Shown here one piece after another: positions 1-64,000 of a DNA stretch of 64,000 nt; the stretch's first letter is position 1; the number at the start of each line of letters is the position of its first letter. A program made the position numbers and the translations under genes. The DNA is from an uncultured Rikenellaceae bacterium (GTDB lineage Bacteria > Bacteroidota > Bacteroidia > Bacteroidales > VadinHA17), in assembly GCA_964446825.1 (NCBI GenBank), contig CAYUQR010000001.1, forward strand, positions 94,767 to 158,766. Reading direction: 5' to 3'. A model generated the notes under the pieces. That model was given only the letters and a program-made list of their open reading frames with translations. It searched no databases and had not been told where the DNA came from.

Positions 1-1749
1 ACATCTTTACCGGATGATAATGAGTACTTCTCAAAAAATCTGGTTGGCACCTTTAATCCTGATCAGTTTGTAATAATTAAAAAAGAAATAGGTGAAATTA
101 TATTATACAGGAACAGCATCCCTATCAAATTCATGGGAGAAGATGCAGTCATGGAGATTCTGATAGATGTAACAATGCTTGAGTCGGCACGAAAACAGGA
201 GGCTAAAGCCAATGTCGCCAAAACAGAATTTCTTGCAAGGATGAGTTATGAGATAAGAACCCCGCTTAACGGAATAATAGGAATGACAGATGTTCTTTAC
301 AGATTCGGCCTGTCTCCCGAGATAATGGAAATAGTAAGCCTGTTACGACGCTCTACCGAGGTTCTTCTGAATATAATAAACGACATTCTTGATTTTTCTA
401 AAATAGAATCAGGCAAAATGATTCTTGATGAAATACCTTTTAACCTGAGGGAAGAGATTACATATTGTTCGGATCTAGCCAGGACAAATATGCTGCAAAA
501 CAAGATCGGACTGGAGGTTTCAGTTGATGAAAACGTTCCGGAAAGTATTATTGGAGATCCTTTCAGACTGAGACAGGTGATCACCAACCTTCTCAACAAT
601 TCAATTAAAAACACTGAAAAAGGTAAAATAAGGCTCAGATGTATGCTGAAAAGCAATAATAGCGGAATAATAACTCTTGGTTTTGAGCTTCTGGATACAG
701 GTAAAAGGTATGATAAAGCAAGCCTGAAAAAAATATTCGGTGACTTTGTGAATATTGAATCCCAATCTGTCAGGTCTAGTGAAGAATCAAACTTCAGTAC
801 AATTCTGGCAAAACAACTGGTTGAATTGATGGGAGGAGAATTTTCAGCAGAATGTCCCTCAGGATTATCTGGTGAAATGGGGACGAAAGTGACCTTCACA
901 ATAATGACCTATTCCAACGACAGGCAAATAAAAAATCTTTCACTCGAAGAAATCACCACATTTAACAGTGTCAGAGCTCTTGTTATTACCGGAACTCAAA
1001 AACGTGATGAGGAAATTCTCGGAGCGTTACATAAGATGGGACTTATTGTTAGGGTCACGACTTACATGAAATCAACTGTGAACCAGATCAGGGAAAATTC
1101 GAATTATCCTAATGAAAAATATAACCTGGTTATAATATTTGATGATGAAAACTTTAACGGATTTGATGTCGCAAAGTCAATTTGGGATAACAAGCTTTCG
1201 GGGCACTTTATTATGATGATGATAACCAGCAATGATAAGAAGGGAAATTACATGAAATGTATCATGCTCGGGATTGACCATTATCTTATTAAGCCATTTG
1301 ATATCAGCGATCTGGTTAATGTAGTTAAGAATAGTTTTCCATTTATTGAGGATTCCGCTTCATCAATTGACATAGGAACGGAACGAAACAACATTAATAT
1401 CCTGATTGTTGAAGATAATAAAATGAATCAGAAAGTTATCGGCACAATGCTTAAATCTCTCGGGTATTCATTTGATATTGCTGACGACGGATATGCGGGT
1501 TATCTGCAGGCTAAAACCAGGAAATATGATCTGATATTTATGGATCTAATAATGCCCGAGATGGATGGCTACGAATCGGCACAAATGATCCTCAGTTATG
1601 ATAAATCGATATTGATAGTAGCATTTACTGCCGATAATATGCCAGAATCGAAAAGAAAAGCAGAAATGTCAGGCATTAAGGATTTTATATCAAAACCGGT
1701 CAGAATTGACGAACTTAAAAAGTTGTTTGCGAGGTATTTCAAAAACTAA
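1..1749 (+). CDS. Hybrid sensor histidine kinase / response regulator, 5'-truncated by the window edge (degenerate kinase core, degenerate first REC, intact C-terminal REC)
   Basis: Frame 1 is open from base 1 with no stop before the listed ATG at 133, so the gene starts upstream. HisKA-like box 'FLARMSYEIRTPLNG'; HATPase N-box 'ITNLLNNSIKNT'. C-terminal receiver 'ILIVEDN..DLIFMDLIMPEMDG..AFTA..SKP'. Confidence 0.85.
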   Translation, partial: TSLPDDNEYFSKNLVGTFNPDQFVIIKKEIGEIILYRNSIPIKFMGEDAVMEILIDVTMLESARKQEAKANVAKTEFLARMSYEIRTPLNGIIGMTDVLYRFGLSPEIMEIVSLLRRSTEVLLNIINDILDFSKIESGKMILDEIPFNLREEITYCSDLARTNMLQNKIGLEVSVDENVPESIIGDPFRLRQVITNLLNNSIKNTEKGKIRLRCMLKSNNSGIITLGFELLDTGKRYDKASLKKIFGDFVNIESQSVRSSEESNFSTILAKQLVELMGGEFSAECPSGLSGEMGTKVTFTIMTYSNDRQIKNLSLEEITTFNSVRALVITGTQKRDEEILGALHKMGLIVRVTTYMKSTVNQIRENSNYPNEKYNLVIIFDDENFNGFDVAKSIWDNKLSGHFIMMMITSNDKKGNYMKCIMLGIDHYLIKPFDISDLVNVVKNSFPFIEDSASSIDIGTERNNINILIVEDNKMNQKVIGTMLKSLGYSFDIADDGYAGYLQAKTRKYDLIFMDLIMPEMDGYESAQMILSYDKSILIVAFTADNMPESKRKAEMSGIKDFISKPVRIDELKKLFARYFKN

Positions 1750-1792
1750 ATATAAAATCCGCAGGTATAATTTCAGGAATCAGTTTTAGACT

Positions 1793-2830
1793 ATGGCTTT
1801 GAAGAAAATTGATGTGGTGAGCTTTCTGGGACTGGCTGAAAATATTCCTGTTATAGATGTCAGATCCCCGTCAGAGTTTAACTACGGACATATACCGGGA
1901 GCAAAAAATATTCCTCTGTTTGATGATACAGAAAGAGCTGTTGTAGGTACAAAATATAATAAAGAGGGAAGAACGCCCGCTATCCTTGAGGGCCTTAAAA
2001 AAGCGGGCCCTGGAATGTATTCCAAACTGGAAGAGGCTTTGAAATATGCTGAGGACAGGAAGCTGCTTGTTCATTGCTGGCGGGGAGGAATGAGATCGGA
2101 AGCTATGGCATGGCTCTTTTCATTAGGCGACATTGAAACTGAAATACTCGAAGGGGGATATAAAGCATATCGCAATCACATTCTTAACAGTCTTGCTGAA
2201 AAAAGAAAAATGATCGTTCTGGGAGGAATGACAGGAAGCAGCAAGACGCATATTCTCAGGTATATAAAGGAATCAGGCCGACAGGTTATAGATCTGGAAG
2301 GACTTGCTAATCATAAAGGATCTGCATTTGGTGCCCTGGGACAGCTGCCTCAGCCTACCACAGAACATTTTGCCAATCTTCTTTTTGATGAATGGGAAAA
2401 ACTGAATAGTAACTTTCCATTCTGGGTTGAGGACGAAAGTCGCAACATTGGTTCAGTATTCATGCCTGATGAGTTTTATTCAAATATGCAGGATACTCCT
2501 GCGATAATTCTGATAATGGATGTCAAAACAAGGTTACCACGATTATTAAAGGAATACACGGCATATCCACCTGAAGTACTCAAATCATCAATAATGAAGA
2601 TTAGCAAAAGACTGGGAGGCGATAATACCCGCGATGCCATTGATGCTGTGGATGAAGGAAATTTTGCAAAGGCTGTTGAAATAACCCTTTATTATTATGA
2701 CAAGGCTTATATGTTCGGACTAAAGAAAAAAAACAGCAAAAACATTATCATGGTAAATACCGATACGGATGATATTGAATCTAATGCCTTGAAAGTCATA
2801 GATGCTGCGGACAGATTAAGATGGACTTAA
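1793..2830 (+). CDS. selU: tRNA 2-selenouridine synthase (rhodanese + P-loop)
   Basis: N-terminal rhodanese domain with active-site 'HCWRGGMRS'. P-loop 'GGMTGSSKT' and 'DLEGLANHKGSAFG', typical of SelU/MnmH(YbbB). ATG at 1793. Confidence 0.85.
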   Translation: MALKKIDVVSFLGLAENIPVIDVRSPSEFNYGHIPGAKNIPLFDDTERAVVGTKYNKEGRTPAILEGLKKAGPGMYSKLEEALKYAEDRKLLVHCWRGGMRSEAMAWLFSLGDIETEILEGGYKAYRNHILNSLAEKRKMIVLGGMTGSSKTHILRYIKESGRQVIDLEGLANHKGSAFGALGQLPQPTTEHFANLLFDEWEKLNSNFPFWVEDESRNIGSVFMPDEFYSNMQDTPAIILIMDVKTRLPRLLKEYTAYPPEVLKSSIMKISKRLGGDNTRDAIDAVDEGNFAKAVEITLYYYDKAYMFGLKKKNSKNIIMVNTDTDDIESNALKVIDAADRLRWT

Positions 2831-4071
2831 GTTGTACGATCAACCCACTTATAGACTTTATCTGATCTTCTGAGAAAGTCAGGAGTCTTAATTGAACAGA
2901 GCTCTCCTTTCATGGCTTTTTCTGTTGATTCCAGGTCAACCCTGATCTCATCGATAACATATTCCACAACACCGGTTGTTGGTCCCATAATAAGAATAGT
3001 TTCTCCTTTTACAAGGTTCCCGTTTTCAAGTTTTATCTCAGCTACATTAAGTTTAGTAAAGTAATTGGTGATCTTGCCGAGATATAGCTTTCTCTTTGTT
3101 GCACTCGAACCATAATTTGTGTTCCATTCTCCTAATTTCTGACCAAGATAATAGCCATCCCAGAAACCTCTGTTAAAAACAGTTGAGAGTCTTTTCTTCC
3201 AGCCATGTGCTTTTTCTTTGCTAAAAGATCCGTTTCCTATGGCAATTATGGCTTCATTATAACATGATGTGACTTCTTTTACGTATTCGGCAGAACGGGC
3301 TCTCCCTTCAATTTTAAGAACCATTGCACCGGCATCAATAAGCTTATCAAGAAATCCTATTGTGCAAAGATCTTTGGGCGACATTATATATTCATTGTCA
3401 ATTTCAAGTTCATAGCCTGATTCTTTACCGGTGGCAATATATGATTTCCGGCAGGTCTGGTAGCACTCCCCCCTGTTGGCAGATTTATTATTTTCATGAA
3501 GGCTTAAATAACATTTTCCTGAAATGGCCATGCATAATGCTCCATGAATAAACATTTCAATTTTAATAGGTTTACCTGCTGGTCCGCGTATGTTCTGCTC
3601 TATGATACTCTTATGAATGTGCTTTACCTGATCGAGGTTCAGCTCCCGCGCAAGAACGACTACATCAGCCCACTGAGAATAAAACTTTAGTGATTCAATA
3701 TTAGTGATATTCAGCTGGGTGGAAAGATGAACTTCAATACCTTTTGAAAAAGAATAATTGATAACAGAAAGATCGGATGCAATAACAGCAGATATTCCAC
3801 TTTCCACTGCCGCATCAATTATCTGCTTCATCTGTTCAATCTCATTATCATAAACGACAACATTTATCGTCAGATAACTTTTCAGGCCATTCTTTTTACA
3901 GATTGAGACAATCTTCCTAAGGTCATCTATAGTGAAATTATTCGAAGAAGCTGCTCTCATATTGAGTTGCTCCACACCGAAATAAACGGAATCAGCACCG
4001 CCCTGAATTGCTGCCATAAGCGATTCATACGATCCTGCAGGAGCCATTATCTCAATATCTTTCCTGTTCAT
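2827..4071 (-). CDS. U32 family protein (collagenase-like peptidase / RNA hydroxylase family)
   Basis: 'IEIMAPAGSYESLMAAIQGGADSVYFG', 'EGRARS' and a Cys-rich 'CYQTCR' segment are typical of U32. The ORF-track start at 4092 is a TTG, so I prefer the ATG at 4071 (MNRKDIEIMAPAG). The stop overlaps the selU stop by 4 nt. Confidence 0.85.
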   Translation of the reverse strand: MNRKDIEIMAPAGSYESLMAAIQGGADSVYFGVEQLNMRAASSNNFTIDDLRKIVSICKKNGLKSYLTINVVVYDNEIEQMKQIIDAAVESGISAVIASDLSVINYSFSKGIEVHLSTQLNITNIESLKFYSQWADVVVLARELNLDQVKHIHKSIIEQNIRGPAGKPIKIEMFIHGALCMAISGKCYLSLHENNKSANRGECYQTCRKSYIATGKESGYELEIDNEYIMSPKDLCTIGFLDKLIDAGAMVLKIEGRARSAEYVKEVTSCYNEAIIAIGNGSFSKEKAHGWKKRLSTVFNRGFWDGYYLGQKLGEWNTNYGSSATKRKLYLGKITNYFTKLNVAEIKLENGNLVKGETILIMGPTTGVVEYVIDEIRVDLESTEKAMKGELCSIKTPDFLRRSDKVYKWVDRTT

Positions 4072-4092
4072 AACGGGCTGCAAATATAGCAA

Positions 4093-5346
4093 TTAGATTT
4101 TATCTTTGTTCATGACTATCCTGATGCATGAACCCTTGCCAACCTCGGAATGTCTGACAAAAATCTTACCATGATGATATTCTTCGATAATGCGTTTTGC
4201 AAGTGAAAGACCAACCCCCCAACCTCTTTGTTTTGTTGAGAAGCCGGGATTGAAAATTTTTTTGAATGCTGATTTGGGGATTCCTTTTCCTGTATCAGTA
4301 ATGTCAATTATTGCATTTTTATCCGTTTCCGCAATATGATATATTATATCTCCGCTGCCCTCCATGGCATCAATAGCGTTTTTTGATACATTTTCTATAA
4401 CCCATTCAAAAAGTGCAGAATTTACCGGGACAATAACTTCTTTATCAATAGTATAGTCGTTAATAAACCTGACTTTTGATGAGGTTCGCGATTTAAGATA
4501 TTCAACTGTTCTTGAAATTATCTCACTTATATTCTTATTTGTAAGCGCTGGTTTTGAGCCTATTCTCGAAAATCTCTCGGTAACTTTTTCAAGTCGTTTT
4601 ACGTCAAGGGCAAGCTCCCTTGTTATTGAAATATTTGGATATTTATGTTGTAAAATCTCTATCCAGCCGGCAAGCGATGATGTTGGCGTACCAAGCTGAT
4701 GCGCTGTCTCTTTTGACATCCCAACCCATACCTCGTTTTGATCAGCCTTGCGCGATGTGCTGAAAGCCAGATAAGAAACAAGAATAAAAAGAATTATAAT
4801 TCCAAGTTGGATGTACGGGTAGTAAATCAGCATGGTAAGTATAGTACTATCCTTGTAGTAAATCAGGTTATAATGCCCGTTTCCAAGGTTTATTACTATG
4901 GGTTTATTCTTCTCTTTTATTTTTTGGAGTTTCTTTTTCATGAACTTCGGATCCCCAATCCTTGATGCATCAAAATTGCCGGAGGAGATAATATTATCTG
5001 ATTCATCAGTAAGGATGACAGGCACCGTTGTGTTGTTATCGATAATGGAAGAAAGAAAATTGACGTCCTGGTTTGAATCGGATATTGATACCAGCCTGAT
5101 AGCTTCCGCCCACAATTCAACATTCTTCCTCTCTTCCGTTTTAAGCTTTGATACCAGGTAATCGGTGAATATAAGCGACCCCATGCCAATAATGACTGCA
5201 AAGAGCAGAAGGAACAATTTCCAGAGAGTTTTATGACGAAATATATTCAATATGTAAGATTTTGGTAATGAATTGTTATTACGTTGCACCTTCGCTATAC
5301 CTACCTCGCTCAAGCTATGTAGGTCAAAGAAAGCTTCGGTGCACAA
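4093..5346 (-). CDS. Membrane sensor histidine kinase (orphan)
   Basis: N-terminal TM segment, second TM, H-box 'ETAHQLGTPTSSL'. HATPase motifs 'NVSKNAIDAM', 'DTGKGIP', 'GWGVGLSLAKRI'. There is no in-frame ATG before the first TM; candidate starts are TTG 5346 or GTG/TTG further in, so the start is uncertain. Confidence 0.75.
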   Translation of the reverse strand: MCTEAFFDLHSLSEVGIAKVQRNNNSLPKSYILNIFRHKTLWKLFLLLFAVIIGMGSLIFTDYLVSKLKTEERKNVELWAEAIRLVSISDSNQDVNFLSSIIDNNTTVPVILTDESDNIISSGNFDASRIGDPKFMKKKLQKIKEKNKPIVINLGNGHYNLIYYKDSTILTMLIYYPYIQLGIIILFILVSYLAFSTSRKADQNEVWVGMSKETAHQLGTPTSSLAGWIEILQHKYPNISITRELALDVKRLEKVTERFSRIGSKPALTNKNISEIISRTVEYLKSRTSSKVRFINDYTIDKEVIVPVNSALFEWVIENVSKNAIDAMEGSGDIIYHIAETDKNAIIDITDTGKGIPKSAFKKIFNPGFSTKQRGWGVGLSLAKRIIEEYHHGKIFVRHSEVGKGSCIRIVMNKDKI

Positions 5347-5399
5347 AGTATTTTGTTATTTCGGTATTTCGTTATGGCGTATCATAGTTAATTCATTTG

Positions 5400-7985
5400 T
5401 TACTTCTTCTTTTTAGGTATGGTATCTGATGTTGAATAAGTGGTATCCGTATCATCCCATTTAATTTTGAATCGTGTTTTTTTCTCAACCGGTTTTGATC
5501 TGGCTGTTGTATCGGATTTAAACCATCCGTATTCCTGGTTCAGGATCGACTTTAAGTTTTGTCTTTCAGTTTTAATATTGGTTTTTACTTCACTGCCAAC
5601 TGCTTTCAGGTCATAGCTGACCTTGATATCATCTCCTTTATTTTCAACTTTTAATAGGAGAGAAGTCCGACCCAGACCATCATCTTCAACAGCCCCGAAT
5701 TCGGTAACAGGGATAAGCTTTTTCTTTCTTTTTTTGCTCAGAATTTCTGATAACAGCACCTTTACATGATACTCATAATCATTATCAAAACTATGTTTGC
5801 CATTTACTGACAGATCAGCCGCATTTGATTTTACATCCATTTGAGGTAAAAAAAGTACGTTGTTTCTTATAAAAAAATCATTCTTAAGCTGGTCGAAATG
5901 AATATTTTCAAGTTCTGAGAGTTCAATAAATGACGAAAGTTTTTTAACCGGATCGAAATTAAGAAGCGCTCCATTAACGAGGGTGAATTTTCCTTCAGCA
6001 TTAAGTGATTTAATCTGCGGATTCAGTAAAGAGTCAAGAGGGAGCAAAAGGGAAAGCGAACCAGACAACGTGCCGGCAAGGTTTTCAGCCTTTATAAAAT
6101 TCTGTCCGAAATTATGGAACACATTGAAGGCTTTATTTACATCAATGCCCGATACAGCAAAGCTTCCCCGTGTTATAATTGTTTTATCGATGTTTTGAAC
6201 AACGAATCCATTGCCTGAAATGGATCCTTTCAATGATCTTAGGTTAAGTGATTTAATGGTTAATAACCGTGGCTTGTAATTTAATGAACCTGTAATTGCG
6301 GATGAAGAAAATGCCTTATAGGTCAGACTGTCGATTTTGAAATTAATGTCAAGAAGGACATCACCCGGCAGTCTGACTGCTGTTTTTCGTGTATTGTGCG
6401 AATCCGAACCAGAAGAAACAGGGAAGAACGCTCCGGGGATCAACCTGTTCATTGATATATCGGCAGTTGCAGTCATCTTTACAGGCAAACCTGCAAGCCA
6501 CTCGGGAAGATTTCTGAATTCTCCGTCAATTTTTAAATCCTGCCCTTTATATATGAAATTTAAATTGTCAGCCTTTATAAGATCTGAAAAAGTCAAACTG
6601 CCATTAATTTTATTGAACAGCATCTTATTATCGTTAAAACCAATGTCGGAAGTATTAAAAAGGATATTACCTTCCGGCTTAAGCCTTGCAATATCAGCCA
6701 GAGTAATTTTGTCTTTCGGCCAATAGCCTGTAACAAGTTTCAGATCAACATCTACAGAACCATCTGCCGTTGAGAGGTCTTTAATATTAAAAAACTCTTT
6801 CATTTCTCCCGGGAAGACTCTTCCTTTGATCTTTAAATCATTTTTTGGATGATCAAAATCCGACAATAACCATGATCCGGTATATTCTCCCGATCCGAAT
6901 TTCCATTTAAGATCTTTTATTGAGAAGAAACTTGTTTCAAATTTGTCTTTTGGTCCGTTTGAAAGGAAACCATTAAATGATAGATCATTAATGGTAAGTC
7001 TGGAGTTTTTGTACTTAATATGACCTTTTTTCAGACTGCTGCTTATTTCAATGTGCGGATTGGAATTCCTTGTTAACAGACCTTTAATTTTGCAGTCGGC
7101 AACAAGAATACCTGACGGATCGTAATCGGCTGCCAGGCTGAGGTATTTCGCAGGCAGATATTTGGTAATGTTGGCTATATCTATATTATGGCCGCTAACA
7201 TTAAGATCCAGCATATTATCTGACGATACAAACCCGGTCAGGCCGAAATCATAATCTTCTACTGAAAGAGAACTTTTCTTAAACAGCACTCCTTTTTTGC
7301 TGCTTTGCAGTACCAGGTCAATATCAGCATTAATAGTCCTTGAAATCAATGTCCCGAATAGCTGAAAATGATTTATTTCCATATCCGCAACAGCGGTAAA
7401 ATCGATATTATCATTATGTATCCTGCTTTTAAGCTTTCCGTTTTTAACAATACCTTTTATTATTAATTTGACAGCCAGGTTATTATAATATGCTTTAATA
7501 CCGTGGACATTGATTCTTTCCAGGTTAATTGTAAGGTCATCTCCACCTGTTTTTTTATTCTTTTCAGAGATATCCCAATTCACAAAGCCAGCTGTATCGG
7601 TATAAAAGTTCATCCTGCCATCCCTGGCAGATATACTTTCAATGTTATAGCTTCCTTTTATAATATCTGTTATTTTGAACTCGGCCGCTACTTTTCTGGC
7701 CGCCAGAAGAGTATCGGTATTCCTCCCTGTAAAGGCCAATGAGTTGAAACCCGGAGATGAATGAACAAAAACGTCTTTAAGTTCAAGAGAAGCTTTCGGG
7801 AATCTTCTTAAAAATGACAATTTTAAAGATTTGTAATCAAATTTTGTTGAAATATTATCATTCAGAGATTTCAGGATTACATCTGCAACTTTATCCTGAA
7901 GCAGAAGTGAAGCTGAAAAAAGCAGCAAAGTGAGAGCTATTATCAGTATTAAGGCAATTCTTAATATTTTGAGTGCAAGTTTCAT
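5400..7985 (-). CDS. AsmA-like large envelope protein
   Basis: 861 aa with a single N-terminal TM anchor (ILRIALILIIALTLLLFSASLLL). Followed by a long beta-rich repetitive body and a K-rich tail, resembling the AsmA/TamB-like family. Confidence 0.65.
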   Translation of the reverse strand: MKLALKILRIALILIIALTLLLFSASLLLQDKVADVILKSLNDNISTKFDYKSLKLSFLRRFPKASLELKDVFVHSSPGFNSLAFTGRNTDTLLAARKVAAEFKITDIIKGSYNIESISARDGRMNFYTDTAGFVNWDISEKNKKTGGDDLTINLERINVHGIKAYYNNLAVKLIIKGIVKNGKLKSRIHNDNIDFTAVADMEINHFQLFGTLISRTINADIDLVLQSSKKGVLFKKSSLSVEDYDFGLTGFVSSDNMLDLNVSGHNIDIANITKYLPAKYLSLAADYDPSGILVADCKIKGLLTRNSNPHIEISSSLKKGHIKYKNSRLTINDLSFNGFLSNGPKDKFETSFFSIKDLKWKFGSGEYTGSWLLSDFDHPKNDLKIKGRVFPGEMKEFFNIKDLSTADGSVDVDLKLVTGYWPKDKITLADIARLKPEGNILFNTSDIGFNDNKMLFNKINGSLTFSDLIKADNLNFIYKGQDLKIDGEFRNLPEWLAGLPVKMTATADISMNRLIPGAFFPVSSGSDSHNTRKTAVRLPGDVLLDINFKIDSLTYKAFSSSAITGSLNYKPRLLTIKSLNLRSLKGSISGNGFVVQNIDKTIITRGSFAVSGIDVNKAFNVFHNFGQNFIKAENLAGTLSGSLSLLLPLDSLLNPQIKSLNAEGKFTLVNGALLNFDPVKKLSSFIELSELENIHFDQLKNDFFIRNNVLFLPQMDVKSNAADLSVNGKHSFDNDYEYHVKVLLSEILSKKRKKKLIPVTEFGAVEDDGLGRTSLLLKVENKGDDIKVSYDLKAVGSEVKTNIKTERQNLKSILNQEYGWFKSDTTARSKPVEKKTRFKIKWDDTDTTYSTSDTIPKKKK

Positions 7986-8174
7986 ATTATCAAAAAAGTA
8001 TCAACCGGCTAAATTTACAGTGCATAAAGTTAATTCATTTCAAGAAATAACTTCCTTTAATGGTTTAAGGTTAAAAACTCAGAAACCACTGAACTTATTG
8101 TTGGAAAGGTGAAAAGTTGAGCATACTCAGATACCTCTAAGTACTCCAGGCACTTTAGGCACTCCAACCTTCTA

Positions 8175-8942
8175 TTATTTTAAGTATTTGATATTATGAT
8201 TTTCGGGATTGTTAATTACAGAAAATGTATAGAATGTATTATTGAAGACATTAATCAGAAGGATCTTTCCTGATAAAACATTCCCTGTTCCGGTTAATAT
8301 TTTAATCACTTCATTAGCCATATAGGTTCCTGTTATCCCGGGAAGAACCCCGAACAGACCCACATCCGCAGGATGGGGGTTTTTATAGTCTGTATTTTTG
8401 GTTTGGGGGTTGTAGCACCTGTATGTTGGTCCTCCCTTATAGTTAAAAACAGCAACAATTCCTTCAAATTTATAAATTGATCCGTGCACCATGGGTTTAT
8501 CAAGAATAACACAGGCGTCGTTAATAATGTATCTCGTGTCCAGGTTATCAGTGGCGTCCACCACTACGTCATAATCCTTTAGAATATCCAGAGCGTTGGA
8601 TGAATCCAACCGCAGGTTGATTATTTCAAGTTCAACCAGTGAATTAAGATGTTCAAGCCTGTTTTTCGCTATAATTGATTTTAATTTTCCTACATCAGAA
8701 GATCCGTATAATACCTGTCTTTGAAGATTTGTTTCATCTACCATATCGAATTCAACAACTGAAATTTTACCGATACCGGCAACGGTAAGATATAGCAGTA
8801 CAGGACAGCCAAGTCCTCCGGCACCCACTATCAGAACCCTTGCATTTTTCAGTTTCTCCTGCCCTTTCAACCCGATTTCCGGGATCATTATCTGTTTATT
8901 GTAACGTCGGATTTCCCTGGGGGATAACAAATTGGATTCCAT
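8175..8942 (-). CDS. ThiF/MoeB/HesA family adenylyltransferase (E1-like)
   Basis: Rossmann motif 'VLIVGAGGLGCPVLLYL', 'NLQRQ' and 'DATDN' are typical of MoeB/ThiF. No C-terminal rhodanese domain. Confidence 0.85.
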   Translation of the reverse strand: MESNLLSPREIRRYNKQIMIPEIGLKGQEKLKNARVLIVGAGGLGCPVLLYLTVAGIGKISVVEFDMVDETNLQRQVLYGSSDVGKLKSIIAKNRLEHLNSLVELEIINLRLDSSNALDILKDYDVVVDATDNLDTRYIINDACVILDKPMVHGSIYKFEGIVAVFNYKGGPTYRCYNPQTKNTDYKNPHPADVGLFGVLPGITGTYMANEVIKILTGTGNVLSGKILLINVFNNTFYTFSVINNPENHNIKYLK

Positions 8943-8975
8943 TTAAAATAAATTTTTATATAATGCAAATATACG

Positions 8976-9004
8976 GTAGAGCCGGCCAATTTGGCCGGCT
9001 CTAC
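8976..9004 (-). terminator. GC-rich perfect hairpin downstream of the sigma/anti-sigma/barrel operon
   Basis: GTAGAGCCGGCCAATTTGGCCGGCTCTAC forms a 12-14 bp perfect stem. It lies 38 nt after the stop of 9042..9983 (-) and before the ThiF-like start. The flanking U-tract is weak. Confidence 0.6.
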
Positions 9005-9041
9005 AATGCAAAAAACAAATTTATTTTATGGAATGAAAATA

Positions 9042-9983
9042 TTAATCGTTAAATGTAAATGCAATTCCTACTTCGAAAGGGTATAAATCGTAACCGCCGG
9101 GACCTTTGCCTGATTGAAACAGCGGCGTTACATAATAGGTTCCGTATATCTGGAAATTACCATAGCCGACACGAGCAGTTCCGCCATAACGCAGCATATT
9201 AAGACTGAAATCCTTGTATGATTTAACTTTTGACCCGGTCTCATAGACCATTTTAGTATGCGAGCCTAATTTAACGGCACCGATCGGGCCTGCTGCGATA
9301 TTCAGACAATGGTTATCAACAGGAATCTGAATTTCCAGCAATACAGGAAGATGCAGATAAATGGTTGCAAGCTTGGATTTTTTAAGATTGGTTCCCGGGT
9401 CGAGCTCTTCAATTACTCCGTTATTGCCTTTTATTATACTATTGTTTCCGTCGAACTTATAGTTGTTCCAGTTTAATCCGAGTCCGGTAACAAGTCCGAT
9501 ATGCCTGGTAAATCCAATGTTCAGCTGTGAAAAATTGAGATTGAAACTGGCTGATTTACCCGAATTAAGCGACATGTAATCGATATCTGATGGTACAGAA
9601 AAACTATTGTCGGATGTTAAATAATTATTAAACCCGAATTCAATAGCAGTCCAATGTCCCCTGAACCTGTCTGCTCTTCTGTAATGAAACCTGTCATTGT
9701 CATTATTGTCCCATTCATCAGCTTCTGAGTATTTTTTAAAACTGAACCTTGGACCTTCAAGCGATTCCAGTAAACTGAGGCCTCTGTTGCCTATTTTCAG
9801 ATCGTAAGTTGAATCGCTTTCTTCAAACCTCACTTTATCATTGCCTATGGTAACCTGTGTGGTTTCATTTTCATTAGCTTTGTTTGCCTCTTTTTTTTCA
9901 GTCTGGCTTTCTGCTGATATATTCTGACTGAATCCGTTTATTATTATTGTTATAAACAATATTATTAGACCTGCCTTCTTCAT
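9042..9983 (-). CDS. Outer-membrane beta-barrel protein (porin-family-like)
   Basis: Signal peptide 'MKKAGLIILFITIIINGFSQ'. Alternating aromatic/glycine beta-strand pattern, and a C-terminal 'GIAFTFND'. Confidence 0.6.
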   Translation of the reverse strand: MKKAGLIILFITIIINGFSQNISAESQTEKKEANKANENETTQVTIGNDKVRFEESDSTYDLKIGNRGLSLLESLEGPRFSFKKYSEADEWDNNDNDRFHYRRADRFRGHWTAIEFGFNNYLTSDNSFSVPSDIDYMSLNSGKSASFNLNFSQLNIGFTRHIGLVTGLGLNWNNYKFDGNNSIIKGNNGVIEELDPGTNLKKSKLATIYLHLPVLLEIQIPVDNHCLNIAAGPIGAVKLGSHTKMVYETGSKVKSYKDFSLNMLRYGGTARVGYGNFQIYGTYYVTPLFQSGKGPGGYDLYPFEVGIAFTFND

Positions 9984-10043
9984 GGTTTGTAAAATTAAAT
10001 AGTTAAACTTTTCAGAGATGGGACGAACAGTGAATGAAAAAAG

Positions 10044-11144
10044 TTACGGAAGAGGTTCAGATTTTTTAACCGGAGCATTAAATTTCAACATTCTTGAACT
10101 GAAATAAATCGATTTAACATTTCCATCAACATCGGTTTTTTCATTAAGAGCCATTTCCCAGCCAAGTAATTTATTTAGTCCGGTAATTCCGGCTTCTGCT
10201 ATTTCATAAGGCTTAAGGGGAGTATCATTTACTTTTTTCTCTCTGAGGATCTTATCCCTGAATGTTCTTGCGATGAACTTTCCTATATTACTTCTTCCAT
10301 CATCATAATCAATAGCTACAGGAGAAAGAGATGAGGCAATCAACTTGTTTCCTTCAGTTACCTGGAAAAGGTTAATTTCTGCGTGAACCAGGATCTTTAT
10401 AACAGGCATTTCATTATTCCGTGTGTTTGTTCTAAGCGAATCATCTTCTGAATTTGTAAGGGCATCAGGGGGGATATTAGCCGAGATATTTCCTTTTACC
10501 TTATTAAAAGTGTTTTCTTTCTTCCGGTTTGTGACGGCTACTATATTATTTACTACCTGTTTTTCCTGATTAATCTGAAGTTGAGGCCTTTCATTATTAG
10601 TATCAGGTATGATGATTTGAGATGAAATATTTGTTTTTTCAGTGATATTTCGTGGTATAAGAAGCCAGGCTGTGATTATCAAGGCCACAGTTGCAGCAGC
10701 GCTTAATCCTATTACAGACATCCTGATAACTTTTTGAACGTGAGTCCGCTTTATCAGTTGTTTTTTATGTTCGAAATTGACTTTTTGGGGAGTAAGTCGT
10801 GCCTTCTGGATCAGCTCGAAGCTTCTCTTTTTTTCAGGATCATTACCAATGATCGACAAAAGCTCGGTTCTCTGATCATCGGAAAGATCATCCTCAAGGT
10901 AAGCTACACAGAGGTATTCAAATTGAGATACGGAAAGGTCGGGAATGCCCTTTTTAAGCACACTTTTATGCAGGAAAGACTCTTGCGAAGGTATCAGCCT
11001 GAAAGAAGACAATTCTTCAAATTCTTCCCTGATATCAGGGTTTTCATCAAGGAACAGCTTAAGCTCTTCTGCCTGATGATCGCTTAAATTGCCATCGAGC
11101 CAATCAATAATCCATATTTCATAATTTGACCTGTCAATCTGCAT
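10044..11144 (-). CDS. Putative anti-sigma factor (single-pass membrane protein)
   Basis: Starts 3 nt after the sigma gene stop. The N-terminal acidic helical motif occurs twice ('WLDGNLSDHQAEELKLFLDENPD', 'YLEDDLSDDQRTELLSIIGNDPE'). Central TM 'VIGLSAAATVALIITAWLLI'. Confidence 0.55.
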   Translation of the reverse strand: MQIDRSNYEIWIIDWLDGNLSDHQAEELKLFLDENPDIREEFEELSSFRLIPSQESFLHKSVLKKGIPDLSVSQFEYLCVAYLEDDLSDDQRTELLSIIGNDPEKKRSFELIQKARLTPQKVNFEHKKQLIKRTHVQKVIRMSVIGLSAAATVALIITAWLLIPRNITEKTNISSQIIIPDTNNERPQLQINQEKQVVNNIVAVTNRKKENTFNKVKGNISANIPPDALTNSEDDSLRTNTRNNEMPVIKILVHAEINLFQVTEGNKLIASSLSPVAIDYDDGRSNIGKFIARTFRDKILREKKVNDTPLKPYEIAEAGITGLNKLLGWEMALNEKTDVDGNVKSIYFSSRMLKFNAPVKKSEPLP

Positions 11145-11146
11145 AG

Positions 11147-11632
11147 CTATAGGACCGTTTCAATTTTTCCGATATAACATTTAAGTGCAATACGTCCACG
11201 ATAAATGTTTATTTTTACCTGGGCTTCACTCAAACCTGTAATTTCGCCTATTTCTTTATAGCTGTATCCTTCGTAATCCCTTAGCAAAACTGATGTTTTT
11301 TGCTGTTCGGGCAGCCTGTCAAGAGCCTGGTGGAGAATTTCATTAAGATCGCTGTAATGTGAATCATAGATCATCTCCCTGTAATTTGATTCTTCGATGC
11401 TTGTTATTCTTTTTTCTTTTCTTATAATATCAATCATTGTATGATAGGCTGTTGAAAAAAGCCACGATTTAACTACAACGTATTCGATTTCTGCAACATG
11501 TCTCCACAGTTTTTCAAAACTGTCCTGGACAATATCATTAGCCCTGTCTTCATCCTTAAGATTTCCAAGGATGAAGCGGTAAACCGAGTCGGCATACTCT
11601 TCAACAGACCTGTTATATTCCTTAACCGTCAT
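11147..11632 (-). CDS. ECF (sigma-70 family) RNA polymerase sigma factor
   Basis: Region 2 'DIVQDSFEKLW' and region 4 'LRDYEGYSYKEIGEITGLSEAQVKINIYRGR'. I chose the ATG at 11632 (MTVKEYNRS). The track's longer ORF to 11770 runs into the repeat array and looks non-coding. Confidence 0.85.
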   Translation of the reverse strand: MTVKEYNRSVEEYADSVYRFILGNLKDEDRANDIVQDSFEKLWRHVAEIEYVVVKSWLFSTAYHTMIDIIRKEKRITSIEESNYREMIYDSHYSDLNEILHQALDRLPEQQKTSVLLRDYEGYSYKEIGEITGLSEAQVKINIYRGRIALKCYIGKIETVL

Positions 11633-11731
11633 AACATGAATTACAATACAAAGACGGATGAGATTCCGAAAAGTTACAGCTAAGTTAAAATTATTATGGG
11701 AACAGGCGACCGGCAACCGGCACTTCGTGCC

Positions 11732-11932
11732 GTAATTTGCTTCGCTGTAATTTGCCCTTCGTGCCGTCATTTGCCTGCGGCGTCATTCAGTTGTCATTAG
11801 CGCTTCGCGCGTCATTTGGCCCTTTGGGCTGACATTGATAGTAATTAATTATATATCAAAGAATTACTATGATTTACAATTGAATGACCACAGAATGACT
11901 ACCGAATGACAATTGAATGACCAATGAATGAC
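11732..11932. repeat. Quasi-palindromic array of the word GTCATT / AATGAC (7 copies on the left arm, 5 phased copies on the right arm)
   Basis: GAATGAC occurs at 11882, 11893, 11904, 11915 and 11926, an exact 11-bp period. GTMATT words occur at 11732, 11747, 11766, 11782, 11793 and 11811, with GACATT at 11831. AT-rich centre carries AGTAATT/AATTACT. Confidence 0.85.
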
Positions 11933-11969
11933 TTTAGGGCCCAGAGTCTAGTGTCCAGCGTCCAGTGCC

Positions 11970-13583
11970 TTATTTCGGCTGATACACCCTAACCCAGTCT
12001 ATCTCCATGGATGTTATGCCGTTAACAGGCTTATCAAGTCCTCCAGCAAGCAGAACATACATTGGGTCCTGAGGTATTTCTGATGTCTGGGTGGAAACCA
12101 CAGTGTTGTTTATTTTCCAGACAAGCTTATCAGCAGTCCATTCGAGGGTAAAAATATAGAAATTGTTTGCGTATCGCGATCCCAGTGATTTTTTTGTTGC
12201 GTTTTCGTTAGAAGAGAAATAGTCAAACAAGACTTTCCCGTTAGATGTTCTGCAAATATCGATGTGAGGGGTAATCTTATCGGCAAGCATCCAGAAGGCG
12301 TTTTTGGCATTCGGATTTCCAAGCCTGATCTTGGCTGAGAAAATACCATATTTCTGCCTGAAACTGTTACCGGAATTAATAAGTCCTGAGGTATAGCTGA
12401 ATTCTTTTGAGGTAAAGCCGTTAGCTGCTGACCACACCTTGCCATTAACTTTCTGTGGTTTGGTATTTATTTTAAGGATACTATTCCTCAGCTCAAAATT
12501 GTCTTTTTCAGTATATGCCTGAAGATCTGACTCCACAGAATACCTGTCTTTAAGGAGTTTCTCGCCCCAATAGTAATTGGTGAGCCATTTTTTAGTATCA
12601 AGATTATCGTTTTCAAATTCATCGCTGAAAGTCAGTTCTCTGTTTTTTAAAACATTGAATTTGTTGGAATCCTTAATTTTAAAATACCAGATAATATCCG
12701 GATTCTTTTTCAGCTTGTCATACTCCTGCGTCTGTTTGGACATTTCTGTTTTTTCAAATCTCTTTTTATCGAGCAGGTACTCTTTCTTTTCTCTGAATTC
12801 AGGTGAGGCAAGATATTCTTTAAGTTCACCATATCTTGCAAGTCGTGAAGATCCTTCCGTATTGAGGTAATTAGCATACTCTTTTGAAGCCTTGAATTTG
12901 AAATATTCTTTAATATCAGGAGATGCTTTGAGCCTTTTGTATTCCAGAAGCTTTTTATATTCTTCGGTATCTTTGAAAGTAATGGGCTTCATATTCTTTT
13001 TTGCCTGAAATTCAGACGATTTAACCAGTTTATCCAATTCTTCATATCTGAGAACAGTCTTAGTTCTTTTGTTCTCGTCTTTTCCTCCTGTTTTCAGGAA
13101 GGCCTTTATTTCAGGATCCTTTTTAAGGCTTTTATATTCCAGGTATTTGCGGTATTCTTCACTGTCCTTAAAAGTGACAGGTTTCATTTTTTGTTTTCCC
13201 CTGAATTCCGATGATTGTAAAAATTTTTCAAGTTCTTCAAATTCATTTATTTTATCAGAGCCATCCATCTCCTTAAATCTCTTAAGGTAGGTGTTGGAAG
13301 TTGTTTTGAAATAAAGAATGATGTCTTTTGCTTTTCGCAGGGCCGAGAACTCTTTTTCCTTTAAATATTCCTCAGAATTCTTGTACTTTAGAGACTCGAT
13401 CTCTTTTCTTTTATTAACGAAATCTGAAGAATTAACCAATCCATTCAGCTCATTGTATCTTGCCAGCTGATCAGATTCCGAAAAGGCAGTGAGTTTATCA
13501 AATTCAGCAACCAGTGCTTTTTCAGCTTGCTCAATTTTAGAAGTCGATGGGATCATTCCCAGAAGAAGCTTGAGACTTGCCAT
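11970..13583 (-). CDS. K/E-rich repeat protein with C-terminal GH16-like (concanavalin-like) domain, catalytic motif not conserved
   Basis: The C-terminal ~220 aa look GH16-like ('FSDEFE', 'AFWML', 'EIDWVRVYQ'). Four ~50-aa N-terminal repeats ('SSEF..K.MKP.TFKD.EEY.K.LEYK.LK..P.IK'). No signal peptide is evident. Confidence 0.7.
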   Translation of the reverse strand: MASLKLLLGMIPSTSKIEQAEKALVAEFDKLTAFSESDQLARYNELNGLVNSSDFVNKRKEIESLKYKNSEEYLKEKEFSALRKAKDIILYFKTTSNTYLKRFKEMDGSDKINEFEELEKFLQSSEFRGKQKMKPVTFKDSEEYRKYLEYKSLKKDPEIKAFLKTGGKDENKRTKTVLRYEELDKLVKSSEFQAKKNMKPITFKDTEEYKKLLEYKRLKASPDIKEYFKFKASKEYANYLNTEGSSRLARYGELKEYLASPEFREKKEYLLDKKRFEKTEMSKQTQEYDKLKKNPDIIWYFKIKDSNKFNVLKNRELTFSDEFENDNLDTKKWLTNYYWGEKLLKDRYSVESDLQAYTEKDNFELRNSILKINTKPQKVNGKVWSAANGFTSKEFSYTSGLINSGNSFRQKYGIFSAKIRLGNPNAKNAFWMLADKITPHIDICRTSNGKVLFDYFSSNENATKKSLGSRYANNFYIFTLEWTADKLVWKINNTVVSTQTSEIPQDPMYVLLAGGLDKPVNGITSMEIDWVRVYQPK

Positions 13584-13893
13584 TGTAAAATTGGTTTATG
13601 TACAACTGATAAAGATAAAAAATCTTTCCAGAATATCCGTTCACCCGGCTCTAAATATTTGCGTTTAAGGTTTTACGGATACCCTGAAGTAATAAAACGT
13701 ACTAAAATTGGTATTATTAGTAATCAGCTTTTTAATAGCCCGACCTGTAAATGGATTTTCTCAGGACTAATTACAAATATTTTTTCAAATTTTATAAAAT
13801 TATTTGGATTTAATATTTTCGTGTTTTATCTTTGACCGACCGTTCAATCATAAAATATCATAATTCATGTCTGAAATTAAGAATTAACTAAGA

Positions 13894-14532
13894 ATGTCAC
13901 CAAAGACACCAGAACAGTTCCAGGAGATAAGAGAAGAAAAGAGAACTCTTATAATGGATATTGCACTGAAATATTTTGCGAGTGAAGGTTACCATAAGAC
14001 CACAATTAGCCAGATTGCAAAGCATGCAGGTATCTCAAAGGGACTTATGTATAATTATTTTAAGAGCAAGGAACATTTGCTCAGCGATATTATTGACCGG
14101 ACAATGGAGGATATCGGACGATATTTTGATCCGAATAATGATGGGTTTCTGACTGAGCAGGAATTTGAACTTTTTATTAGGAAACTATTTAATGTTCTCA
14201 GGGAAAAAATTGATTTCTGGAGGCTGTTCTATCAGTTATTGATGCAAAATGAGGTAAGGCAACAACTAATGAAATCGACCCTGGGGCCGGTAAAAAATCC
14301 TCAGGATGTTTATTCAAACAGCAGTAAATTCATGAAGGTAGTCACAGAAATTATGGTAGATTATTTTTTCAGAAAAAAAGAGAGGAAACCTGAAGATTAT
14401 GATCCGGTACTCGAAATGAATATGTTCATTTACACCATTGAGGGATTTGCTATGATGACAGTATATATGGATGAAGTTGATGAAATTTATTATGAGAAAA
14501 CCATAAACAAGATAATTGAACTTTATAAATAG
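13894..14532 (+). CDS. TetR/AcrR family transcriptional regulator
   Basis: N-terminal HTH 'YHKTTISQIAKHAGISKGLMYNYFKSKEHL'. Confidence 0.9.
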   Translation: MSPKTPEQFQEIREEKRTLIMDIALKYFASEGYHKTTISQIAKHAGISKGLMYNYFKSKEHLLSDIIDRTMEDIGRYFDPNNDGFLTEQEFELFIRKLFNVLREKIDFWRLFYQLLMQNEVRQQLMKSTLGPVKNPQDVYSNSSKFMKVVTEIMVDYFFRKKERKPEDYDPVLEMNMFIYTIEGFAMMTVYMDEVDEIYYEKTINKIIELYK

Positions 14533-14539
14533 ATTGGTT

Positions 14540-15304
14540 ATGAAGAAGTTATTAAAGACACTCTTTTTTTCAGGATATCTGATTTCAACTTTTATGGTAC
14601 TTTCTGCCCAGGGCTTAACTGCCGCTGAAATAATTAAAAAGGCTGATGAAAAATTCAATGGAGAAAAATCGAGTATGATGGTGATGTCTATGACAATAAT
14701 TCGTCCGACATGGCAACGGACAGTAGAATTTAAAAACTGGACAATGGGCAGGGATTATGCTCTTACTCTGATAACTGCTCCGGCAAAGGATGTCGGACAG
14801 ACCTTCCTCAAAAGAGGGAATGAGATGTGGAACTGGAATCCTTCAATAAGCAGGCTGATCAAGCTGCCTCCTTCAATGATGTCGCAGGGGTGGATGGGAT
14901 CAGATTACACCAACGATGATATTATGAAGGAATCATCGGTTGTGAATGATTACACGCATGAGATAACCGGAGAAGAGACCATTGAAGGAAGGGAGTGCTA
15001 CAGAATTAAAATGGTTGCAAAAGAGAATGCGGCAGTCGTTTGGGGACACCAGGTAAGATGGGTGGACAAGAAAGAATTTCTGGTACTTAAAGCTGAATAT
15101 TATGATGAGGATGGAGTTCTGATAAGAACAGAGACAGGCAGTGATATTAAAGATATGGATGGAAGGATGATCGAGACCAGAATTGTGCTTACTCCGGTTG
15201 ATGAACCAGGCAACAGTACTGTTATAATAATAAAAGATATCAAATTCAATATTCCCGTGCAGGAGAGTTTTTTCTCTCAGCAGAATATGAAAAACATCCG
15301 TTAA
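14540..15304 (+). CDS. LolA-like periplasmic protein (outer membrane lipoprotein-sorting protein family)
   Basis: Signal peptide 'MKKLLKTLFFSGYLISTFMVLSAQ'. ~250-aa beta-rich body resembling the LolA-like 'lipoprotein-sorting' family that accompanies FtsX-type ABC systems. The ATG at 14540 avoids overlap with tetR. Confidence 0.65.
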   Translation: MKKLLKTLFFSGYLISTFMVLSAQGLTAAEIIKKADEKFNGEKSSMMVMSMTIIRPTWQRTVEFKNWTMGRDYALTLITAPAKDVGQTFLKRGNEMWNWNPSISRLIKLPPSMMSQGWMGSDYTNDDIMKESSVVNDYTHEITGEETIEGRECYRIKMVAKENAAVVWGHQVRWVDKKEFLVLKAEYYDEDGVLIRTETGSDIKDMDGRMIETRIVLTPVDEPGNSTVIIIKDIKFNIPVQESFFSQQNMKNIR

Positions 15305-15315
15305 CAGGCATTATT

Positions 15316-16728
15316 ATGAAAAGTTATTTACTGGCATGGCGAAACCTTTGGAGAAACAAAAGAAGAACACTGATAACTGTAGCTTCGGTTTTCTTTGCAG
15401 TATTTTTTGCCCTGCTCATGCGATCGCTTCAGCTTGGTTCATACGACCACATGTTCCGGAATGTAATAGAATCATATACAGGCTATATTCAGGTACAGAA
15501 TGAGGATTTCAAAGATAACTCCACGGTTGATAATTCTTTCGATTTCACCCCGGAGATAAAGCAACTTATCCTGAAAGACAAGAATGTAACTAATCTGGTC
15601 CCCCGTTTCGAATCGTTTGCTCTGGCATCTACCGGGCCGCTTACAAAAGGTGTGCTTGTTATGGGTATAGATCCTGAGAAGGAATCACTCCTTTCAAATG
15701 TTAAAGAAAGACTTGTCAGGTATAAGCTTACTGATAAAGCTATTGATACTCTTAAAAAACTAAATCTTCCTGAAAAAGTAAAATCCAAACTTGATCTTTT
15801 CAGGGGGGAAAGTTATTCTTCAGAATCAATTCTTCAGCTTGATCTTGGAATAAAAGACAAAGAGGCAAATTCTATTTTGCCTGAAATAAAAAGAGTGACA
15901 TCATTCAGCAATGGATATTTAACTGCCGGTAAAAAGGAGGCTCTTTTAGGAGACAAGCTTGCCAAATATCTGAATCTTAATATTGGAGATACTCTTGTTA
16001 TGATAGGACAGGGATATCATGGAACTACTGCAGCTGCAAAATTCAGAATTGCAGGCATTGTCAAGCTGCCAACTCCGGATATAGATAATAAAATAGTATA
16101 CCTGCCAGTGGATGTTTGCCAGGATTTTTATAATGCTCCAGGCATGCTTACTTCCATGGCATTATGCGTAAAGGATAACAACGACAAGGCTGTTAACAGG
16201 ACCCTCAGATCGCTGGGGCAAGAACTTCCTTCCCCGCTCAGGCTCCTGGGATGGAGAGAGATGAATGCCTTGCTGATTAACCAGATGGATGCCGATAATA
16301 AAAGCGGGGCAATTATGATTGGAATACTCTACCTGGTAATTGCATTCGGGATATTTGGCACAGTCCTCATGATGACCACTGAACGAAGACGTGAATTCGG
16401 AGTTCTGGTCGCTATTGGGATGCAGAAATCAAAACTGGCTGGTATTGTGACGTTTGAGATGATCTACATTGGTCTGCTCGGAATATTGAGCGGAGTAGCT
16501 GTTGCCCTTCCCGCGATAATTATTGGTCAGTATAACCCGATAAGATTCTCCGGCGAATATGCAAAAGTATACGAAAGCTATGGAATGGAGCCAATAATGC
16601 CATTCATGCATATAAATTACTACTTCCTGTGGCAGTCAGTAATTGTTGCTCTGATTGTGGCAATAGCAATTTCTTACCCGGTAAGAAAGATATATAAAAT
16701 GACAGTGGTCAACTCTTTAAAAGCATAA
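15316..16728 (+). CDS. ABC transporter permease, FtsX/MacB/LolC-type with ~300-aa periplasmic domain
   Basis: 'AWRNLWRNKRRT' N-terminus and TM1, then a large extracytoplasmic segment. Three C-terminal TMs follow with an 'ERRREFGVLVAIGM' FtsX motif. Confidence 0.85.
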   Translation: MKSYLLAWRNLWRNKRRTLITVASVFFAVFFALLMRSLQLGSYDHMFRNVIESYTGYIQVQNEDFKDNSTVDNSFDFTPEIKQLILKDKNVTNLVPRFESFALASTGPLTKGVLVMGIDPEKESLLSNVKERLVRYKLTDKAIDTLKKLNLPEKVKSKLDLFRGESYSSESILQLDLGIKDKEANSILPEIKRVTSFSNGYLTAGKKEALLGDKLAKYLNLNIGDTLVMIGQGYHGTTAAAKFRIAGIVKLPTPDIDNKIVYLPVDVCQDFYNAPGMLTSMALCVKDNNDKAVNRTLRSLGQELPSPLRLLGWREMNALLINQMDADNKSGAIMIGILYLVIAFGIFGTVLMMTTERRREFGVLVAIGMQKSKLAGIVTFEMIYIGLLGILSGVAVALPAIIIGQYNPIRFSGEYAKVYESYGMEPIMPFMHINYYFLWQSVIVALIVAIAISYPVRKIYKMTVVNSLKA

Positions 16729-16739
16729 ATAATTTTAAA

Positions 16740-18167
16740 ATGATCTGGAAAACAGCATGGAAGAATGTGTGGCGAAACAAGGTAAGAAGCCTTGTTGTCA
16801 TCTCTTCGGTTACAATAGGGATATTTGCAGGAGTTTTTGCAGTTGCCCTTATGAACGGAATGATAGCTCAGCGTGTTGACGATGCACTGAATGAGGAGAT
16901 TTCGGATATACAGATTACAAATAAGAATTTCAGGATCAATAATGATCCTCAGCTGGTAATTGATGATCCTTCGAGAGTTATTTCAATGATAAAATCGGTG
17001 GATGGGATAAGTGGAATGGTTGAAAGAACGATAATCACAGGTATGGCCAATACTGCTTTAAAAAGCACCGGTGTACAGATAACCGGAATTGAACCGGAAA
17101 AGGAAAAACAGGTTTTTACTTTGTATAAAAAGATCGTCCCGGGCACCGGCGATTTCTTTGAAAAAGAATCAAAATACAACCTTGCTCTTATCGGGGAAGA
17201 TCTGGCTAAGGAACTGGGGATAGTCAGGTATTATATTGATACTGCCACACTTGCAAGGTTAAAAGAAAAAGGATTTCCTGAAATGATCATTAATAAACTT
17301 GAACCTATTACAGGTCAGCGATTTACCAACGAAAATAAATTCATTAAAAAGATGAGTGCTGTTTTTACAGCCAGGGAAGCAAAAAAATACGGAGCTATTA
17401 TAAAAAAGGAAGCCCGGACATTCAGTGAAGGAGCCCGTCTGACATTAACTTTCCTTGATAAAGATAATAACCAGGTTGGTGCGATGTTCAGACTTACAGG
17501 ATTGTATGATATATCGAACAGTGTGTTCGAAAAAACCATGGTGTTTGTCAGGGATTCAGATCTTAAAAGGCTAATGGGCTTGTCCGACAGTTCTTCCCAT
17601 GAGATCATTGTTAAAATCGATAATCTTGACCAGACTGAATCAATAACTAATACACTGGCTGAAAAACTTCCTGATCTTGAAGTTATAAGTTGGAAAAAAT
17701 TGGCACCCGACCTTGCTATGATGACGGATTTGGTCCAGGAATTTTATCTTATTTTCGGTATTATCATTCTCGCCGCCCTCGCATTTGGGATAGTCAATAC
17801 CATGCTGATGGTTGTGCTTGAAAGAACAAAAGAGATCGGGATGCTAACGGCTATCGGGATGAATAAGAAGAAAGTCTTTTCAATGATAATGCTTGAATCG
17901 ATATTTCTCTCACTTATAGGCGGTGTTACGGGGATGATAGTAAGCTATATAGTTGTAAGGTTAACTTCAAATACAGGGATCAATTTATCCCAATATGCCG
18001 AAGGATTTGCAGCTCTTGGCTATTCGGCAGATGTATATCCGCAGATTAGTGCCGGATTCTTTGGTATTGTAACCATTTTGATAATAATAACGGGCATATT
18101 ATCGTCTGTTTACCCTGCTATGAAAGCTCTTAAATTAAACCCTGTTGAGGCCATTAGAACAGAATAA
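16740..18167 (+). CDS. ABC transporter permease, FtsX/MacB/LolE-type (paralogue of the preceding gene)
   Basis: 'AWKNVWRNKVRS' N-terminus, a large periplasmic domain, 'ERTKEIGMLTAIGM' and a C-terminal 'PAMKALKLNPVEAIR'. Confidence 0.85.
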   Translation: MIWKTAWKNVWRNKVRSLVVISSVTIGIFAGVFAVALMNGMIAQRVDDALNEEISDIQITNKNFRINNDPQLVIDDPSRVISMIKSVDGISGMVERTIITGMANTALKSTGVQITGIEPEKEKQVFTLYKKIVPGTGDFFEKESKYNLALIGEDLAKELGIVRYYIDTATLARLKEKGFPEMIINKLEPITGQRFTNENKFIKKMSAVFTAREAKKYGAIIKKEARTFSEGARLTLTFLDKDNNQVGAMFRLTGLYDISNSVFEKTMVFVRDSDLKRLMGLSDSSSHEIIVKIDNLDQTESITNTLAEKLPDLEVISWKKLAPDLAMMTDLVQEFYLIFGIIILAALAFGIVNTMLMVVLERTKEIGMLTAIGMNKKKVFSMIMLESIFLSLIGGVTGMIVSYIVVRLTSNTGINLSQYAEGFAALGYSADVYPQISAGFFGIVTILIIITGILSSVYPAMKALKLNPVEAIRTE

Positions 18168-18192
18168 TATTTAACATTTAAATTGATATGTC

Positions 18193-18879
18193 ATGAAAGT
18201 GCTTGATATAAAAAATGTTCATAAAATCTATAATGAATCGGAATTCAAGGTTCACGCAGTAAATGATGTTACTCTTGAATTTCAGGAAGGCGAGTTTGCG
18301 GCAATTGTAGGACCATCAGGTTCGGGCAAAACAACACTTCTGAATCTTATCGGCGGGTTGGATAATCCTAGCTCCGGTGAAATTATTATTGACGGAACAA
18401 ATCTCGCGAAACTGAAATCATCAGAACTTATTGATTTCAGGTTGAGGAACATCGGTTTTGTGTTTCAGGCATATAATCTTATTCCTGTTCTGACAGCTAA
18501 GGAAAATGTTGAGTTCATAATGTCGCTCCAAAAGTGGTCGCGGCAGGACAGGGATGAAAGAACATTTGAACTATTGAAAGCCGTTGGTCTTGCTGACAGG
18601 ATTAACAGTCGTCCGTCAAAACTCTCGGGAGGCCAGCAGCAAAGAGTAGCTGTTGCCAGGGCCCTGGCTTCAAGACCAAAGTTCGTACTTGCAGATGAAC
18701 CTACTGCGAATCTCGATTCAAAATCAGCAACAACCCTGCTTGAAATAATGGAAAAGCTTAACCAGGAAGAAAAAATCACCTTTATATTCTCCACACACGA
18801 TGCAAGGGTTGTTAAAATGGCTCACCGGGTAATAACCCTTGAAGACGGGAAAGTTGTTTCGGATAATATCAGAAAATAA
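18193..18879 (+). CDS. ABC transporter ATP-binding protein (MacB/LolD-like)
   Basis: Walker A 'GPSGSGKTT', signature 'LSGGQQQR', Walker B 'FVLADEPT'. Confidence 0.95.
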   Translation: MKVLDIKNVHKIYNESEFKVHAVNDVTLEFQEGEFAAIVGPSGSGKTTLLNLIGGLDNPSSGEIIIDGTNLAKLKSSELIDFRLRNIGFVFQAYNLIPVLTAKENVEFIMSLQKWSRQDRDERTFELLKAVGLADRINSRPSKLSGGQQQRVAVARALASRPKFVLADEPTANLDSKSATTLLEIMEKLNQEEKITFIFSTHDARVVKMAHRVITLEDGKVVSDNIRK

Positions 18880-18897
18880 AAATTTAGAATAAGAAAT

Positions 18898-20052
18898 ATG
18901 TTTCGTATCCCTGCTCTTTCTTTATTAATTATTCTGGGCAGCACTTTTTCTTCATTCTCACAGGAAAAGACAAAGTTCCTGACTCTGAATGGTTATGTAA
19001 CTACCATGCAGAGTGTAATATTCGATTCTCTCTCGGGACCATTTATTAATGACAATCTTTTGCACAACAGGCTTAATTTTAAGGGATATGTAAATGATCA
19101 CATTACTTTTGCCACCGAATTCAGGAACCGGCTTTTTACTGGCGATATGGTAAAGTCCGGATCTTATTATGCTGAATCGACAGCCGCCGACCAGGGATGG
19201 GTTGACCTTTCCTGGAATATTCTTAATGAACCTTCCTATTTTCTTAATACAACCATCGACAGAATTTGGGTTGATTTTAATTATGGCAAGTTTCAGGCAA
19301 GGGTCGGACGACAGAGAATCAACTGGGGCCAGACTCTTGTCTGGAATCCCAATGATATTTTTAATGCATACTCATATTTCGATTTTGATTATGTCGAACG
19401 CCCGGGAAGCGATGCTGTAAGACTTCAGTATTATCCCGATTATTCATCGGCTCTTGAGGTCGCCGTTAAAGCCGATTACCATAATAATATTACTGCTGCC
19501 GCCCTGTACCGGTTTAACAAGTGGGGATTTGATATTCAATTCCTTGGCGGATATTTTAACAGCGAAGACCTGGTTGTCGGCACAGGATGGTCCGGATCAT
19601 TCGGGTCTCTTTCTTTCAGGGGTGAGGCAACCTGGTTTATGCCGGCAAAAAATCCTTTTAATAACACTGGAACGGGATTATTTACAGTTGGATTTGACAG
19701 ATCTTTTAAAGACAACTCGATGGCGCAACTGCAGGTCATGTACTGCAATAAACCGGTCGGCCTCAACAATTTTACATTTCTTTATAATGAGACCATGACA
19801 ACAAAAGACCTGGCTTTTTCAAAATTTTCGGCTTTTGGTTTGTTCTCATATCCGTTAACACCTCTTCTTACCATAACTGTCACAGCGATGTGGTTTCCTG
19901 ATCTTAAAGGCTATTTCTCAGGACCATCTCTTGATTATTCGCTTGCAGAAAATGTGGATTTTTCAATTTTCTGGCAACATTTTGACAGTAAAATGAACTC
20001 AGTAAGGCAAACAATAAATCTTGGCTTTCTCAGGGTTAAGTACAGTTTCTAG
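18898..20052 (+). CDS. Putative outer-membrane beta-barrel protein
   Basis: Signal peptide 'MFRIPALSLLIILGSTFSSFSQ', amphipathic strand pattern, and a C-terminal 'LGFLRVKYSF' with terminal Phe typical of OMPs. Confidence 0.55.
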   Translation: MFRIPALSLLIILGSTFSSFSQEKTKFLTLNGYVTTMQSVIFDSLSGPFINDNLLHNRLNFKGYVNDHITFATEFRNRLFTGDMVKSGSYYAESTAADQGWVDLSWNILNEPSYFLNTTIDRIWVDFNYGKFQARVGRQRINWGQTLVWNPNDIFNAYSYFDFDYVERPGSDAVRLQYYPDYSSALEVAVKADYHNNITAAALYRFNKWGFDIQFLGGYFNSEDLVVGTGWSGSFGSLSFRGEATWFMPAKNPFNNTGTGLFTVGFDRSFKDNSMAQLQVMYCNKPVGLNNFTFLYNETMTTKDLAFSKFSAFGLFSYPLTPLLTITVTAMWFPDLKGYFSGPSLDYSLAENVDFSIFWQHFDSKMNSVRQTINLGFLRVKYSF

Positions 20053-20091
20053 ATTTTTAATACTTTTGCCACATCATTAAAAATATTAACG

Positions 20092-20829
20092 ATGGCTCTT
20101 GTACATGAATTTGAAAGAAGCGGGAACTGGTTATTTAAAAGAAGAAGCTGGCTACCCGTATTTTTAATCATTCCCGGTGTTTTTGTGATGTACCTTGGCA
20201 ACAGGCAAGCCATCCTTTTTGATATGAGAGATGAGCTGATCTTTCTTGGTGTTAGTCTTTTTGGAGAGGTAATAAGGATTTTTACTGTTGGGTTTGCTCC
20301 GAAAAACACCTCGGGAAGAAACACAGTAAACGGGCAAATTGCCGATGAACTGAATGTTACAGGCATATATTCATTAGTGCGTCATCCGCTATATGTCGGG
20401 AATTTCTTCATGTGGCTCGGGCCGGTTCTTTTTATAAGGTCAACATGGTTTACTTTGATATTCGGTCTGGCTTACTGGCTTTATTATGAACGGATAATGT
20501 TTGCCGAAGAACAATTCCTAAGGAGGAAATTCGGGGAGATCTATGACAAATGGTCAGAAACGGTGGGTTCCTTTATACCATACTCATTAAGATATATTCC
20601 GTCAAAACTTACTTTTTCAGTCAGGAATGTTCTTAAGAGAGAGTACAACAGTTTCTTAAATATCTTTATAATATTTATAGTGCTTGACCTTTTCAGGAAT
20701 AATTTTCTTTCTGGAACGATTTACATGACAGAAATGTGGGTTTATCTAGGTATTCCAGCCGGTATTATATGGGTTGTGGTAAGGTCAATTCATAAATATA
20801 CAAGGTGGCTTGAGGTGGGAGGGCGATAG
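20092..20829 (+). CDS. ICMT/PEMT-like membrane methyltransferase family protein
   Basis: Multi-pass membrane protein with 'GIYSLVRHPLYVGNFFMWLG', the RHPxYxG motif of the isoprenylcysteine carboxyl / phospholipid methyltransferase superfamily. Confidence 0.7.
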   Translation: MALVHEFERSGNWLFKRRSWLPVFLIIPGVFVMYLGNRQAILFDMRDELIFLGVSLFGEVIRIFTVGFAPKNTSGRNTVNGQIADELNVTGIYSLVRHPLYVGNFFMWLGPVLFIRSTWFTLIFGLAYWLYYERIMFAEEQFLRRKFGEIYDKWSETVGSFIPYSLRYIPSKLTFSVRNVLKREYNSFLNIFIIFIVLDLFRNNFLSGTIYMTEMWVYLGIPAGIIWVVVRSIHKYTRWLEVGGR

Positions 20830-20830
20830 C

Positions 20831-21508
20831 CTACCTCCTTGAGCCTGTGAAGATCATAATATACCAGAGCAATGTTACCAGAGATCCCAAAGCTGCAATT
20901 ACATAGGTATAAGCAGCCCACCTGAGAGCATCTTCTGCTTTAGAGTGATTCTCGTATGAAGTTATTCCCGATGTTGAAAGCCAAACCAGGGCCCTTTTGC
21001 TTGCATTGATCTCTACAGGCAAAGTGATGAAACTGAAAATGGTCGTTAACGCAAATAAAACAATCCCTGCCAGTAAAATCCCCGGGAACCTCTGTATGAG
21101 CAATATCCCTGCGAGTAATATCCAGGTAACATACTTTGATGAAAAACTCACAGCCGGAACCAGCTTTGATCTGAATCCGAGCCAGGCATAAGCTTTTGCA
21201 TGCTGAACGGCATGCCCGCATTCATGTGCAGCCACGGCAGCAGCTGATATACTGCGGCCGTTATATACCTCCTGACTGAGGTTTACAGTCTTGTTAGCAG
21301 GGTTATAGTGATCAGTTAACTGACCTTGAACACTCTCGATCTTAACATCGTAAATTCCATTGTCCTGAAGCATTTTAAGTGCAACCTCCCTGCCCGACAT
21401 TCCATTATCAAGCGGTATCTTCGAATACTTTTTAAATTTTGATTGCATTGTAAGGCTCACGATCATACTCGCGACCATAATCCCGATAAAAATTACCCAA
21501 ATACTCAT
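20831..21508 (-). CDS. Membrane zinc metallopeptidase (YugP-like)
   Basis: N-terminal TM, 'LTDHYNP', zinc motif 'AAHECGHAVQH' and C-terminal TMs. This is the Zn_peptidase_2-like layout. Confidence 0.8.
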   Translation of the reverse strand: MSIWVIFIGIMVASMIVSLTMQSKFKKYSKIPLDNGMSGREVALKMLQDNGIYDVKIESVQGQLTDHYNPANKTVNLSQEVYNGRSISAAAVAAHECGHAVQHAKAYAWLGFRSKLVPAVSFSSKYVTWILLAGILLIQRFPGILLAGIVLFALTTIFSFITLPVEINASKRALVWLSTSGITSYENHSKAEDALRWAAYTYVIAALGSLVTLLWYIMIFTGSRR

Positions 21509-21665
21509 AATAATCTTTTCCTCCTTAAATTAATTTTTTCATTACTGCAAAACGCCTGCCAACAGCATTATGACAGTAATAATTTGTCATTTTGTCATAA
21601 TAACAATGAGCTTGTCTGCATTGTTTAAGAGATTTCCATCCCGGGTCAATTATTATATTTGTGCC

Positions 21666-21974
21666 ATGATCAAATTAATAAACAGAATACTGTCATTCAT
21701 ATTTTCTCTGCCTGTTCTTTTTTACAGGTATTTCATCTCTCCATTCATACGACCTTCATGCCGGCATGTACCTACATGTTCACAATATATGATTGACGCA
21801 CTTAAAATACACGGACCCTTTACAGGTTTTTTAATGGGAACCGGAAGAATATTAAGATGCAGGCCGGGGGGAACACATGGCTATGATCCTGTTCCGGTTT
21901 TCAGGTTCCGGCGGTATAAACCATTACAAACCGTGCTGGGCAGGTGGAAAACAGAAAATCGGTTGAAACGTTAA
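21666..21974 (+). CDS. yidD: Membrane protein insertion efficiency factor YidD
   Basis: '[32 protein letters not shown]' is the YidD signature. I prefer the ATG at 21666 to the track start at 21570. It carries a basic C-terminal extension. Confidence 0.85.
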
Positions 21975-22723
21975 AAATTCAATTCTTCTTTGAGTTGTTT
22001 ATACCCTGACCTGCTGACCGGCAGTTTATCTCCTGACTGAAGGATGGCGATATGGTTATCTTTTCCGTATGGTTCAATTTTCTTGATCTCTTCAACCCTT
22101 ACAATATATGAACGATGTACTCTCACAAAATCATTTTTTGGAAGATTCTCTTCATAAAATTTCATTGTCTGTTGCTTTAATGCCTTGCCTGCAACATGAT
22201 AAATCATTACATAATCATCCTGGGCTTCAACATATCGTATCTGCTCAACGGGAATAAGATTGATTGCATTTCCTTTACGTACCACAATCCTGTTGACAGG
22301 GTTAACGGGATCAGGCTTTTTAGCAAGCAGCAGATTTGCCGGCATTTTATTTCCTGCCCCTGATTTTATCTTATCAATTGCCTTTTTAGCTGCCTCATGG
22401 AAACGTCTTTTGGGGAAAGGTTTCATAAGATAATCTACTGCATTAAGTTCAAAAGCCTTAATGGCAAACTGATCGTAAGCTGTTGTAAAAATAATTTCGG
22501 GTTTTTCAGTCAGAACCTCAACCAGTTCAATTCCGGTAAGTCTGGGCATCTGGATATCGAGGAATACAAGGTCAGGCTTCATCACTGTGATTGTTTTCAA
22601 CCCTGAAAAACCATCAGCACATTCAGCAATTACTTCAATATCATCTATCTCTGTTAAATAATGTTTAATTATTTCCCTTGCAGGTGCCTCATCATCAACT
22701 ATTAATGTTCTGATCTTTTTCAT
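21971..22723 (-). CDS. LytTR-family response regulator
   Basis: REC domain '[16 protein letters not shown]'. C-terminal LytTR DNA-binding domain '[10 protein letters not shown]'. Confidence 0.9.
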
Positions 22724-22797
22724 CTTTTTCCCTTATCTGCTATAAGAAGATCTGTGTTTACCGGTCAGTAAATTTATGTATTAATTTTTAAATGGCA

Positions 22798-23853
22798 TTA
22801 CTGATTTTCTTCAGGTATATATAGTTTTACTGTATATATACCATTTTCCCTGGATGTTGTGATCGATGCTTTTTTACCATAGAATAATTCCAGCCGCCGG
22901 GCAACATTTGTCAGTCCTGTTCCGGTTCCTTTCCTTAATGATGGGCTTGGATCATAATTATTGCTTATGATAATTTCGATATATCCGTCGCTGATCTTAG
23001 CTTTTGTCATGATCTTTACGCTTTCGGTACTCTCATAAACGCCATGTTTTACCGCATTCTCATAGAGTGGCTGTAACAGCATCACAGGGATTTTAAAACC
23101 AAGGCAATTGTCTTCAATGATCTCTTCTATTGTCAGTTTATCACCGAATCTTACTTTTTCGATATCAAGATATAACCTCAGGTTTTCAAGTTCATTTTGC
23201 AGGGAAACAGGTTGTTCATCTTTTCTTGAGAGTGCATACCGCATGAATTCCGAGAGTTTTACAATCATCTCTCTTGCTTTTTCAGGATCGGTTATTGTAA
23301 GGGAGCTTATCGAGTTCAGGCTGTTGAAAAGGAAGTGCGGATTAATTTGTGATCTCAGCATTTTAAGCTCGGTTTCTTTCACAAGGCTCTCCAGCCTGGC
23401 TGCTTTGGCATTCTTCTCAGAGAGGTTCGTAAGACTGACGAAAAGATAATATGTGAGGATGACAAGGCCATAAATAAAAACCCCTGCACCGATCCTGTAT
23501 GGCAAAGTGGCATTCCAGTATGCCTGGTAATTGTTTTGTTCAGGAAGCACTGTTGTCATAACAAGTTTTGTTACCAGTACCCATAAGCCCACAGTTATTG
23601 CTCCGGTGATTGTTAAATTGGAAACCAGAACCAGTACCCGCTTCTCCCCGGAATTGAAATACTGAAAAGGGTACCATACTGAAAGAGCTATTCCTGAATA
23701 AATCAACAGGGAAACCGGGCTGTCGATAAGGCTTAAATTAACAGAGCCTTCATAGACAAAATAAAATAAAACAGACTGGCCCAGCGCCAGGATCAGCCAG
23801 ACCAGCCACCAGACTATAAGTCGCACTCTGTTCTCAAGTACAGGGTGTTTCAT
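22798..23853 (-). CDS. LytS/YehU-type sensor histidine kinase
   Basis: Four to five N-terminal TMs, H-box 'QINPHFLFNSLNSI', and an HATPase with 'ENAVKHG' and 'GTGTGL'. Confidence 0.85.
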   Translation of the reverse strand: MKHPVLENRVRLIVWWLVWLILALGQSVLFYFVYEGSVNLSLIDSPVSLLIYSGIALSVWYPFQYFNSGEKRVLVLVSNLTITGAITVGLWVLVTKLVMTTVLPEQNNYQAYWNATLPYRIGAGVFIYGLVILTYYLFVSLTNLSEKNAKAARLESLVKETELKMLRSQINPHFLFNSLNSISSLTITDPEKAREMIVKLSEFMRYALSRKDEQPVSLQNELENLRLYLDIEKVRFGDKLTIEEIIEDNCLGFKIPVMLLQPLYENAVKHGVYESTESVKIMTKAKISDGYIEIIISNNYDPSPSLRKGTGTGLTNVARRLELFYGKKASITTSRENGIYTVKLYIPEENQ

Positions 23854-23864
23854 TATTTTAAATA

Positions 23865-24614
23865 TTAATAACTTTTAACCTCGCCTCCTCCAAATATAAC
23901 AGCTCCTCTTATTATTAGCTGTTTAGCCGGATCAATTGTCCTTCCTGGATTTAGTTTACGTGAATCGTTAAATCCTCCGAGTATAGGGGTAACTTCTATT
24001 GTAACGAACCAGTCATCAGGGACTATTATGGTTGCTCCCCCGAATATGCACGCAATTTCAAGTTCGGATCTTCCCAGAGCCAGGTTAGCTTTGGTAAGAT
24101 CGAGTTCTATACCTCCAAAAATAGCTGTAATCTTACCTCCTTTAAAGCTCTGTGATACAATCTGGCGTTCTCCCCCGCTGAAAATATTCACATAATCAAC
24201 CCAGTCATCTCCTGCGATTCCCTTTGTTGTAACAGCACCAATCCCGCGCCGTCTTGAAACGATGAAGATAACCCCGATAATGATAAATATCGAAGGCCAG
24301 AACATATTATATGCATGGAATGTCTCGCGGAATATCATCGGGATAAGGAAAAAGCCCCCAACGGCCATTACAATTACTCCGGCGGTTTTTTCAGTTGAAC
24401 CAAGGGTCATAATAAGACCCACCGCAACAAGAAGCATAGGCCAGCTGAAAACAACATGATCGATAAAGTCGGGGAACAAACCTGTGTTTCTCAGAACAAG
24501 GAATAATCCGACCAATACCAGGATAAATCCAATGATTGCGCGATTGTTTGTAAGATGATGATGTTCATGCCTTTGATGCAGATTATCACCTTTGTAGTTT
24601 TCATTTGTTTCCAT
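23865..24614 (-). CDS. LiaF-like membrane protein with His-rich N-terminus
   Basis: N-terminus 'HQRHEHHHL' and four TMs. C-terminal beta-rich 'GGIELDL..GGATIIVPDDW..GGGEVKSY' resembles the LiaF/YvqF (DUF2154-like) domain. Confidence 0.65.
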   Translation of the reverse strand: METNENYKGDNLHQRHEHHHLTNNRAIIGFILVLVGLFLVLRNTGLFPDFIDHVVFSWPMLLVAVGLIMTLGSTEKTAGVIVMAVGGFFLIPMIFRETFHAYNMFWPSIFIIIGVIFIVSRRRGIGAVTTKGIAGDDWVDYVNIFSGGERQIVSQSFKGGKITAIFGGIELDLTKANLALGRSELEIACIFGGATIIVPDDWFVTIEVTPILGGFNDSRKLNPGRTIDPAKQLIIRGAVIFGGGEVKSY

Positions 24615-24639
24615 TGTCGTAAATTTATCAGATTCTTAA

Positions 24640-25017
24640 TTAAATATCTTTATTTCCGTTTTTAAAAAGAGAGGAAATAATAAATGCCAGGCCTATTAAT
24701 GTAATTACTCCGGGCCAGTAGAAAGTTTTGAAGACTTCCGGAGTAAAAATAAAAAACCTGTCCTGTAAAAACCATATCCCGCCTGCGATAAACAAAAATC
24801 CACCGGCAAAGCGAAGATTGAGCAAAAGAAGAACTCCTATAAATATCATTGCTGTCTGCCATGTGAAATAGTTGCTTACACTTCCGAAGTTCAGAAGGTC
24901 ATTTGTAGCAATGAGCAGTGCCACTCCCAACAAAATAAAGAACAGTCCCACACTGACCCCTGGGCGATATTCTCTTTCTCTGAAGTGTCTTACATGATAA
25001 TGATGTTTGTGTCTCAT
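24640..25017 (-). CDS. Small 4-TM membrane protein with His-rich N-terminus (paralogue of the TM half of the LiaF-like gene)
   Basis: 'MRHKHHYHVRHF' followed by four hydrophobic helices. It is the first gene of the four-gene minus-strand cluster. Confidence 0.6.
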   Translation of the reverse strand: MRHKHHYHVRHFREREYRPGVSVGLFFILLGVALLIATNDLLNFGSVSNYFTWQTAMIFIGVLLLLNLRFAGGFLFIAGGIWFLQDRFFIFTPEVFKTFYWPGVITLIGLAFIISSLFKNGNKDI

Positions 25018-25169
25018 AATGCAAATTATTTATTGAGTCAAAAATAATTAACAAAAAAATAAGAGCTAAGAACAAATCGGCCAATGACCTTTTTATACCG
25101 GCATTTGGTGTTTTAAAGCAATAAATGTTACTTTTTTGTTGATAATTTTTTTAATTGGATAAGGATTTA

Positions 25170-25177
25170 TATTTTTG
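25170..25177 (+). promoter_or_regulatory. Candidate Bacteroidota -7 promoter box (TAnnTTTG)
   Basis: TATTTTTG lies 20 nt upstream of the ATG at 25197. No clear -33 TTTG at the expected spacing. Confidence 0.3.
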
Positions 25178-25196
25178 CAAACCAAATTTTGAAGAG

Positions 25197-25718
25197 ATGT
25201 CCGTTACATATACTATACCGTTAAGCGGATTAAAGGAAGGACGCCACACATTTGATTTTGAGATTAATAAAGAGTTTTTTGAACAGTTTGAAGAGTCGGA
25301 AATTAAGGAGGGCAGCCTTATAGCAAATATTGAGATGGATAAAAGATCAACCCATCTTGATATGGAAATAAGGATATCGGGCAGTGTAAGAATATGTTGC
25401 GACAGGTGTCTCGAAATGTTTTCCCAGTCGGTAGTTTGTGAGAACAGGCTGTTGGTTAAGTTTGGGAAAAACGATGAAAATATTGATCCTGACATACTTT
25501 TTCTTTCAGCTGACGAAAGCGAATTGGATCTGAAGCAGTACATATATGAATATATTTATCTGGCACTTCCGATTAAAAGGGTACATCCGGATGATAGAAA
25601 TGGGGAAAGTACTTGCGATCCGGGAATGTTGAAAAAACTGAAAGAGCATATGGTTGATGAGGATTCTGAAAATGATCCTCGATGGGACGAATTGAGAAAA
25701 TTATTGAACAATAATTAA
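25197..25718 (+). CDS. DUF177 / YceD family protein
   Basis: Sits directly upstream of rpmF, as in most bacteria. Contains 'CDRCLE' and a conserved C-terminal acidic tail 'DPRWDEL'. The ATG at 25197 is preferred because the candidate promoter box lies inside the longer ORF. Confidence 0.8.
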   Translation: MSVTYTIPLSGLKEGRHTFDFEINKEFFEQFEESEIKEGSLIANIEMDKRSTHLDMEIRISGSVRICCDRCLEMFSQSVVCENRLLVKFGKNDENIDPDILFLSADESELDLKQYIYEYIYLALPIKRVHPDDRNGESTCDPGMLKKLKEHMVDEDSENDPRWDELRKLLNNN

Positions 25719-25729
25719 ACTAATTTAAA

Positions 25730-25915
25730 ATGGCACATCCGAAACACAAACATTCTAAGACCAGAAGAGATAAGCGCAGGACTCATTATAAAGCAACCGC
25801 ACCAACAGTTGCAAGTTGCTCAAACTGCGGATCTTCAGTTCTGTATCACAGGGTATGTCCTGAGTGCGGATTTTACAGGGGTAAACTTGCTATTGAGAAA
25901 AAGGCAACAGCTTGA
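25730..25915 (+). CDS. rpmF: 50S ribosomal protein L32
   Basis: '[19 protein letters not shown]' and the zinc-ribbon 'CSNCG...CPECG'. Confidence 0.95.
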
Positions 25916-25940
25916 CCGCTTTTAATTTAATAGGATTAAT

Positions 25941-26879
25941 ATGAGAATTGGCCTTGATGTCATGGGTGGTGATTACGCACCTGATGCAATCATTGAGGGC
26001 GCAGTAGATTGCCTGCAGCATTTTTCAGAAAATGAGACGCTTGTTTTAATTGGAGATGAAGGATCCATATTAAAGAAGCTAAATGAGATGAATGTTGAAC
26101 CATCTCTGTTTGAAATAGTGCATACAACGCAGGTAATTGAAATGGGCGATCATCCTGCAAAAGCTTTTTCGCAGAAAAAGGATTCAAGCATTGCAGTAGG
26201 TTATGGCATGCTAAAGAGTGAGATATTAAACGGATTTTGCAGTGCCGGAAACACGGGTGCTATGCTGGTTGGAGCAAGCTATACAGTAAATGTTATCCCC
26301 GGCGTATTGCGACCGGCTCTGGCTGCTCTTCTTCCATGCGTTGATAACAGGAATTCTGTTATACTTGATGTCGGTCTGAATCCTGATTGCAAGCCGGATG
26401 TGCTCCTGCAATATGCAATCCTGGGAAGCATTTATGCGCAATATGTTCTGGGTAAGGAAAATCCGACAGTGGGTCTGATCAATATCGGAGAAGAGGAAAC
26501 CAAAGGAACTCCTGCAATAAAAGCAGCGTATGAGTTAATGAAAGAACATCCTTCATTGAATTTTGTTGGTAATATTGAAGGGAATTCCCTGTTTCGAGAG
26601 ACTATGACAGATGTTATAGTATGCGATGGTTTTGTCGGAAATGTTATTTTGAAACAGGGTGAAGCTTTTCATCAGATTTATAAGAGCAGGAATCTGAGTG
26701 ATTCATACTTTGACCGTCTCGATTTTGAAAATATCGGAGGTACTCCGATAATAGGGATAAATGCCAACGTTGTAATTGGGCATGGTATTTCAAAGCGTAA
26801 AGCTATAATGAATATGGTTCTTCAAACCAGGGCTGTAGTACATGCCAACCTGGCTCAAAAGATAAAGGAAGCAATATAA
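25941..26879 (+). CDS. plsX: Phosphate acyltransferase PlsX
   Basis: '[14 protein letters not shown]', 'SAGNTGA' and 'DGFVGNV' motifs. Conserved position between rpmF and fabH. Confidence 0.95.
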
Positions 26880-26881
26880 AA

Positions 26882-27880
26882 ATGGAAAAAATACGTGCAG
26901 CCATAACGGGTATAAATGCCTGGGTGCCGGAATACAAACTGACAAATCAGGAACTTTCAAAGATGGTTGATACCTCCGACGAGTGGATAATGCAAAGAGT
27001 CGGAATAAAAGAGAGAAGGATTCTTAAGGGAGAGGGCCTGGGAAGCTCAGATATGGGAGAGCAGGCTGTCCGCGGATTATTATTAAAAACAAATACATCA
27101 CCGGAGGAGGTAGATCTTCTTATCTGTTCCACGGTAACTCCGGATATGCTCTTCCCTGCCACCGCAAATATTATTTCTGACAAATGCGGTATAAAAAATG
27201 CTTTCAGTTTTGATCTGAATGCTGCCTGTTCAGGTTTCCTGTTCGCTTTGCAAACAGGAGCAACATATGTTGAATCGGGGAAATACAAAAAAGTGATTGT
27301 TGTCGGTACAGATAAGATGTCGTCAATAACCGATTATACTGACCGTACAACCTGTCCCCTCTTTGGTGATGCCGCCGGGGCTGTGTTACTTGAACCAAAT
27401 CATGATGACCTGGGGGTCATGGACAATATTTTCCATACCGACGGTTCGGGACGGAAATTTCTACATCTGAAAGCCGGAGGCTCGGTAAAACCGGCATCTC
27501 ATGAAACAGTTGATGCCAAGGAACATTTTATTTACCAGGAAGGTCAGAGTGTATTTAAATTTGCCGTTGTAAATATGGCCGATGTGGCAGTTAAAATTAT
27601 GGAACGCAATAATCTTAAATCTGAAGATATAGCCTGGCTGGTTCCTCACCAGGCTAACCTGCGCATTATTGACGCAACAGGAAGGAGAATGGGACTCCCT
27701 CCCGAAAAAGTGATGATTAACATTCAAAATTACGGCAACACAACTACAGCCACTATTCCTTTGGTTCTATGGGAATATGAACAGAAACTTAAAAAAGGAG
27801 ATATTCTCATACTGGCAGCCTTCGGAGGTGGTTTTACCTGGGGAGCAATCTATCTCAAATGGGCCTACGATCCTAAATAA
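26882..27880 (+). CDS. fabH: 3-oxoacyl-ACP synthase III
   Basis: Active-site 'AACSGF', '[10 protein letters not shown]', 'GNTTTATIP', 'GGGFTWGA'. Confidence 0.95.
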
Positions 27881-27966
27881 GGCTTTCTTTAAGGTTTTTA
27901 ATGCAATAGTTTTTATATTTGTAAGTTATTATGTTTTTATCTCTTTTAAATAAACTTCAAGTTATT

Positions 27967-28368
27967 ATGGCAAAGAACAATGAGGCAGAAAACCCTACGA
28001 TTAACCTTATCAGCAGCGGAACGGAAATAACCGGTGATATTGTTTCCAGCGGTGATATACGTATAGATGGTTCTCTTAAAGGCAATCTTAATACAAAAGG
28101 CAAAGTTGTTATTGGTACAACCGGAAAAGTCAGTGGCGAAGTTATTTGCAAAAATTCTGAAGTTTCAGGTATTGTAGAGGGCAAAATTGCTGTCAGCCAG
28201 TTGCTTAATCTCAAAGCATCTTCTAAAATATTTGGTGATATAGCTACTTCAAAACTTTCTATTGAACCCGGGGCAAAATTTTCGGGGAGCTGCAAAATGA
28301 GTGATACCGACGATAATGGAAGAGCTGCAATCATCAAAGAAAAAGAGCCCGAAAAATTCGGAAAATAA
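27967..28368 (+). CDS. Bactofilin-family polymer-forming protein
   Basis: Repetitive beta-helix pattern 'ITGDIVSSGDIRIDGSLKGNL..GKVVIG..GEVICKNSEVSGIVEGKI..FGDI..LSIEPGAKFSGSCKM'. ATG at 27967. Confidence 0.8.
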   Translation: MAKNNEAENPTINLISSGTEITGDIVSSGDIRIDGSLKGNLNTKGKVVIGTTGKVSGEVICKNSEVSGIVEGKIAVSQLLNLKASSKIFGDIATSKLSIEPGAKFSGSCKMSDTDDNGRAAIIKEKEPEKFGK

Positions 28369-28558
28369 GGGGATAAAGGATTTTGCCCGATACTCGGGCC
28401 TGGCATTCCAGATGGCAGGCATCATACTGGTTACTGTGTGGGGTGGAACCAAACTTGATAAACTGGCAGGATTCGAAAAGCCTGTTTTTACAATAATACT
28501 TTCACTTTTAGGGGTTTTTGCAGCAATATACACTGCAGTGAAAGATTTCATTAAGTGA
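28316..28558 (+). CDS. AtpZ/AtpI-like small membrane protein
   Basis: 'FARYSGLAFQMAGIILVTVWGGTKLDK' plus a second TM. Sits at the head of the atp operon. Its ATG at 28316 (or GTG at 28301) lies inside the bactofilin 3' end, overlapping it by 53-68 nt. Confidence 0.6.
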   Translation: MEELQSSKKKSPKNSENKGIKDFARYSGLAFQMAGIILVTVWGGTKLDKLAGFEKPVFTIILSLLGVFAAIYTAVKDFIK

Positions 28559-28565
28559 TCTGCTT

Positions 28566-28952
28566 TTGAAGCGTTTTTTAAAGTATATATTATTTCTCTC
28601 TTTATTGAATGTTCTGGTTATCTCAACAGGATATTTCCTTACAAAAATAGTAAAGCTCAACCTTGTATTCACAAATATTGTAATTCTTTCATTACTTTTT
28701 TCAGTAATTGGTATAGTCACTTTTGCTGTATTTCTAAGAGGCCAGAAAAGAGAACCGGCAAGTCAGACATTCCACAGCCTGGTTGCCATAAGCCTCAAGT
28801 TCCTTCTTGAGATAGGATTAGCTCTCATTTGGTTTATTGTTGCTAAAAAAAACTCCGTGCAATCGCTTTTAATATTTTTTGTTATATATTTAACACTCAC
28901 TTTGTATTCTATACTGGTTATATTAAAAATTCTGAAAGACAGATCTTTGTAA
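28566..28952 (+). CDS. Hypothetical 4-TM membrane protein upstream of atpB
   Basis: Hydrophobic 128-codon ORF in operon position. It has a TTG start and no internal Met codon at all, so coding status rests only on hydropathy and context. Confidence 0.45.
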   Translation: MKRFLKYILFLSLLNVLVISTGYFLTKIVKLNLVFTNIVILSLLFSVIGIVTFAVFLRGQKREPASQTFHSLVAISLKFLLEIGLALIWFIVAKKNSVQSLLIFFVIYLTLTLYSILVILKILKDRSL

Positions 28953-28965
28953 AACAAATAATGGT

Positions 28966-30027
28966 TTGAAAACAAATATTCTGATTGGTTTATTATCCTT
29001 TTTTCTGCTTGCCGGAAATAATGTTTCTGTCTTTGGACAGGAAAGCCAGGACAAAGGAGAAGGTCCTGAAAAATTTAAAGCAAATACATTTATCCTGGAG
29101 CATATTACCGACTCACATGAATGGCATATTTACACGAAAAAGAATGGAACGAGTGTGGCAATCTATCTTCCTGTAATTGTTTACAGCAAAGAAAAAGGAT
29201 TTTGCTTTTTTTCATCAAGGCGGCTGGCTGACAGCAAAGTTTACAATGGATTCAAAATTGAAGAGGAAGGGGACCAGAAAGGGAAAATCGTAACAGTTAA
29301 TATAAACGGACAGGCAGATGAAAAGAACCTTCCTCTCGATCTGTCGATAACAAAGACAGTTGTCGGCATGCTTGGTGCTGTCTTAATATGTCTTTTCCTG
29401 TTTCTGTCACTGGCGAGATCGTACAAGAAAACAGGGATCAGCGAACCGAAAGGGCTTCAAAGTTTCCTGGAACCGATAATCCTCTTTATCCGCGATGATA
29501 TTGCAGTACCTAATCTTGGTCATCATAAATATGAAAAATACATGCCATACCTGTTAACAGTATTTTTCTTTGTTCTTGTAAATAATATCATGGGCCTTAT
29601 TCCTTTCCCTCCTCCTTTCGGAGCAAATGTCACGGGAAACATAGCTGTTACCTTTACGCTTGCATTCTTTTCTTTTATGATTATACAATTCAGTGGTAAT
29701 AAAGCTTACTGGAGGCATATTTTTGCAACACCGGGAGTTCCGATATGGCTGCTGCCGATAATGATACCGGTGGAAATTATAGGGTTATTTGCCAAACCTT
29801 TTGCACTTATGATCCGATTGTTTGCAAATATGCTGGCAGGTCATATTATCGGCCTGAGTCTGATAGCTCTGATATTTATTTTTGGTACTCTGGCACTGGC
29901 CCCTGTTTCGATATTTTTTGTAATTTTTATGGATTTCATGGAGCTTCTTGTAGCATTTTTACAGGCTTATATATTTACCCTGCTTTCAGCATTATTTATT
30001 GGAATGGCTGTGCAGGAGAACCATTAG
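28966..30027 (+). CDS. atpB: F0F1 ATP synthase subunit a
   Basis: C-terminal 'RLFANMLAGH' with the essential Arg, plus 'FMELLVAFLQAYIFTLL'. Long N-terminal extension with a signal-like peptide. TTG start at 28966; the nearby ATG at 28961 hits a stop after 2 codons. Confidence 0.9.
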   Translation: MKTNILIGLLSFFLLAGNNVSVFGQESQDKGEGPEKFKANTFILEHITDSHEWHIYTKKNGTSVAIYLPVIVYSKEKGFCFFSSRRLADSKVYNGFKIEEEGDQKGKIVTVNINGQADEKNLPLDLSITKTVVGMLGAVLICLFLFLSLARSYKKTGISEPKGLQSFLEPIILFIRDDIAVPNLGHHKYEKYMPYLLTVFFFVLVNNIMGLIPFPPPFGANVTGNIAVTFTLAFFSFMIIQFSGNKAYWRHIFATPGVPIWLLPIMIPVEIIGLFAKPFALMIRLFANMLAGHIIGLSLIALIFIFGTLALAPVSIFFVIFMDFMELLVAFLQAYIFTLLSALFIGMAVQENH

Positions 30028-30258
<231 letters not shown>

Positions 30259-30273
30259 TAACTAACAGTTATT

Positions 30274-30309
30274 GAAGCCTGCAACGGTTGGTTGCAGTGC
30301 TTCTTTTTT
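30274..30309 (+). terminator. Intra-operon stem-loop with U-tract between atpE and atpF
   Basis: GAAGCCTGCAAC-GGTTG-GTTGCAGtGCTTC forms a 12-bp stem with one bulge, followed by TTTTTT. It lies 16 nt after the atpE stop. Confidence 0.55.
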
Positions 30310-30334
30310 AAGAAAATTGATAAAACTATGAAAT

Positions 30335-30850
30335 ATGATATTATTAGCTAACAGTCTGACAACGCCCGCCATAGGGACACTCTTCTGGTCAGTGCTCATC
30401 TTCAGCCTTTTCTTTCTTGTCCTCGCAAAATTCGCCTGGAAACCGATCCTCAATGCAGTTAAAGCACGCGATGAGATGATCAGGGGTTCTCTTGAATCAG
30501 CTGAAAGGGCCAAGGAAGAGATGTTAAAACTGCAAAGCGATAATGAGATTATCCTGCGCAAAGCAAGAGAAGAAAGGGAAGGCATACTTAAAGAAGCCAG
30601 GGAAGTCCGTGAGAAACTTATCTCAGAGGCCAAAGGAAAAGCATCGGAAGAAGCTGAAAAACTTATTGAGAAAGCCAGGGTCGGCATTGAGAGTGAAAAA
30701 CTTAAAGCACTTTCTGAAATTCATGAACAGGTAGCCACTATTTCAATAGAGATTGCCTCAAAACTACTGGGAGAAAAGCTTAAGCAGACGGGAGAGCAGG
30801 AAAAACTCATTGATAATTACCTGAAAGATATTGATTTCAAGAAGAATTAG
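30335..30850 (+). CDS. atpF: F0F1 ATP synthase subunit b
   Basis: N-terminal TM 'LFWSVLIFSLFFLVLAKFAWKPI' followed by a long charged coiled coil. Operon position fits. Confidence 0.9.
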   Translation: MILLANSLTTPAIGTLFWSVLIFSLFFLVLAKFAWKPILNAVKARDEMIRGSLESAERAKEEMLKLQSDNEIILRKAREEREGILKEAREVREKLISEAKGKASEEAEKLIEKARVGIESEKLKALSEIHEQVATISIEIASKLLGEKLKQTGEQEKLIDNYLKDIDFKKN

Positions 30851-30864
30851 GAAGAAAATCTATA

Positions 30865-31416
30865 ATGAACGACAGCAAAATATCGGTAAGGTACGCAAGA
30901 GCGTTATTCCAGTCGGCCCTGGAAAATAAGATCCTTGATAAAGTGAACCTCGACATGATCTTTATTGCAGAGATCTGCAAGAGTCCGGAAGCCAGGGAAT
31001 TGCTGCAGAGTCCGATAATTTTTCCCTCAAAGAAGAGCGCAATATTTCATAAAATTCTCGAAAACAATGTCGAGGAAATTACTCTTTCTCTTGTCGACCT
31101 TACGATAAAAAATGGAAGAGAAAGCTTCATTCCTGCTATTGCCAGGAATTTCGTACATGAAACAAAGAAATTCAAAGGTATTACGGAATCTGTCCTAACA
31201 ACTGCTATAAAAGTAGATTCTGAAATTAGAAAACAGATAACTGATCTTATATCGGAGGTTTTCGAAACCAGGGTTGAGCTTGAGGAAGTCATTGATAAAG
31301 AAATTATTGGAGGTTTCATTCTGAAAGTCGAGGATAATTACATTGACGCAAGCATCAGAAATAAACTGCGTAAAATAAAGAAAGAGCTCTTAGAGAGCTC
31401 ATTAACAAAGGGATAA
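30865..31416 (+). CDS. atpH: F0F1 ATP synthase subunit delta
   Basis: 'VRYARALF' N-terminus and 'GGFILKVEDNYIDASIRNKL' C-terminus typical of OSCP/delta. Confidence 0.85.
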   Translation: MNDSKISVRYARALFQSALENKILDKVNLDMIFIAEICKSPEARELLQSPIIFPSKKSAIFHKILENNVEEITLSLVDLTIKNGRESFIPAIARNFVHETKKFKGITESVLTTAIKVDSEIRKQITDLISEVFETRVELEEVIDKEIIGGFILKVEDNYIDASIRNKLRKIKKELLESSLTKG

Positions 31417-31458
31417 GGTATTATTTATAAATAATAAGGAATTTTAAGATAATTTAAT

Positions 31459-33042
31459 ATGGCAAATATTAAACCGGCAGAAGTCTCAAAAATTCTCAGG
31501 CAACAACTGGAAGGAATACAAACAGGTGTTGATCTGGAGGAAGTAGGGACAGTACTACAGGTTGGGGACGGGATCGCCCGTATATATGGACTTTCAAATG
31601 TGGAATCGAATGAGCTTATTGAGTTTGAAAACGGAATGGAAGCCATCGTTCTGAACCTCGAGGAAGACAATGTTGGGGCAGTGTTACTTGGACCCACGGA
31701 ATTAATAGACGAAGGAGACATTGTTAAAAGAACCGGGAGAATTGCGTCCATCGGGGTAGGTGAAGGCTTACTGGGAAGAGTTATAGATACCACCGGCCAA
31801 CCGCTTGACGGAAAGGGCCCGATAACAGGAGAACTTTATAATCTGCCAATGGAAAGAAAAGCTCCCGGCGTGATCTTCCGTCAGCCGGTTAAGCAGCCTC
31901 TTCAGACAGGTATTAAGGCGATAGATGCAATGATCCCTATTGGTCGCGGACAGAGGGAATTGATTATTGGCGACAGGCAAACAGGAAAAACTGCAATTGC
32001 TATCGACACAATTATCAATCAGCGAAGCAACTTTGAAGAAGGGAAACCTGTTTACTGTATTTATGTCGGGATAGGGCAAAAGGGATCCACTGTGGCAAAT
32101 ATTGCAGCCACGCTGGAAGAACACGGGGCAATGCAATACACGGTTATTGTTCTGGCAACAGCATCTGATCCGGCAGCTTCCCAGTTTTATGCTCCTTTTG
32201 CAGGTGCGGCTATCGGTGAGTTTTTTCGCGATACAGGCCGTGATGCTCTTATTATTTATGATGACCTTTCAAAGCAGGCGGTCTCATACAGGGAAGTGTC
32301 GCTTCTTTTACGCCGTCCGCCGGGTCGGGAAGCATATCCGGGCGACGTTTTCTACCTGCACTCACGACTGCTTGAGAGAGCAGCAAAAATTATAGAATCA
32401 GATGAGGTTGCCAGGAAAATGAATGACCTGCCCGAGGTGTTAAAGCCTATGGTGAAAGGAGGAGGCTCTCTTACGGCTCTTCCTATTATTGAAACCCAGG
32501 CCGGCGACGTATCTGCTTACATTCCGACAAACGTTATTTCTATAACCGACGGTCAGATATTTCTTGAATCAGCACTGTTCAATGCCGGTGTAAGGCCCGC
32601 AATTAATGTTGGTATTTCGGTTTCGAGGGTAGGAGGCAATGCACAGATAAAAGCCATGAAAAAGATTGCCGGGACACTGAAAGTTGACCAGGCACAGTAT
32701 CGCGAACTTGAAGCATTCTCAAAATTTGGGTCCGATCTTGATGCATCTACAATGGCCATCCTGAACAAAGGAGCCAGAAACGTTGAGATACTTAAACAGG
32801 CACAATATGCACCGGTTCCTGTTGAAAAACAGATTGCGATCATCTATTGCGGAACGATGGGACTGCTGAAAGATGTACCGGTTGATAACGTGAAAGCTTT
32901 TGAAAATGAATACCTTGAGATTCTGGATCTCCAACACAGAGATATACTTGACAAACTTAAAGAAGGATTGCTAAATGATGAAATTACGGACCTTCTGGAA
33001 AAAGTCGCTTCAGAGGTGATGTTAAAATACATACCGCAGTAA
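31459..33042 (+). CDS. atpA: F0F1 ATP synthase subunit alpha
   Basis: Walker A 'GDRQTGKT', '[21 protein letters not shown]', '[10 protein letters not shown]'. Confidence 0.97.
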
Positions 33043-33070
33043 TCAGTTTTATCCGATAAATGAATTTTAA

Positions 33071-33955
33071 ATGCCGAATTTAAAAGCAATAAGGATCCGA
33101 ATAGTCTCTGTTAAGTCGACACGACAGATCACTTCAGCCATGAAAATGGTGTCTGCAGCTAAGTTGAGGAAGGCTCAGGATAAAATTGTGAGCCTGCGAC
33201 CTTATGCAAACAAATTACAGGAGATCCAGGTAAACCTCTCTCAGAGTCTTGCAGATTCTGAAATTGAAAATGTTTATGGCAGAGTTGCTTCTCCTGAGAA
33301 AATACTTATAGTAGTAGTGACCTCTAACAGAGGCCTTTGTGGAGCGTTTAACTCCAATGTTATAAAAGAAGCAAGAAGGATTATTTCGGAACAGTATAGT
33401 GAACAGTACGGAAAAGAGAATGTATCGATACTGACAATCGGTAAGAAAGGATTTGATTTCTTCAGGAAGTTCAATATAAACTTGCTTCCTGCACAGAATA
33501 ATCTTTTAAATGATCTTTCCTTTGATAGTGTAGCCAGTGTGGCTGAAGAAGTTATGAAAGGTTTTGTTTCCGGCGATTTTGACAGGGTGGAACTGATTTA
33601 TAACCGGTTTAAAAATGCAGCTGTACAAAACCTTACCAATGAATTGTTTTTACCGGTGGAATCTGTCCCTTCAGATGATATTAAAACACCTCCCATCGAT
33701 TATATTTATGAACCTGACAGGGTGAATATTATTAGAGAACTTATTCCTAAATCATTAAAGATACAATTTTATAAGGCGGTACTTAATTCATTTGTTGCAG
33801 AGCATGGCGCCAGGATGACTGCCATGCACAAAGCAACCGACAATGCAACACAGATGATAAAAGACCTGACACTTCAGTACAACAAAGCAAGACAGGCTGC
33901 AATAACTAACCAGATACTCGAGGTGGTTAGCGGCGCTGAAGCACTAAGAGGTTAA
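33071..33955 (+). CDS. atpG: F0F1 ATP synthase subunit gamma
   Basis: 'IRIVSVKSTRQITSAMKMVSAAKLRKAQ' and C-terminal 'ARQAAITNQILEVVSGAEAL'. Confidence 0.95.
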   Translation: MPNLKAIRIRIVSVKSTRQITSAMKMVSAAKLRKAQDKIVSLRPYANKLQEIQVNLSQSLADSEIENVYGRVASPEKILIVVVTSNRGLCGAFNSNVIKEARRIISEQYSEQYGKENVSILTIGKKGFDFFRKFNINLLPAQNNLLNDLSFDSVASVAEEVMKGFVSGDFDRVELIYNRFKNAAVQNLTNELFLPVESVPSDDIKTPPIDYIYEPDRVNIIRELIPKSLKIQFYKAVLNSFVAEHGARMTAMHKATDNATQMIKDLTLQYNKARQAAITNQILEVVSGAEALRG

Positions 33956-33989
33956 ATTTAATTGTTTGGCAGGATAGTATAAAAAAGTA

Positions 33990-34964
33990 ATGTACAATCA
34001 CACTGAACTTAAAGATTTAGTCGAAAAGGCTATTACTAACCTTTCGTATAATACGGAGGCTGAGAAGCTCATCGAGCCGGTGAAATACATCCTGTCAATA
34101 GGAGGTAAAAGACTAAGACCGGTACTTACCCTTATGGCATGCAACCTTTTTAATGACAAGATTGATGATGCAATAATGCCGGCAGCCGGGATAGAGGTTT
34201 TTCATAACTTCACCCTGGTACATGATGATATTATGGACCAGGCTCCGGTAAGAAGAAGCTTCCCGACAGTTCACTATAAATGGAATGTTAATCAGGCTGT
34301 CCTGTCTGGTGATGTTATGGCTTTTATTGCAAATGAATGCTTCCTGCAAACCCCGCCGCGATGTTTATTAAATGTGTTCAGAGTATTCAATAAAGCTGCT
34401 ATGGAAGTATGTGTCGGTCAGCAACTTGACATGGATTTTGAGAAAGCTTCAATAATTACCGAGAAAGAGTATTTACGTATGATCGAACTGAAAACCTCTG
34501 TTCTTCTTGCTGCTTCAGTAAAAATTGGGGCAATTATCGGAGGAGCTAAGGATAAAGATTCAGATCTCCTCTATGAGTTTGGAAGAAACCTTGGACTCGC
34601 TTTTCAGATACAGGATGATCTTCTGGATATTTATGGAGATGCTAAAGTATTCGGCAAAATTCCGGGTGGCGATATCATTTCCAATAAAAAAACATTTCTC
34701 CTGGTAAAAGCATTTGAATTAGCTACAGGCGAACAACTTAAAATGCTGCAGGAACAATTCTCGGAAATGGAATTTGATCCTGAAGTTAAAGTCAAAAAAG
34801 TAGTGGATTTGTACGATCATCTGGATATCAGAAAGGCTACGGAGAACCTGGCCAACGATTTCATCAAAACTTCTTTTGACCTGCTTGATAAAATTGATGT
34901 GGACAGGGAAAGAAAAAATGAACTGGAATCAGTTGTAAGTTCTCTAATCGGCAGGGATAAATAA
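33990..34964 (+). CDS. Polyprenyl diphosphate synthase (trans-IPPS family)
   Basis: First Asp-rich motif 'LVHDDIMD' and second 'QIQDDLLD'. Product chain length cannot be read from the sequence. Confidence 0.9.
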   Translation: MYNHTELKDLVEKAITNLSYNTEAEKLIEPVKYILSIGGKRLRPVLTLMACNLFNDKIDDAIMPAAGIEVFHNFTLVHDDIMDQAPVRRSFPTVHYKWNVNQAVLSGDVMAFIANECFLQTPPRCLLNVFRVFNKAAMEVCVGQQLDMDFEKASIITEKEYLRMIELKTSVLLAASVKIGAIIGGAKDKDSDLLYEFGRNLGLAFQIQDDLLDIYGDAKVFGKIPGGDIISNKKTFLLVKAFELATGEQLKMLQEQFSEMEFDPEVKVKKVVDLYDHLDIRKATENLANDFIKTSFDLLDKIDVDRERKNELESVVSSLIGRDK

Positions 34965-34965
34965 T

Positions 34966-35556
34966 CTACATGTTGCTGTTCTCATGTTTTTTAAGCCAGT
35001 CGATATTTATCAGAACAGCTGCATTTGCCATAAACTGGCCATACTTGCTCACAATATATTTTACTTCACCGCAAAAGTCGAATTTTTCTGTTATCTTAAC
35101 ATAAGTGCCTGCCCCTAAATTAAGTCCTATTGCATTATCAGAACCCGAAGAAACCGTTCCTAACCATTTTATCTTCACAAAAGTAATATTAATTCCTGCC
35201 ATGCCATAAAACTCGAACCTGTCAAGCGAATTGAAAACATAATGCTCGTTAACATCGAGCATCATTGAAGAGACCCTCGTTTTTTCACTATTCGAAGCTA
35301 TCTCAGGCTGATTGGTACGTGGAATAAAATAGGTAAAAGATGGAACAATGTGAAAGGGAAGCTTCATTTCATAAATCCCGGTAATAAATATCCCGGCAAA
35401 AGGACTCCTGTGCAAATCTGACAGCACACCTGTTTCGTTGTTAAAGTGAAATCCTGTTCCATAAGTCAGACCTCCTCCTGCTTTAGTAAACTGGGCATTC
35501 AGGGCATAAAAAGAAGAAATCACAATCAGAAATGTAACCAGAAGCTTTTTCATCAT
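34966..35556 (-). CDS. Small outer-membrane beta-barrel protein
   Basis: Signal peptide 'MMKKLLVTFLIVISSFYALNAQ' and an 8-10-strand-like alternating pattern. Its stop abuts the stop of the convergent polyprenyl synthase gene. Confidence 0.55.
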   Translation of the reverse strand: MMKKLLVTFLIVISSFYALNAQFTKAGGGLTYGTGFHFNNETGVLSDLHRSPFAGIFITGIYEMKLPFHIVPSFTYFIPRTNQPEIASNSEKTRVSSMMLDVNEHYVFNSLDRFEFYGMAGINITFVKIKWLGTVSSGSDNAIGLNLGAGTYVKITEKFDFCGEVKYIVSKYGQFMANAAVLINIDWLKKHENSNM

Positions 35557-35718
35557 GTTTAATTTTTGTTTATTAATGGGTAAAAACGCGCAATGGCATT
35601 AAAGATAAAAAATATTGTTAAACAGATCAATGAGAAAAAGTTGATTGGATACAAAGATGATGTAATTTGCGATACCGAATTTAAAAAGGCTTAAAACATT
35701 ATAAAACCCAAAAATTAT

Positions 35719-35726
35719 TAAATTTG
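35719..35726 (+). promoter_or_regulatory. Candidate -7 promoter box (TAnnTTTG) upstream of atpD
   Basis: TAAATTTG lies ~120 nt upstream of the atpD ATG. Single motif match only. Confidence 0.25.
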
Positions 35727-35839
35727 TATCATCTGTTTTTAAAATAACACTAATCGGGAGCCTTTCAGACTGATAGGAATTAAATACCGGGAAATAGATT
35801 ACTTGTTACAAAGAAATACTTGTACTCATTTAAAAATAA

Positions 35840-37357
<1,518 letters not shown>

Positions 37358-37366
37358 AGATATGTA

Positions 37367-37612
37367 ATGAAAATAGAAATTATCACACCTGACAGGAAGG
37401 TATTTGAAGGGGATATTAAATCAGTAAGAGTTCCCGGTAAAAAGGGATCTTTCCAGGTTTTAAAAGACCACGCCCCTATTGTGTCGACACTTGAAAGCGG
37501 AAATGTAATAATTGTTGACGAGGAGGGAAATGAGAAAATAGTTGAGATTGACGGTGGCGTAATTGAAGTTAAAGCAAACCGGATAATTCTTCTTGCTGAT
37601 GCAGCAAGATAA
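37367..37612 (+). CDS. atpC: F0F1 ATP synthase subunit epsilon (short form)
   Basis: N-terminal beta-sandwich 'IITPDRKVFEGDIKSVRVPGKKGSFQVLKDHAP'. Sits immediately after atpD. At 81 aa it lacks most of the C-terminal helical hairpin. Confidence 0.9.
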   Translation: MKIEIITPDRKVFEGDIKSVRVPGKKGSFQVLKDHAPIVSTLESGNVIIVDEEGNEKIVEIDGGVIEVKANRIILLADAAR

Positions 37613-37618
37613 AATGAC

Positions 37619-39037
37619 ATGAAACCTTACGAATTTAGAAAACATGCCCATGAGCTTGTTGACTGGATGGCAGACTACATGGAAAATGTTGAGAATTATC
37701 CGGTTAAATCATTAATTCAGCCGGGTGAGATTTTTGATAAGATACCCGACCAACCTCCCTCTCACCCTGAATCTTTCAGCGCTCTGATGAAAGATTTTAA
37801 AGAGATTATTATACCAGGGATCACCCACTGGCAAAACCCTAATTTTTTCGCATACTTCCCGGCAAATACAAGCCCTCCATCAGTGCTTGCCGAAATGCTA
37901 ATATCCGCCCTGGGAACGCAGTGTATGATCTGGGAGACCTCTCCTGCAGCTGCCGAACTCGAAGAAAAGATGATGATATGGCTCAGGGATATGATAAAGC
38001 TTCCTGGGAATTTTGAAGGTGTGATACAGGATTCCGCTTCCACGGCTACACTTGCTGCCATACTTACTGCCCGCGAAAAGAAAACTGGCTTTTCGGTCAA
38101 CCTTAATGGTGCCGATCAAGCCGGTACCCTGAGGGTCTACTGTTCTGAACAAACCCATTCCTCAGTAGAAAAAGCAGTGAAAATAAGTGGTATTGGAAAG
38201 AAAAACCTGGTTAAAATAGCTGTAAGAGAGGATTTTTCAATGGATCCCGAAATGCTGAGGAATAAAATTCTCAGCGATAAGGAAGCAGGTCTTGTACCTT
38301 GTTGTGTGGTGGCAACAATAGGTACAACAGGAACAACCGCCATTGACCCTTTAAGAGCAATAGGCGAGGTTTGCCACGAAAACGACATCTTCCTCCATAT
38401 TGATGCAGCAATGGCAGGTACTGCCCTTATTTTGCCCGAATTTCAATGGATGCTTGACGGCAGGGAATATATCGACAGTTTTGTTTTCAATCCTCATAAA
38501 TGGATGTTTACTAATTTTGACTGTACTGCCTATTTTGTAAAGGATGCAGGCGCTCTTATAAAAACTTTCGAGATCCTTCCTGAATATCTTAAAACACGGA
38601 CAAGAGGAAAAGTAAATGACTACAGGGATTGGGGAGTTCCTCTGGGGAGAAGGTTCAGAGCGCTGAAACTCTGGAGTGTAATACGTACATATGGCACTGA
38701 GGGTCTGCGGGAAAAAGTCCGGTATCATATACAAATTGCATCAGATCTTAAGAAGATGATATCAGAAGAGTCGGATTTTGAAATACTTGCACCGGTAGTT
38801 ATCAGTGTGGTATGTTTTCGTTACAGACCACATGGGTATAGCGAGGATCAGATAAATGCCTTAAATGAGAAACTTAACCACCAGTTAAATGATACCGGTA
38901 AATTGTACCTGAGCCATACCGTGTTAAATGGCAGATATACTCTAAGGATGGTAACTGCACAGACCAATGTTACCCTGCAACATGTGGAAAGAGCCTGGAA
39001 TCTTATCAGGACCATGGCAAGAAAATTAAAGGCCTGA
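37619..39037 (+). CDS. PLP-dependent aromatic-L-amino-acid decarboxylase family (group II)
   Basis: 'HWQNPNFFAYFP', 'DSASTATL' and the PLP-lysine motif 'FNPHKWMFTNFDC', typical of DDC/TDC-type decarboxylases. Confidence 0.9.
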   Translation: MKPYEFRKHAHELVDWMADYMENVENYPVKSLIQPGEIFDKIPDQPPSHPESFSALMKDFKEIIIPGITHWQNPNFFAYFPANTSPPSVLAEMLISALGTQCMIWETSPAAAELEEKMMIWLRDMIKLPGNFEGVIQDSASTATLAAILTAREKKTGFSVNLNGADQAGTLRVYCSEQTHSSVEKAVKISGIGKKNLVKIAVREDFSMDPEMLRNKILSDKEAGLVPCCVVATIGTTGTTAIDPLRAIGEVCHENDIFLHIDAAMAGTALILPEFQWMLDGREYIDSFVFNPHKWMFTNFDCTAYFVKDAGALIKTFEILPEYLKTRTRGKVNDYRDWGVPLGRRFRALKLWSVIRTYGTEGLREKVRYHIQIASDLKKMISEESDFEILAPVVISVVCFRYRPHGYSEDQINALNEKLNHQLNDTGKLYLSHTVLNGRYTLRMVTAQTNVTLQHVERAWNLIRTMARKLKA

Positions 39038-39042
39038 TAGGC

Positions 39043-41940
39043 CTATGGTACTCTTCTTCCAATACTCATACCAAAAAGATCCATGTTAAACAACAATCCG
39101 AAATAAGGGCTCTCGTTTAAATTTTTCCAGGCTGTCCGCACACCTCCCGAGATCATAAAAGGAATCCTGAAAACATGAAAATCTGACATCAGCTCCACAC
39201 CAAAAGAACTGAATTTTTCATTACCCTCGTGGAAGGTATTTGTGGATTCGTCATTAACAATTACATCAAAATAATAATTGCCGGAGCCCGAGGCATAATC
39301 ATAAAAGAGATCCGCACGTATCCTTTTTATGTAAAGCAGACTTGCAACGTTGAAATCGGGGTATATAAGGGGAAAAGCATAATCTGCAGAGAAGAAATTT
39401 ATGTCAGTGGATATAATATTACTATACCCCCTGGGAAAAGATACCATGCTTCCGTAAAGGTATTTGGAAGGATTTTGTTTATCTTTTTCAAACCTGAACC
39501 TGATACCATTATTGGCTAAAATACCCGGGAAATAGAATGCGCTTTGCAAAGATGTTGCATTTCCGTATATGTTTTTATCAAATGGCGACCAGGAGTAGTT
39601 AAGATCAATGGTCTGAGCCCACCTGGGAAAAATATCCCTGTATGCCGAAACCTGGTAATTTGAAAAATATAATCTTCCTCTCAGTGTAGTCTGTCCATAA
39701 TCGTATATTCCTTCTTCCTGCAAGTAAACATAATTGTTCATGTATTCCGATGAGGCAGAAAGCTGCAAATACCGGGAAAATTTACCGGAAGAGAACTGAA
39801 AAGGGAAAAAGATCGTGTTCGAAAACCTTAATGAAGGATGTGGTTCAACAGGGTCACCAACTGATTCTCCAAGCTTATAAACATGAGGGTTATCACCATA
39901 ATCGAGTTGCGATTGAATAACAGGATACCATCCCTCCCAGGTTACTCGTGAATGAAAAACATTTCTGTTTGTTGCTGAATATTCATAGCCGATAGTTGAT
40001 GTAAGGGTGCTGAGACTATTCTGGCTCATGACGGTTATCCCCGGCCTGACAGATGCCGGGTCAGACGTAATAGTCTCAATATCTGCATAGAACGGCATCC
40101 AGCTGTGAAACCTGAAAAGATGCTGCCATTTTCTGTATGGTTCAGGTGTATAACTGTTGCTGCTGTTTTCCTCTGTCGATTTCTGCTTCAGATCGACCCG
40201 GTCGAGTATTGGAGAGGGAGTACTGTAACTAACTGGCAAGGTACTTCTGTTATTGCCTGATGTCAAAACACAGATATTATTCCCGCCCGAGGTATAATCG
40301 CTGAATACAACTTTTCCACCCGAAAGGCTGAGATCTGAAGTACCAAATCTTGAACTGGTTAATCTTGAAATTTTATTGTCGGGGGTTTTTAATAAAATAT
40401 TGTCTGTTCCGCTTAATGAACTGATAAAAAACAATGAATCATTTCTAAGGCATGAAGACTGAAGGTCGGCCCTGCCCGCTTCAACCAGGGTTTCCCATTC
40501 CTTTTTAATCAAGGAATATGAAATAATACCCTCACCTGCTTCCTTTAAAAAAATAAAAGTAATTTTCTGACCACCCATTTCCCATTGCGGGTGTTGAAGA
40601 TAAGCATTACCAGGTACCGGTACTGACTGCAAAATATTTTCTGTTTCTGAATCGATAATAATAAGATTATTCCTGTCATCAACAGTGTTTTCAGAAACAG
40701 CTATCCTTCTACCGTCGGGCGATATTGCGGCCGCAAGATATCTAGATTTTTTAGATAATCTTCCGGATTTTCTGGTCTTCAGGTCTAATATCCTGATAAC
40801 CGAAAAATTTCTGTTTTCCCATCTTGGATCCGGCTCAGATTCAACCCACACCAGTTTACCTCTGGCAAAAGAGATAAACCATGGATATATCTGGCCCGGG
40901 ACAAAAATTTTCTTTTCAGTTTTTGTTGAAGGCGAAATAAGAACAAAGTACGGCGGATCAGACAAAGAGGTCCTGATGGCAATTATACTGTCAGTCCCGA
41001 CAACCAGGGGCGAATGGTAGTCAATATATTTTTCATGTTTTGGAGGGTTGACAGCGTCATAAATGACAGATTTATTTTGTGTTACCTCTTTTGTCCAGAT
41101 TTGCTTCAGGGTATCAAGTGTTTCAATATATAGTTTCTTTTTTGTAATACCTGCATTTTTACGGAGACTTATATTAACAGGATTGATGGTAAAAGGCTCA
41201 TTAGCAGTAAAGTCATATACTTTATTCCAGATCAGGGGATTATGCCGGGCCATGGCCCATGTCACCATCTGATAACCTGTCTCATAGTAAGAGGGAACAA
41301 AATCGCGATATGAATCGTTGACGATCTTGTCGTATTTAAATAAATTATCTTTTTCAATTGCCAGGGCCTTAAGTTGTTTCAGGAAGGACGGCGACCGGCC
41401 CCTGCCTGATTCCGTAAGATAGGATTCAGCAAAAACGGCATCGCCTTCGAGGAGCCACAATGGAAGCAGGGAAGCTACAATACCAGTAAACTGTTCACCA
41501 AGAACAAACGACATTGCTTTGGAGAATCCCTGGTTCAGCGATTCCATCTGAAGAACATGTGTTATCTCATGGGTGGTAAGCTGTCTGTCAGCATCAAGCG
41601 GTATAGTGTTTTGTTCCGGGGTAGGATAGATCTCCATCCGGCGCGGAGCCCAGGCAACATATCCGTTTGACTGGGTGGTAAAATTGTGAATAATGACAGG
41701 TATCCTGAACTTTTTTTCAGGAAAGATTGTGGTAATCTTTGAATAAGCCTGGTCAAGCGAACGGGCAAATGCAACACCCCCTGCTCCGTATTTCTCGGGA
41801 TAGATTACAGTGAAATGGCCGGTTTTGATCTGCATCCATTTCAGGGAAGATGGATCTTGTCCGGTATTGTAATATTGTGCTGAAACAATATTCACGGTTA
41901 AAAACAGGACCAGGCATAAAAGGCACGACTGATATCTCAT
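39043..41940 (-). CDS. Secreted multidomain protein: HExxH metalloprotease-like N-domain, beta-propeller-like middle, beta-barrel-like C-terminus
   Basis: Signal peptide 'MRYQSCLLCLVLFLTVNIVSAQ'. 'HEITH' at 41557..41571 with a downstream 'EGDAVFAES'. TolB/WD40-like 'ISPDGRRIAV' segments, and a C-terminal ~350 aa of aromatic-rich alternating strands. Confidence 0.6.
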   Translation of the reverse strand: MRYQSCLLCLVLFLTVNIVSAQYYNTGQDPSSLKWMQIKTGHFTVIYPEKYGAGGVAFARSLDQAYSKITTIFPEKKFRIPVIIHNFTTQSNGYVAWAPRRMEIYPTPEQNTIPLDADRQLTTHEITHVLQMESLNQGFSKAMSFVLGEQFTGIVASLLPLWLLEGDAVFAESYLTESGRGRSPSFLKQLKALAIEKDNLFKYDKIVNDSYRDFVPSYYETGYQMVTWAMARHNPLIWNKVYDFTANEPFTINPVNISLRKNAGITKKKLYIETLDTLKQIWTKEVTQNKSVIYDAVNPPKHEKYIDYHSPLVVGTDSIIAIRTSLSDPPYFVLISPSTKTEKKIFVPGQIYPWFISFARGKLVWVESEPDPRWENRNFSVIRILDLKTRKSGRLSKKSRYLAAAISPDGRRIAVSENTVDDRNNLIIIDSETENILQSVPVPGNAYLQHPQWEMGGQKITFIFLKEAGEGIISYSLIKKEWETLVEAGRADLQSSCLRNDSLFFISSLSGTDNILLKTPDNKISRLTSSRFGTSDLSLSGGKVVFSDYTSGGNNICVLTSGNNRSTLPVSYSTPSPILDRVDLKQKSTEENSSNSYTPEPYRKWQHLFRFHSWMPFYADIETITSDPASVRPGITVMSQNSLSTLTSTIGYEYSATNRNVFHSRVTWEGWYPVIQSQLDYGDNPHVYKLGESVGDPVEPHPSLRFSNTIFFPFQFSSGKFSRYLQLSASSEYMNNYVYLQEEGIYDYGQTTLRGRLYFSNYQVSAYRDIFPRWAQTIDLNYSWSPFDKNIYGNATSLQSAFYFPGILANNGIRFRFEKDKQNPSKYLYGSMVSFPRGYSNIISTDINFFSADYAFPLIYPDFNVASLLYIKRIRADLFYDYASGSGNYYFDVIVNDESTNTFHEGNEKFSSFGVELMSDFHVFRIPFMISGGVRTAWKNLNESPYFGLLFNMDLFGMSIGRRVP

Positions 41941-42063
41941 TCAGTTAACTATTGCCCAAAAGTAATAAATTTAGTGACCATTAAGGCTTTGCGTTAGTAT
42001 TAAAAAAATCAGTAATTTCGTCCTTTAATCTTTAAAGAATATTCTGAAAAAACATAATAAGGG

Positions 42064-45000
42064 ATGAAGAATTATAAGCTTATTAATAACATAACAGGCT
42101 GGAGTGTCTTTACTGTTGCGGCTATTACCTATCTGATGACGATTGAACCTACTGCAAGTTTATGGGATTGCGGGGAGTTTATCGCATCAGGATTTAAACT
42201 TGAAGTCGGCCATCCTCCCGGTAATCCGGTTTTTATGGTTCTTGACCGTTTCTTCACCCTTTTTGCAGGAGGAAATGCATCAAAAGTCGCTGCCTGGGCC
42301 AATTCGATGTCAGCTCTTGCAAGCGCATTCACCATACTTTTTCTTTTCTGGACCATTACTCATCTGGCAAAGAAAATATTGCTCAGAGATGAAAGTCATT
42401 CCACAACAGCCAGGATTATTGCAGTTATGGCCGCAGGCGTTGTTGGAGCAGTGGCATATACTTTTTCTGACTCATTCTGGTTTTCTGCGGTTGAAGGAGA
42501 GGTTTATGCCACCTCATCATTTTTTACCGCAATAGTATTCTGGGCCATCCTCAAATGGGAAGATGTTGCTGAAGAAAGACATGCTGACAAATGGTTAATC
42601 CTTATAGCATTTCTTATGGGATTATCAATAGGGGTACATCTTCTTAACCTGCTCACTCTTCCCGGAATAGTGCTGGTATACTATTTTAAGAAGTTCGAAT
42701 TCTCATGGAAGGGATTTTTATTCTCCCTGGCAGTTTCAATTACACTTCTGGCTCTCCTGATGTGGGGCATAATGCCCGGCGTTGTTACAATCTCCTCAAA
42801 ATTCGATCTGTTCTTTGTTAACACCCTGCATCTTCCGGCGAATAGCGGTATGATCTTTCATATGATTATTCTTGCAGTTCTTTTTGTATTCGCGGTAAGG
42901 GCATCGTTTACATCGTCAAAAAGTCATAAGAATGCTATTCTGGCAATTGCAGCTCTTTTCTTTACCGGCATTTGGGTTGTTTCCGGTTCTGCTGTTTTTA
43001 ATATATTGGTAATGATCACTGTAGGAGGAATAGCGTGGTTCCTGGCTGAAAAGAACAGGACAGCCCTTAATGCCCTGCTTACGGCAATAATGGTTATTCT
43101 GATAGGATATTCCGCCAATGCGATAATCGTAATAAGAGCTAGTGCCAATACGCCTCTTAATGAGAACAATCCTTCAAATCCCTTTAACCTGCTTTATTTT
43201 CTTAACAGGGAGCAATATGGCGAAAGACCGTTATTCAGGGGACCATATTACAATGCCCCGGTTATAGATTATGTAAATGGCAAACCAAAATACGCACTTG
43301 AGAAAGGCAAATACATAATTACCAGTTACAACCTCGAGCGAGTATATGATCCGCGGTTTATAACACTTTTCCCAAGGATGTGGAGCGATCAGAGTGACCA
43401 CCAGGAAGTTTATGAACAATGGGGTCGGGTAAAAGGAACTCCGATTCAGGTTACGGACCAGTCGGGTGAAAAGAAAATAGTCAGGAAACCGACCTTCGGT
43501 GAAAATCTTAGGTTTATGTTCTCGTATCAGTACGGATATATGTATTTCAGATATTTCATGTGGAATTTTGCAGGTAAGCAAAATGATACCCAGGGAACAG
43601 GAGGGGTGGTTAATGGAAACTGGATCACAGGGATAAAGTTCCTTGACGAACCCAGGGTAGGTACTATGTCGGACCTGCCTCCGGATATGAAAAATGATCC
43701 ATCGAGGAACAGGTATTTCCTTTTACCTTTTCTGCTCGGATTTGCCGGATTGTTTTATCAGTTCAACCGCGATAACAGGAACTGGGGAATTATTCTTATT
43801 CTTTTCGTGATGACTGGTATTGCCATAGTCTTTTACCTAAATCAGTATCCTAACCAGCCAAGGGAAAGGGACTATGCCTATGCAGGATCATTCTACTTTT
43901 TCTCGGTATGGATAGGACTGGGTGTTCTTGCCCTTTTTGAAGGGCTCTCGCGACTGACAAGCGAAAAAATTGCAGCGCCAGTTGCCGGATTGTTGTGTTT
44001 CCTGGCAGTTCCCGTGCTGATGGGATCTGAAGACTGGACCGATCACGACCGTTCAGGACGATATCTCACCCGTGACGTTGCATTTGACTATCTTAATTCC
44101 TGTGCACCTGATGCAATTCTTTTTACCAATGGCGATAACGATACTTTTCCTTTGTGGTATGCCCAGGAAGTTGAAGGGAAAAGAGTTGATGTAAGGGTAT
44201 GTAACCTGATGCTGCTTAATACCGACTGGTATATCGACCAGATGAAGAGGCGGGTCAATGAATCCGCGCCGTTGCCCATTACTCTTCCGGTTAAAAAATA
44301 CTATGATGGCGTGAATAACCAGGTTTTCATTGTTGAAAAAACTAAAGATCCGGTGGATATATCAACAATTATCGACTGGGTAAACAGCGATAATAAAGGA
44401 ACAAAAGTTCAGGTCTCTTCAACGGAGATTCTCGATATTATTCCATCAAGAACCATAAGAATACCGGTTGATGCTGCGAAAGTGATCGCATCGGGTACTG
44501 TTGATCGGAAAGACTCTGCTAAGATTGTTCCATATATAGATATTAAGCTTAAAGGGAATTCTATTCTTAAAAGCCAGCTAATGGTTCTCGATATTCTTGC
44601 ACATAATAAATGGGAGCGGCCGATATATTTTGTTACAGGATATCATAACGACGCCCTGGGACTCGAAGAGTATTTTCAGCTTGAAGGACTGGCTTACCGT
44701 CTTGTACCAATAAAATCGCAGAATAAAAGCTGGATTGATTATGGAAGGATAAATACGGATATCCTTTACGAAAATATGATCAAAAAATTTGTCTGGGGAG
44801 GAGCCAATGCAAAAAATGTAAATCTCGATTATAACCATAAACGTACAATTATTGTTATTAAAGCAAGGCTGAACTATGCCAGGCTTGCCAAGGCCCTTGC
44901 TGCTGAAGGAAAGAATGAAAAAGCAGTGGGAGTACTCGATTTTTGTATGAATGCTCTTCCTATAGAAAAGACATCTTACGATCCCTATGTTCCCGATCTG

Positions 45001-45279
45001 ATAGAAGCATATTTTGCTGCCGGAGCAACTGATAAAGCCGTAGAAATGACCAATGCTCTCTGTGATTTTTATTACGGACACCTTACATATTACCTTAAAC
45101 AGAATCAGTATATAGTAAATTCAGCTGAATATGAGATCCAGTCAGCTATCCAATATACTTCGAGGGTGGCAAGCGCATGCACTGCCTATGGTAAACCGGA
45201 ACTGGGAGAAGAAATAAATAAGAAGCTTGAAGACTATTACAAAGAATATGTAAAAATAGTGCAGCCTTTCGCGAAATAA
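42064..45279 (+). CDS. DUF2723 / TMEM260-like large polytopic membrane protein (GT-C-type glycosyltransferase fold suspected)
   Basis: N-terminus 'TIEPTASLWDCGEFIASGFKLEVGHPPGNP' is the DUF2723 signature as I recall it. More than 10 TMs, followed by a large soluble C-terminal region with helical repeats. Confidence 0.75.
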   Translation: MKNYKLINNITGWSVFTVAAITYLMTIEPTASLWDCGEFIASGFKLEVGHPPGNPVFMVLDRFFTLFAGGNASKVAAWANSMSALASAFTILFLFWTITHLAKKILLRDESHSTTARIIAVMAAGVVGAVAYTFSDSFWFSAVEGEVYATSSFFTAIVFWAILKWEDVAEERHADKWLILIAFLMGLSIGVHLLNLLTLPGIVLVYYFKKFEFSWKGFLFSLAVSITLLALLMWGIMPGVVTISSKFDLFFVNTLHLPANSGMIFHMIILAVLFVFAVRASFTSSKSHKNAILAIAALFFTGIWVVSGSAVFNILVMITVGGIAWFLAEKNRTALNALLTAIMVILIGYSANAIIVIRASANTPLNENNPSNPFNLLYFLNREQYGERPLFRGPYYNAPVIDYVNGKPKYALEKGKYIITSYNLERVYDPRFITLFPRMWSDQSDHQEVYEQWGRVKGTPIQVTDQSGEKKIVRKPTFGENLRFMFSYQYGYMYFRYFMWNFAGKQNDTQGTGGVVNGNWITGIKFLDEPRVGTMSDLPPDMKNDPSRNRYFLLPFLLGFAGLFYQFNRDNRNWGIILILFVMTGIAIVFYLNQYPNQPRERDYAYAGSFYFFSVWIGLGVLALFEGLSRLTSEKIAAPVAGLLCFLAVPVLMGSEDWTDHDRSGRYLTRDVAFDYLNSCAPDAILFTNGDNDTFPLWYAQEVEGKRVDVRVCNLMLLNTDWYIDQMKRRVNESAPLPITLPVKKYYDGVNNQVFIVEKTKDPVDISTIIDWVNSDNKGTKVQVSSTEILDIIPSRTIRIPVDAAKVIASGTVDRKDSAKIVPYIDIKLKGNSILKSQLMVLDILAHNKWERPIYFVTGYHNDALGLEEYFQLEGLAYRLVPIKSQNKSWIDYGRINTDILYENMIKKFVWGGANAKNVNLDYNHKRTIIVIKARLNYARLAKALAAEGKNEKAVGVLDFCMNALPIEKTSYDPYVPDLIEAYFAAGATDKAVEMTNALCDFYYGHLTYYLKQNQYIVNSAEYEIQSAIQYTSRVASACTAYGKPELGEEINKKLEDYYKEYVKIVQPFAK

Positions 45280-45286
45280 TAATTTC

Positions 45287-45703
45287 CTAGTAAAGAGTCA
45301 CCGGAGTGGATGTGTTCAGGTATTTGCCGACTAGAAAAAAGATTTTCTCCGGGTAAATAGGTTTAAGCACCCACTCATTACACCCTGCCAGGTAAGCCTC
45401 TGTTTTTGCCTGCTCGGATGAATATGCAGTTATCATTATGACAGGATTTTTCCTCGATTTCCGGAACATTCTTATGCATTCTATTCCGTTAATAAGGGGA
45501 ATAAGAAAATCCATTATTACAAGATCGACTTTACTGTTTTCCTGATTAATATAATCCACGAAATCTTTCCCTGTTCGGAATATTATTAAATCAGCACCGG
45601 AATTTTTAAGCAGGGTTTCGTAGTACTTAATAGACGGTAAATCATCCTCGACAATAATAATAGTTCTTCCTTCTAGTTCTAAATTGCTGATATTCAGGGT
45701 CAT
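45287..45703 (-). CDS. Stand-alone response regulator receiver (REC only)
   Basis: 'IIIVEDD', 'DLVIMDFLIPLINGIE', 'ITAYS' and 'LKP': all canonical receiver residues are present and there is no output domain. Confidence 0.85.
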   Translation of the reverse strand: MTLNISNLELEGRTIIIVEDDLPSIKYYETLLKNSGADLIIFRTGKDFVDYINQENSKVDLVIMDFLIPLINGIECIRMFRKSRKNPVIMITAYSSEQAKTEAYLAGCNEWVLKPIYPEKIFFLVGKYLNTSTPVTLY

Positions 45704-45872
45704 TTGGATGCTTGGTTAGGCTTGTATAAAATTACAATAAGAAAAGTATCCTGTACTACAGAAACAGTTCAGTTATTAACATTTTATCAACATTTCGGAG
45801 TTGCCTCAATAATGTGTCATTTGCTTTCCTGAATAATATTTTGCATATTCGTATAAATAATACCTGACGATC

Positions 45873-47768
45873 ATGTTGAAAAAGATTGGCATTATCAGAA
45901 TTTCAATCCTCACACTGGGACTGACATTATTGATTAATAATGCATATAGTCAGGCTGGGATCGATAACGGGACAAGAGCTGTTTTTATTTTTGACATAGC
46001 AAGATATATTGATTATGGTCCCGGATTTGCTGACTCATCCGTTTTCAAAATCGGGATACTCGATAAAAACGAATTCCTGTTTTTCGAATTAGGAAACCTC
46101 AGAAAGACCAGGACAACAATACAAAATAAACCGGTTGAGCTTATCAAATTCAACTCGGAAAGCCAGATAGTCTATACACAACTGCTATATGTTAACAAAG
46201 CAAGTGGGTTTAGTCTGGACAAAGTTAAAGAAGTTATTAAGAATCACCAGACCTTGCTTTTAACGGAAGGGTATGAATTCCGCGAGTCGATGATTAATTT
46301 CATGGGAGTTGAGGGGCAAATGCCAAAATACAGCGTTAATGAAGACCTGATTAACAGCGCCGGGATGAATGTTAATTCAAATATGTTAAATCAGGCGATA
46401 AAAACGAAAGAAGACTGGGAAAATCTTTTTGGCAAGGCAAGCGAAGAGATAATTATCCAGAGAGATACTATTCGTCAGCAACTCGGGATGATAAAGGCAC
46501 AGAAAGAAGAGATACTTCACCAGAAGGCGCTTCTTGACAGTCTCGATAAAGAGATAACTGCAAAGGAAAATACTCTCAATGAAAAACAGAAGATACTCGA
46601 CAGGCAATTTATTCAGATAAGCAGGCAAAAAGGAGAAATATCTGTGCAGAAACAAACTATTATGGTTCAGCAGCAGGAAGTTCAGGTGCAGAAGGATACC
46701 CTTACTAATCAAAAAGAAAAGATAATTCTCCAGCTTGCAAGGATAGATGATCAGCTTAAAAAGATAAACGATCAGGAAAGTAAAATAAAAGTCCAGCTTG
46801 CAACACTGGAAAAACAAAAGCTGATTCTTTATTTTGTCATACTGGCCCTTCTTCTTGTCAGCTTTCTCGGTTATTATATTTACCGGGGGTATAAAATTAA
46901 AAAAGAGGCAAATATAAGACTTGAAGAAAAGAACAGGACAATTTCATTGCAGAAGGATGAAATTGAGAAGCAGCGGGATATTGCTGCTGCACAAAGGGAT
47001 CAGATTGCCTACCAGAAGAAACATATCACCGACAGTATAATGTATGCCAAGAGAATACAGACTGCCCTTATCCCTTCTCTGGAGCTTTTCAGCGATAAAC
47101 TCCAACACTTTGTTTTATATAAACCACTGGCAATAGTAAGTGGTGATTTTTACTGGGTCTCTTCTCAGGGGAATGTACAGATAATAATATCTGCTGACTG
47201 TACAGGCCATGGGGTTCCGGGGGCATTTATGAGTATGCTTGGAGTCACCATGCTGAATGAGATTGTCAATGGGAAACATATCATAATGCCTGACCAGATA
47301 CTCGAAAATTTGCGGCAGGGTGTAATAAAATCATTAAACCAGGTTGCAGAAGAGGATAGTATTAAGGACGGGATGGATATAGCCGTTTGCGTGGTTGATT
47401 TTGATAAAAGCTTATTGTGGTATGCAGGGGCCAACAGCCCTTTGTACCTCGTAAGAGGAGGAGAGCTTATACATTACAGGGCCGATAAGATGCCGGTTGC
47501 AATTCATTATAAGATGGGACCTTTCACTCTAAATAAAATTGATCTTCAGAAAGGCGATGCCTTCTATATCTTTTCAGACGGATATGCCGATCAGTTTGGA
47601 GGACCGAAGCAAAAGAAATACATGTCGATGCAGCTTAAGGAAACTCTTGTTGCCATGGCAGGCAAGCCCATGCTTGAACAGGGAGAACGGTTAAATGAAA
47701 TATTTGAGGAGTGGAAAGGTGATAACTCCCAGGTAGATGATGTAACGCTGATAGGGGTCAGATACTGA
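45873..47768 (+). CDS. Membrane PP2C/SpoIIE phosphatase with periplasmic YfiR-like (DUF4154) domain and Q-rich coiled coil
   Basis: Signal peptide, then a YfiR-like segment ('AVFIFDIARYIDY..KIGIL..LLLTEGYEF..MINF'). Q/K-rich coiled coil, TM 'ILYFVILALLLVSFLGYYIY', and SpoIIE motifs 'GDFYW', 'ADCTGHGVPGAFMSM', 'SDGYADQFG', 'DDVTLIG'. Confidence 0.8.
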   Translation: MLKKIGIIRISILTLGLTLLINNAYSQAGIDNGTRAVFIFDIARYIDYGPGFADSSVFKIGILDKNEFLFFELGNLRKTRTTIQNKPVELIKFNSESQIVYTQLLYVNKASGFSLDKVKEVIKNHQTLLLTEGYEFRESMINFMGVEGQMPKYSVNEDLINSAGMNVNSNMLNQAIKTKEDWENLFGKASEEIIIQRDTIRQQLGMIKAQKEEILHQKALLDSLDKEITAKENTLNEKQKILDRQFIQISRQKGEISVQKQTIMVQQQEVQVQKDTLTNQKEKIILQLARIDDQLKKINDQESKIKVQLATLEKQKLILYFVILALLLVSFLGYYIYRGYKIKKEANIRLEEKNRTISLQKDEIEKQRDIAAAQRDQIAYQKKHITDSIMYAKRIQTALIPSLELFSDKLQHFVLYKPLAIVSGDFYWVSSQGNVQIIISADCTGHGVPGAFMSMLGVTMLNEIVNGKHIIMPDQILENLRQGVIKSLNQVAEEDSIKDGMDIAVCVVDFDKSLLWYAGANSPLYLVRGGELIHYRADKMPVAIHYKMGPFTLNKIDLQKGDAFYIFSDGYADQFGGPKQKKYMSMQLKETLVAMAGKPMLEQGERLNEIFEEWKGDNSQVDDVTLIGVRY

Positions 47769-47999
47769 TTATTTACAAACCCACCTGGTTGTTACACCTA
47801 ACACTGTAACATCAGGTGTTGCTTCTATTCTTACTAACGCAGCATCGCAATATTCAGTGTCAGATCCTTCGGTAAGAAGGTTATTTGAAGAATCATAGGT
47901 GTTTTGCGAACAGACTTTGCAATTCTTAATACTATCGCACGAATTGAATGCGCCAACAAGAAAGAGGAACCCTAATGTATAGAATAATTTTCTTTTCAT
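47769..47999 (-). CDS. Small Cys-rich lipoprotein (hypothetical)
   Basis: Lipobox 'GAFNSC' followed by four further Cys. The stop codon abuts the SpoIIE stop with zero spacer. Confidence 0.45.
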   Translation of the reverse strand: MKRKLFYTLGFLFLVGAFNSCDSIKNCKVCSQNTYDSSNNLLTEGSDTEYCDAALVRIEATPDVTVLGVTTRWVCK

Positions 48000-48169
48000 A
48001 GTAGGTTTTTAGTAATCAAATATACTAATTCTCTTGTTTTAATGATCAGAATTAATGGAAAAAGGTTGCCTTGAGGCATAATTGTTGTGGTTTATGCAGC
48101 ATATTACAAATAGGCAAGTCTTTGTATCAGGAATGAAAATATTTATAAATTGCATAAAAAATTATTGTC

Positions 48170-48547
48170 ATGGAAGAATCTAGAATGAAAAAGCATGTAA
48201 CCGTGGTCGGGGCTATTCACATCGGCTTTGGCTTCCTCGGTCTGATGGCTGCTGTTGCGTTATTCTTTATTTTCAATTTTGCAAGGAGTCAGGTCGGGGG
48301 CGATGAAACCGGGGAAATGGTTCTCAGGTTTTTATCACTAAGCCTACCTCTTTTAATCGGATTTTTATCCACGCTGGGACTTATAGGCGGAATCGGACTC
48401 CTCACGTATTTGCCATGGGCAAGATACCTGGTAATAGTTGTCGCAGCTCTCGGATGCCTTAATATACCCATAGGAACACTGAAAGGCGTTTACTCTTTAT
48501 GGGTTTTAATGCAGGATGATACTGTCAAGCTCTTCCAGAAAAAATAA
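48170..48547 (+). CDS. Hypothetical 4-TM membrane protein
   Basis: Hydropathy only, plus a strong terminator hairpin 25 nt downstream. Confidence 0.5.
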   Translation: MEESRMKKHVTVVGAIHIGFGFLGLMAAVALFFIFNFARSQVGGDETGEMVLRFLSLSLPLLIGFLSTLGLIGGIGLLTYLPWARYLVIVVAALGCLNIPIGTLKGVYSLWVLMQDDTVKLFQKK

Positions 48548-48571
48548 TTACTTATTAAAATACCGGTTGTT

Positions 48572-48600
48572 GTAAAGACGCCCAATTTGGGCGTCTTTAC
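48572..48600 (+). terminator. Rho-independent terminator hairpin
   Basis: GTAAAGACGCCCAATTTGGGCGTCTTTAC forms a perfect stem, followed by TATTTAT. Confidence 0.7.
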
Positions 48601-48693
48601 TATTTATGATGATAGATCTTATATTGAAATATCCTGATTGGATGTCTTCAATTTTTTTGGCGTATTTTTGTCGGGTGAACAAATTCTGGTATT

Positions 48694-50376
48694 ATGGCAG
48701 ATGATAATAAAATAATATTTTCAATGAACAGGGTAGGAAAGTCATTTCCCCCTCACAGGCAGGTGCTTAAAGACATCTCTCTTTCGTTTTTCCTGGGAGC
48801 TAAAATCGGGATCATTGGTCTGAACGGATCGGGGAAATCCACCCTTCTGAAAATTATTGCAGGAATAGAAAAGGAGTTTCTCGGCGATATAACCTTTCTT
48901 CCGGGATATACTGTCGGGCACCTGTCACAGGACCCCCTGCTTGAAGAGAATCGCTCTGTAAAAGAGATAGTTGAGGATGGCATGAAGGACACGATAGATA
49001 TTATCAGGGAATATGAGAAGATTAACAACAGCTTTGGGGAACCGGAGATATATGAAAACCCTGACAGGATGCAACAGCTCATGGACAGGCAGGCAGTACT
49101 CCAGGAAAAGATAGAATATGTCGATGGCTGGAATATTGAACACAAACTGGAACGTGCCATGGATGCTCTTCGTTGTCCCGAACCCGAAGCCAGGGTCAAT
49201 GTGCTTTCAGGAGGCGAACGCAGAAGAGTCGCTCTTTGCCGGCTGCTTTTACAGCAACCTGATATTTTGCTTCTGGATGAACCGACTAACCACCTCGATG
49301 CAGAATCAGTGCAGTGGCTTGAAACAACGCTGAAACAATACCATGGCACTGTGATATGTATCACTCACGATCGCTATTTTCTCGATAATGTTGCAGGCTG
49401 GATACTTGAACTTGACAGGGGTGAAGGAATTCCATGGAAAGGGAACTACTCTTCATGGCTCGAACAGAAAGCCAAAAGGCTTGAAGTTGAAGAAAAGGGA
49501 AATGTAAAGAGAAGGAAAATTCTCGAGCGCGAGCTGGAATGGGTAAGAATGTCTCCAAAAGCACGTCATGCAAAATCAAAGGCCAGGCTGGGGGCATATG
49601 AGAACCTCCTTAACCAGGATGTTAAACAGAAAGAGGAAAAACTTGAGATATTCATTCCAAACGGACCCAGGCTTGGTGATAAAGTAATTGAAGCAAAATC
49701 AGTTGCAAAAGCATTTGATGATAAGCTGTTGTTTGAAGATCTCGATTTCAGTCTTCCTCCAAACGGAATAGTGGGCGTTATAGGTCCTAATGGAGCAGGA
49801 AAAACTACTCTTTTCAGGATGATTATGAAGCAGGAAGAGGCAAGCAGAGGTACTTTTGCAATCGGAGATACCGTATCGCTTGGATATGTTGACCAGGCTC
49901 ATGCTGAGATTGATCCTGCCAAAACCGTTTATGAGGTTATTTCAGGCGGGCAGAATGATGTAATGGTTGGTAACCGCCTGGTAAATGCAAGAGCATATGT
50001 CGCAAGGTTTAATTTTACCGGAGCCGATCAGGAAAAGAAATGCGGTGTTTTGTCGGGAGGGGAAAGAAACAGGCTTCATCTGGCCCTTACTCTTAAATCG
50101 GGTGCAAATGTTCTGCTTCTCGATGAGCCTACAAACGATATTGATGTCAATACCCTGAGAGCCCTCGAAGAGGGATTGGAGAACTTTGCCGGGTGTGCTG
50201 TAATAATATCTCACGACAGATGGTTCCTCGACAGGGTTACAACACATATGCTGGCTTTTGAAGGTGACTCAAAAGTTGTCTGGTTCGAAGGAAATTACTC
50301 TGACTACGAAGAGAACTACAAAAAAAGAGTTGCCGATACAACTCCGGCCAGAATAAAATATAAGAAACTTATTTAA
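48694..50376 (+). CDS. ettA: Energy-dependent translational throttle protein EttA (ABC-F)
   Basis: Two ABC cassettes ('GLNGSGKST', 'LSGGERRR', 'GPNGAGKTT', 'LSGGERNR') with an EttA-like arm and linker. 560 aa. Confidence 0.93.
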   Translation: MADDNKIIFSMNRVGKSFPPHRQVLKDISLSFFLGAKIGIIGLNGSGKSTLLKIIAGIEKEFLGDITFLPGYTVGHLSQDPLLEENRSVKEIVEDGMKDTIDIIREYEKINNSFGEPEIYENPDRMQQLMDRQAVLQEKIEYVDGWNIEHKLERAMDALRCPEPEARVNVLSGGERRRVALCRLLLQQPDILLLDEPTNHLDAESVQWLETTLKQYHGTVICITHDRYFLDNVAGWILELDRGEGIPWKGNYSSWLEQKAKRLEVEEKGNVKRRKILERELEWVRMSPKARHAKSKARLGAYENLLNQDVKQKEEKLEIFIPNGPRLGDKVIEAKSVAKAFDDKLLFEDLDFSLPPNGIVGVIGPNGAGKTTLFRMIMKQEEASRGTFAIGDTVSLGYVDQAHAEIDPAKTVYEVISGGQNDVMVGNRLVNARAYVARFNFTGADQEKKCGVLSGGERNRLHLALTLKSGANVLLLDEPTNDIDVNTLRALEEGLENFAGCAVIISHDRWFLDRVTTHMLAFEGDSKVVWFEGNYSDYEENYKKRVADTTPARIKYKKLI

Positions 50377-50398
50377 TCTGATTATTATTCTTTTTGGC

Positions 50399-52816
50399 AT
50401 GAAAAAATTTATAATTCTGCTTGCAGCAGTGATTAGCGCCTCTATACTGGTGGCTCAAAATCCTGAACCGGGGATAAATCGTTTTGACTCTGGCTGGAGG
50501 TTCCATCGCGGAGGTGCATTAAGCGCTGAAAATCCACAGTTTGATGACTCTGGATGGCGCCTTGTTGACCTGCCTCATGACTGGAGCATAGAAGATATGC
50601 CAGGCACTCAATCTCCTTTTAACCGCGATGCCATAAGTCAGGTCAGTGGCGGATTTACAACAGGAGGGACTGGCTGGTACAGGAAATCATTTAACCTACC
50701 TTCAGAACTGGCCGCAAAAAGGATAATAATACAGTTTGACGGGGTTTATATGAATCCGGAGGTATGGATCAATGGAGTTTCCCTTGGCAGTCATCCATAC
50801 GGTTATACTTCTTTCTGGTTCGATATAACCGATAATGTGAATTTTGGAAAGCCAAATATTCTTGCAGTAAAGGTAAGGAATGAAGGCGAAAACAGCCGCT
50901 GGTATTCGGGTTCAGGAATTTACAGGCACGTGTGGTTAAAGATACTTGAGCCGGTGCATGTGGCTCAGTGGGGAACACGCATAAGCACCCCATATGTTGA
51001 TGCTGAATCTGCAACCGTAAATATCAGGACAGAAGTTAATAATCAGTCAGGCAATTCATTAAATATAAGGATAAACACTCGTATTCTTAATGAAAAAGGA
51101 ATTGAAACGGGTAAATCTGCCGGATTGGAGCAGTTGGTTGAAAAAGACGGATCATCAGAATTCAGTGAGGATATAAAAGTCAGCAAATCAAGGCTCTGGT
51201 CGCCTGATTCTCCGGCACTTTATACGGCTGTCAGTGAAGTATATGTTGCTGACAAGCTTACCGACAGAGTTGAAACCTTATTCGGGATAAGGACTTTTCA
51301 CTTTGATGCAATAAACGGTTTCAGCCTGAACGGGGAAAAATTTAAACTTAAGGGAGGTTGTTTTCATGATGACAATGGACCACTGGGTTCGAAATCGTAC
51401 GACAGGGCAGAGGAACGCAGGGTTGAATTGTTAAAGGCAAGCGGCTTCAATGCCATAAGGTGTTCCCATAACCCTCCTGCCCCTGCTTTTCTCGATGCCT
51501 GCGACCGCCTGGGCATGCTGGTTATTGATGAAACATTCGACATGTGGAACGACGGGAAAAATGAGAATGATTATCATATCTATTTCCAAAAGTGGTGGAA
51601 AAAGGATATTGAAAGCATGATTAAACGAGATTTCAACCATCCTTCGATAATCATATGGAGCATAGGTAACGAGATACCCGGGATGAACACTCCTGAGGTT
51701 GTTAAAACTGCACAGACCCTGGCTGATTTCATAAGAGCGAACGATCCATCAAGGCCTGTCACGGCAGCTGTAAACGGTCTTAATCCTGATAAGGATCCGT
51801 TTTTTGCAGTACTCGATATTGCGGGCTATAACTATGGTTCGGGAGGAGATCATCAGAATAAAAGCATTTTTGATACTGACCATGAACGTGTACCTTCAAG
51901 AATAATGGTTCAGACTGAATCATACGCTCTTGAGGCTTTCAGGAGCTGGATGGACGTAATGGATCATCCATGGCTGGTTGGCGATTTTGTATGGACAGGG
52001 TTTGATTATATCGGAGAAGCAAGTATAGGTTGGCGGGGATACTGGCAGGAACAGAATTTTTTCCCATGGAACCTTGCATTTTGCGGCGATATTGACATTT
52101 GCGGATGGAAACGCCCGCAGTCGTATTACCGCGATGCCCTTTGGAAAAGCAACCAGCTTTCCCTTTTTGTAAAACCTCCGAAACCTTCGTTCCCTGAAAA
52201 TCATGACAAGATGTTCTGGAGTAAGTGGAACTGGTTCGATGCCGTTGCAGACTGGAACTGGGCCGGTAATGAAAACACTCCTCTCGAAGTAACAGCTTAT
52301 TCTTCATGCGATGAGGTTGAGCTGTTCCTCAACAGCAGGTCGCTTGGCAAAATGAAAACAGACCGCACAACTGAATTTAAAGCCACCTGGAATGTTCCTT
52401 ATCAGGCCGGAGAACTTAAAGCTGTTGGCTATACAGGTAAAAAACAGGTAAATACGGCAATACTTCGTACAGCGGCAGATCCGGTTCAAGTAAAAATGTC
52501 AGCAGACAGAAATATAATAAAAGCCAATGGTCAGGACCTGAGTTATATCACTGTTGAGCTGGTGGATGATAATGGAATAAGGAACCCGAAAGCTGAAAAC
52601 CCTGTAAAATTCGAGATTGAAGGAGCCGGAAAAATTATTGGGACGGGGAATGCAAATCCGGTCAGCCTGGAAAGTTTTACTGCCCCGGAACGAAAGGCAT
52701 GGCAGGGTCGTTGTATGGTTGTTATAAAATCGGACTATGTTGAGGGGAAGATTATTCTGAGAGCATCTTCACCAGGATTGACCCCGGCCAGCATTGTGAT
52801 CAGTTCAACGGAATGA
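50399..52816 (+). CDS. Glycoside hydrolase family 2 (beta-galactosidase/beta-glucuronidase-like)
   Basis: Signal peptide, 'WRLVDLPHDWSIE', 'NAIRCSHNP' and the acid/base motif 'NHPSIIIWSIGNE'. Confidence 0.88.
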   Translation: MKKFIILLAAVISASILVAQNPEPGINRFDSGWRFHRGGALSAENPQFDDSGWRLVDLPHDWSIEDMPGTQSPFNRDAISQVSGGFTTGGTGWYRKSFNLPSELAAKRIIIQFDGVYMNPEVWINGVSLGSHPYGYTSFWFDITDNVNFGKPNILAVKVRNEGENSRWYSGSGIYRHVWLKILEPVHVAQWGTRISTPYVDAESATVNIRTEVNNQSGNSLNIRINTRILNEKGIETGKSAGLEQLVEKDGSSEFSEDIKVSKSRLWSPDSPALYTAVSEVYVADKLTDRVETLFGIRTFHFDAINGFSLNGEKFKLKGGCFHDDNGPLGSKSYDRAEERRVELLKASGFNAIRCSHNPPAPAFLDACDRLGMLVIDETFDMWNDGKNENDYHIYFQKWWKKDIESMIKRDFNHPSIIIWSIGNEIPGMNTPEVVKTAQTLADFIRANDPSRPVTAAVNGLNPDKDPFFAVLDIAGYNYGSGGDHQNKSIFDTDHERVPSRIMVQTESYALEAFRSWMDVMDHPWLVGDFVWTGFDYIGEASIGWRGYWQEQNFFPWNLAFCGDIDICGWKRPQSYYRDALWKSNQLSLFVKPPKPSFPENHDKMFWSKWNWFDAVADWNWAGNENTPLEVTAYSSCDEVELFLNSRSLGKMKTDRTTEFKATWNVPYQAGELKAVGYTGKKQVNTAILRTAADPVQVKMSADRNIIKANGQDLSYITVELVDDNGIRNPKAENPVKFEIEGAGKIIGTGNANPVSLESFTAPERKAWQGRCMVVIKSDYVEGKIILRASSPGLTPASIVISSTE

Positions 52817-52873
52817 ACAAAAAGAGAATTTTAAATGATTATTAGCGTTAATTAAAATTATCAATTATCAATA

Positions 52874-54286
52874 ATGAAAAAAATATTACTTTTTGCTCTT
52901 GTTCTGCTATCTGTCATTGATTTTAAGGCAAAAGGGGCTAATCTTACCGATTCCCTTAACGTCGGACCGTTTGGGAAAGTTTTTATTTACAGGAAAACAC
53001 CGATACCGGCGAATGTCGCAATAATGATTTCAGGCGATGGTGGATGGAGATATGGCGTAACAGGATTTGCCTCAACATTTTCAGAAATGAATACTTTGGT
53101 TATCGGCGTGGATATTCTGAGATATTATAAAGAGTTGAAACAGCGTAACGATGAATGTTATGATGTTGCTGCTGATTTCGTACAGCTTGCTACGGAAGTG
53201 GAGAAAAAGTATAATTATCCCGATTATAAACCTCCTATTGTAATGGGTTATTCGAGCGGGGCAACACTCGTTTATGGTATCCTTGCTCAGGCTCGCCCGG
53301 AAACCTTTATCGGAGGGATCTCGGTGGGATTTTGTGCCGATATTGAACTTCCCATGATGCTGTGCGAGTTAAACGGGCTCAAAGAAAAAGTACTTACAAA
53401 AGGGAAAAGTTATCTCTTTGAACCTGATGCAAAACTTGGTAATCCGTGGATTGTGTTACAGGGGAAACTCGATAAAGCGTGTAATTACCCGGCAGTTGAA
53501 GAGTTTGTGGCCAAAACAACTGATGCCGAACTCATCACTTTACCTGATGTGGGTCATGGTTTTTCAAAGTGGAGCGATTTTATGCCACAATGGAAAGATG
53601 CCTTTAGCAGGGTAATTGAAAAATCAAAAAAAGATCGGCCTGTAAATGATAATGTAAGTAATCCGAAAGAGCTGCCTGTGGTGATAACAAATGCTGTAAC
53701 ACAAAACAGGGAGGCCCCGGTTGCACTTCTTATTTCAGGCGATGGCGGCTGGTATGGATTTGAGCAGCAGATAGCTGATAACCTGGCCAAATATGAGATA
53801 CCTACAGTAGGGCTGGATTCAAAGAAATACTTCTGGAACAGGCGCACACCTGAGGAAACAGCCCGGGATATAGGGAATGAGCTTAACTATTATCTTAAAG
53901 AATGGAGAAGGGAAAAATTAGTCCTGGTCGGATATTCACTGGGTGCCGAAATAGTGCCGTTTATTGTCAACAGGCTACCTGCCGACATTAAGTCAAAGAT
54001 CATCTCTGTTGTGCTTTTGTCGCCGGATGTGACTACAGATTTTGAGATCCACATATCAAATATGCTGGGAATGGGAAACCGCCAGAATATCTACAATGTA
54101 GCGGAAGAGATAAAAAAAATAAAAGGCGTCAATACAGTACTCATCTTTGGAGAAGGGGAAAAAACAAAAGTCCCGGAACTTCTGAAAGGGGCATCCGTGA
54201 AAATTAATTTTATTCCCGGCGATCATCATTACAAATTTAACCTTCCTCTTATAATGCAGACGATGGTTAATAATAAAGCATTCTGA
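52874..54286 (+). CDS. AcvB/VirJ-family periplasmic protein (tandem alpha/beta-hydrolase-like halves)
   Basis: Signal peptide. The duplicated motif 'ISGDGGW' occurs in both halves, and nucleophile elbows 'GYSSGA' and 'GYSLGA' are present. Confidence 0.7.
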   Translation: MKKILLFALVLLSVIDFKAKGANLTDSLNVGPFGKVFIYRKTPIPANVAIMISGDGGWRYGVTGFASTFSEMNTLVIGVDILRYYKELKQRNDECYDVAADFVQLATEVEKKYNYPDYKPPIVMGYSSGATLVYGILAQARPETFIGGISVGFCADIELPMMLCELNGLKEKVLTKGKSYLFEPDAKLGNPWIVLQGKLDKACNYPAVEEFVAKTTDAELITLPDVGHGFSKWSDFMPQWKDAFSRVIEKSKKDRPVNDNVSNPKELPVVITNAVTQNREAPVALLISGDGGWYGFEQQIADNLAKYEIPTVGLDSKKYFWNRRTPEETARDIGNELNYYLKEWRREKLVLVGYSLGAEIVPFIVNRLPADIKSKIISVVLLSPDVTTDFEIHISNMLGMGNRQNIYNVAEEIKKIKGVNTVLIFGEGEKTKVPELLKGASVKINFIPGDHHYKFNLPLIMQTMVNNKAF

Positions 54287-54288
54287 TA

Positions 54289-56628
54289 GTGATACTTTTA
54301 GCAGCCTTACTAACTTTATTTTCTTTAATTTCATGTCCCGGATTTTCCGAGAATGTTACTTCTAAACCGGTTACGATAAGCGGTTTTATTGTGGATGCCA
54401 GAAATGGAGAATCGTTAACAGGCGCTGTTATTTATGCTGAAGAGATCCCTACAGTTGGGATTACAACCAATTCCTACGGTTATTATTCACTTACTCTTCC
54501 TGAAGGTAATTATACTTTAATCGTTCGTTACCTTGGTTACAAAACCAAATCTATCCCGTTGAAACTGACTGAAAACCAGAAGATCAATATTGAACTGGAA
54601 GAAGAATCATTTACGCTGGATGAGATAACAATTACAGGTGAAAAGAACAACAATAATGTTGTTTCCAATGAGCTGATATCGAAAATAAGTGTAAAGGAGA
54701 TTCAGAACATTCCTGTTATTATGGGAGAAAAGGATATCCTTAAAACCATACAATTACTTCCCGGAGTTACCCCGGCAGGGGAAGGTAATGCCGGATTCTA
54801 TGTAAGGGGGGGAGGAGTTGACCAGAACCTGATCCTTCTTGATGAAGCCCCGGTATATAATCCTTCTCATCTTCTTGGTTTTTTTTCAACTTTCAACTCC
54901 GATGCAATTAAGGATGTAACACTATATAAGGGTGGTTTCCCTGCAGAATATGGAGGACGTTTGTCATCGGTGGTGGATATTAAAATGAATGAAGGAAACA
55001 ATAAGGAATACCATTTATCAGGGGGAATAGGTCTTATTGCATCGCGTCTTTCGGTTGAAGGACCCATTTTGAAAAACAAAGGTTCATTCATGATTGCTGC
55101 CCGCCGGACTTATGCCGATCTTTTTCTTAGACTGTTGCCTGGTACAGGAGCTGATTCCACTGCAAGTAAAACAACCCTCTACTTTTACGATTTAAACCTG
55201 AAAGCCAATTACCAGGTTACTAATAAAGACAGGATATATTTATCATGCTACCTGGGGAGAGATAATTTCAACCTGGGGGGAATCCTGGGTCTGAACTGGG
55301 GAAATATCACCGCAACAGCAAGGTGGAACCATATCATTAACGACAAAATATTTTCGAACGCTTCATTAATTTTAAACCGCTACAGCTATAATTTTAATGT
55401 GGCTGTAGGAACAAGTACCATGAAAGTGCTTTCAGAAATAAAGGACTGGAACCTGAAAGAAGATATTAATTACTATATAAATTCCAACAATTCATTAAAA
55501 TTCGGTTTCAATTCCATCTATCACACATTTGTTCCCAGTAAAGTAGACAGCACGGCATTTTTTCACGTCAGGTCAATGGATAACAGGTATGCCCTTGAGA
55601 ATGCTGTTTATATTTCAAACGAACAGACAATTACAAAACACATGAAGGCAAACTATGGATTCCGTTATTCGCTCTTCAGTTCAATAGGCCCCGGAACAGT
55701 TTACACTTATGATGAAGTCGCTGACATCGTTGATTCAGTATCATATCCCAGGGGGAAAATATACAACACATTCGGGGGTCTCGAACCAAGGCTTATTCTG
55801 AATTACATCATCAACGACTCCTCTTCCGTAAAGGTATCATACGCCCGTACACGTCAGTATATTCACCTTCTGTCCAATACAACATCAACTACCCCTTTTG
55901 ATCTCTGGGTACCCAGTAACACAAATATTTTACCCGAAATTGCTGATCAGTACACACTTGGATATTTCAGAAACTTTTCAAACAACATGTTTGAAACTTC
56001 TGTGGAAATATATTACAAAAACATGCAAAATCAGATTGATTACCGGAACGGAGCTAATCTTATTCTTAACAATAAAGTGGAATCGCAGTTGGTATTTGGC
56101 AAAGGATGGGGATATGGCGCTGAATTTCTGATAAGGAAAAAATATGGAAAACTGACAGGCTGGGTAAGTTATACATTATCCAAAACCAAAAGACAATTCC
56201 CTGCTATCAACGGAGGATCGACTTTTCTTGCAAAACAGGACAGGCCGAATAACATATCTATCGTTGCCATGTACAATATCAGTCCCCGTCTGACTTTTTC
56301 TGCAACGTGGATCTATCTGAGCGGGAATGTAGTGACCTTTCCAAGCGGGCGTTATTATGTAGATGGGAATGTTGTGCCTTATTATACCGAACGAAACGGC
56401 TATCGTATGCCTGATTATCACAGACTGGATATTGGTCTTACGTGGCAGAGAAAAAAATCCCTCAGGTTTGAGAGCAACTGGAATTTTTCAATATATAATG
56501 CTTATGCCAGGGAGAATGCCTACGCAATTAATTTTCAGCCCGACCCGAATGATCCGACGAAGATGCAGGCTGTACAATTGTCCCTTTTCAGGATTGTTCC
56601 TGCTATAACCTATAATTTCAAGTTTTAA
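54289..56628 (+). CDS. TonB-dependent receptor with N-terminal carboxypeptidase-regulatory-like domain
   Basis: 'GFIVDARNGESLTGAVIY..GYYSLTLPEGNYTLIVRYLGYK' (CarbopepD_reg) followed by a plug domain. C-terminal 'ITYNFKF'. GTG start 2 nt after the VirJ stop. Confidence 0.9.
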   Translation: MILLAALLTLFSLISCPGFSENVTSKPVTISGFIVDARNGESLTGAVIYAEEIPTVGITTNSYGYYSLTLPEGNYTLIVRYLGYKTKSIPLKLTENQKINIELEEESFTLDEITITGEKNNNNVVSNELISKISVKEIQNIPVIMGEKDILKTIQLLPGVTPAGEGNAGFYVRGGGVDQNLILLDEAPVYNPSHLLGFFSTFNSDAIKDVTLYKGGFPAEYGGRLSSVVDIKMNEGNNKEYHLSGGIGLIASRLSVEGPILKNKGSFMIAARRTYADLFLRLLPGTGADSTASKTTLYFYDLNLKANYQVTNKDRIYLSCYLGRDNFNLGGILGLNWGNITATARWNHIINDKIFSNASLILNRYSYNFNVAVGTSTMKVLSEIKDWNLKEDINYYINSNNSLKFGFNSIYHTFVPSKVDSTAFFHVRSMDNRYALENAVYISNEQTITKHMKANYGFRYSLFSSIGPGTVYTYDEVADIVDSVSYPRGKIYNTFGGLEPRLILNYIINDSSSVKVSYARTRQYIHLLSNTTSTTPFDLWVPSNTNILPEIADQYTLGYFRNFSNNMFETSVEIYYKNMQNQIDYRNGANLILNNKVESQLVFGKGWGYGAEFLIRKKYGKLTGWVSYTLSKTKRQFPAINGGSTFLAKQDRPNNISIVAMYNISPRLTFSATWIYLSGNVVTFPSGRYYVDGNVVPYYTERNGYRMPDYHRLDIGLTWQRKKSLRFESNWNFSIYNAYARENAYAINFQPDPNDPTKMQAVQLSLFRIVPAITYNFKF

Positions 56629-56640
56629 AAGAATGCAATT

Positions 56641-57498
56641 ATGATAAAAAGAATGACATCTTCATATAAATATTTACTCACAGGAGCATTTCCCATTCTG
56701 ATTCTTTTATTTCTGACAGCTTGTGAGAAGGTGATCAATGTGGACCTTAACGAAGCCGCACCACGAATTGTTATCGAGGGTTTGATTGATAACGGACCAG
56801 GACCGTATAAGGTTTTATTAAGCAAATCGGGTAGTTTTTTTAATCAACCCACCCTGCCCAATGTTTCAGGAGCCATTGTCATTATTGCAGACAATACCGG
56901 TATAACAGATACCCTTGCAGAAAGATCCCCCGGTGTTTACCTTACTTCAAGAACCCGGGGAATCCCGGGCAGAACTTACACTCTGACTGTGCTGTCTGAT
57001 AACATCGAATATACCGGTACTTCAACAATGATGGATTATGTTGATATCGACTCACTGAGCTTAATAAGAACCGAGACACATAATTTCAATCTGGGCGGAG
57101 GATCGGGAAATGAAACAAATGTTTCACTTTACTGCTACTTCAAAGATCCTCCGGAAAAGAATTTTTACAGGCTGAAGATGTTCTCTAACGATACAACGGA
57201 TTTTGAAAGATACAGGTTATTTGACGATCAGTATACAAACGGGGAAGAAACTGAACTAAGGGTAGGATACGTTGTTGAAGGAGATACTTTAAGGATTGAT
57301 TTGCTTTCAATCGATAAATCGACATACGGATATTATCGTACTCTTGAGGATCTGCTTCACTCAAACCCGATCTTTGGTTCCACGCCCGCTAATCCGGATA
57401 CCAACCTGAGTAACGGCGCACTTGGCTATTTTGGCGTATGCGCTGTATCAACAAAAATAATTGTTATCACAAACGGCATGATTGAAGAGGCGCGATAA
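56641..57498 (+). CDS. DUF4249-family lipoprotein
   Basis: Lipobox 'LLFLTAC'. Position directly after a CarbopepD-type TonB receptor is the usual DUF4249 context; 'PGVYLT' and 'GRTYTLTV' fit that family. Confidence 0.7.
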   Translation: MIKRMTSSYKYLLTGAFPILILLFLTACEKVINVDLNEAAPRIVIEGLIDNGPGPYKVLLSKSGSFFNQPTLPNVSGAIVIIADNTGITDTLAERSPGVYLTSRTRGIPGRTYTLTVLSDNIEYTGTSTMMDYVDIDSLSLIRTETHNFNLGGGSGNETNVSLYCYFKDPPEKNFYRLKMFSNDTTDFERYRLFDDQYTNGEETELRVGYVVEGDTLRIDLLSIDKSTYGYYRTLEDLLHSNPIFGSTPANPDTNLSNGALGYFGVCAVSTKIIVITNGMIEEAR

Positions 57499-57878
57499 TA
57501 ATATAACAGTACAAATCGGTTAACTGATAAACTGATATAAGAATATGCAGGCAGGACAGCATACTGTGAAGTCGTATTAAATGGTTCCTAACATGGTCTT
57601 TATGTTCTTCAGGAAAAAATAAAACAGGGCTCATGCAGGGTTAATATTATGAAAATAGACCCCAATGATATTACTTATCCCAAAGTAACCGGTGGATATA
57701 TTACCAAATCAGACAAGACTACCGGGGGGATCTTATACGAAAAGTCATTAAGGATTAACGACTGAATTTTTAAAACAGATATAATCAGTTATTTTTTTGG
57801 TCTCCCAGATTGAGAAAATAAGGAATTGCCTATATTTAAATTATTAAGCTAACTTTAATTAACTTAAACCTGATAATT

Positions 57879-59480
57879 GTGGAAAAACTGACATTAAAGG
57901 AAAAAATCGGCTATGCCCTTGGCGACGGGGCTGCAAACATAGCCTGGAGAGGAGTTTCAACCTTTCTGCTTATCTTTTATACTGATGTTTTTGGAATAAA
58001 TCCCGCGGCTGTAGGATTACTCCTGTTAATCGCCCGTTTCAGCGATGGTGTGAGCGATATTGCCATGGGAATTATCGGTGACAGAACCAATACCAAATAT
58101 GGTAAATTTCGGCCATGGATATTATGGACGGCAATCCCTTTAGGTGTCATACTCTCTTTGCTTTTCACGAGTCCGAACTTCAACCCTACAGGTAAAATAA
58201 TCTATGCCTATACAACCTATATTCTGTTTACTCTGGTTTACACCGCGAACAACATTCCTTACGGTGCTCTTATGGCCGTTATGACGGGTGACGATAAGGA
58301 ACGTACAAGTCTTGGCTCGTATCGTATGGTTGGCGCTTTTGCCGGAGGCATGCTGGTTCAGGGAGCTTTGTTATTTCTGGTGGCTCACTTTGGGAATATA
58401 AGTCCCACCATAGCTGTAAGCAAACTAGATGCCAAAAAATATGAAATAACGGTATCATCGCCGAAGGATGTGGAAAATGTGAACATCAGGACTAAAAATG
58501 GGTTTGCAATGTTTTCATGGGCTGATACTTCAATGAAGGCGGGCGATAATGTTCCTACCAGGGGAAAAAGCTTTTCAATGACGGCGCATAAAGATTATTC
58601 GTTTATCGTAAATGGTGAAGATAAGATAGATGCCGGAACCATTTCGATTATTGACCAGAAAAAAGGTTACAGTAATTCAATTTACCTTCTGTCTGTTTTC
58701 CTGGCGTTGTTCCTGATCATTACATTCTATTCAACGAAGGAACGGGTGACACCACCTAAAGCCCAGGAAACAAATCTGGGAAAGGACCTGAATGATCTGA
58801 TCAGAAACAGGCCCTGGATAATTCTGTTACTTATTGGTCTGATATTTCAAATTTATAACTCCATAAAACAGGGCATTGTTGTGATCTATTTTTCACATTA
58901 TTTGCACCATCAGCTGCTGGCTGCATCGTATATGATAGGATTAATGATTGCCTCCATTGGAGGCGCCATGATAACGTCCCCGCTGGCAAGAAGACTGGGC
59001 AAGCGTAATCTTTTTATTTATGCATTAATCTTTTCAGGAATAGTAAATGCATTGCTTGTGTTTTGTGGACCGGATAATATCAAGATTATTTTTGCTATTG
59101 GAATAGTCTCTGAGGCTGCAGCTGCTATATTTCCCACTCTGTTTTTTGCCATGCTTGGCGATGCTGCTGATTACTCTGAGTTTAAAAACGGAAGAAGGGC
59201 CACCGGGCTAATTTATTCTGCAGGTTCTTTCTCAACCAAGCTGGGTGGCGGTGTAGCCGGTGCTATTATTGGTTTTGTGCTGGCAGCATATAATTATAAC
59301 GGACAGGATGCTGTTGCCATACAGGGTGCTGTTCCGGGCATAATAATGCTTATGAGCTGGATCCCGGCAATCATTGCACTGATGGGAGCCACCTTAATGA
59401 CAATCTATCCGCTGAATCAGAAAAAAATGGATGAGATTACAGTGGAATTATCTCACAGAAGAGCGGCAGAGCTGTCTTAG
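57879..59480 (+). CDS. GPH-family (glycoside-pentoside-hexuronide) cation symporter with enlarged TM5-TM6 loop
   Basis: 'KEKIGYALGDGAAN', 'RFSDGVSDIAMG', 'KYGKFRPW', 'DDKERTSLGSYR'. GTG start at 57879. Confidence 0.85.
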   Translation: MEKLTLKEKIGYALGDGAANIAWRGVSTFLLIFYTDVFGINPAAVGLLLLIARFSDGVSDIAMGIIGDRTNTKYGKFRPWILWTAIPLGVILSLLFTSPNFNPTGKIIYAYTTYILFTLVYTANNIPYGALMAVMTGDDKERTSLGSYRMVGAFAGGMLVQGALLFLVAHFGNISPTIAVSKLDAKKYEITVSSPKDVENVNIRTKNGFAMFSWADTSMKAGDNVPTRGKSFSMTAHKDYSFIVNGEDKIDAGTISIIDQKKGYSNSIYLLSVFLALFLIITFYSTKERVTPPKAQETNLGKDLNDLIRNRPWIILLLIGLIFQIYNSIKQGIVVIYFSHYLHHQLLAASYMIGLMIASIGGAMITSPLARRLGKRNLFIYALIFSGIVNALLVFCGPDNIKIIFAIGIVSEAAAAIFPTLFFAMLGDAADYSEFKNGRRATGLIYSAGSFSTKLGGGVAGAIIGFVLAAYNYNGQDAVAIQGAVPGIIMLMSWIPAIIALMGATLMTIYPLNQKKMDEITVELSHRRAAELS

Positions 59481-59529
59481 ATAAAAAACAACATATATAA
59501 AAAAGTATTATAACAATAAAAACAGGAAG

Positions 59530-61968
59530 ATGAAATTTGGACATTTTGACGACAGGAACCGCGAATATGTAATAACCAATCCTAAAACGCCATGGCCATG
59601 GATTAACTACCTGGGCAACGAAGATTTTTTCTCGCTTATCTCTAATACTGCCGGGGGTTATTCATTTTATAAAGACGCCAAATTCCGAAGGATAACCCGC
59701 TACCGTTATAACAATGTACCTATTGACAGTGGCGGAAGATATTTCTATATCAGAGACGGTGATACCACCTGGTCGCCGGGGTGGAAACCGTGTAAAACAA
59801 GGCTCGACAGCTATGAATGCCGTCACGGGATGAACTATACGATTATTAAAGGTGAGAAAAACGGAATAAAAGCCAATGTCCTGTTTTTTGTGCCACTGAA
59901 GACATGGGCAGAAGTACAGAAACTGACACTTACCAATAATTCAGGGGAAACGAAAAAGCTGATGATATTTTCTTTTGTTGAGTGGTGCCTGTGGAATGCA
60001 GCCTCCGATATGGAAAACTTCCAGAGAAACTTCTCTACCGGGGAGGTCGAAATTCAGGGCTCTGTCATTTACCATAAAACAGAATACAAGGAGAGACGCG
60101 ATCATTACGCCTATTATTCTGTGAATACTCCTGTTAGCGGCTATGATACAGACAGGGAGTCTTTCTTCGGTCTTAATAATGGTTTTGATGAACCACAGGT
60201 AGTTGCTGAGGGCAAATCGCGTAATACAGAGGCTCATGGCTGGTCTCCCATTGCTTCTCATTTTATCGAAGTTGAACTGAATCCGGGTGAGTCGAAAGAT
60301 TTCATTTTTGTACTGGGATACGTGGAAAACAGCGATGATGAAAAATGGGAATCAAAAAATATTATCAATAAGAAAAAGGCTAAGGAAACAATTGCCAGGT
60401 TTAATACTGCGGCAAAGGTTGATGCTGCCCTGGCCGATCTTCGCAGATACTGGAATAACCTGCTAAGTATCTACACAGTTGATACAGGAGACGAAAAGCT
60501 GGACAGGATGGTCAATATCTGGAACCAGTACCAGTGTATGATCACTTTCTGCTTTTCACGTTCAACTTCATTTTTCGAATCAGGTATCGGAAGGGGAATG
60601 GGTTTCCGCGACTCAAACCAGGACCTGATAGGTTTTGTTCACCAGATACCGGAACGAGCCAGGGAAAGGATTATTGATATTGCCTCCACCCAGTTTCCTG
60701 ATGGTGGTTGCTATCACCAGTACCAGCCTCTTAATAAGCGAGGCAATAATGATATTGGCGGTGGTTTCAATGATGACCCTATGTGGCTTATCCTCGGGAC
60801 GGTCAGTTATATAAAGGAAACAGGTGATTTTGGTATTCTCGATGAAAAGGTCCCGTTCGATAATGATATGTCTGTGGCCCGGAGCCTGTTTGACCACCTG
60901 ACAGTTTCCTTCGATCACGTGGTTAATAACCGCGGTCCGCACGGACTTCCGCTTATTGGCCGTGCAGACTGGAACGACTGCCTGAACCTGAACTGTTTTT
61001 CCAGCGATCCGAATGAATCGTTCCAGACCACTGAAAATAAAGCAGAAGGAAGCAAAGCCGAATCGGTAATGATAGCGGGTCTCTTTGTGGTTTATGGCAG
61101 GGATTATGTTGAACTCTGTAAAAAGCTAGGTAAGGAGGACGAGGCGTTGAGGGCACAGAAACATGTGGATGAAATGACAGAGGTCATTATAAAGTATGGA
61201 TGGGACGGGGAATGGTTTATCAGGGCATACGATTATTATGGTCGTAAAGTTGGAAGCAATGAAAACGAAGAAGCCAAAATATTCATAGAATCAAACGGAT
61301 GGTGCACCATGGCCGGAATTGGAAAAGAAGAAGGCCTCTGCACCAAAGCACTCAACTCGGTAAAGGAAAGACTCGACTGCGAGCATGGAATTGTGCTTAA
61401 TAATCCGGCATTTACACGGTACTATATTGAATACGGTGAAATATCTTCTTATCCTCCGGGATACAAGGAAAATGCAGGTGTTTTCTGTCATAATAACCCA
61501 TGGATAATGATCGGCGAAACAGTAGCAGGCAATGGTAACAGAGCATGGGAATATTATCGCAAAATCTGTCCTTCATACCTTGAGGAGATAAGCGAATTGC
61601 ATAAGACAGAGCCTTATGTTTATGCCCAGATGGTTGCAGGGAAAGATGCCTTTAAGCCAGGTGAAGCCAAAAACTCATGGCTAACGGGTACGGCTTCATG
61701 GAATTTTTATGCAATCACACAATTCATCCTGGGCATAAAACCTGACTATGATGGTCTTGTTATAGATCCATGTATACCGGATCACTGGAAAGGATTTAAA
61801 GTTAGCAGAAAATTCAGGGGAACCATTTATAATATCGAAGTTGCAAATCCTCATTCAAAATCCAAAGGGGTTAAGGAGATTACAGTAGACGGGAAACTTA
61901 TTTCAACAAATGTGATACCCTTGTTTGAAGATGCCAGGACTCATATCATAAAAGTTACACTGGGGTAG
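59530..61968 (+). CDS. GH94 glycoside phosphorylase (cellobiose/chitobiose phosphorylase family)
   Basis: '[29 protein letters not shown]' matches the characteristic cellobiose-phosphorylase N-terminus. 'GFRDSNQD' and 'RADWNDCLN' are also present. Exact substrate not assignable. Confidence 0.88.
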
Positions 61969-62053
61969 ATTGGATGTCTCCCGGATACAAAATATTGCAA
62001 AAGAAATATTACTTTTGGCGGTTTTACTTATTGTAAAATTTAAATTTTATAAA

Positions 62054-64000
62054 ATGAATAAGATTTTAATGGGAATTCTCGCATTTGCATTGCTGGAAGG
62101 ATGTTCTACCAATGTTAAAAACACTGTGGATACAGCAGAAAAGTATCCTGCTCTCGATGTTCAGAATATGGACACCACAATAAAACCGGGAGACGATTTC
62201 TATGACTATGTCAACGGCACATGGATAAAAAACCATCCTATACCGCCAGACAAGAATTCTATCTCTGCATTTGATGAACTGATGGAAAAAAACAGGCATG
62301 ACATCAGGGAAATAATTGAAGAAGCCGCCTCTGACCTTAATGCACTTCCAGGCAGCAATACTCAAAAAATCGGTACATTCTATAATTCGGGAATGGATAC
62401 CGTATCGATCGAACAACAAGGGATAAAACCAATTAAAAAGTTTTTCGATAAAATAGATTCTATCCGTAATATTAATGATGTACAGTCTGTTGCTGCATAT
62501 TTTCAGACTTACCAGATAGGTCCGTTTTTCTATTTGTTTTCGAACCAGGATTCGAAGAACAGCGCCAGTGTGATCGCAGGCTGCTACCAGGCCGGTATAG
62601 GCTTGCCCGACAGGGACTATTATTTCAATAACGACGGGCCAACAAAAAAAATCAGGGAGGAATATATTGTTCATTTAACTAAAATGTTCGAATTGCTGAA
62701 TGATCAGCCGGATGTTGCTGCTAAAAATGCTCAGACTGTTATGAAGATAGAAACTGAGCTGGCTAAAGCTTCATTTACACATGTTGAAAATCAGGATCCG
62801 CAGAAGACCTATAATAAACTTACGCCTGAGGGATTGGCCAAACTTTCCCCTGATATCAACTGGAAATCTTATTTCGCAAATGTAGGTTATGCGGATATTT
62901 CAGAGGTAAATGTGTATCAGCCCTCGTTCCTTAAAGAACTTAGCGCCATGATGAAAACAGTTCCTGTTGACGACTGGAAGACTTTTTTGCGCTGGCATTT
63001 GATTAACAATACTGCAGCTTACCTGAATGATGATTTTGTGAAACAGAATTTTGACTTTTACAGCAAATCATTGTCGGGACAGGAACAGATGAAACCAAGG
63101 TGGAAACGTGTGCTTGATGAAACCAGTTCTGATCTGGGAGAATGCATAGGGCAGTTATATGTACAAAAATACTTCCCCCCCGAAGCAAAACAGAAAATGA
63201 CCAACCTGGTGATGAACCTTAAAAAATCGCTGAAGCAAAGAATTGAAAACCTTACCTGGATGGGTCCTGAAACTAAAAAGGAAGCCATAGCAAAACTCGA
63301 CAAGATGGGTGTTAAAGTAGGCTATCCTGATAAATGGAGAGATTATTCCGGACTTGAGATCACCTCCCAGCCATATGTTCTTAATGTGGCGAATTCCGGG
63401 GCTTTCGATTTCCGCTATTCAATGGACAAGATCGGAAAACCTGTTGATCCCACCGAATGGGGAATGACTCCACAGACCGTTAACGCCTATTATAATCCTA
63501 ACAGGAATGAAATTGTCTTTCCTGCAGGTATTCTCCAGCCTCCTTTCTTTAATATGTATGCCGACGATGCAGTGAACTATGGGGCTATTGGCATGGTAAT
63601 AGGCCATGAGATGACTCATGGATTTGATAATATGGGCAGACAATTTGATAAAGACGGAAACCTGCGTGACTGGTGGACAAAAGATGATTCCAAAGCTTTT
63701 AAAGAGCATACGAAAATGCTCGTTGATCAGTACAACAAGTACGAGGTTCTCGATTCAACATTTGTTAACGGACAACTAACTCTTGGTGAAAACATTGCCG
63801 ATCTTGGTGGAATAACTGTAGCTTTAAATGCCTATAAATTATCACTGCAGGGTAAGGAACAGCCTAAGCCAATTGACGGTTTCACGGATCTGCAGCGCTT
63901 TTTCATGTCGTATGCCCAGATATGGAGAACCAATATGCGCCAAAAAGAACTGAGAAGAAGAGTCAAGACTGATGAGCATTCTCCGGCCAAAATCAGGATA
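62054..64000 (+). CDS. M13 family zinc metallopeptidase (PepO/endothelin-converting-enzyme-like) lipoprotein, 3'-truncated by the window edge
   Basis: Absent from the ORF track because there is no stop in the window. My translation from the ATG at 62054 is open to base 64000 (649 codons). Lipobox 'ALLEGC', 'PGDDFYDYVNGTW', and the zinc motif 'HEMTHGFD' at 63605. Confidence 0.9.
   Translation, partial: MNKILMGILAFALLEGCSTNVKNTVDTAEKYPALDVQNMDTTIKPGDDFYDYVNGTWIKNHPIPPDKNSISAFDELMEKNRHDIREIIEEAASDLNALPGSNTQKIGTFYNSGMDTVSIEQQGIKPIKKFFDKIDSIRNINDVQSVAAYFQTYQIGPFFYLFSNQDSKNSASVIAGCYQAGIGLPDRDYYFNNDGPTKKIREEYIVHLTKMFELLNDQPDVAAKNAQTVMKIETELAKASFTHVENQDPQKTYNKLTPEGLAKLSPDINWKSYFANVGYADISEVNVYQPSFLKELSAMMKTVPVDDWKTFLRWHLINNTAAYLNDDFVKQNFDFYSKSLSGQEQMKPRWKRVLDETSSDLGECIGQLYVQKYFPPEAKQKMTNLVMNLKKSLKQRIENLTWMGPETKKEAIAKLDKMGVKVGYPDKWRDYSGLEITSQPYVLNVANSGAFDFRYSMDKIGKPVDPTEWGMTPQTVNAYYNPNRNEIVFPAGILQPPFFNMYADDAVNYGAIGMVIGHEMTHGFDNMGRQFDKDGNLRDWWTKDDSKAFKEHTKMLVDQYNKYEVLDSTFVNGQLTLGENIADLGGITVALNAYKLSLQGKEQPKPIDGFTDLQRFFMSYAQIWRTNMRQKELRRRVKTDEHSPAKIRI

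Follow-up and report, generated by a model that had tools for sequence, protein, structure and literature searches.

An intergenic quasi-palindrome upstream of an ECF sigma gene is probably a gene-less member of a dispersed word-array hairpin family

Several described systems resemble the element reported here. ORF-bearing intervening sequences (IVSs) of 23S rRNA are known (Coxiella burnetii, Leptospira, Brucella, Xanthomonas-type S23p; PMC4990558), and they are regarded as selfish, with the RNA being more relevant than the protein (PMC4990558). Repeats of the STRR type, such as the TAACTGA heptamers of Beggiatoaceae, Cyanobacteria, and Bacteroidetes, are of unknown function (PMC4679880). REP sequences are defined as imperfect palindromes of 20–40 bp that carry a terminal GTAG or CGTC tag (PMC3733652). 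REP, BIME and REPIN elements are mobilised by RAYT transposases, and roles in termination and mRNA stabilisation have been proposed for them. Mini-hairpins of d(GCGNAGC) DNA form GNA loops, and the known natural examples are solitary priming or promoter hairpins in phages and plasmids (PMC13037366).

The element studied here is located in the window (the whole 64-kb stretch of DNA that was analyzed), in a spacer of 337 bp (11633–11969) that extends from the stop codon of a GH16-family gene to the ATG of an ECF sigma gene. The length and both borders of this spacer agree with the first-pass annotation of the DNA. The features of the spacer are as follows.

11653–11678, minus strand: candidate ECF-type promoter of the sigma gene, outside the element; TGTAAC (11678–11673), 16 nt, CGTC (11656–11653) into TTTG
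11701–11722, plus strand: outer short tandem repeat, AACCGGC in 3.1 copies, on the promoter side of the element
11718–11732, plus strand: mini-hairpin CGGCAC-TTC-GTGCCG; the minus strand has C-GAA-G, a GNA triloop
11732–11836, plus strand: ‘hairpin’ arm, with GTAATT at 11732 and 11747, GTCATT at 11766, 11782, 11793 and 11811, and GACATT at 11831
11739–11745, plus strand: GCTTCGC, exact complement of the d(GCGAAGC) mini-hairpin
11773–11781, plus strand: mini-hairpin GCC-TGC-GGC, abutting the next GTCATT word
11800–11810, plus strand: mini-hairpin GCGC-TTC-GCGC, abutting the next GTCATT word
11819–11829, plus strand: mini-hairpin GCCC-TTT-GGGC
11837–11860, no strand assigned: AT-rich centre, the putative loop of the large hairpin
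11861–11932, plus strand: ‘plain’ arm, five exact GAATGAC units with an 11-bp period (11882–11932) and two degenerate inner units
11941–11967, plus strand: outer short tandem repeat, GGACGCT/GGACACT heptamers on the minus strand, right after the GH16 stop codon

The plain arm contains GAATGAC at 11882, 11893, 11904, 11915 and 11926 of the plus strand, with the linkers CACA, TACC, AATT and CAAT between the five words, and on the minus (sense) strand it reads GTCATTC-N4. Every coordinate given for these words in the first-pass annotation was verified, and TRF returned a period of 11 with 4.7 copies for the right arm (11881–11932). The array is prolonged inward by two degenerate units, GAATTAC at 11861 and GATTTAC at 11871. 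The AT-rich centre contains no ORF; the inverted repeat that had been noticed there could be located (AGTAATT at 11840–11846 and AATTACT at 11863–11869), and it merges into the first of the degenerate units. All seven words previously assigned to the left arm are present (GTAATT twice, GTCATT four times, GACATT once), with spacers of either 5 nt or a single base followed by a GC-rich palindrome. The three mini-hairpins described earlier (11718–11732, 11800–11810 and 11819–11829) were also recovered, and those at 11739–11745 and 11773–11781 were added to them. The unit at the GCGC-TTC-GCGC hairpin, GTCATTAGCGCTTCGCGCGTCATT, occurs identically in the set of sequences of the word-array family. 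True heptamer repeats flank the element at 11701–11722 and 11941–11967, and in the predicted fold these two repeats pair partly with each other.

On both strands of the 64-kb window GAATGAC was found 14 times (9.5 expected), which corresponds to ~1e-4 per position. The calculated probability that four more copies follow at exact +11 steps by chance is of the order of 1e-16, and a chance origin of the array is therefore excluded. The array is also the sole instance in the window of at least three such words within 100 bp. The extra copy of GTCATTTGC at 45816 is a different matter (2 found versus 0.72 expected): at least two copies were obtained in 13 of 100 shuffles, so this occurrence near 45.8 kb is compatible with chance, a possibility that the first-pass annotation had raised.

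It became apparent that the array is not confined to this locus. A scan of 185,579 genomes with the pattern GAATGAC-N4 repeated three times identified the same array at at least 119 loci. This sample was chosen by the GAATGAC word itself, its counts are conditioned on that word, and the matches listed come from genomes other than the source genome. Among them, most belong to environmental MAGs of Bacteroidales, Bacteroidota or Ignavibacteria, often with several loci per genome, and the arrays are frequently located at contig ends; a Logan contig of the same strain as the window breaks within the left arm. Among the matches listed, 125 of 135 arrays are intergenic, their orientation to the neighbouring genes is not fixed, and the longest reach 16 or more units. 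In the same 135 arrays, at least two GTCATT words are found within 200 bp upstream in 28 cases and at least two downstream in only 5. The many dispersed copies unrelated to gene context, which the first-pass annotation had named as the mark of a generic repeat family, were thus observed and point to such a family. A phage origin of the array was rejected, as only 10 matches were found in 2.9 million viral contigs. Rfam contained no family for the window, for the spacer (E ≤ 1) or for 20 related loci, nor was any rRNA detected in the window or in these 20 loci, and the 11-bp period together with the lack of a model match ruled out CRISPR, tRNA or riboswitch identity. Literature searched by sequence word returned nothing but unrelated primers and eukaryotic repeats.

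The units of the family follow two designs. The plain unit comprises the word and 4–5 nt, with a period of 10–11 bp, and the hairpin unit comprises the word, one base, and a GC-rich palindrome of 2–5 bp that has a 3-nt loop and stops exactly where the next word begins. The gaps between words measure 5 nt (526 cases), 4 nt (37) or 1 nt (33), and also 8, 10, 12 and 14 nt; the 33 gaps of 1 nt represent a true 7-bp spacing of the GTCATT-type word elsewhere in the family. Of the 31 distinct units in the 12-nt class, 18 form perfect 4-bp palindromes (∼0.1 expected), and T-N-C loops occur in 15 of these 18. Paired cells amount to 91%, compared with 65% in shuffles, none of which (0 of 500) reached 91%, and the mini-hairpin covariation score is 0.667 versus 0.22; slid controls gave 23–57%. 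The window element has the same build. Its units at 11773–11781 and 11800–11810 consist of the word, 1 nt and a palindrome with a T-N-C loop; at least three words occur at a 10–11-bp period, with the GTCATT arm located 5′ of the AATGAC arm; and the element is intergenic and variable in unit number at orthologous sites. The complements of the C-G-closed TTC, TGC and TAC loops are GAA, GCA and GTA, i.e. GNA loops as in d(GCGNAGC), and GCGAAGC itself is present on the minus strand at 11739–11745. Unlike the known d(GCGNAGC) cases, the mini-hairpins are here units of a chromosomal repeat. The counts of G.U versus A.C pairs do not discriminate the folding strand, and in gene-less composites elsewhere the hairpin arm is found on either side relative to the flanking genes. 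With arms of mixed polarity and uninformative wobble pairs, any role at the level of RNA from one strand is putative.

In other genomes, both arms, in the order GTCATT…AATGAC, enclose a gene of ∼120 aa of PF05635/TIGR02436, the 23S rRNA intervening-sequence protein (IVP), a four-helix bundle. Genes of this kind lie between arrays in L002, L025, L032 and L084, and in L051 the flanked copy is frameshifted. This flanking of PF05635 genes by relatives of the element was beyond the reach of the first-pass annotation. In a reverse test that started from the PF05635 protein (80 metagenome loci, 300 bp on each side), the sequences upstream of the gene contained 220 GTCATT and 39 AATGAC words, and those downstream contained 255 AATGAC and 14 GTCATT words. 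At least two words on both sides, GTCATT upstream and AATGAC downstream, were present in 42 of the 80 loci. The top upstream 6-mer reached at least three copies in 57 of 67 loci, and it recurred downstream as the reverse complement in 35 of those 57 and as a direct copy in 2; the inversion rule held in 0 of 12 control windows. More distant PF05635 loci use other words in the same inverted layout, including GTAATT/AATTAC, a variant that is also present in the window.

Each arm of the window element can be aligned with its counterpart in PF05635 cassettes, and the sides correspond: the plain arm aligns at 87–94% to arrays upstream of PF05635 genes (L149, L160, L167, L155 and L150), and the hairpin arm aligns to arrays downstream of them (L161 and L174). 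No PF05635 gene or remnant was found by tblastn with six PF05635 proteins, either in the centre of the element or in the whole 64 kb. From the shared arms we infer that the window element may be a gene-less derivative of a PF05635 cassette; the opposite history, with arrays first and genes nesting in them, fits the data equally well. A literature search for PF05635, TIGR02436 or S23p in combination with repeats yielded only the Coxiella IVS paper and DGR reviews, and the link between arrays and PF05635 was not found there.

The family can be compared with 23S IVSs. As in these IVSs, terminal inverted repeats are predicted to form a long stem (the arms are 88–94% complementary over 17 nt), a PF05635/S23p gene is located in the loop, but only in the gene-bearing relatives of the element, and short tandem repeats of strain-variable number accompany the ORF (GACAGAT in Coxiella; PMC4990558). 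Unlike in 23S IVSs, the element is inserted between GH16 and ECF sigma genes and not in a 23S rRNA helix, its stem is built of tandem word arrays with side mini-hairpins instead of a unique 28-bp inverted repeat, and the window copy is without an ORF. With TAACTGA repeats of the STRR type the family shares intergenic short-word arrays in several phyla, one-unit indels between strains, and contigs that end in repeats. It differs from them in its 11-bp unit (7 conserved and 4 variable bases) and in the inverted pairs with covarying mini-hairpins that bracket PF05635 genes, features that are missing from PMC4679880.

The gene order GH16, sigma, 366-aa protein and OMP is conserved in relatives. 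Their orthologous spacers differ in length: compared with 337 bp and five units in the window, L128 has 339 bp, L121 has 230 bp and two units, and L127 has 426 bp and 4+4 units, and in L125 and L126 the spacer is 129 bp long and lacks the element; the element is also absent from the more distant spacers L132, L129 and L131. The heptamer repeat at 11941–11967 is present in the element-bearing relatives and, like the element, missing from L125. A canonical terminator-like hairpin occupies the position of the element in the element-less L132, and on the minus (sense) strand of the window no intrinsic terminator (GC-rich hairpin and T-run) was found at 11400–12200. Downstream of the element, TGTAAC-N16-CGTCTTTG is invariant in eight orthologous spacers, including those that lack the element. 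ECF promoters follow a known AAC-N16-CGT pattern, by which TGTAAC and CGTC would be the −35/−10 pair of the sigma gene. Between L128 and the window there are no substitutions in 11882–11932, and the element is 96–98% identical, whereas the flanking coding DNA is 66–93% identical. This identity could reflect purifying selection for a local function or else recent exchange, and simple neutrality does not explain it.

The sense-strand RNA of the window folds with a predicted energy of −89.6 kcal/mol (z = −4.5), and the predicted fold of cassette L160 is a long stem in which the 5′ and 3′ arrays pair with each other and enclose the ORF (z = −7.6). A long imperfect RNA hairpin, the second of three readings in the first-pass annotation, is therefore plausible as a structure, with the reservation about one-strand action given above. 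The third, a decayed miniature repeat, came nearest, but ‘decayed’ is wrong: the element belongs to an active, well-formed family with a strict grammar. Taken together, we consider it probable that this part of the spacer represents a dispersed ‘word-array hairpin’ family in gene-less form, an IVS-like scaffold, and not a dedicated sigma operator. Situated between two co-oriented genes, the element would probably be transcribed by read-through from GH16, and its RNA would fold into an imperfect stem of ∼200 nt with side hairpins. Tandem words would allow such a stem to pair even after slippage in either arm, which would explain how the number of units drifts (0, 2, 5, 8) with the hairpin persisting. 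The local effect would most likely be structural, as a dsRNA processing site (RNase III-type, as for IVSs) or, alternatively, as a hairpin that forms a 3′ end or insulates the sigma operon from GH16, and the element may also be without any effect; its function may thus be RNA processing, 3′-end formation, or none.

The same features could have arisen by neutral simple-sequence expansion, in which slipped-strand replication and template switching would have produced a functionless quasi-palindrome, unrelated to PF05635 cassettes and similar to cyanobacterial STRR. In line with this, the number of units differs between relatives, other loci contain identical units in direct succession and double units of 22 bp, the same genomes are rich in other tandem repeats of 7–9 bp, and heptamer repeats are known in Bacteroidetes and cyanobacteria (PMC4679880). 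However, one word and one grammar with covarying mini-hairpins recur across more than 100 genomes, the word is constant and the linkers vary, the inverted layout is strongly polar around PF05635 genes, and comparison of the window with L128 shows the element to be better conserved than the flanks, all of which makes this explanation unlikely.

A non-autonomous, MITE-like transposon, whose arms would bind a transposase or HUH nuclease encoded elsewhere and whose single-strand mini-hairpins would serve as recognition elements, would account for the inverted word arms, the dispersed multi-copy distribution and the contig breaks. GNA-type mini-hairpins are extra-stable in single-stranded DNA, and recent mobility would be expected to leave near-identical elements in diverged backgrounds, as in the window and L128. 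The element also resembles REP, BIME and REPIN sequences in being intergenic, palindromic and multi-copy and in forming composite mosaics. Against this, the recurrent neighbours of the arrays, among the matches listed at the at least 119 loci, include no transposase and no RAYT gene, the latter in contrast to REPINs; the only ones besides the PF05635 gene are response-regulator domains and spurious ORFs translated from the repeats. No direct repeat (target-site duplication) or clean empty site was seen at the borders of the element, which cannot be set because the element-less L125 differs across the entire spacer. Arm length changes in situ at orthologous sites. The GTAG/CGTC tags of REP are absent, and the palindromes are of 7–15 nt, preceded by ..ATT-N or followed by GTCATT, inside word arrays. 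A transposon of this kind is accordingly given little credence.

Direct-repeat operators with 11-bp units are represented by the PHO boxes of PhoB/PhoP and the ParR iterons of R1 parC. The first-pass annotation had suggested a same-face binding array for a regulator of the sigma operon. In such a model, a DNA-binding regulator (OmpR/PhoB-type or ParR-like ribbon-helix-helix candidates) would polymerise along the 11-bp-phased GAATGAC words and control the sigma/anti-sigma operon. The array shares with these operators the exact phasing of one helical turn, 7 conserved and 4 variable bases, and five units in a row; it is located upstream of the sigma gene, and it is unusually conserved between the window and L128. 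Unlike PHO boxes and parC, however, it is not conserved with the promoter but dispersed, highly variable in unit number, and paired with an inverted arm. The alignment of orthologous spacers, a check proposed in the annotation itself, argues against the operator: where the window has 5 units, close relatives have 2, 8 or none, although their operon is the same and their promoter identical. In addition, ∼200 bp separate the array from the conserved TGTAAC-N16-CGTC promoter, the same arrays occur in any orientation at more than 100 unrelated intergenic sites, and they flank PF05635 genes as inverted pairs. We therefore regard an operator of the sigma operon as very improbable. It is scarcely credible that the array is a set of putative DNA or RNA binding sites for the PF05635 protein or another trans-acting factor, with gene-less arrays as outposts in a network across the genome: PF05635 genes each have word arrays of their own on both sides, with words that differ by locus, family members are pentameric toroids (2GSC), and GAATGAC arrays also bracket tRNA genes in a planctomycete, but co-inheritance alone accounts for the pairing of protein and word, the Coxiella S23p protein is probably not even made (PMC4990558), and the 64-kb window is without a PF05635 gene.

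In summary, a word-array hairpin with the arms of PF05635 cassettes probably occupies the spacer, and at the level of the locus this removes a tempting but wrong regulatory model, as the sigma gene would have its own promoter and the array is dispensable in close relatives. Membership of a repeat family also accounts for the breaks that occur at such sites when these genomes are assembled. A broader proposal is speculative and, on balance, doubtful: PF05635 genes and inverted short-word arrays would together constitute a single, widespread class of IVS-like cassettes, present beyond 23S rRNA in the ordinary intergenic DNA of Bacteroidota and other phyla, with intergenic repeats of 7–11 bp as their arms or gene-less remnants. 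A trans-acting factor (the pentameric four-helix-bundle protein or an RNA-processing enzyme) would read the words, and the copy beside the sigma gene would be a programmable site of RNA processing or insulation. Two old puzzles may in this way be connected, namely the nature of the short tandem repeats between genes in Bacteroidota and cyanobacteria-like genomes and that of the 23S IVSs with their S23p/four-helix-bundle ORFs, and the combination of stem, ORF and word provides a concrete, testable unit for work on RNA processing, binding and mobility.

The five GAATGAC words that the first-pass annotation had described in the right arm of the element are present at 11882, 11893, 11904, 11915 and 11926 (TRF: 11-bp period, 4.7 copies, 11881–11932), and the left arm carries GTAATT at 11732 and 11747, GTCATT at 11766, 11782, 11793 and 11811, and GACATT at 11831. 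The GC-rich mini-hairpins were likewise found where that annotation had placed them. Arm-to-arm complementarity is 88–94% over 17 nt. Further features of the element and its surroundings are as follows.

10044–11144, minus strand: 366-aa protein with no Pfam match, 2-nt gap after the sigma gene, followed by an outer-membrane beta-barrel protein (OMP) gene
11147–11632, minus strand: ECF sigma gene
11678–11653, minus strand: TGTAAC-N16-CGTCTTTG, ~20 nt ahead of the sigma ATG (11632)
11739–11745: further mini-hairpin, GCTTCGC
11773–11781: further mini-hairpin, GCC-TGC-GGC
11861 and 11871: degenerate inward units of the right array, GAATTAC and GATTTAC
11970–13583, minus strand: GH16-family gene

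No second site with three such words inside 100 bp occurs elsewhere in the 64-kb window (G+C ~39%), and the single GTCATTTGC at 45816 is at the chance level, as had been allowed earlier. The only other tandem repeat of the window lies at 46731–46775 (21-bp unit, 2.1 copies; CAGCTTAAAAAGATAAACGAT).

A genome scan for GAATGAC-N4-GAATGAC-N4-GAATGAC, using one genome per species and a sample that is conditioned on the word itself, returned at least 119 loci, so the array, for which such a search had been proposed, is not private to the sigma locus. The loci listed are mostly from environmental Bacteroidales, Bacteroidota or Ignavibacteria MAGs; among these matches, several genomes contribute 2–4 loci each, and many of the arrays sit at the end of a contig. 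One Logan contig of the same strain begins within the left arm, as is typical where a repeat interrupts assembly. Viral contigs gave only 10 matches to the pattern. When the loci listed and the window are taken together (135 arrays), 125 arrays do not fall within any ORF of 100 aa or more, every orientation relative to neighbouring genes is represented, and at least two GTCATT words occur within 200 bp upstream of 28 arrays, making them composite as in the window, but downstream of only 5. The window element belongs to a family of inverted word arrays that is dispersed, intergenic and variable in copy number.

Within this family the word is fixed, and the linkers are variable yet non-random, mostly N-A-Y-Y ahead of the G of the next word. 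From one GTCATT word to the next, the gap takes one of several discrete sizes: 5 nt (526 cases), 4 nt (37), 1 nt (33) and 8, 10, 12 or 14 nt. In the long classes the gap is made up of a single base followed by a palindrome that has a 3-nt loop and runs exactly up to the following word. Perfect 4-bp palindromes account for 18 of the 31 distinct 12-nt units, which were selected solely for their length, and 15 of the 18 have T-N-C loops. In the alignment of these units 91% of cells are paired versus 65% in shuffles (0/500 shuffles reach 91%), and the covariation score is 0.667 versus 0.22 (slid controls, 23–57%). Read on the opposite strand, the loops become G-N-A with C-G closing, the motif of extra-stable DNA mini-hairpins (PMC13037366). 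The counts of G.T and A.C in the mini-hairpins are balanced, so the folding strand is not distinguishable. Inside some arrays another small palindrome, built around the core CGCTAAAGCT (e.g. CCACCGAAGCTTTAGCGGAGGTGG), is nested between words (L127:5363–5372, L077:5889–5898, L009:1696–1705, L154:1317–1326 and 1986–1995), with 10 exact matches in 223 loci versus ~2 expected. Other short tandem repeats abound at the genome-scan loci (L001–L119): TRF lists 468 non-redundant arrays in 831 kb, frequently with periods of 7, 8 or 9, and their units nearly all differ.

When the ORFs that adjoin arrays at the loci listed were clustered, the sole genuine neighbour to recur was a protein of ~120 aa that matches PF05635 ('23S rRNA-intervening sequence protein') and TIGR02436 ('four helix bundle protein') and has 2GSC as its sole solved relative. 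The arrays themselves, when translated, yield spurious ORFs that group into a false 'protein family' (VIRLSF, HSMVIQW). At four loci (L002, L025, L032 and L084) the PF05635 gene is flanked by a GTCATTC array on its 5′ side and, on its 3′ side, by an AATGAC array with G-N-A mini-hairpins, with 413–471 bp from arm to arm, and L051 contains a frameshifted copy. In the reverse test, metagenome contigs were scanned with a PF05635 protein alignment (A1), and 300 bp on each side of the gene were analysed at the 80 loci kept: 220 GTCATT versus 39 AATGAC were counted upstream and 255 AATGAC versus 14 GTCATT downstream, and 42 of the 80 loci had at least two words on both sides. Below ~50% identity to the query this signal weakens and other words appear in an unchanged arrangement, for example GTAATT/AATTAC (a variant also in the window), GGTTAAT, TAGGAAA, GGTCAGAT, GATATT and GGTTCATT. 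The commonest upstream 6-mer reached at least three copies in 57/67 loci; its reverse complement was found downstream in 35 of them and a direct copy in 2 (control windows 650–900 bp away, 0/12). In most of the metagenome loci the PF05635 gene has the same orientation as both neighbours and is ~130–140 bp from each. In the predicted fold of one cassette RNA (L160:735–1400; z = −7.6), the 5′ array pairs with the 3′ array around the ORF. The window arms align to the matching arms of these cassettes; in other genomes, PF05635 genes are enclosed by these same arms. No PF05635 gene was found in the 64-kb window.

A leader, GTGCTAAAAGG(A/T)T, is conserved directly before the ATG of the PF05635 gene in L084, L154, L161, L174 and L178. 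At L031:5630–6035, the 297 bp that separate the GTCATT from the AATGAC arm contain no recognisable PF05635 gene; this locus may represent a decayed cassette or a different cargo.

Orthologous spacers were collected from contigs with the same gene order, reached via homologues of the 366-aa protein. This protein has 949 homologues (E ≤ 1e-10), all of ~366 aa and always in the order GH16, sigma, 366-aa protein, OMP; it diverges faster than its neighbours and is presumably an anti-sigma factor. The relatives of the window are annotated as Bacteroidia or Bacteroidales MAGs.

GH16-to-sigma spacers in the window and its relatives
Window: 337 bp, 5 plain units (word plus 4–5 nt)
L128: 339 bp, sequence nearly as in the window
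L121, L122, L124: 230 bp, 2 units
L127: 426 bp, 4+4 units and extra hairpins
L125, L126: 129 bp, no element, simple hairpin in its place
L132: 124 bp, no element, terminator-like hairpin
L129, L131: 236–237 bp, different palindromic repeat

The spacer seems to be a preferred home of repeat elements. All eight orthologous spacers contain an invariant TGTAAC-N16-CGTCTTTG just before the sigma ATG. ECF promoters follow an AAC-N16-CGT pattern, and by this analogy the motif is probably an autoregulated ECF-type promoter of the sigma gene. In the more distant relatives (L129:3276–3512 and L131:3277–3512), the palindromic repeat has GGATTGCTTCGTCGCTTCGCTTCTCGCAAGGAC on one side facing GTCATTGCGAGCCCGACGAAGGAGGGCGTGGCAATCC on the other, and GTCATT also occurs within its end. 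Between the window and L128 the element is 96–98% identical (97–98% over window 11785–11983) and the flanking genes only 66–93%, with the identity step right at the GH16 stop codon; this pattern would be compatible with selection, with a recent exchange or with independent acquisition. Three of the four substitutions at predicted paired positions keep G.U on the sense strand, a tiny and undiscriminating sample.

Binding of the arrays by the PF05635 protein, or by some other factor, would be an attractive alternative. A MITE or transposon is kept alive by the near-identity of the element in the two diverged backgrounds of the window and L128, although neither a transposase nor a target duplication was found and length changes occur in situ. 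Pure neutral slippage does not readily account for a word that stays constant, for hairpins that covary, for the array polarity around PF05635 genes or for the conservation of the element between the window and L128. The earlier suggestion of a dedicated operator array for the sigma gene is contradicted by the same arrays at many other loci in every orientation and by an element that is dispensable and unstable among orthologous spacers while the promoter is fixed.

Intergenic heptamer repeats of Bacteroidetes and cyanobacteria, which are unexplained (PMC4679880), and IVSs with S23p ORFs are already known. In ORF-bearing IVSs of 23S rRNA, terminal inverted repeats form a stem with the S23p ORF in the loop, RNase III excises the IVS, and strain-variable heptamer repeats lie beside the ORF (PMC4990558). 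By analogy, this is the closest known system to the window element, which would work like an IVS stem, with RNase III cleavage only hypothetical here. However, the defining site of an IVS is 23S rRNA and its loop holds the S23p ORF, whereas the window element lies outside 23S rRNA and has no ORF, so we regard it as IVS-like and do not class it as an IVS. Provisionally, as literature coverage is incomplete, we found no paper on the GAATGAC 11-mer family, and none that ties PF05635 genes outside rRNA to inverted arrays of tandem words on either side of them.

In three planctomycete loci (L003, L006 and L069) the arm order is opposite to that of Bacteroidota loci. A Gemmataceae contig (L006:455–760) has AATGAC...GTCATT hairpins with GC-rich linkers between tRNA-Thr, tRNA-Arg and tRNA-Cys genes, and its tRNA-Arg is bracketed by GTCATT...AATGAC; this single case hints at an RNA-processing context across phyla.

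We infer that the window element represents the PF05635 scaffold without its gene, where descent may have run in either direction. Because its sense strand has no terminator-like site, the element would be transcribed by read-through from GH16, and folding of this strand, a check proposed in the first-pass annotation, predicted a long stem (z = −4.5) that the RNA would adopt. A stem of tandem words would tolerate slippage in either arm, which would explain how the hairpin persists despite changes in unit number. The role of the element, if any, would be that of a processing or 3′-end structure.

Follow-up and report, generated by a model that had tools for sequence, protein, structure and literature searches.

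A candidate Lol-like export shuttle powered by a Type VII ABC transporter in an uncultured Rikenellaceae bacterium

In a stretch of 64,000 nucleotides from an uncultured Rikenellaceae bacterium (the window), seven co-directional genes occupy positions 13894-20829, and the cluster that they form probably moves a greasy molecule outward across the envelope without a bridging adaptor. We consider the chances about even that it exports by an adaptor-independent, Lol-like shuttle whose engine is a Type VII ABC transporter (MacB/LolCDE fold). Among known systems, its best reading is that of an ABC-driven relative of the modules which combine DUF1302 barrels, LolA-superfamily proteins and RND pumps, such as AmeABCD and PG1178-81/LolA3 of Porphyromonas gingivalis. 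All seven genes lie on the + strand, with intergenic gaps of 7, 11, 11, 25, 18 and 39 nt in gene order. The open reading frames were recovered at the same coordinates as in the initial annotation, whose domain assignments are all upheld by Pfam profile matches. The features, counted from the first letter of the window, are as follows.

13824..13850, + strand: promoter -7 box fused to an operator-like element (motif match, conserved upstream of tetR)
13894..14532, + strand: TetR/AcrR-family regulator (TetR_N 59.9 bits)
14540..15304, + strand: LolA-like periplasmic carrier, 'LolA3-type' (PF17131, SPase-I signal peptide)
15316..16728, + strand: Type VII ABC permease A (FtsX + MacB_PCD, 4 TM)
16740..18167, + strand: Type VII ABC permease B, paralogue of A (FtsX + MacB_PCD, 4 TM)
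18193..18879, + strand: ABC ATPase of LolD/DevA/MacB-NBD type (ABC_tran 125.6 bits)
18898..20052, + strand: outer-membrane beta-barrel, short DUF1302-superfamily member (PF06980 29.1 bits)
20092..20829, + strand: ICMT/PEMT-family membrane methyltransferase, LmtA-like (PEMT 42.8, ICMT 29.5 bits)

The engine of the cluster is a Type VII ABC transporter; no RND, MMPL or BNR gene is present among the seven. Permeases A and B are paralogous (24% identity, E 1e-30), and both match FtsX (41.4 and 71.3 bits, respectively) and MacB_PCD (32 and 29.3 bits), all above GA. According to hydropathy, TM1 lies near residues 17-36 of each and is followed by a periplasmic domain of ~297-304 aa and then by three TM helices, which is the MacB-fold topology: a four-TM FtsX protein whose TM1 and TM2 are separated by a large periplasmic domain. 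The domain of A (~297 aa) has a lineage-specific insert near residues 136-200 and that of B (~304 aa) an insert near residues 151-235, whereas the periplasmic domains of LolC and LolE are roughly 220 aa. The ATPase, a separate polypeptide, is conserved more strongly than any other component (70-92% identity between loci); it is the cognate ATPase of the permeases, encoded next to them and present in 57 of the 58 related loci with enough flanking sequence. Published work describes Type VII ABC systems as typically acting via a dedicated periplasmic partner and as often extracting lipid-like substrates.

The initial annotation had compared this parts list with the Lol pathway, and the comparison holds. 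Among curated models, lolCE and LolD come closest; among permeases of solved structure, these are LolF, LolE, LolC and MacB for A, and LolF (7e-19), YtrF, MacB, LolC and LolE for B. As in LolCDE-LolA-LolB, a heterodimer of paralogous four-TM FtsX permeases with periplasmic domains is accompanied by a separate LolD-like ATPase and by a soluble, signal-peptide-bearing carrier of LolA-superfamily fold, on a presumed route from inner to outer membrane with no continuous duct. However, all the equivalog cut-offs are missed widely: A and B score 84.8 and 108.3 bits against 362.45 for lolCE (TIGR02212), and the ATPase 240.2 against 307.75 for LolD (TIGR02211), nearly equal to its scores with DevA (234 bits, cut-off 295.8) and the MacB NBD (214). 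Moreover, the carrier is of the PF17131 LolA3 type and not a canonical LolA, the genes form one operon, presumably under TetR, and the outer-membrane acceptor would be an integral 18-strand barrel, while that of Lol is the lipoprotein LolB. No gene for a LolB-like protein with a lipobox was found in the cluster, and a beta-barrel gene occupies that position.

The permease fold, together with an NBD close to that of MacB, also recalls MacAB-TolC, and our view of the genome spans 64 kb. Could the cluster be a conventional tripartite pump with its adaptor and exit-duct genes at another locus, and with the carrier and barrel as accessory or unrelated proteins? We regard this as very improbable. 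In MacB-type pumps the MFP gene is normally within the operon, and it would be expected there; but neither an HlyD-type adaptor nor a TolC/OEP protein was found in the seven genes, in the flanking genes or in the scanned window ORFs of at least 150 aa, nor do MFP or OEP genes flank the homologous clusters of Persicobacter, Vibrio, Burkholderia and Ralstonia. Gene spacing in the 57 syntenic loci leaves no space for an additional gene such as an MFP, and the LolA-like gene and the barrel are invariant partners in 57 of 58 loci and across phyla. The absence of an MFP, which the initial annotation had noted, is thus borne out in the operon, in the 64-kb window and in homologous loci. Unlike MacAB-TolC, the present system has an unfused NBD and a permease heterodimer instead of a homodimer, and a soluble carrier plus a porin-like barrel of ~18 strands take the place of the TolC-like duct. 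MacB works by mechanotransmission, and by analogy the same would presumably be true here. Another relative in fold is YbbAP-TesA, E. coli's fourth Type VII ABC system; the Burkholderia and Ralstonia versions of the module have both permeases joined in one protein (~830 aa), as in YbbP. The partner in YbbAP-TesA is, however, a hydrolase destroying the substrate, whereas here a LolA-fold carrier and a dedicated outer-membrane barrel are found instead, which argues for delivery and not degradation.

The carrier matches PF17131 LolA_like with 189.6 bits (GA 30, E 5.5e-56), so the LolA fold previously suggested for 14540..15304 passed the profile search, while the canonical Pfam LolA family gave no match at E <= 0.01 and NCBIfam gave none. 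Translation from the ATG at 14540 yields a clean SPase-I signal peptide, MKKLLKTLFFSGYLISTFMVLSA|QG (an alternative TTG start lies at 14516), and there is no lipobox Cys; by its signal peptide the protein is soluble and periplasmic. It matches the PDB entries 3BUU (5.7e-20), 9TP6, which is P. gingivalis LolA3 (5.6e-18), 4Z48 and 3BK5, and shares 40-48% identity with the orthologous proteins encoded in the clusters of Vibrio, Burkholderia, Ralstonia and Persicobacter. A weak match to the MucB_RseB N-domain (24.4 bits) was also detected, and it is to be noted that Type VII systems include non-transport regulators. Signalling in the style of FtsEX-EnvC or BceAB, in which an ATP-driven change regulates the LolA-like protein as an RseB-like lipid sensor with no transport, is nevertheless hardly to be expected, since the cluster has no conserved partner enzyme, anti-sigma factor or kinase, a dedicated outer-membrane channel is conserved, and RND exporters replace the ABC engine in sister modules.

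A LolA-superfamily carrier beside permeases and an ATPase whose closest curated and solved relatives belong to Lol could instead serve a specialised lipoprotein route, in which extractor, carrier and barrel move a subset of lipoproteins, perhaps surface-exposed ones, and the barrel acts as a Slam-type translocon. We know of no exporter for surface-exposed lipoproteins in Bacteroidota. These bacteria position surface lipoproteins correctly without any LolA or LolB, and therefore some other route exists. Still, we consider it unlikely that this is the route. A quintuple mutant of Flavobacterium johnsoniae including lolA3 still displays a reporter surface lipoprotein; P. gingivalis LolA3 fails to bind LolB, and the signature Arg of LolA and Leu of LolB are both missing from it. 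TetR control is typical of small-molecule efflux, and small hydrophobic products are suggested by the module's occurrence in Vibrio, in Burkholderia and within an Enterobacter biosynthetic cluster of polyketide/fatty-acid type. In the shuttle that we favor, the cargo would most likely be a lipid or some other hydrophobic molecule, and not bulk lipoproteins.

The outer-membrane protein is 384 aa long, with a signal peptide ending in SSFS|QE and the C-terminus KYSF. Its AF2 model (pLDDT 93.5, pTM 0.85) is a barrel of ~18 strands, whose top Foldseek matches are the 18-stranded channels MOMP, ChiP (TMq 0.66), OccD/OccK and AlgE, and the Occ and AlgE neighbours are those reported for DUF1302. The match to DUF1302 (PF06980) is weak, 29.1 bits against a GA of 23.2 with partial coverage over the conserved core, but many homologues bear a precomputed PF06980 match, and the profile of the family matches an annotated Prevotella DUF1302 protein (2.5e-7). 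It also recovers the barrels encoded within the operons of Persicobacter (1e-124), Vibrio (1e-100), Ralstonia (3e-57), Burkholderia (3e-50) and Haliovirga (3e-20). A long conserved loop at residues 140-170 contains the invariant motif GRQRINWG..VWNPNDIFN..DFDYxERPGSDA. The family comprises more than 5485 clusters at 90% identity and 1680 at 50% identity, all named 'hypothetical'. The beta-barrel assignment of the initial annotation therefore stands, although the barrel is not an orphan but a short member of the DUF1302 superfamily, and this membership ties the cluster to recognised modules of DUF1302, LolA-superfamily and RND/MMPL proteins.

Two groups of such modules are comparable with the cluster. 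The first consists of DUF1302/DUF1329/BNR/RND modules (AmeABCD of Castellaniella, Sama_1588-1591 of Shewanella and PP_0765-0766 of Pseudomonas), in which an 18-strand DUF1302-type barrel, a LolA/LolB-superfamily protein and an inner-membrane exporter likewise occur without an MFP. In our cluster the superfamily protein adjoining the barrel is the PF17131 carrier, which, judging from the PDB relatives in common (4Z48, 3BK5 and 3BUU), would belong to one superfamily with DUF1329. These modules have an RND/HAE3 pump instead of a Type VII ABC engine, a DUF1329 protein of ~450 aa instead of a mature carrier of ~230 aa, a barrel of ~540-600 aa instead of 384 aa, and a BNR/Ycf48-like protein which is missing here. 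Their DUF1302, DUF1329, BNR and RND genes are cofit, AlphaFold-Multimer predicts a DUF1302-DUF1329 complex (ipTM 0.84), AmeABCD is implicated in monoterpene efflux, and export of an envelope component or of hydrophobes has been proposed. The second group, from the same phylum as our bacterium, is represented by PG1178-81 of P. gingivalis and by the TetR-ABC-ABC-MMPL-LolA3-DUF1302 operons of Prevotella, which also begin with tetR and encode an inner-membrane exporter, a PF17131 protein and a DUF1302 barrel. Their engine is different, an MMPL/RND pump plus two fused half-type ABC exporters, and their TetR, reported to autoregulate, lacks the EF-hand and the operator motif described below. When iron or haem is limiting, expression of the P. 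gingivalis-type operon rises 13- to 136-fold; no link of our cluster to haem was found in the 64-kb window.

DUF1302/DUF1329 genes also supply an argument against export. Gene clusters for the catabolism of monoterpenes, phenanthrene, p-cresol and steroids contain them, fitness defects on Tween 20 and fatty esters have been traced to them, and growth on fatty esters requires them, for which some authors have suggested uptake or esterase activity. If the same held here, barrel and carrier would take up a hydrophobic nutrient through the outer membrane and the periplasm, with the ABC complex aiding its entry or handling. We find this quite unlikely: no importer is found among the characterised Type VII ABC systems or among the RND/MMPL engines of the sister modules, all of which work outward or at the periplasmic face, and the cluster has neither a substrate-binding lipoprotein nor an importer-type permease.

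The five-gene core (LolA-like protein, permeases A and B, ATPase and barrel) is complete and colinear in 57 of the 58 Bacteroidales loci, and a set of LolA-like protein, permease(s), ATPase and barrel recurs in Persicobacter, Vibrio campbellii, Burkholderia thailandensis and Ralstonia. The arrangement is thus far beyond chance, and conserved synteny, suggested earlier as a check on the cluster, is evident, while a restriction to Bacteroidota is refuted by the Vibrio, Burkholderia and Ralstonia copies. Since the 80 Bacteroidales loci are fairly close relatives, part of the synteny is simply inherited, and independent support comes from a few loci in Proteobacteria and Cytophagales. The LolA_like and DUF1302 pair is also joined to MMPL/RND engines, in Prevotella, Haliovirga and Ilyobacter; therefore the two proteins look like a modular outer-membrane delivery pair used with exporters. 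We found no experiments on ABC-type members of the module in the literature, and the lack of a phenotype reported for a lolA3 deletion in F. johnsoniae speaks against the shuttle reading.

Upstream of the first gene, a -7 box TAtcTTTG, of the Bacteroidota type, is fused to an 18-bp operator-like element, TGACCGACCGTTCAATCA (13833-13850), 43 nt 5' of tetR, which is the sole strong match within the 64-kb window. The element (with at most 4 mismatches, less than 200 nt 5' of tetR) occurs in 39 of 45 TetR-bearing syntenic loci and in 1 of 18 TetR-less ones, and the corresponding figures for TAnnTTTGA[CA] are 42/45 and 0/18. A TetR_N gene with a palindromic operator, predicted from sequence, at its promoter is the organization of a TetR-repressed efflux operon, and such repression would imply conditional expression. 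Indeed, the earlier idea of an accessory, conditional system rather than housekeeping Lol is strengthened by the predicted operator overlapping the promoter in TetR-bearing loci, by the widely missed Lol cut-offs, and by LolA3-type paralogues being dispensable and not binding LolB. The regulator is the first gene here, as had been noted, but is optional among relatives, being present in 41 of 58 loci. Its closest folds are TtgR, FadR, FasR, PvrA and MtrR, and its neighbours in sequence and fold include acyl-CoA sensors (FadR, FasR, PvrA) and efflux-pump repressors (TtgR, MtrR, NalC). A canonical EF-hand loop, DPNNDGFLTEQE, is embedded at residues 79-90 (EF-hand_1 21.8 bits, below GA); in the AF2 model (pLDDT 82.5) the region forms helix 59-75, loop 76-87 and helix 88-104. 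The loop is kept in 39/45 and 113/120 TetR homologues and is a feature of this TetR clade.

How would a greasy molecule be delivered by such a set of proteins? The heterodimer of permeases A and B, powered by two ATPase subunits, may extract the hydrophobic cargo and hand it over to the soluble LolA-like protein, which would shield it through the periplasm and dock on the DUF1302-type barrel of 18 strands. This barrel, standing in for LolB as the initial annotation had it, would then insert the cargo into the outer membrane or free it on the outside of the cell. Transcription of the operon in this genome may start from one promoter, at which TetR, its first product, would repress via the operator overlapping the -7 box until induced, most likely by a lipid-like or hydrophobic ligand. 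A bolder and rather doubtful proposal is that the cluster founds a new functional class, the fifth, among Type VII ABC systems, namely a second, Lol-independent shuttle from inner to outer membrane (ABC extractor, PF17131 carrier and DUF1302-type barrel) which brings a non-protein lipid or hydrophobe to the outer membrane or the surface of the cell in many Bacteroidota and Proteobacteria, switched in this Bacteroidales lineage by a Ca2+-sensing EF-hand TetR. If this is true, LolA3 and DUF1302 barrels would obtain a function.

The seventh gene is probably co-transcribed with the barrel operon, as no terminator-like site was seen between the barrel and methyltransferase genes. Its product (PEMT 42.8 and ICMT 29.5 bits in Pfam) aligns over its full length with TIGR04571 LmtA_Leptospira but scores 223.5 bits where the cut-off is 325, and is by sequence LmtA-like but not an LmtA equivalog; LmtA is the lipid A 1-phosphate methyltransferase. 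The gene is missing from the Persicobacter and Vibrio clusters and from 13 Bacteroidales loci, which are diverged and without downstream synteny. Thus the methyltransferase, once considered a possible part of the system, is not core but a lineage-specific neighbour, present in 54 of 67 close-relative loci.

The cluster consists of seven co-directional genes, and an ORF listing recovers the layout that had been read from the sequence alone, with gaps of 7, 11, 11, 25, 18 and 39 nt between successive genes. Domain assignments to TetR, a LolA-like protein, two FtsX permeases and an ATPase, as the initial annotation had them, are all backed by Pfam matches.

Genes of the cluster (13894-20829, plus strand), in order, with Pfam matches
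tetR, plus strand: TetR protein; TetR_N, 59.9 bits
14540-15304, plus strand: LolA-like protein; LolA_like PF17131, 189.6 bits, E 5.5e-56
permease A (PermA), plus strand: FtsX, 41.4 bits, and MacB_PCD, 32 bits
permease B (PermB), plus strand: FtsX, 71.3 bits, and MacB_PCD, 29.3 bits
ATPase, plus strand: ABC_tran, 125.6 bits
18898-20052, plus strand: outer-membrane barrel; DUF1302, 29.1 bits against a gathering threshold (GA) of 23.2, partial match
20092-20829, plus strand: methyltransferase; PEMT and ICMT

What are the inner-membrane parts of this system? By hydropathy each permease has four transmembrane helices, one at the N-terminus and three at the C-terminus, on either side of a loop of about 297-304 residues, and the two are paralogues (24% identity, E 1e-30). 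Their best NCBIfam model is lolCE, with 84.8 and 108.3 bits below its cut-off of 362, and that of the ATPase is LolD, with 240 bits below a cut-off of 307.75 and with the DevA and MacB NBD models scoring close to it; the nearest solved structures to the permeases are LolF, YtrF, MacB, LolC and LolE. Judged from these profile scores, the permeases and the ATPase are Type VII ABC components near Lol, not Lol orthologues. A dedicated lipoprotein route, to which such nearness to Lol might lead one, is listed here as a rival to the model described below. Compared with the carrier, the ATPase and the barrel, the permease periplasmic domains evolve much faster. Set against the window, three Bacteroidales loci (L003, L022 and L024) show 22-50% identity in these domains, where the carrier has about 70%, the ATPase 83-87% and the barrel 62-75%. 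In addition, each of the two paralogues has a lineage-specific periplasmic insert of 65-85 residues (PermA about 136-200, 15721-15915; PermB about 151-235, 17190-17444), which is absent from the permeases of about 410 aa in L073-75, L077, L080, Vibrio and Persicobacter, and is found in one paralogue only in L066 and L078. A role of the periplasmic domains as the specificity determinant would fit this fast divergence and these inserts.

With an SPase-I signal peptide but without a lipobox cysteine, the LolA-like protein should be soluble and periplasmic. It matches four solved structures described as LolA superfamily or lipoprotein-sorting proteins (3BUU, 9TP6, 4Z48 and 3BK5), and neither this protein nor the barrel has an NCBIfam family. 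One of the four, 9TP6, is LolA3 of Porphyromonas gingivalis, which is reported not to bind its cognate LolB and to be without the arginine signature of LolA and the leucine signature of LolB; a lolA3 deletion in Flavobacterium johnsoniae is reported to have had no phenotype.

The sixth gene product had been proposed as a dedicated outer-membrane beta-barrel. The barrel assignment stands, and the family is now given as DUF1302-type (PF06980 above GA). The protein bears a signal peptide, and its last residues are ...KYSF. A PDB sequence search found no relative, so that only the fold search was informative: an AF2 model built from an alignment of 60 diverse homologues (pLDDT 93.5, pTM 0.85) is confident, and its top structural matches are Campylobacter MOMP, Serratia chitoporin (TMq 0.66), OccD/OccK channels and AlgE, all monomeric 18-stranded channels. 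A 2026 study reports the same structural neighbours for bona fide DUF1302 proteins. From the secondary-structure string of the model we infer 18 strands joined by short periplasmic turns, and a third loop of 31 residues (140-170) that would bear the invariant motif of the family, GRQRINWG...VWNPNDIFN...DFDYxERPGSDA; the loop probably folds into the lumen, as L3 does in porins. The family is large, with more than 5,485 clusters at 90% identity and, at 50% identity, 1,680 clusters at E <= 1e-3 or 461 at E <= 1e-30, all of them named 'hypothetical protein', and a relative is encoded in the genomes of at least 582 GTDB species.

The initial annotation had noted that no membrane-fusion protein (MFP) accompanies these genes, and this is borne out, since neither an MFP nor a TolC-like factor is found in the flanking genes or among the scanned ORFs of at least 150 aa in the 64-kb window. 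Nor is the absence peculiar to this contig. We collected 80 Bacteroidales loci and scored the order of the core genes on the 58 with enough upstream flank; the LolA-like protein, PermA, PermB, ATPase and barrel genes are complete and colinear in 57 of them, so the expected synteny in relatives holds, and the near-constant gene offsets across loci leave no space for an additional gene. It is to be noted that this synteny is partly inherited, because these Bacteroidales genomes are related. Support independent of that kinship comes from more distant clusters: Persicobacter (Cytophagales) has the same six genes, TetR among them; on chromosome 2 of Vibrio campbellii the five core genes keep their order, with identities of 43% (LolA-like), 59% (ATPase) and 33% (barrel); and plasmids of Burkholderia thailandensis and Ralstonia encode the LolA-like protein, the ATPase, two permease units fused in one protein of about 830 aa, and the barrel. 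Seven plasmid records match the barrel, and at least six of these replicons also have a LolA-like gene. The flanks of the Persicobacter, V. campbellii, B. thailandensis and Ralstonia copies contain no MFP or TolC-like outer-membrane factor either. The parts thus co-occur obligatorily, with neither adaptor nor duct, which is the observation to be set against another listed rival, a conventional pump whose MFP and TolC are encoded distally.

The identity of the barrel links the cluster to modules that are known and uncharacterised. The barrel-family profile also finds barrels adjoining LolA_like genes that are coupled to MMPL/RND exporters, as in Haliovirga (3e-20), Prevotella nigrescens (2.5e-7, annotated as 'DUF1302 family protein') and Ilyobacter (8.6e-7). 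The P. nigrescens operon (L083; NZ_CP082843.1, 115-9089) runs TetR, ABC, ABC, MMPL, LolA_like, DUF1302, the same architecture as that reported for P. intermedia and for PG1175-81 of P. gingivalis; the latter is among the loci most strongly induced by haem/iron limitation, as is a TetR-MMPL-LolA3-DUF1302 operon in Prevotella. The LolA_like protein of the P. nigrescens operon is closely orthologous to P. gingivalis LolA3 (E 4.7e-92), which by implication places LolA3 in a haem-limitation-induced operon of the PG1178-81 type, an operon context that the accessible text of the two LolA3 papers does not mention. In Proteobacteria, genes for DUF1302, DUF1329 (of the LolA/LolB superfamily), BNR and RND proteins are cofit, DUF1302/DUF1329 genes have pleiotropic fitness effects, a DUF1302-DUF1329 complex is predicted by AlphaFold-Multimer (ipTM 0.84), and AmeABCD of Castellaniella is a DUF1302/DUF1329/RND-type instance tied to monoterpene efflux. 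An Enterobacter bugandensis plasmid (L085; NZ_CP110986.1, about 1-10100) has genes for an ABC ATPase, a permease, a LolA_like protein and a 462-aa hypothetical protein without a match to the barrel profile, embedded between ketosynthase and ACP S-malonyltransferase genes. From its gene content it looks like a cluster for lipid/polyketide biosynthesis that has a LolA-like export module of its own, and this placement suggests that a lipidic product is exported. The picture from such gene neighbourhoods is that a LolA-like carrier and a DUF1302-type barrel may form a modular outer-membrane delivery pair whose engine is either RND/MMPL or Type VII ABC. The window cluster is the Type VII ABC-driven form, and is best classed as an ABC-driven variant of an already known envelope module. 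We found no description of the ABC type in the literature searched on LolA-like/ABC/FtsX and PF17131, and the MacB review does not contain it.

How might such a module work? The best-supported model is a Lol-like shuttle, in which an ATPase dimer would power the PermA/PermB heterodimer by mechanotransmission, as established for MacB and LolCDE, the LolA-like carrier would receive the cargo, and the carrier would then hand it on to the barrel. These hand-over steps, the direction of transport and a hydrophobic nature of the cargo belong to the model, and two further rivals are listed beside it: uptake of hydrophobic nutrients, and a regulatory Type VII system. If the shuttle model holds, this would be a further case of the rule by which the partner protein determines what a Type VII ABC system does. 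Little is settled about how hydrophobic molecules besides LPS and lipoproteins get to the outer membrane, above all in Bacteroidota, and the module offers a defined, testable and widespread four-protein pathway for such traffic. It also connects orphan observations, namely LolA3 with neither phenotype nor LolB partner, the fitness effects of DUF1302/DUF1329 and the operon induced by haem/iron limitation, and bears on outer-membrane lipid and hydrophobe traffic and on the role of LolA3.

The initial annotation was largely right, its observation being real and its interpretation mostly correct, and three corrections are required: the barrel is DUF1302-type, the system extends beyond Bacteroidota, and TetR and the methyltransferase are accessory. 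The methyltransferase had been counted with the cluster as a possible modifier of the cargo. We rejected it as a core part, since 13 Bacteroidales loci have the core without it, as do the clusters of Persicobacter and Vibrio. In 54 of 67 loci it comes after the barrel, and most of these 54 also keep the downstream neighbourhood (Zn-peptidase, YidD); it is treated here as a neighbour specific to the lineage. In L080 it is kept although the other downstream genes are missing, so that a functional link of some sort to the core is possible. It aligns end to end with the model of LmtA, the Leptospira lipid A 1-phosphate O-methyltransferase (223.5 bits, under the cut-off of 325), and could be a Bacteroidales example of a lipid-phosphate methyltransferase. 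No terminator-like site was found between barrel and methyltransferase; scans for sigma-70 promoters and intrinsic terminators did not rise above shuffled expectation and are thus uninformative on operon limits. The stop codon of the methyltransferase lies 1 nt before a convergent Zn-peptidase gene, so that the two ORFs abut. The ICMT-family genes found close to the clusters of Burkholderia and Ralstonia belong to metal-resistance islands and are probably coincidental. These two plasmid clusters (B. thailandensis and R. insidiosa) have an AarF/UbiB-family kinase gene after the barrel, within a heavy-metal island with P-type ATPase, YHS and ICMT-family/CzcN-like genes.

Envelope-signalling genes lie on both sides of the cluster and are syntenic in most related loci; three other ORFs of the window have no Pfam match at E <= 1e-5.

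Other features of the window
10044-13583, minus strand: upstream and divergent; ECF sigma/anti-sigma-like pair, and a protein of 537 aa that has a GH16 domain at its C-terminus
21971-24614, minus strand: downstream; LytTR response regulator, histidine kinase and LiaF-like protein
5400-7985, minus strand: ORF of 861 aa, no Pfam match
39043-41940, minus strand: ORF of 965 aa, no Pfam match
62066-62674, minus strand: ORF of 202 aa, no Pfam match

TetR had been taken as evidence of conditional expression. Its TetR_N domain is confirmed. The gene is missing from 17 of the 58 loci, and is thus an optional add-on. The -7 consensus of Bacteroidota promoters is TAnnTTTG. An 18-bp element, TGACCGACCGTTCAATCA (13833-13850), is placed 43 nt before tetR and directly abuts a TAtcTTTG box that matches this consensus, and the window contains no other good match to the element; the operator-like 18-mer fused to the -7 box (13824-13850), with the form TGACYNACCGTTCANTCA, is conserved upstream of tetR. 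Counted over a distance of 200 nt from the gene that opens each cluster (the LolA-like gene in TetR-less loci, otherwise tetR), the element occurs in 39 of 45 TetR-bearing loci, often as two copies about 45 bp apart, and in 1 of 18 TetR-less loci; for TAnnTTTGA[CA] the counts are 42/45 and 0/18. This distribution fits autorepression by TetR through promoter occlusion at a putative operator. The nearest neighbours of TetR in both sequence and fold are the acyl-CoA-sensing FadR, FasR and PvrA and the efflux repressors TtgR, MtrR and NalC, which give a weak hint, by analogy, that its inducer might be lipid-like or hydrophobic.

Residues 79-90 of the same protein (14128-14163) form a canonical EF-hand loop, DPNNDGFLTEQE. 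The strict pattern D-x-[DN]-x-[DN]-G-x-[ILV]-x-x-x-[ED] occurs nowhere else among the ORFs of the window, and is lacking from TetR in the clusters of Persicobacter, Prevotella and Haliovirga; it is kept in 39 of 45 syntenic orthologues and in 113 of 120 database homologues (P0287-P0406), many of which have precomputed EF-hand Pfam matches, and the consensus of the clade is DPDKDGYLSEEE. In the AF2 model the loop lies between helices 59-75 and 88-104, the expected helix-loop-helix. Judging from the conserved pattern and the model, TetR of the window may be Ca2+-responsive, and, if Ca2+ is indeed bound, a canonical EF-hand in a TetR repressor would make it an unusual regulator.
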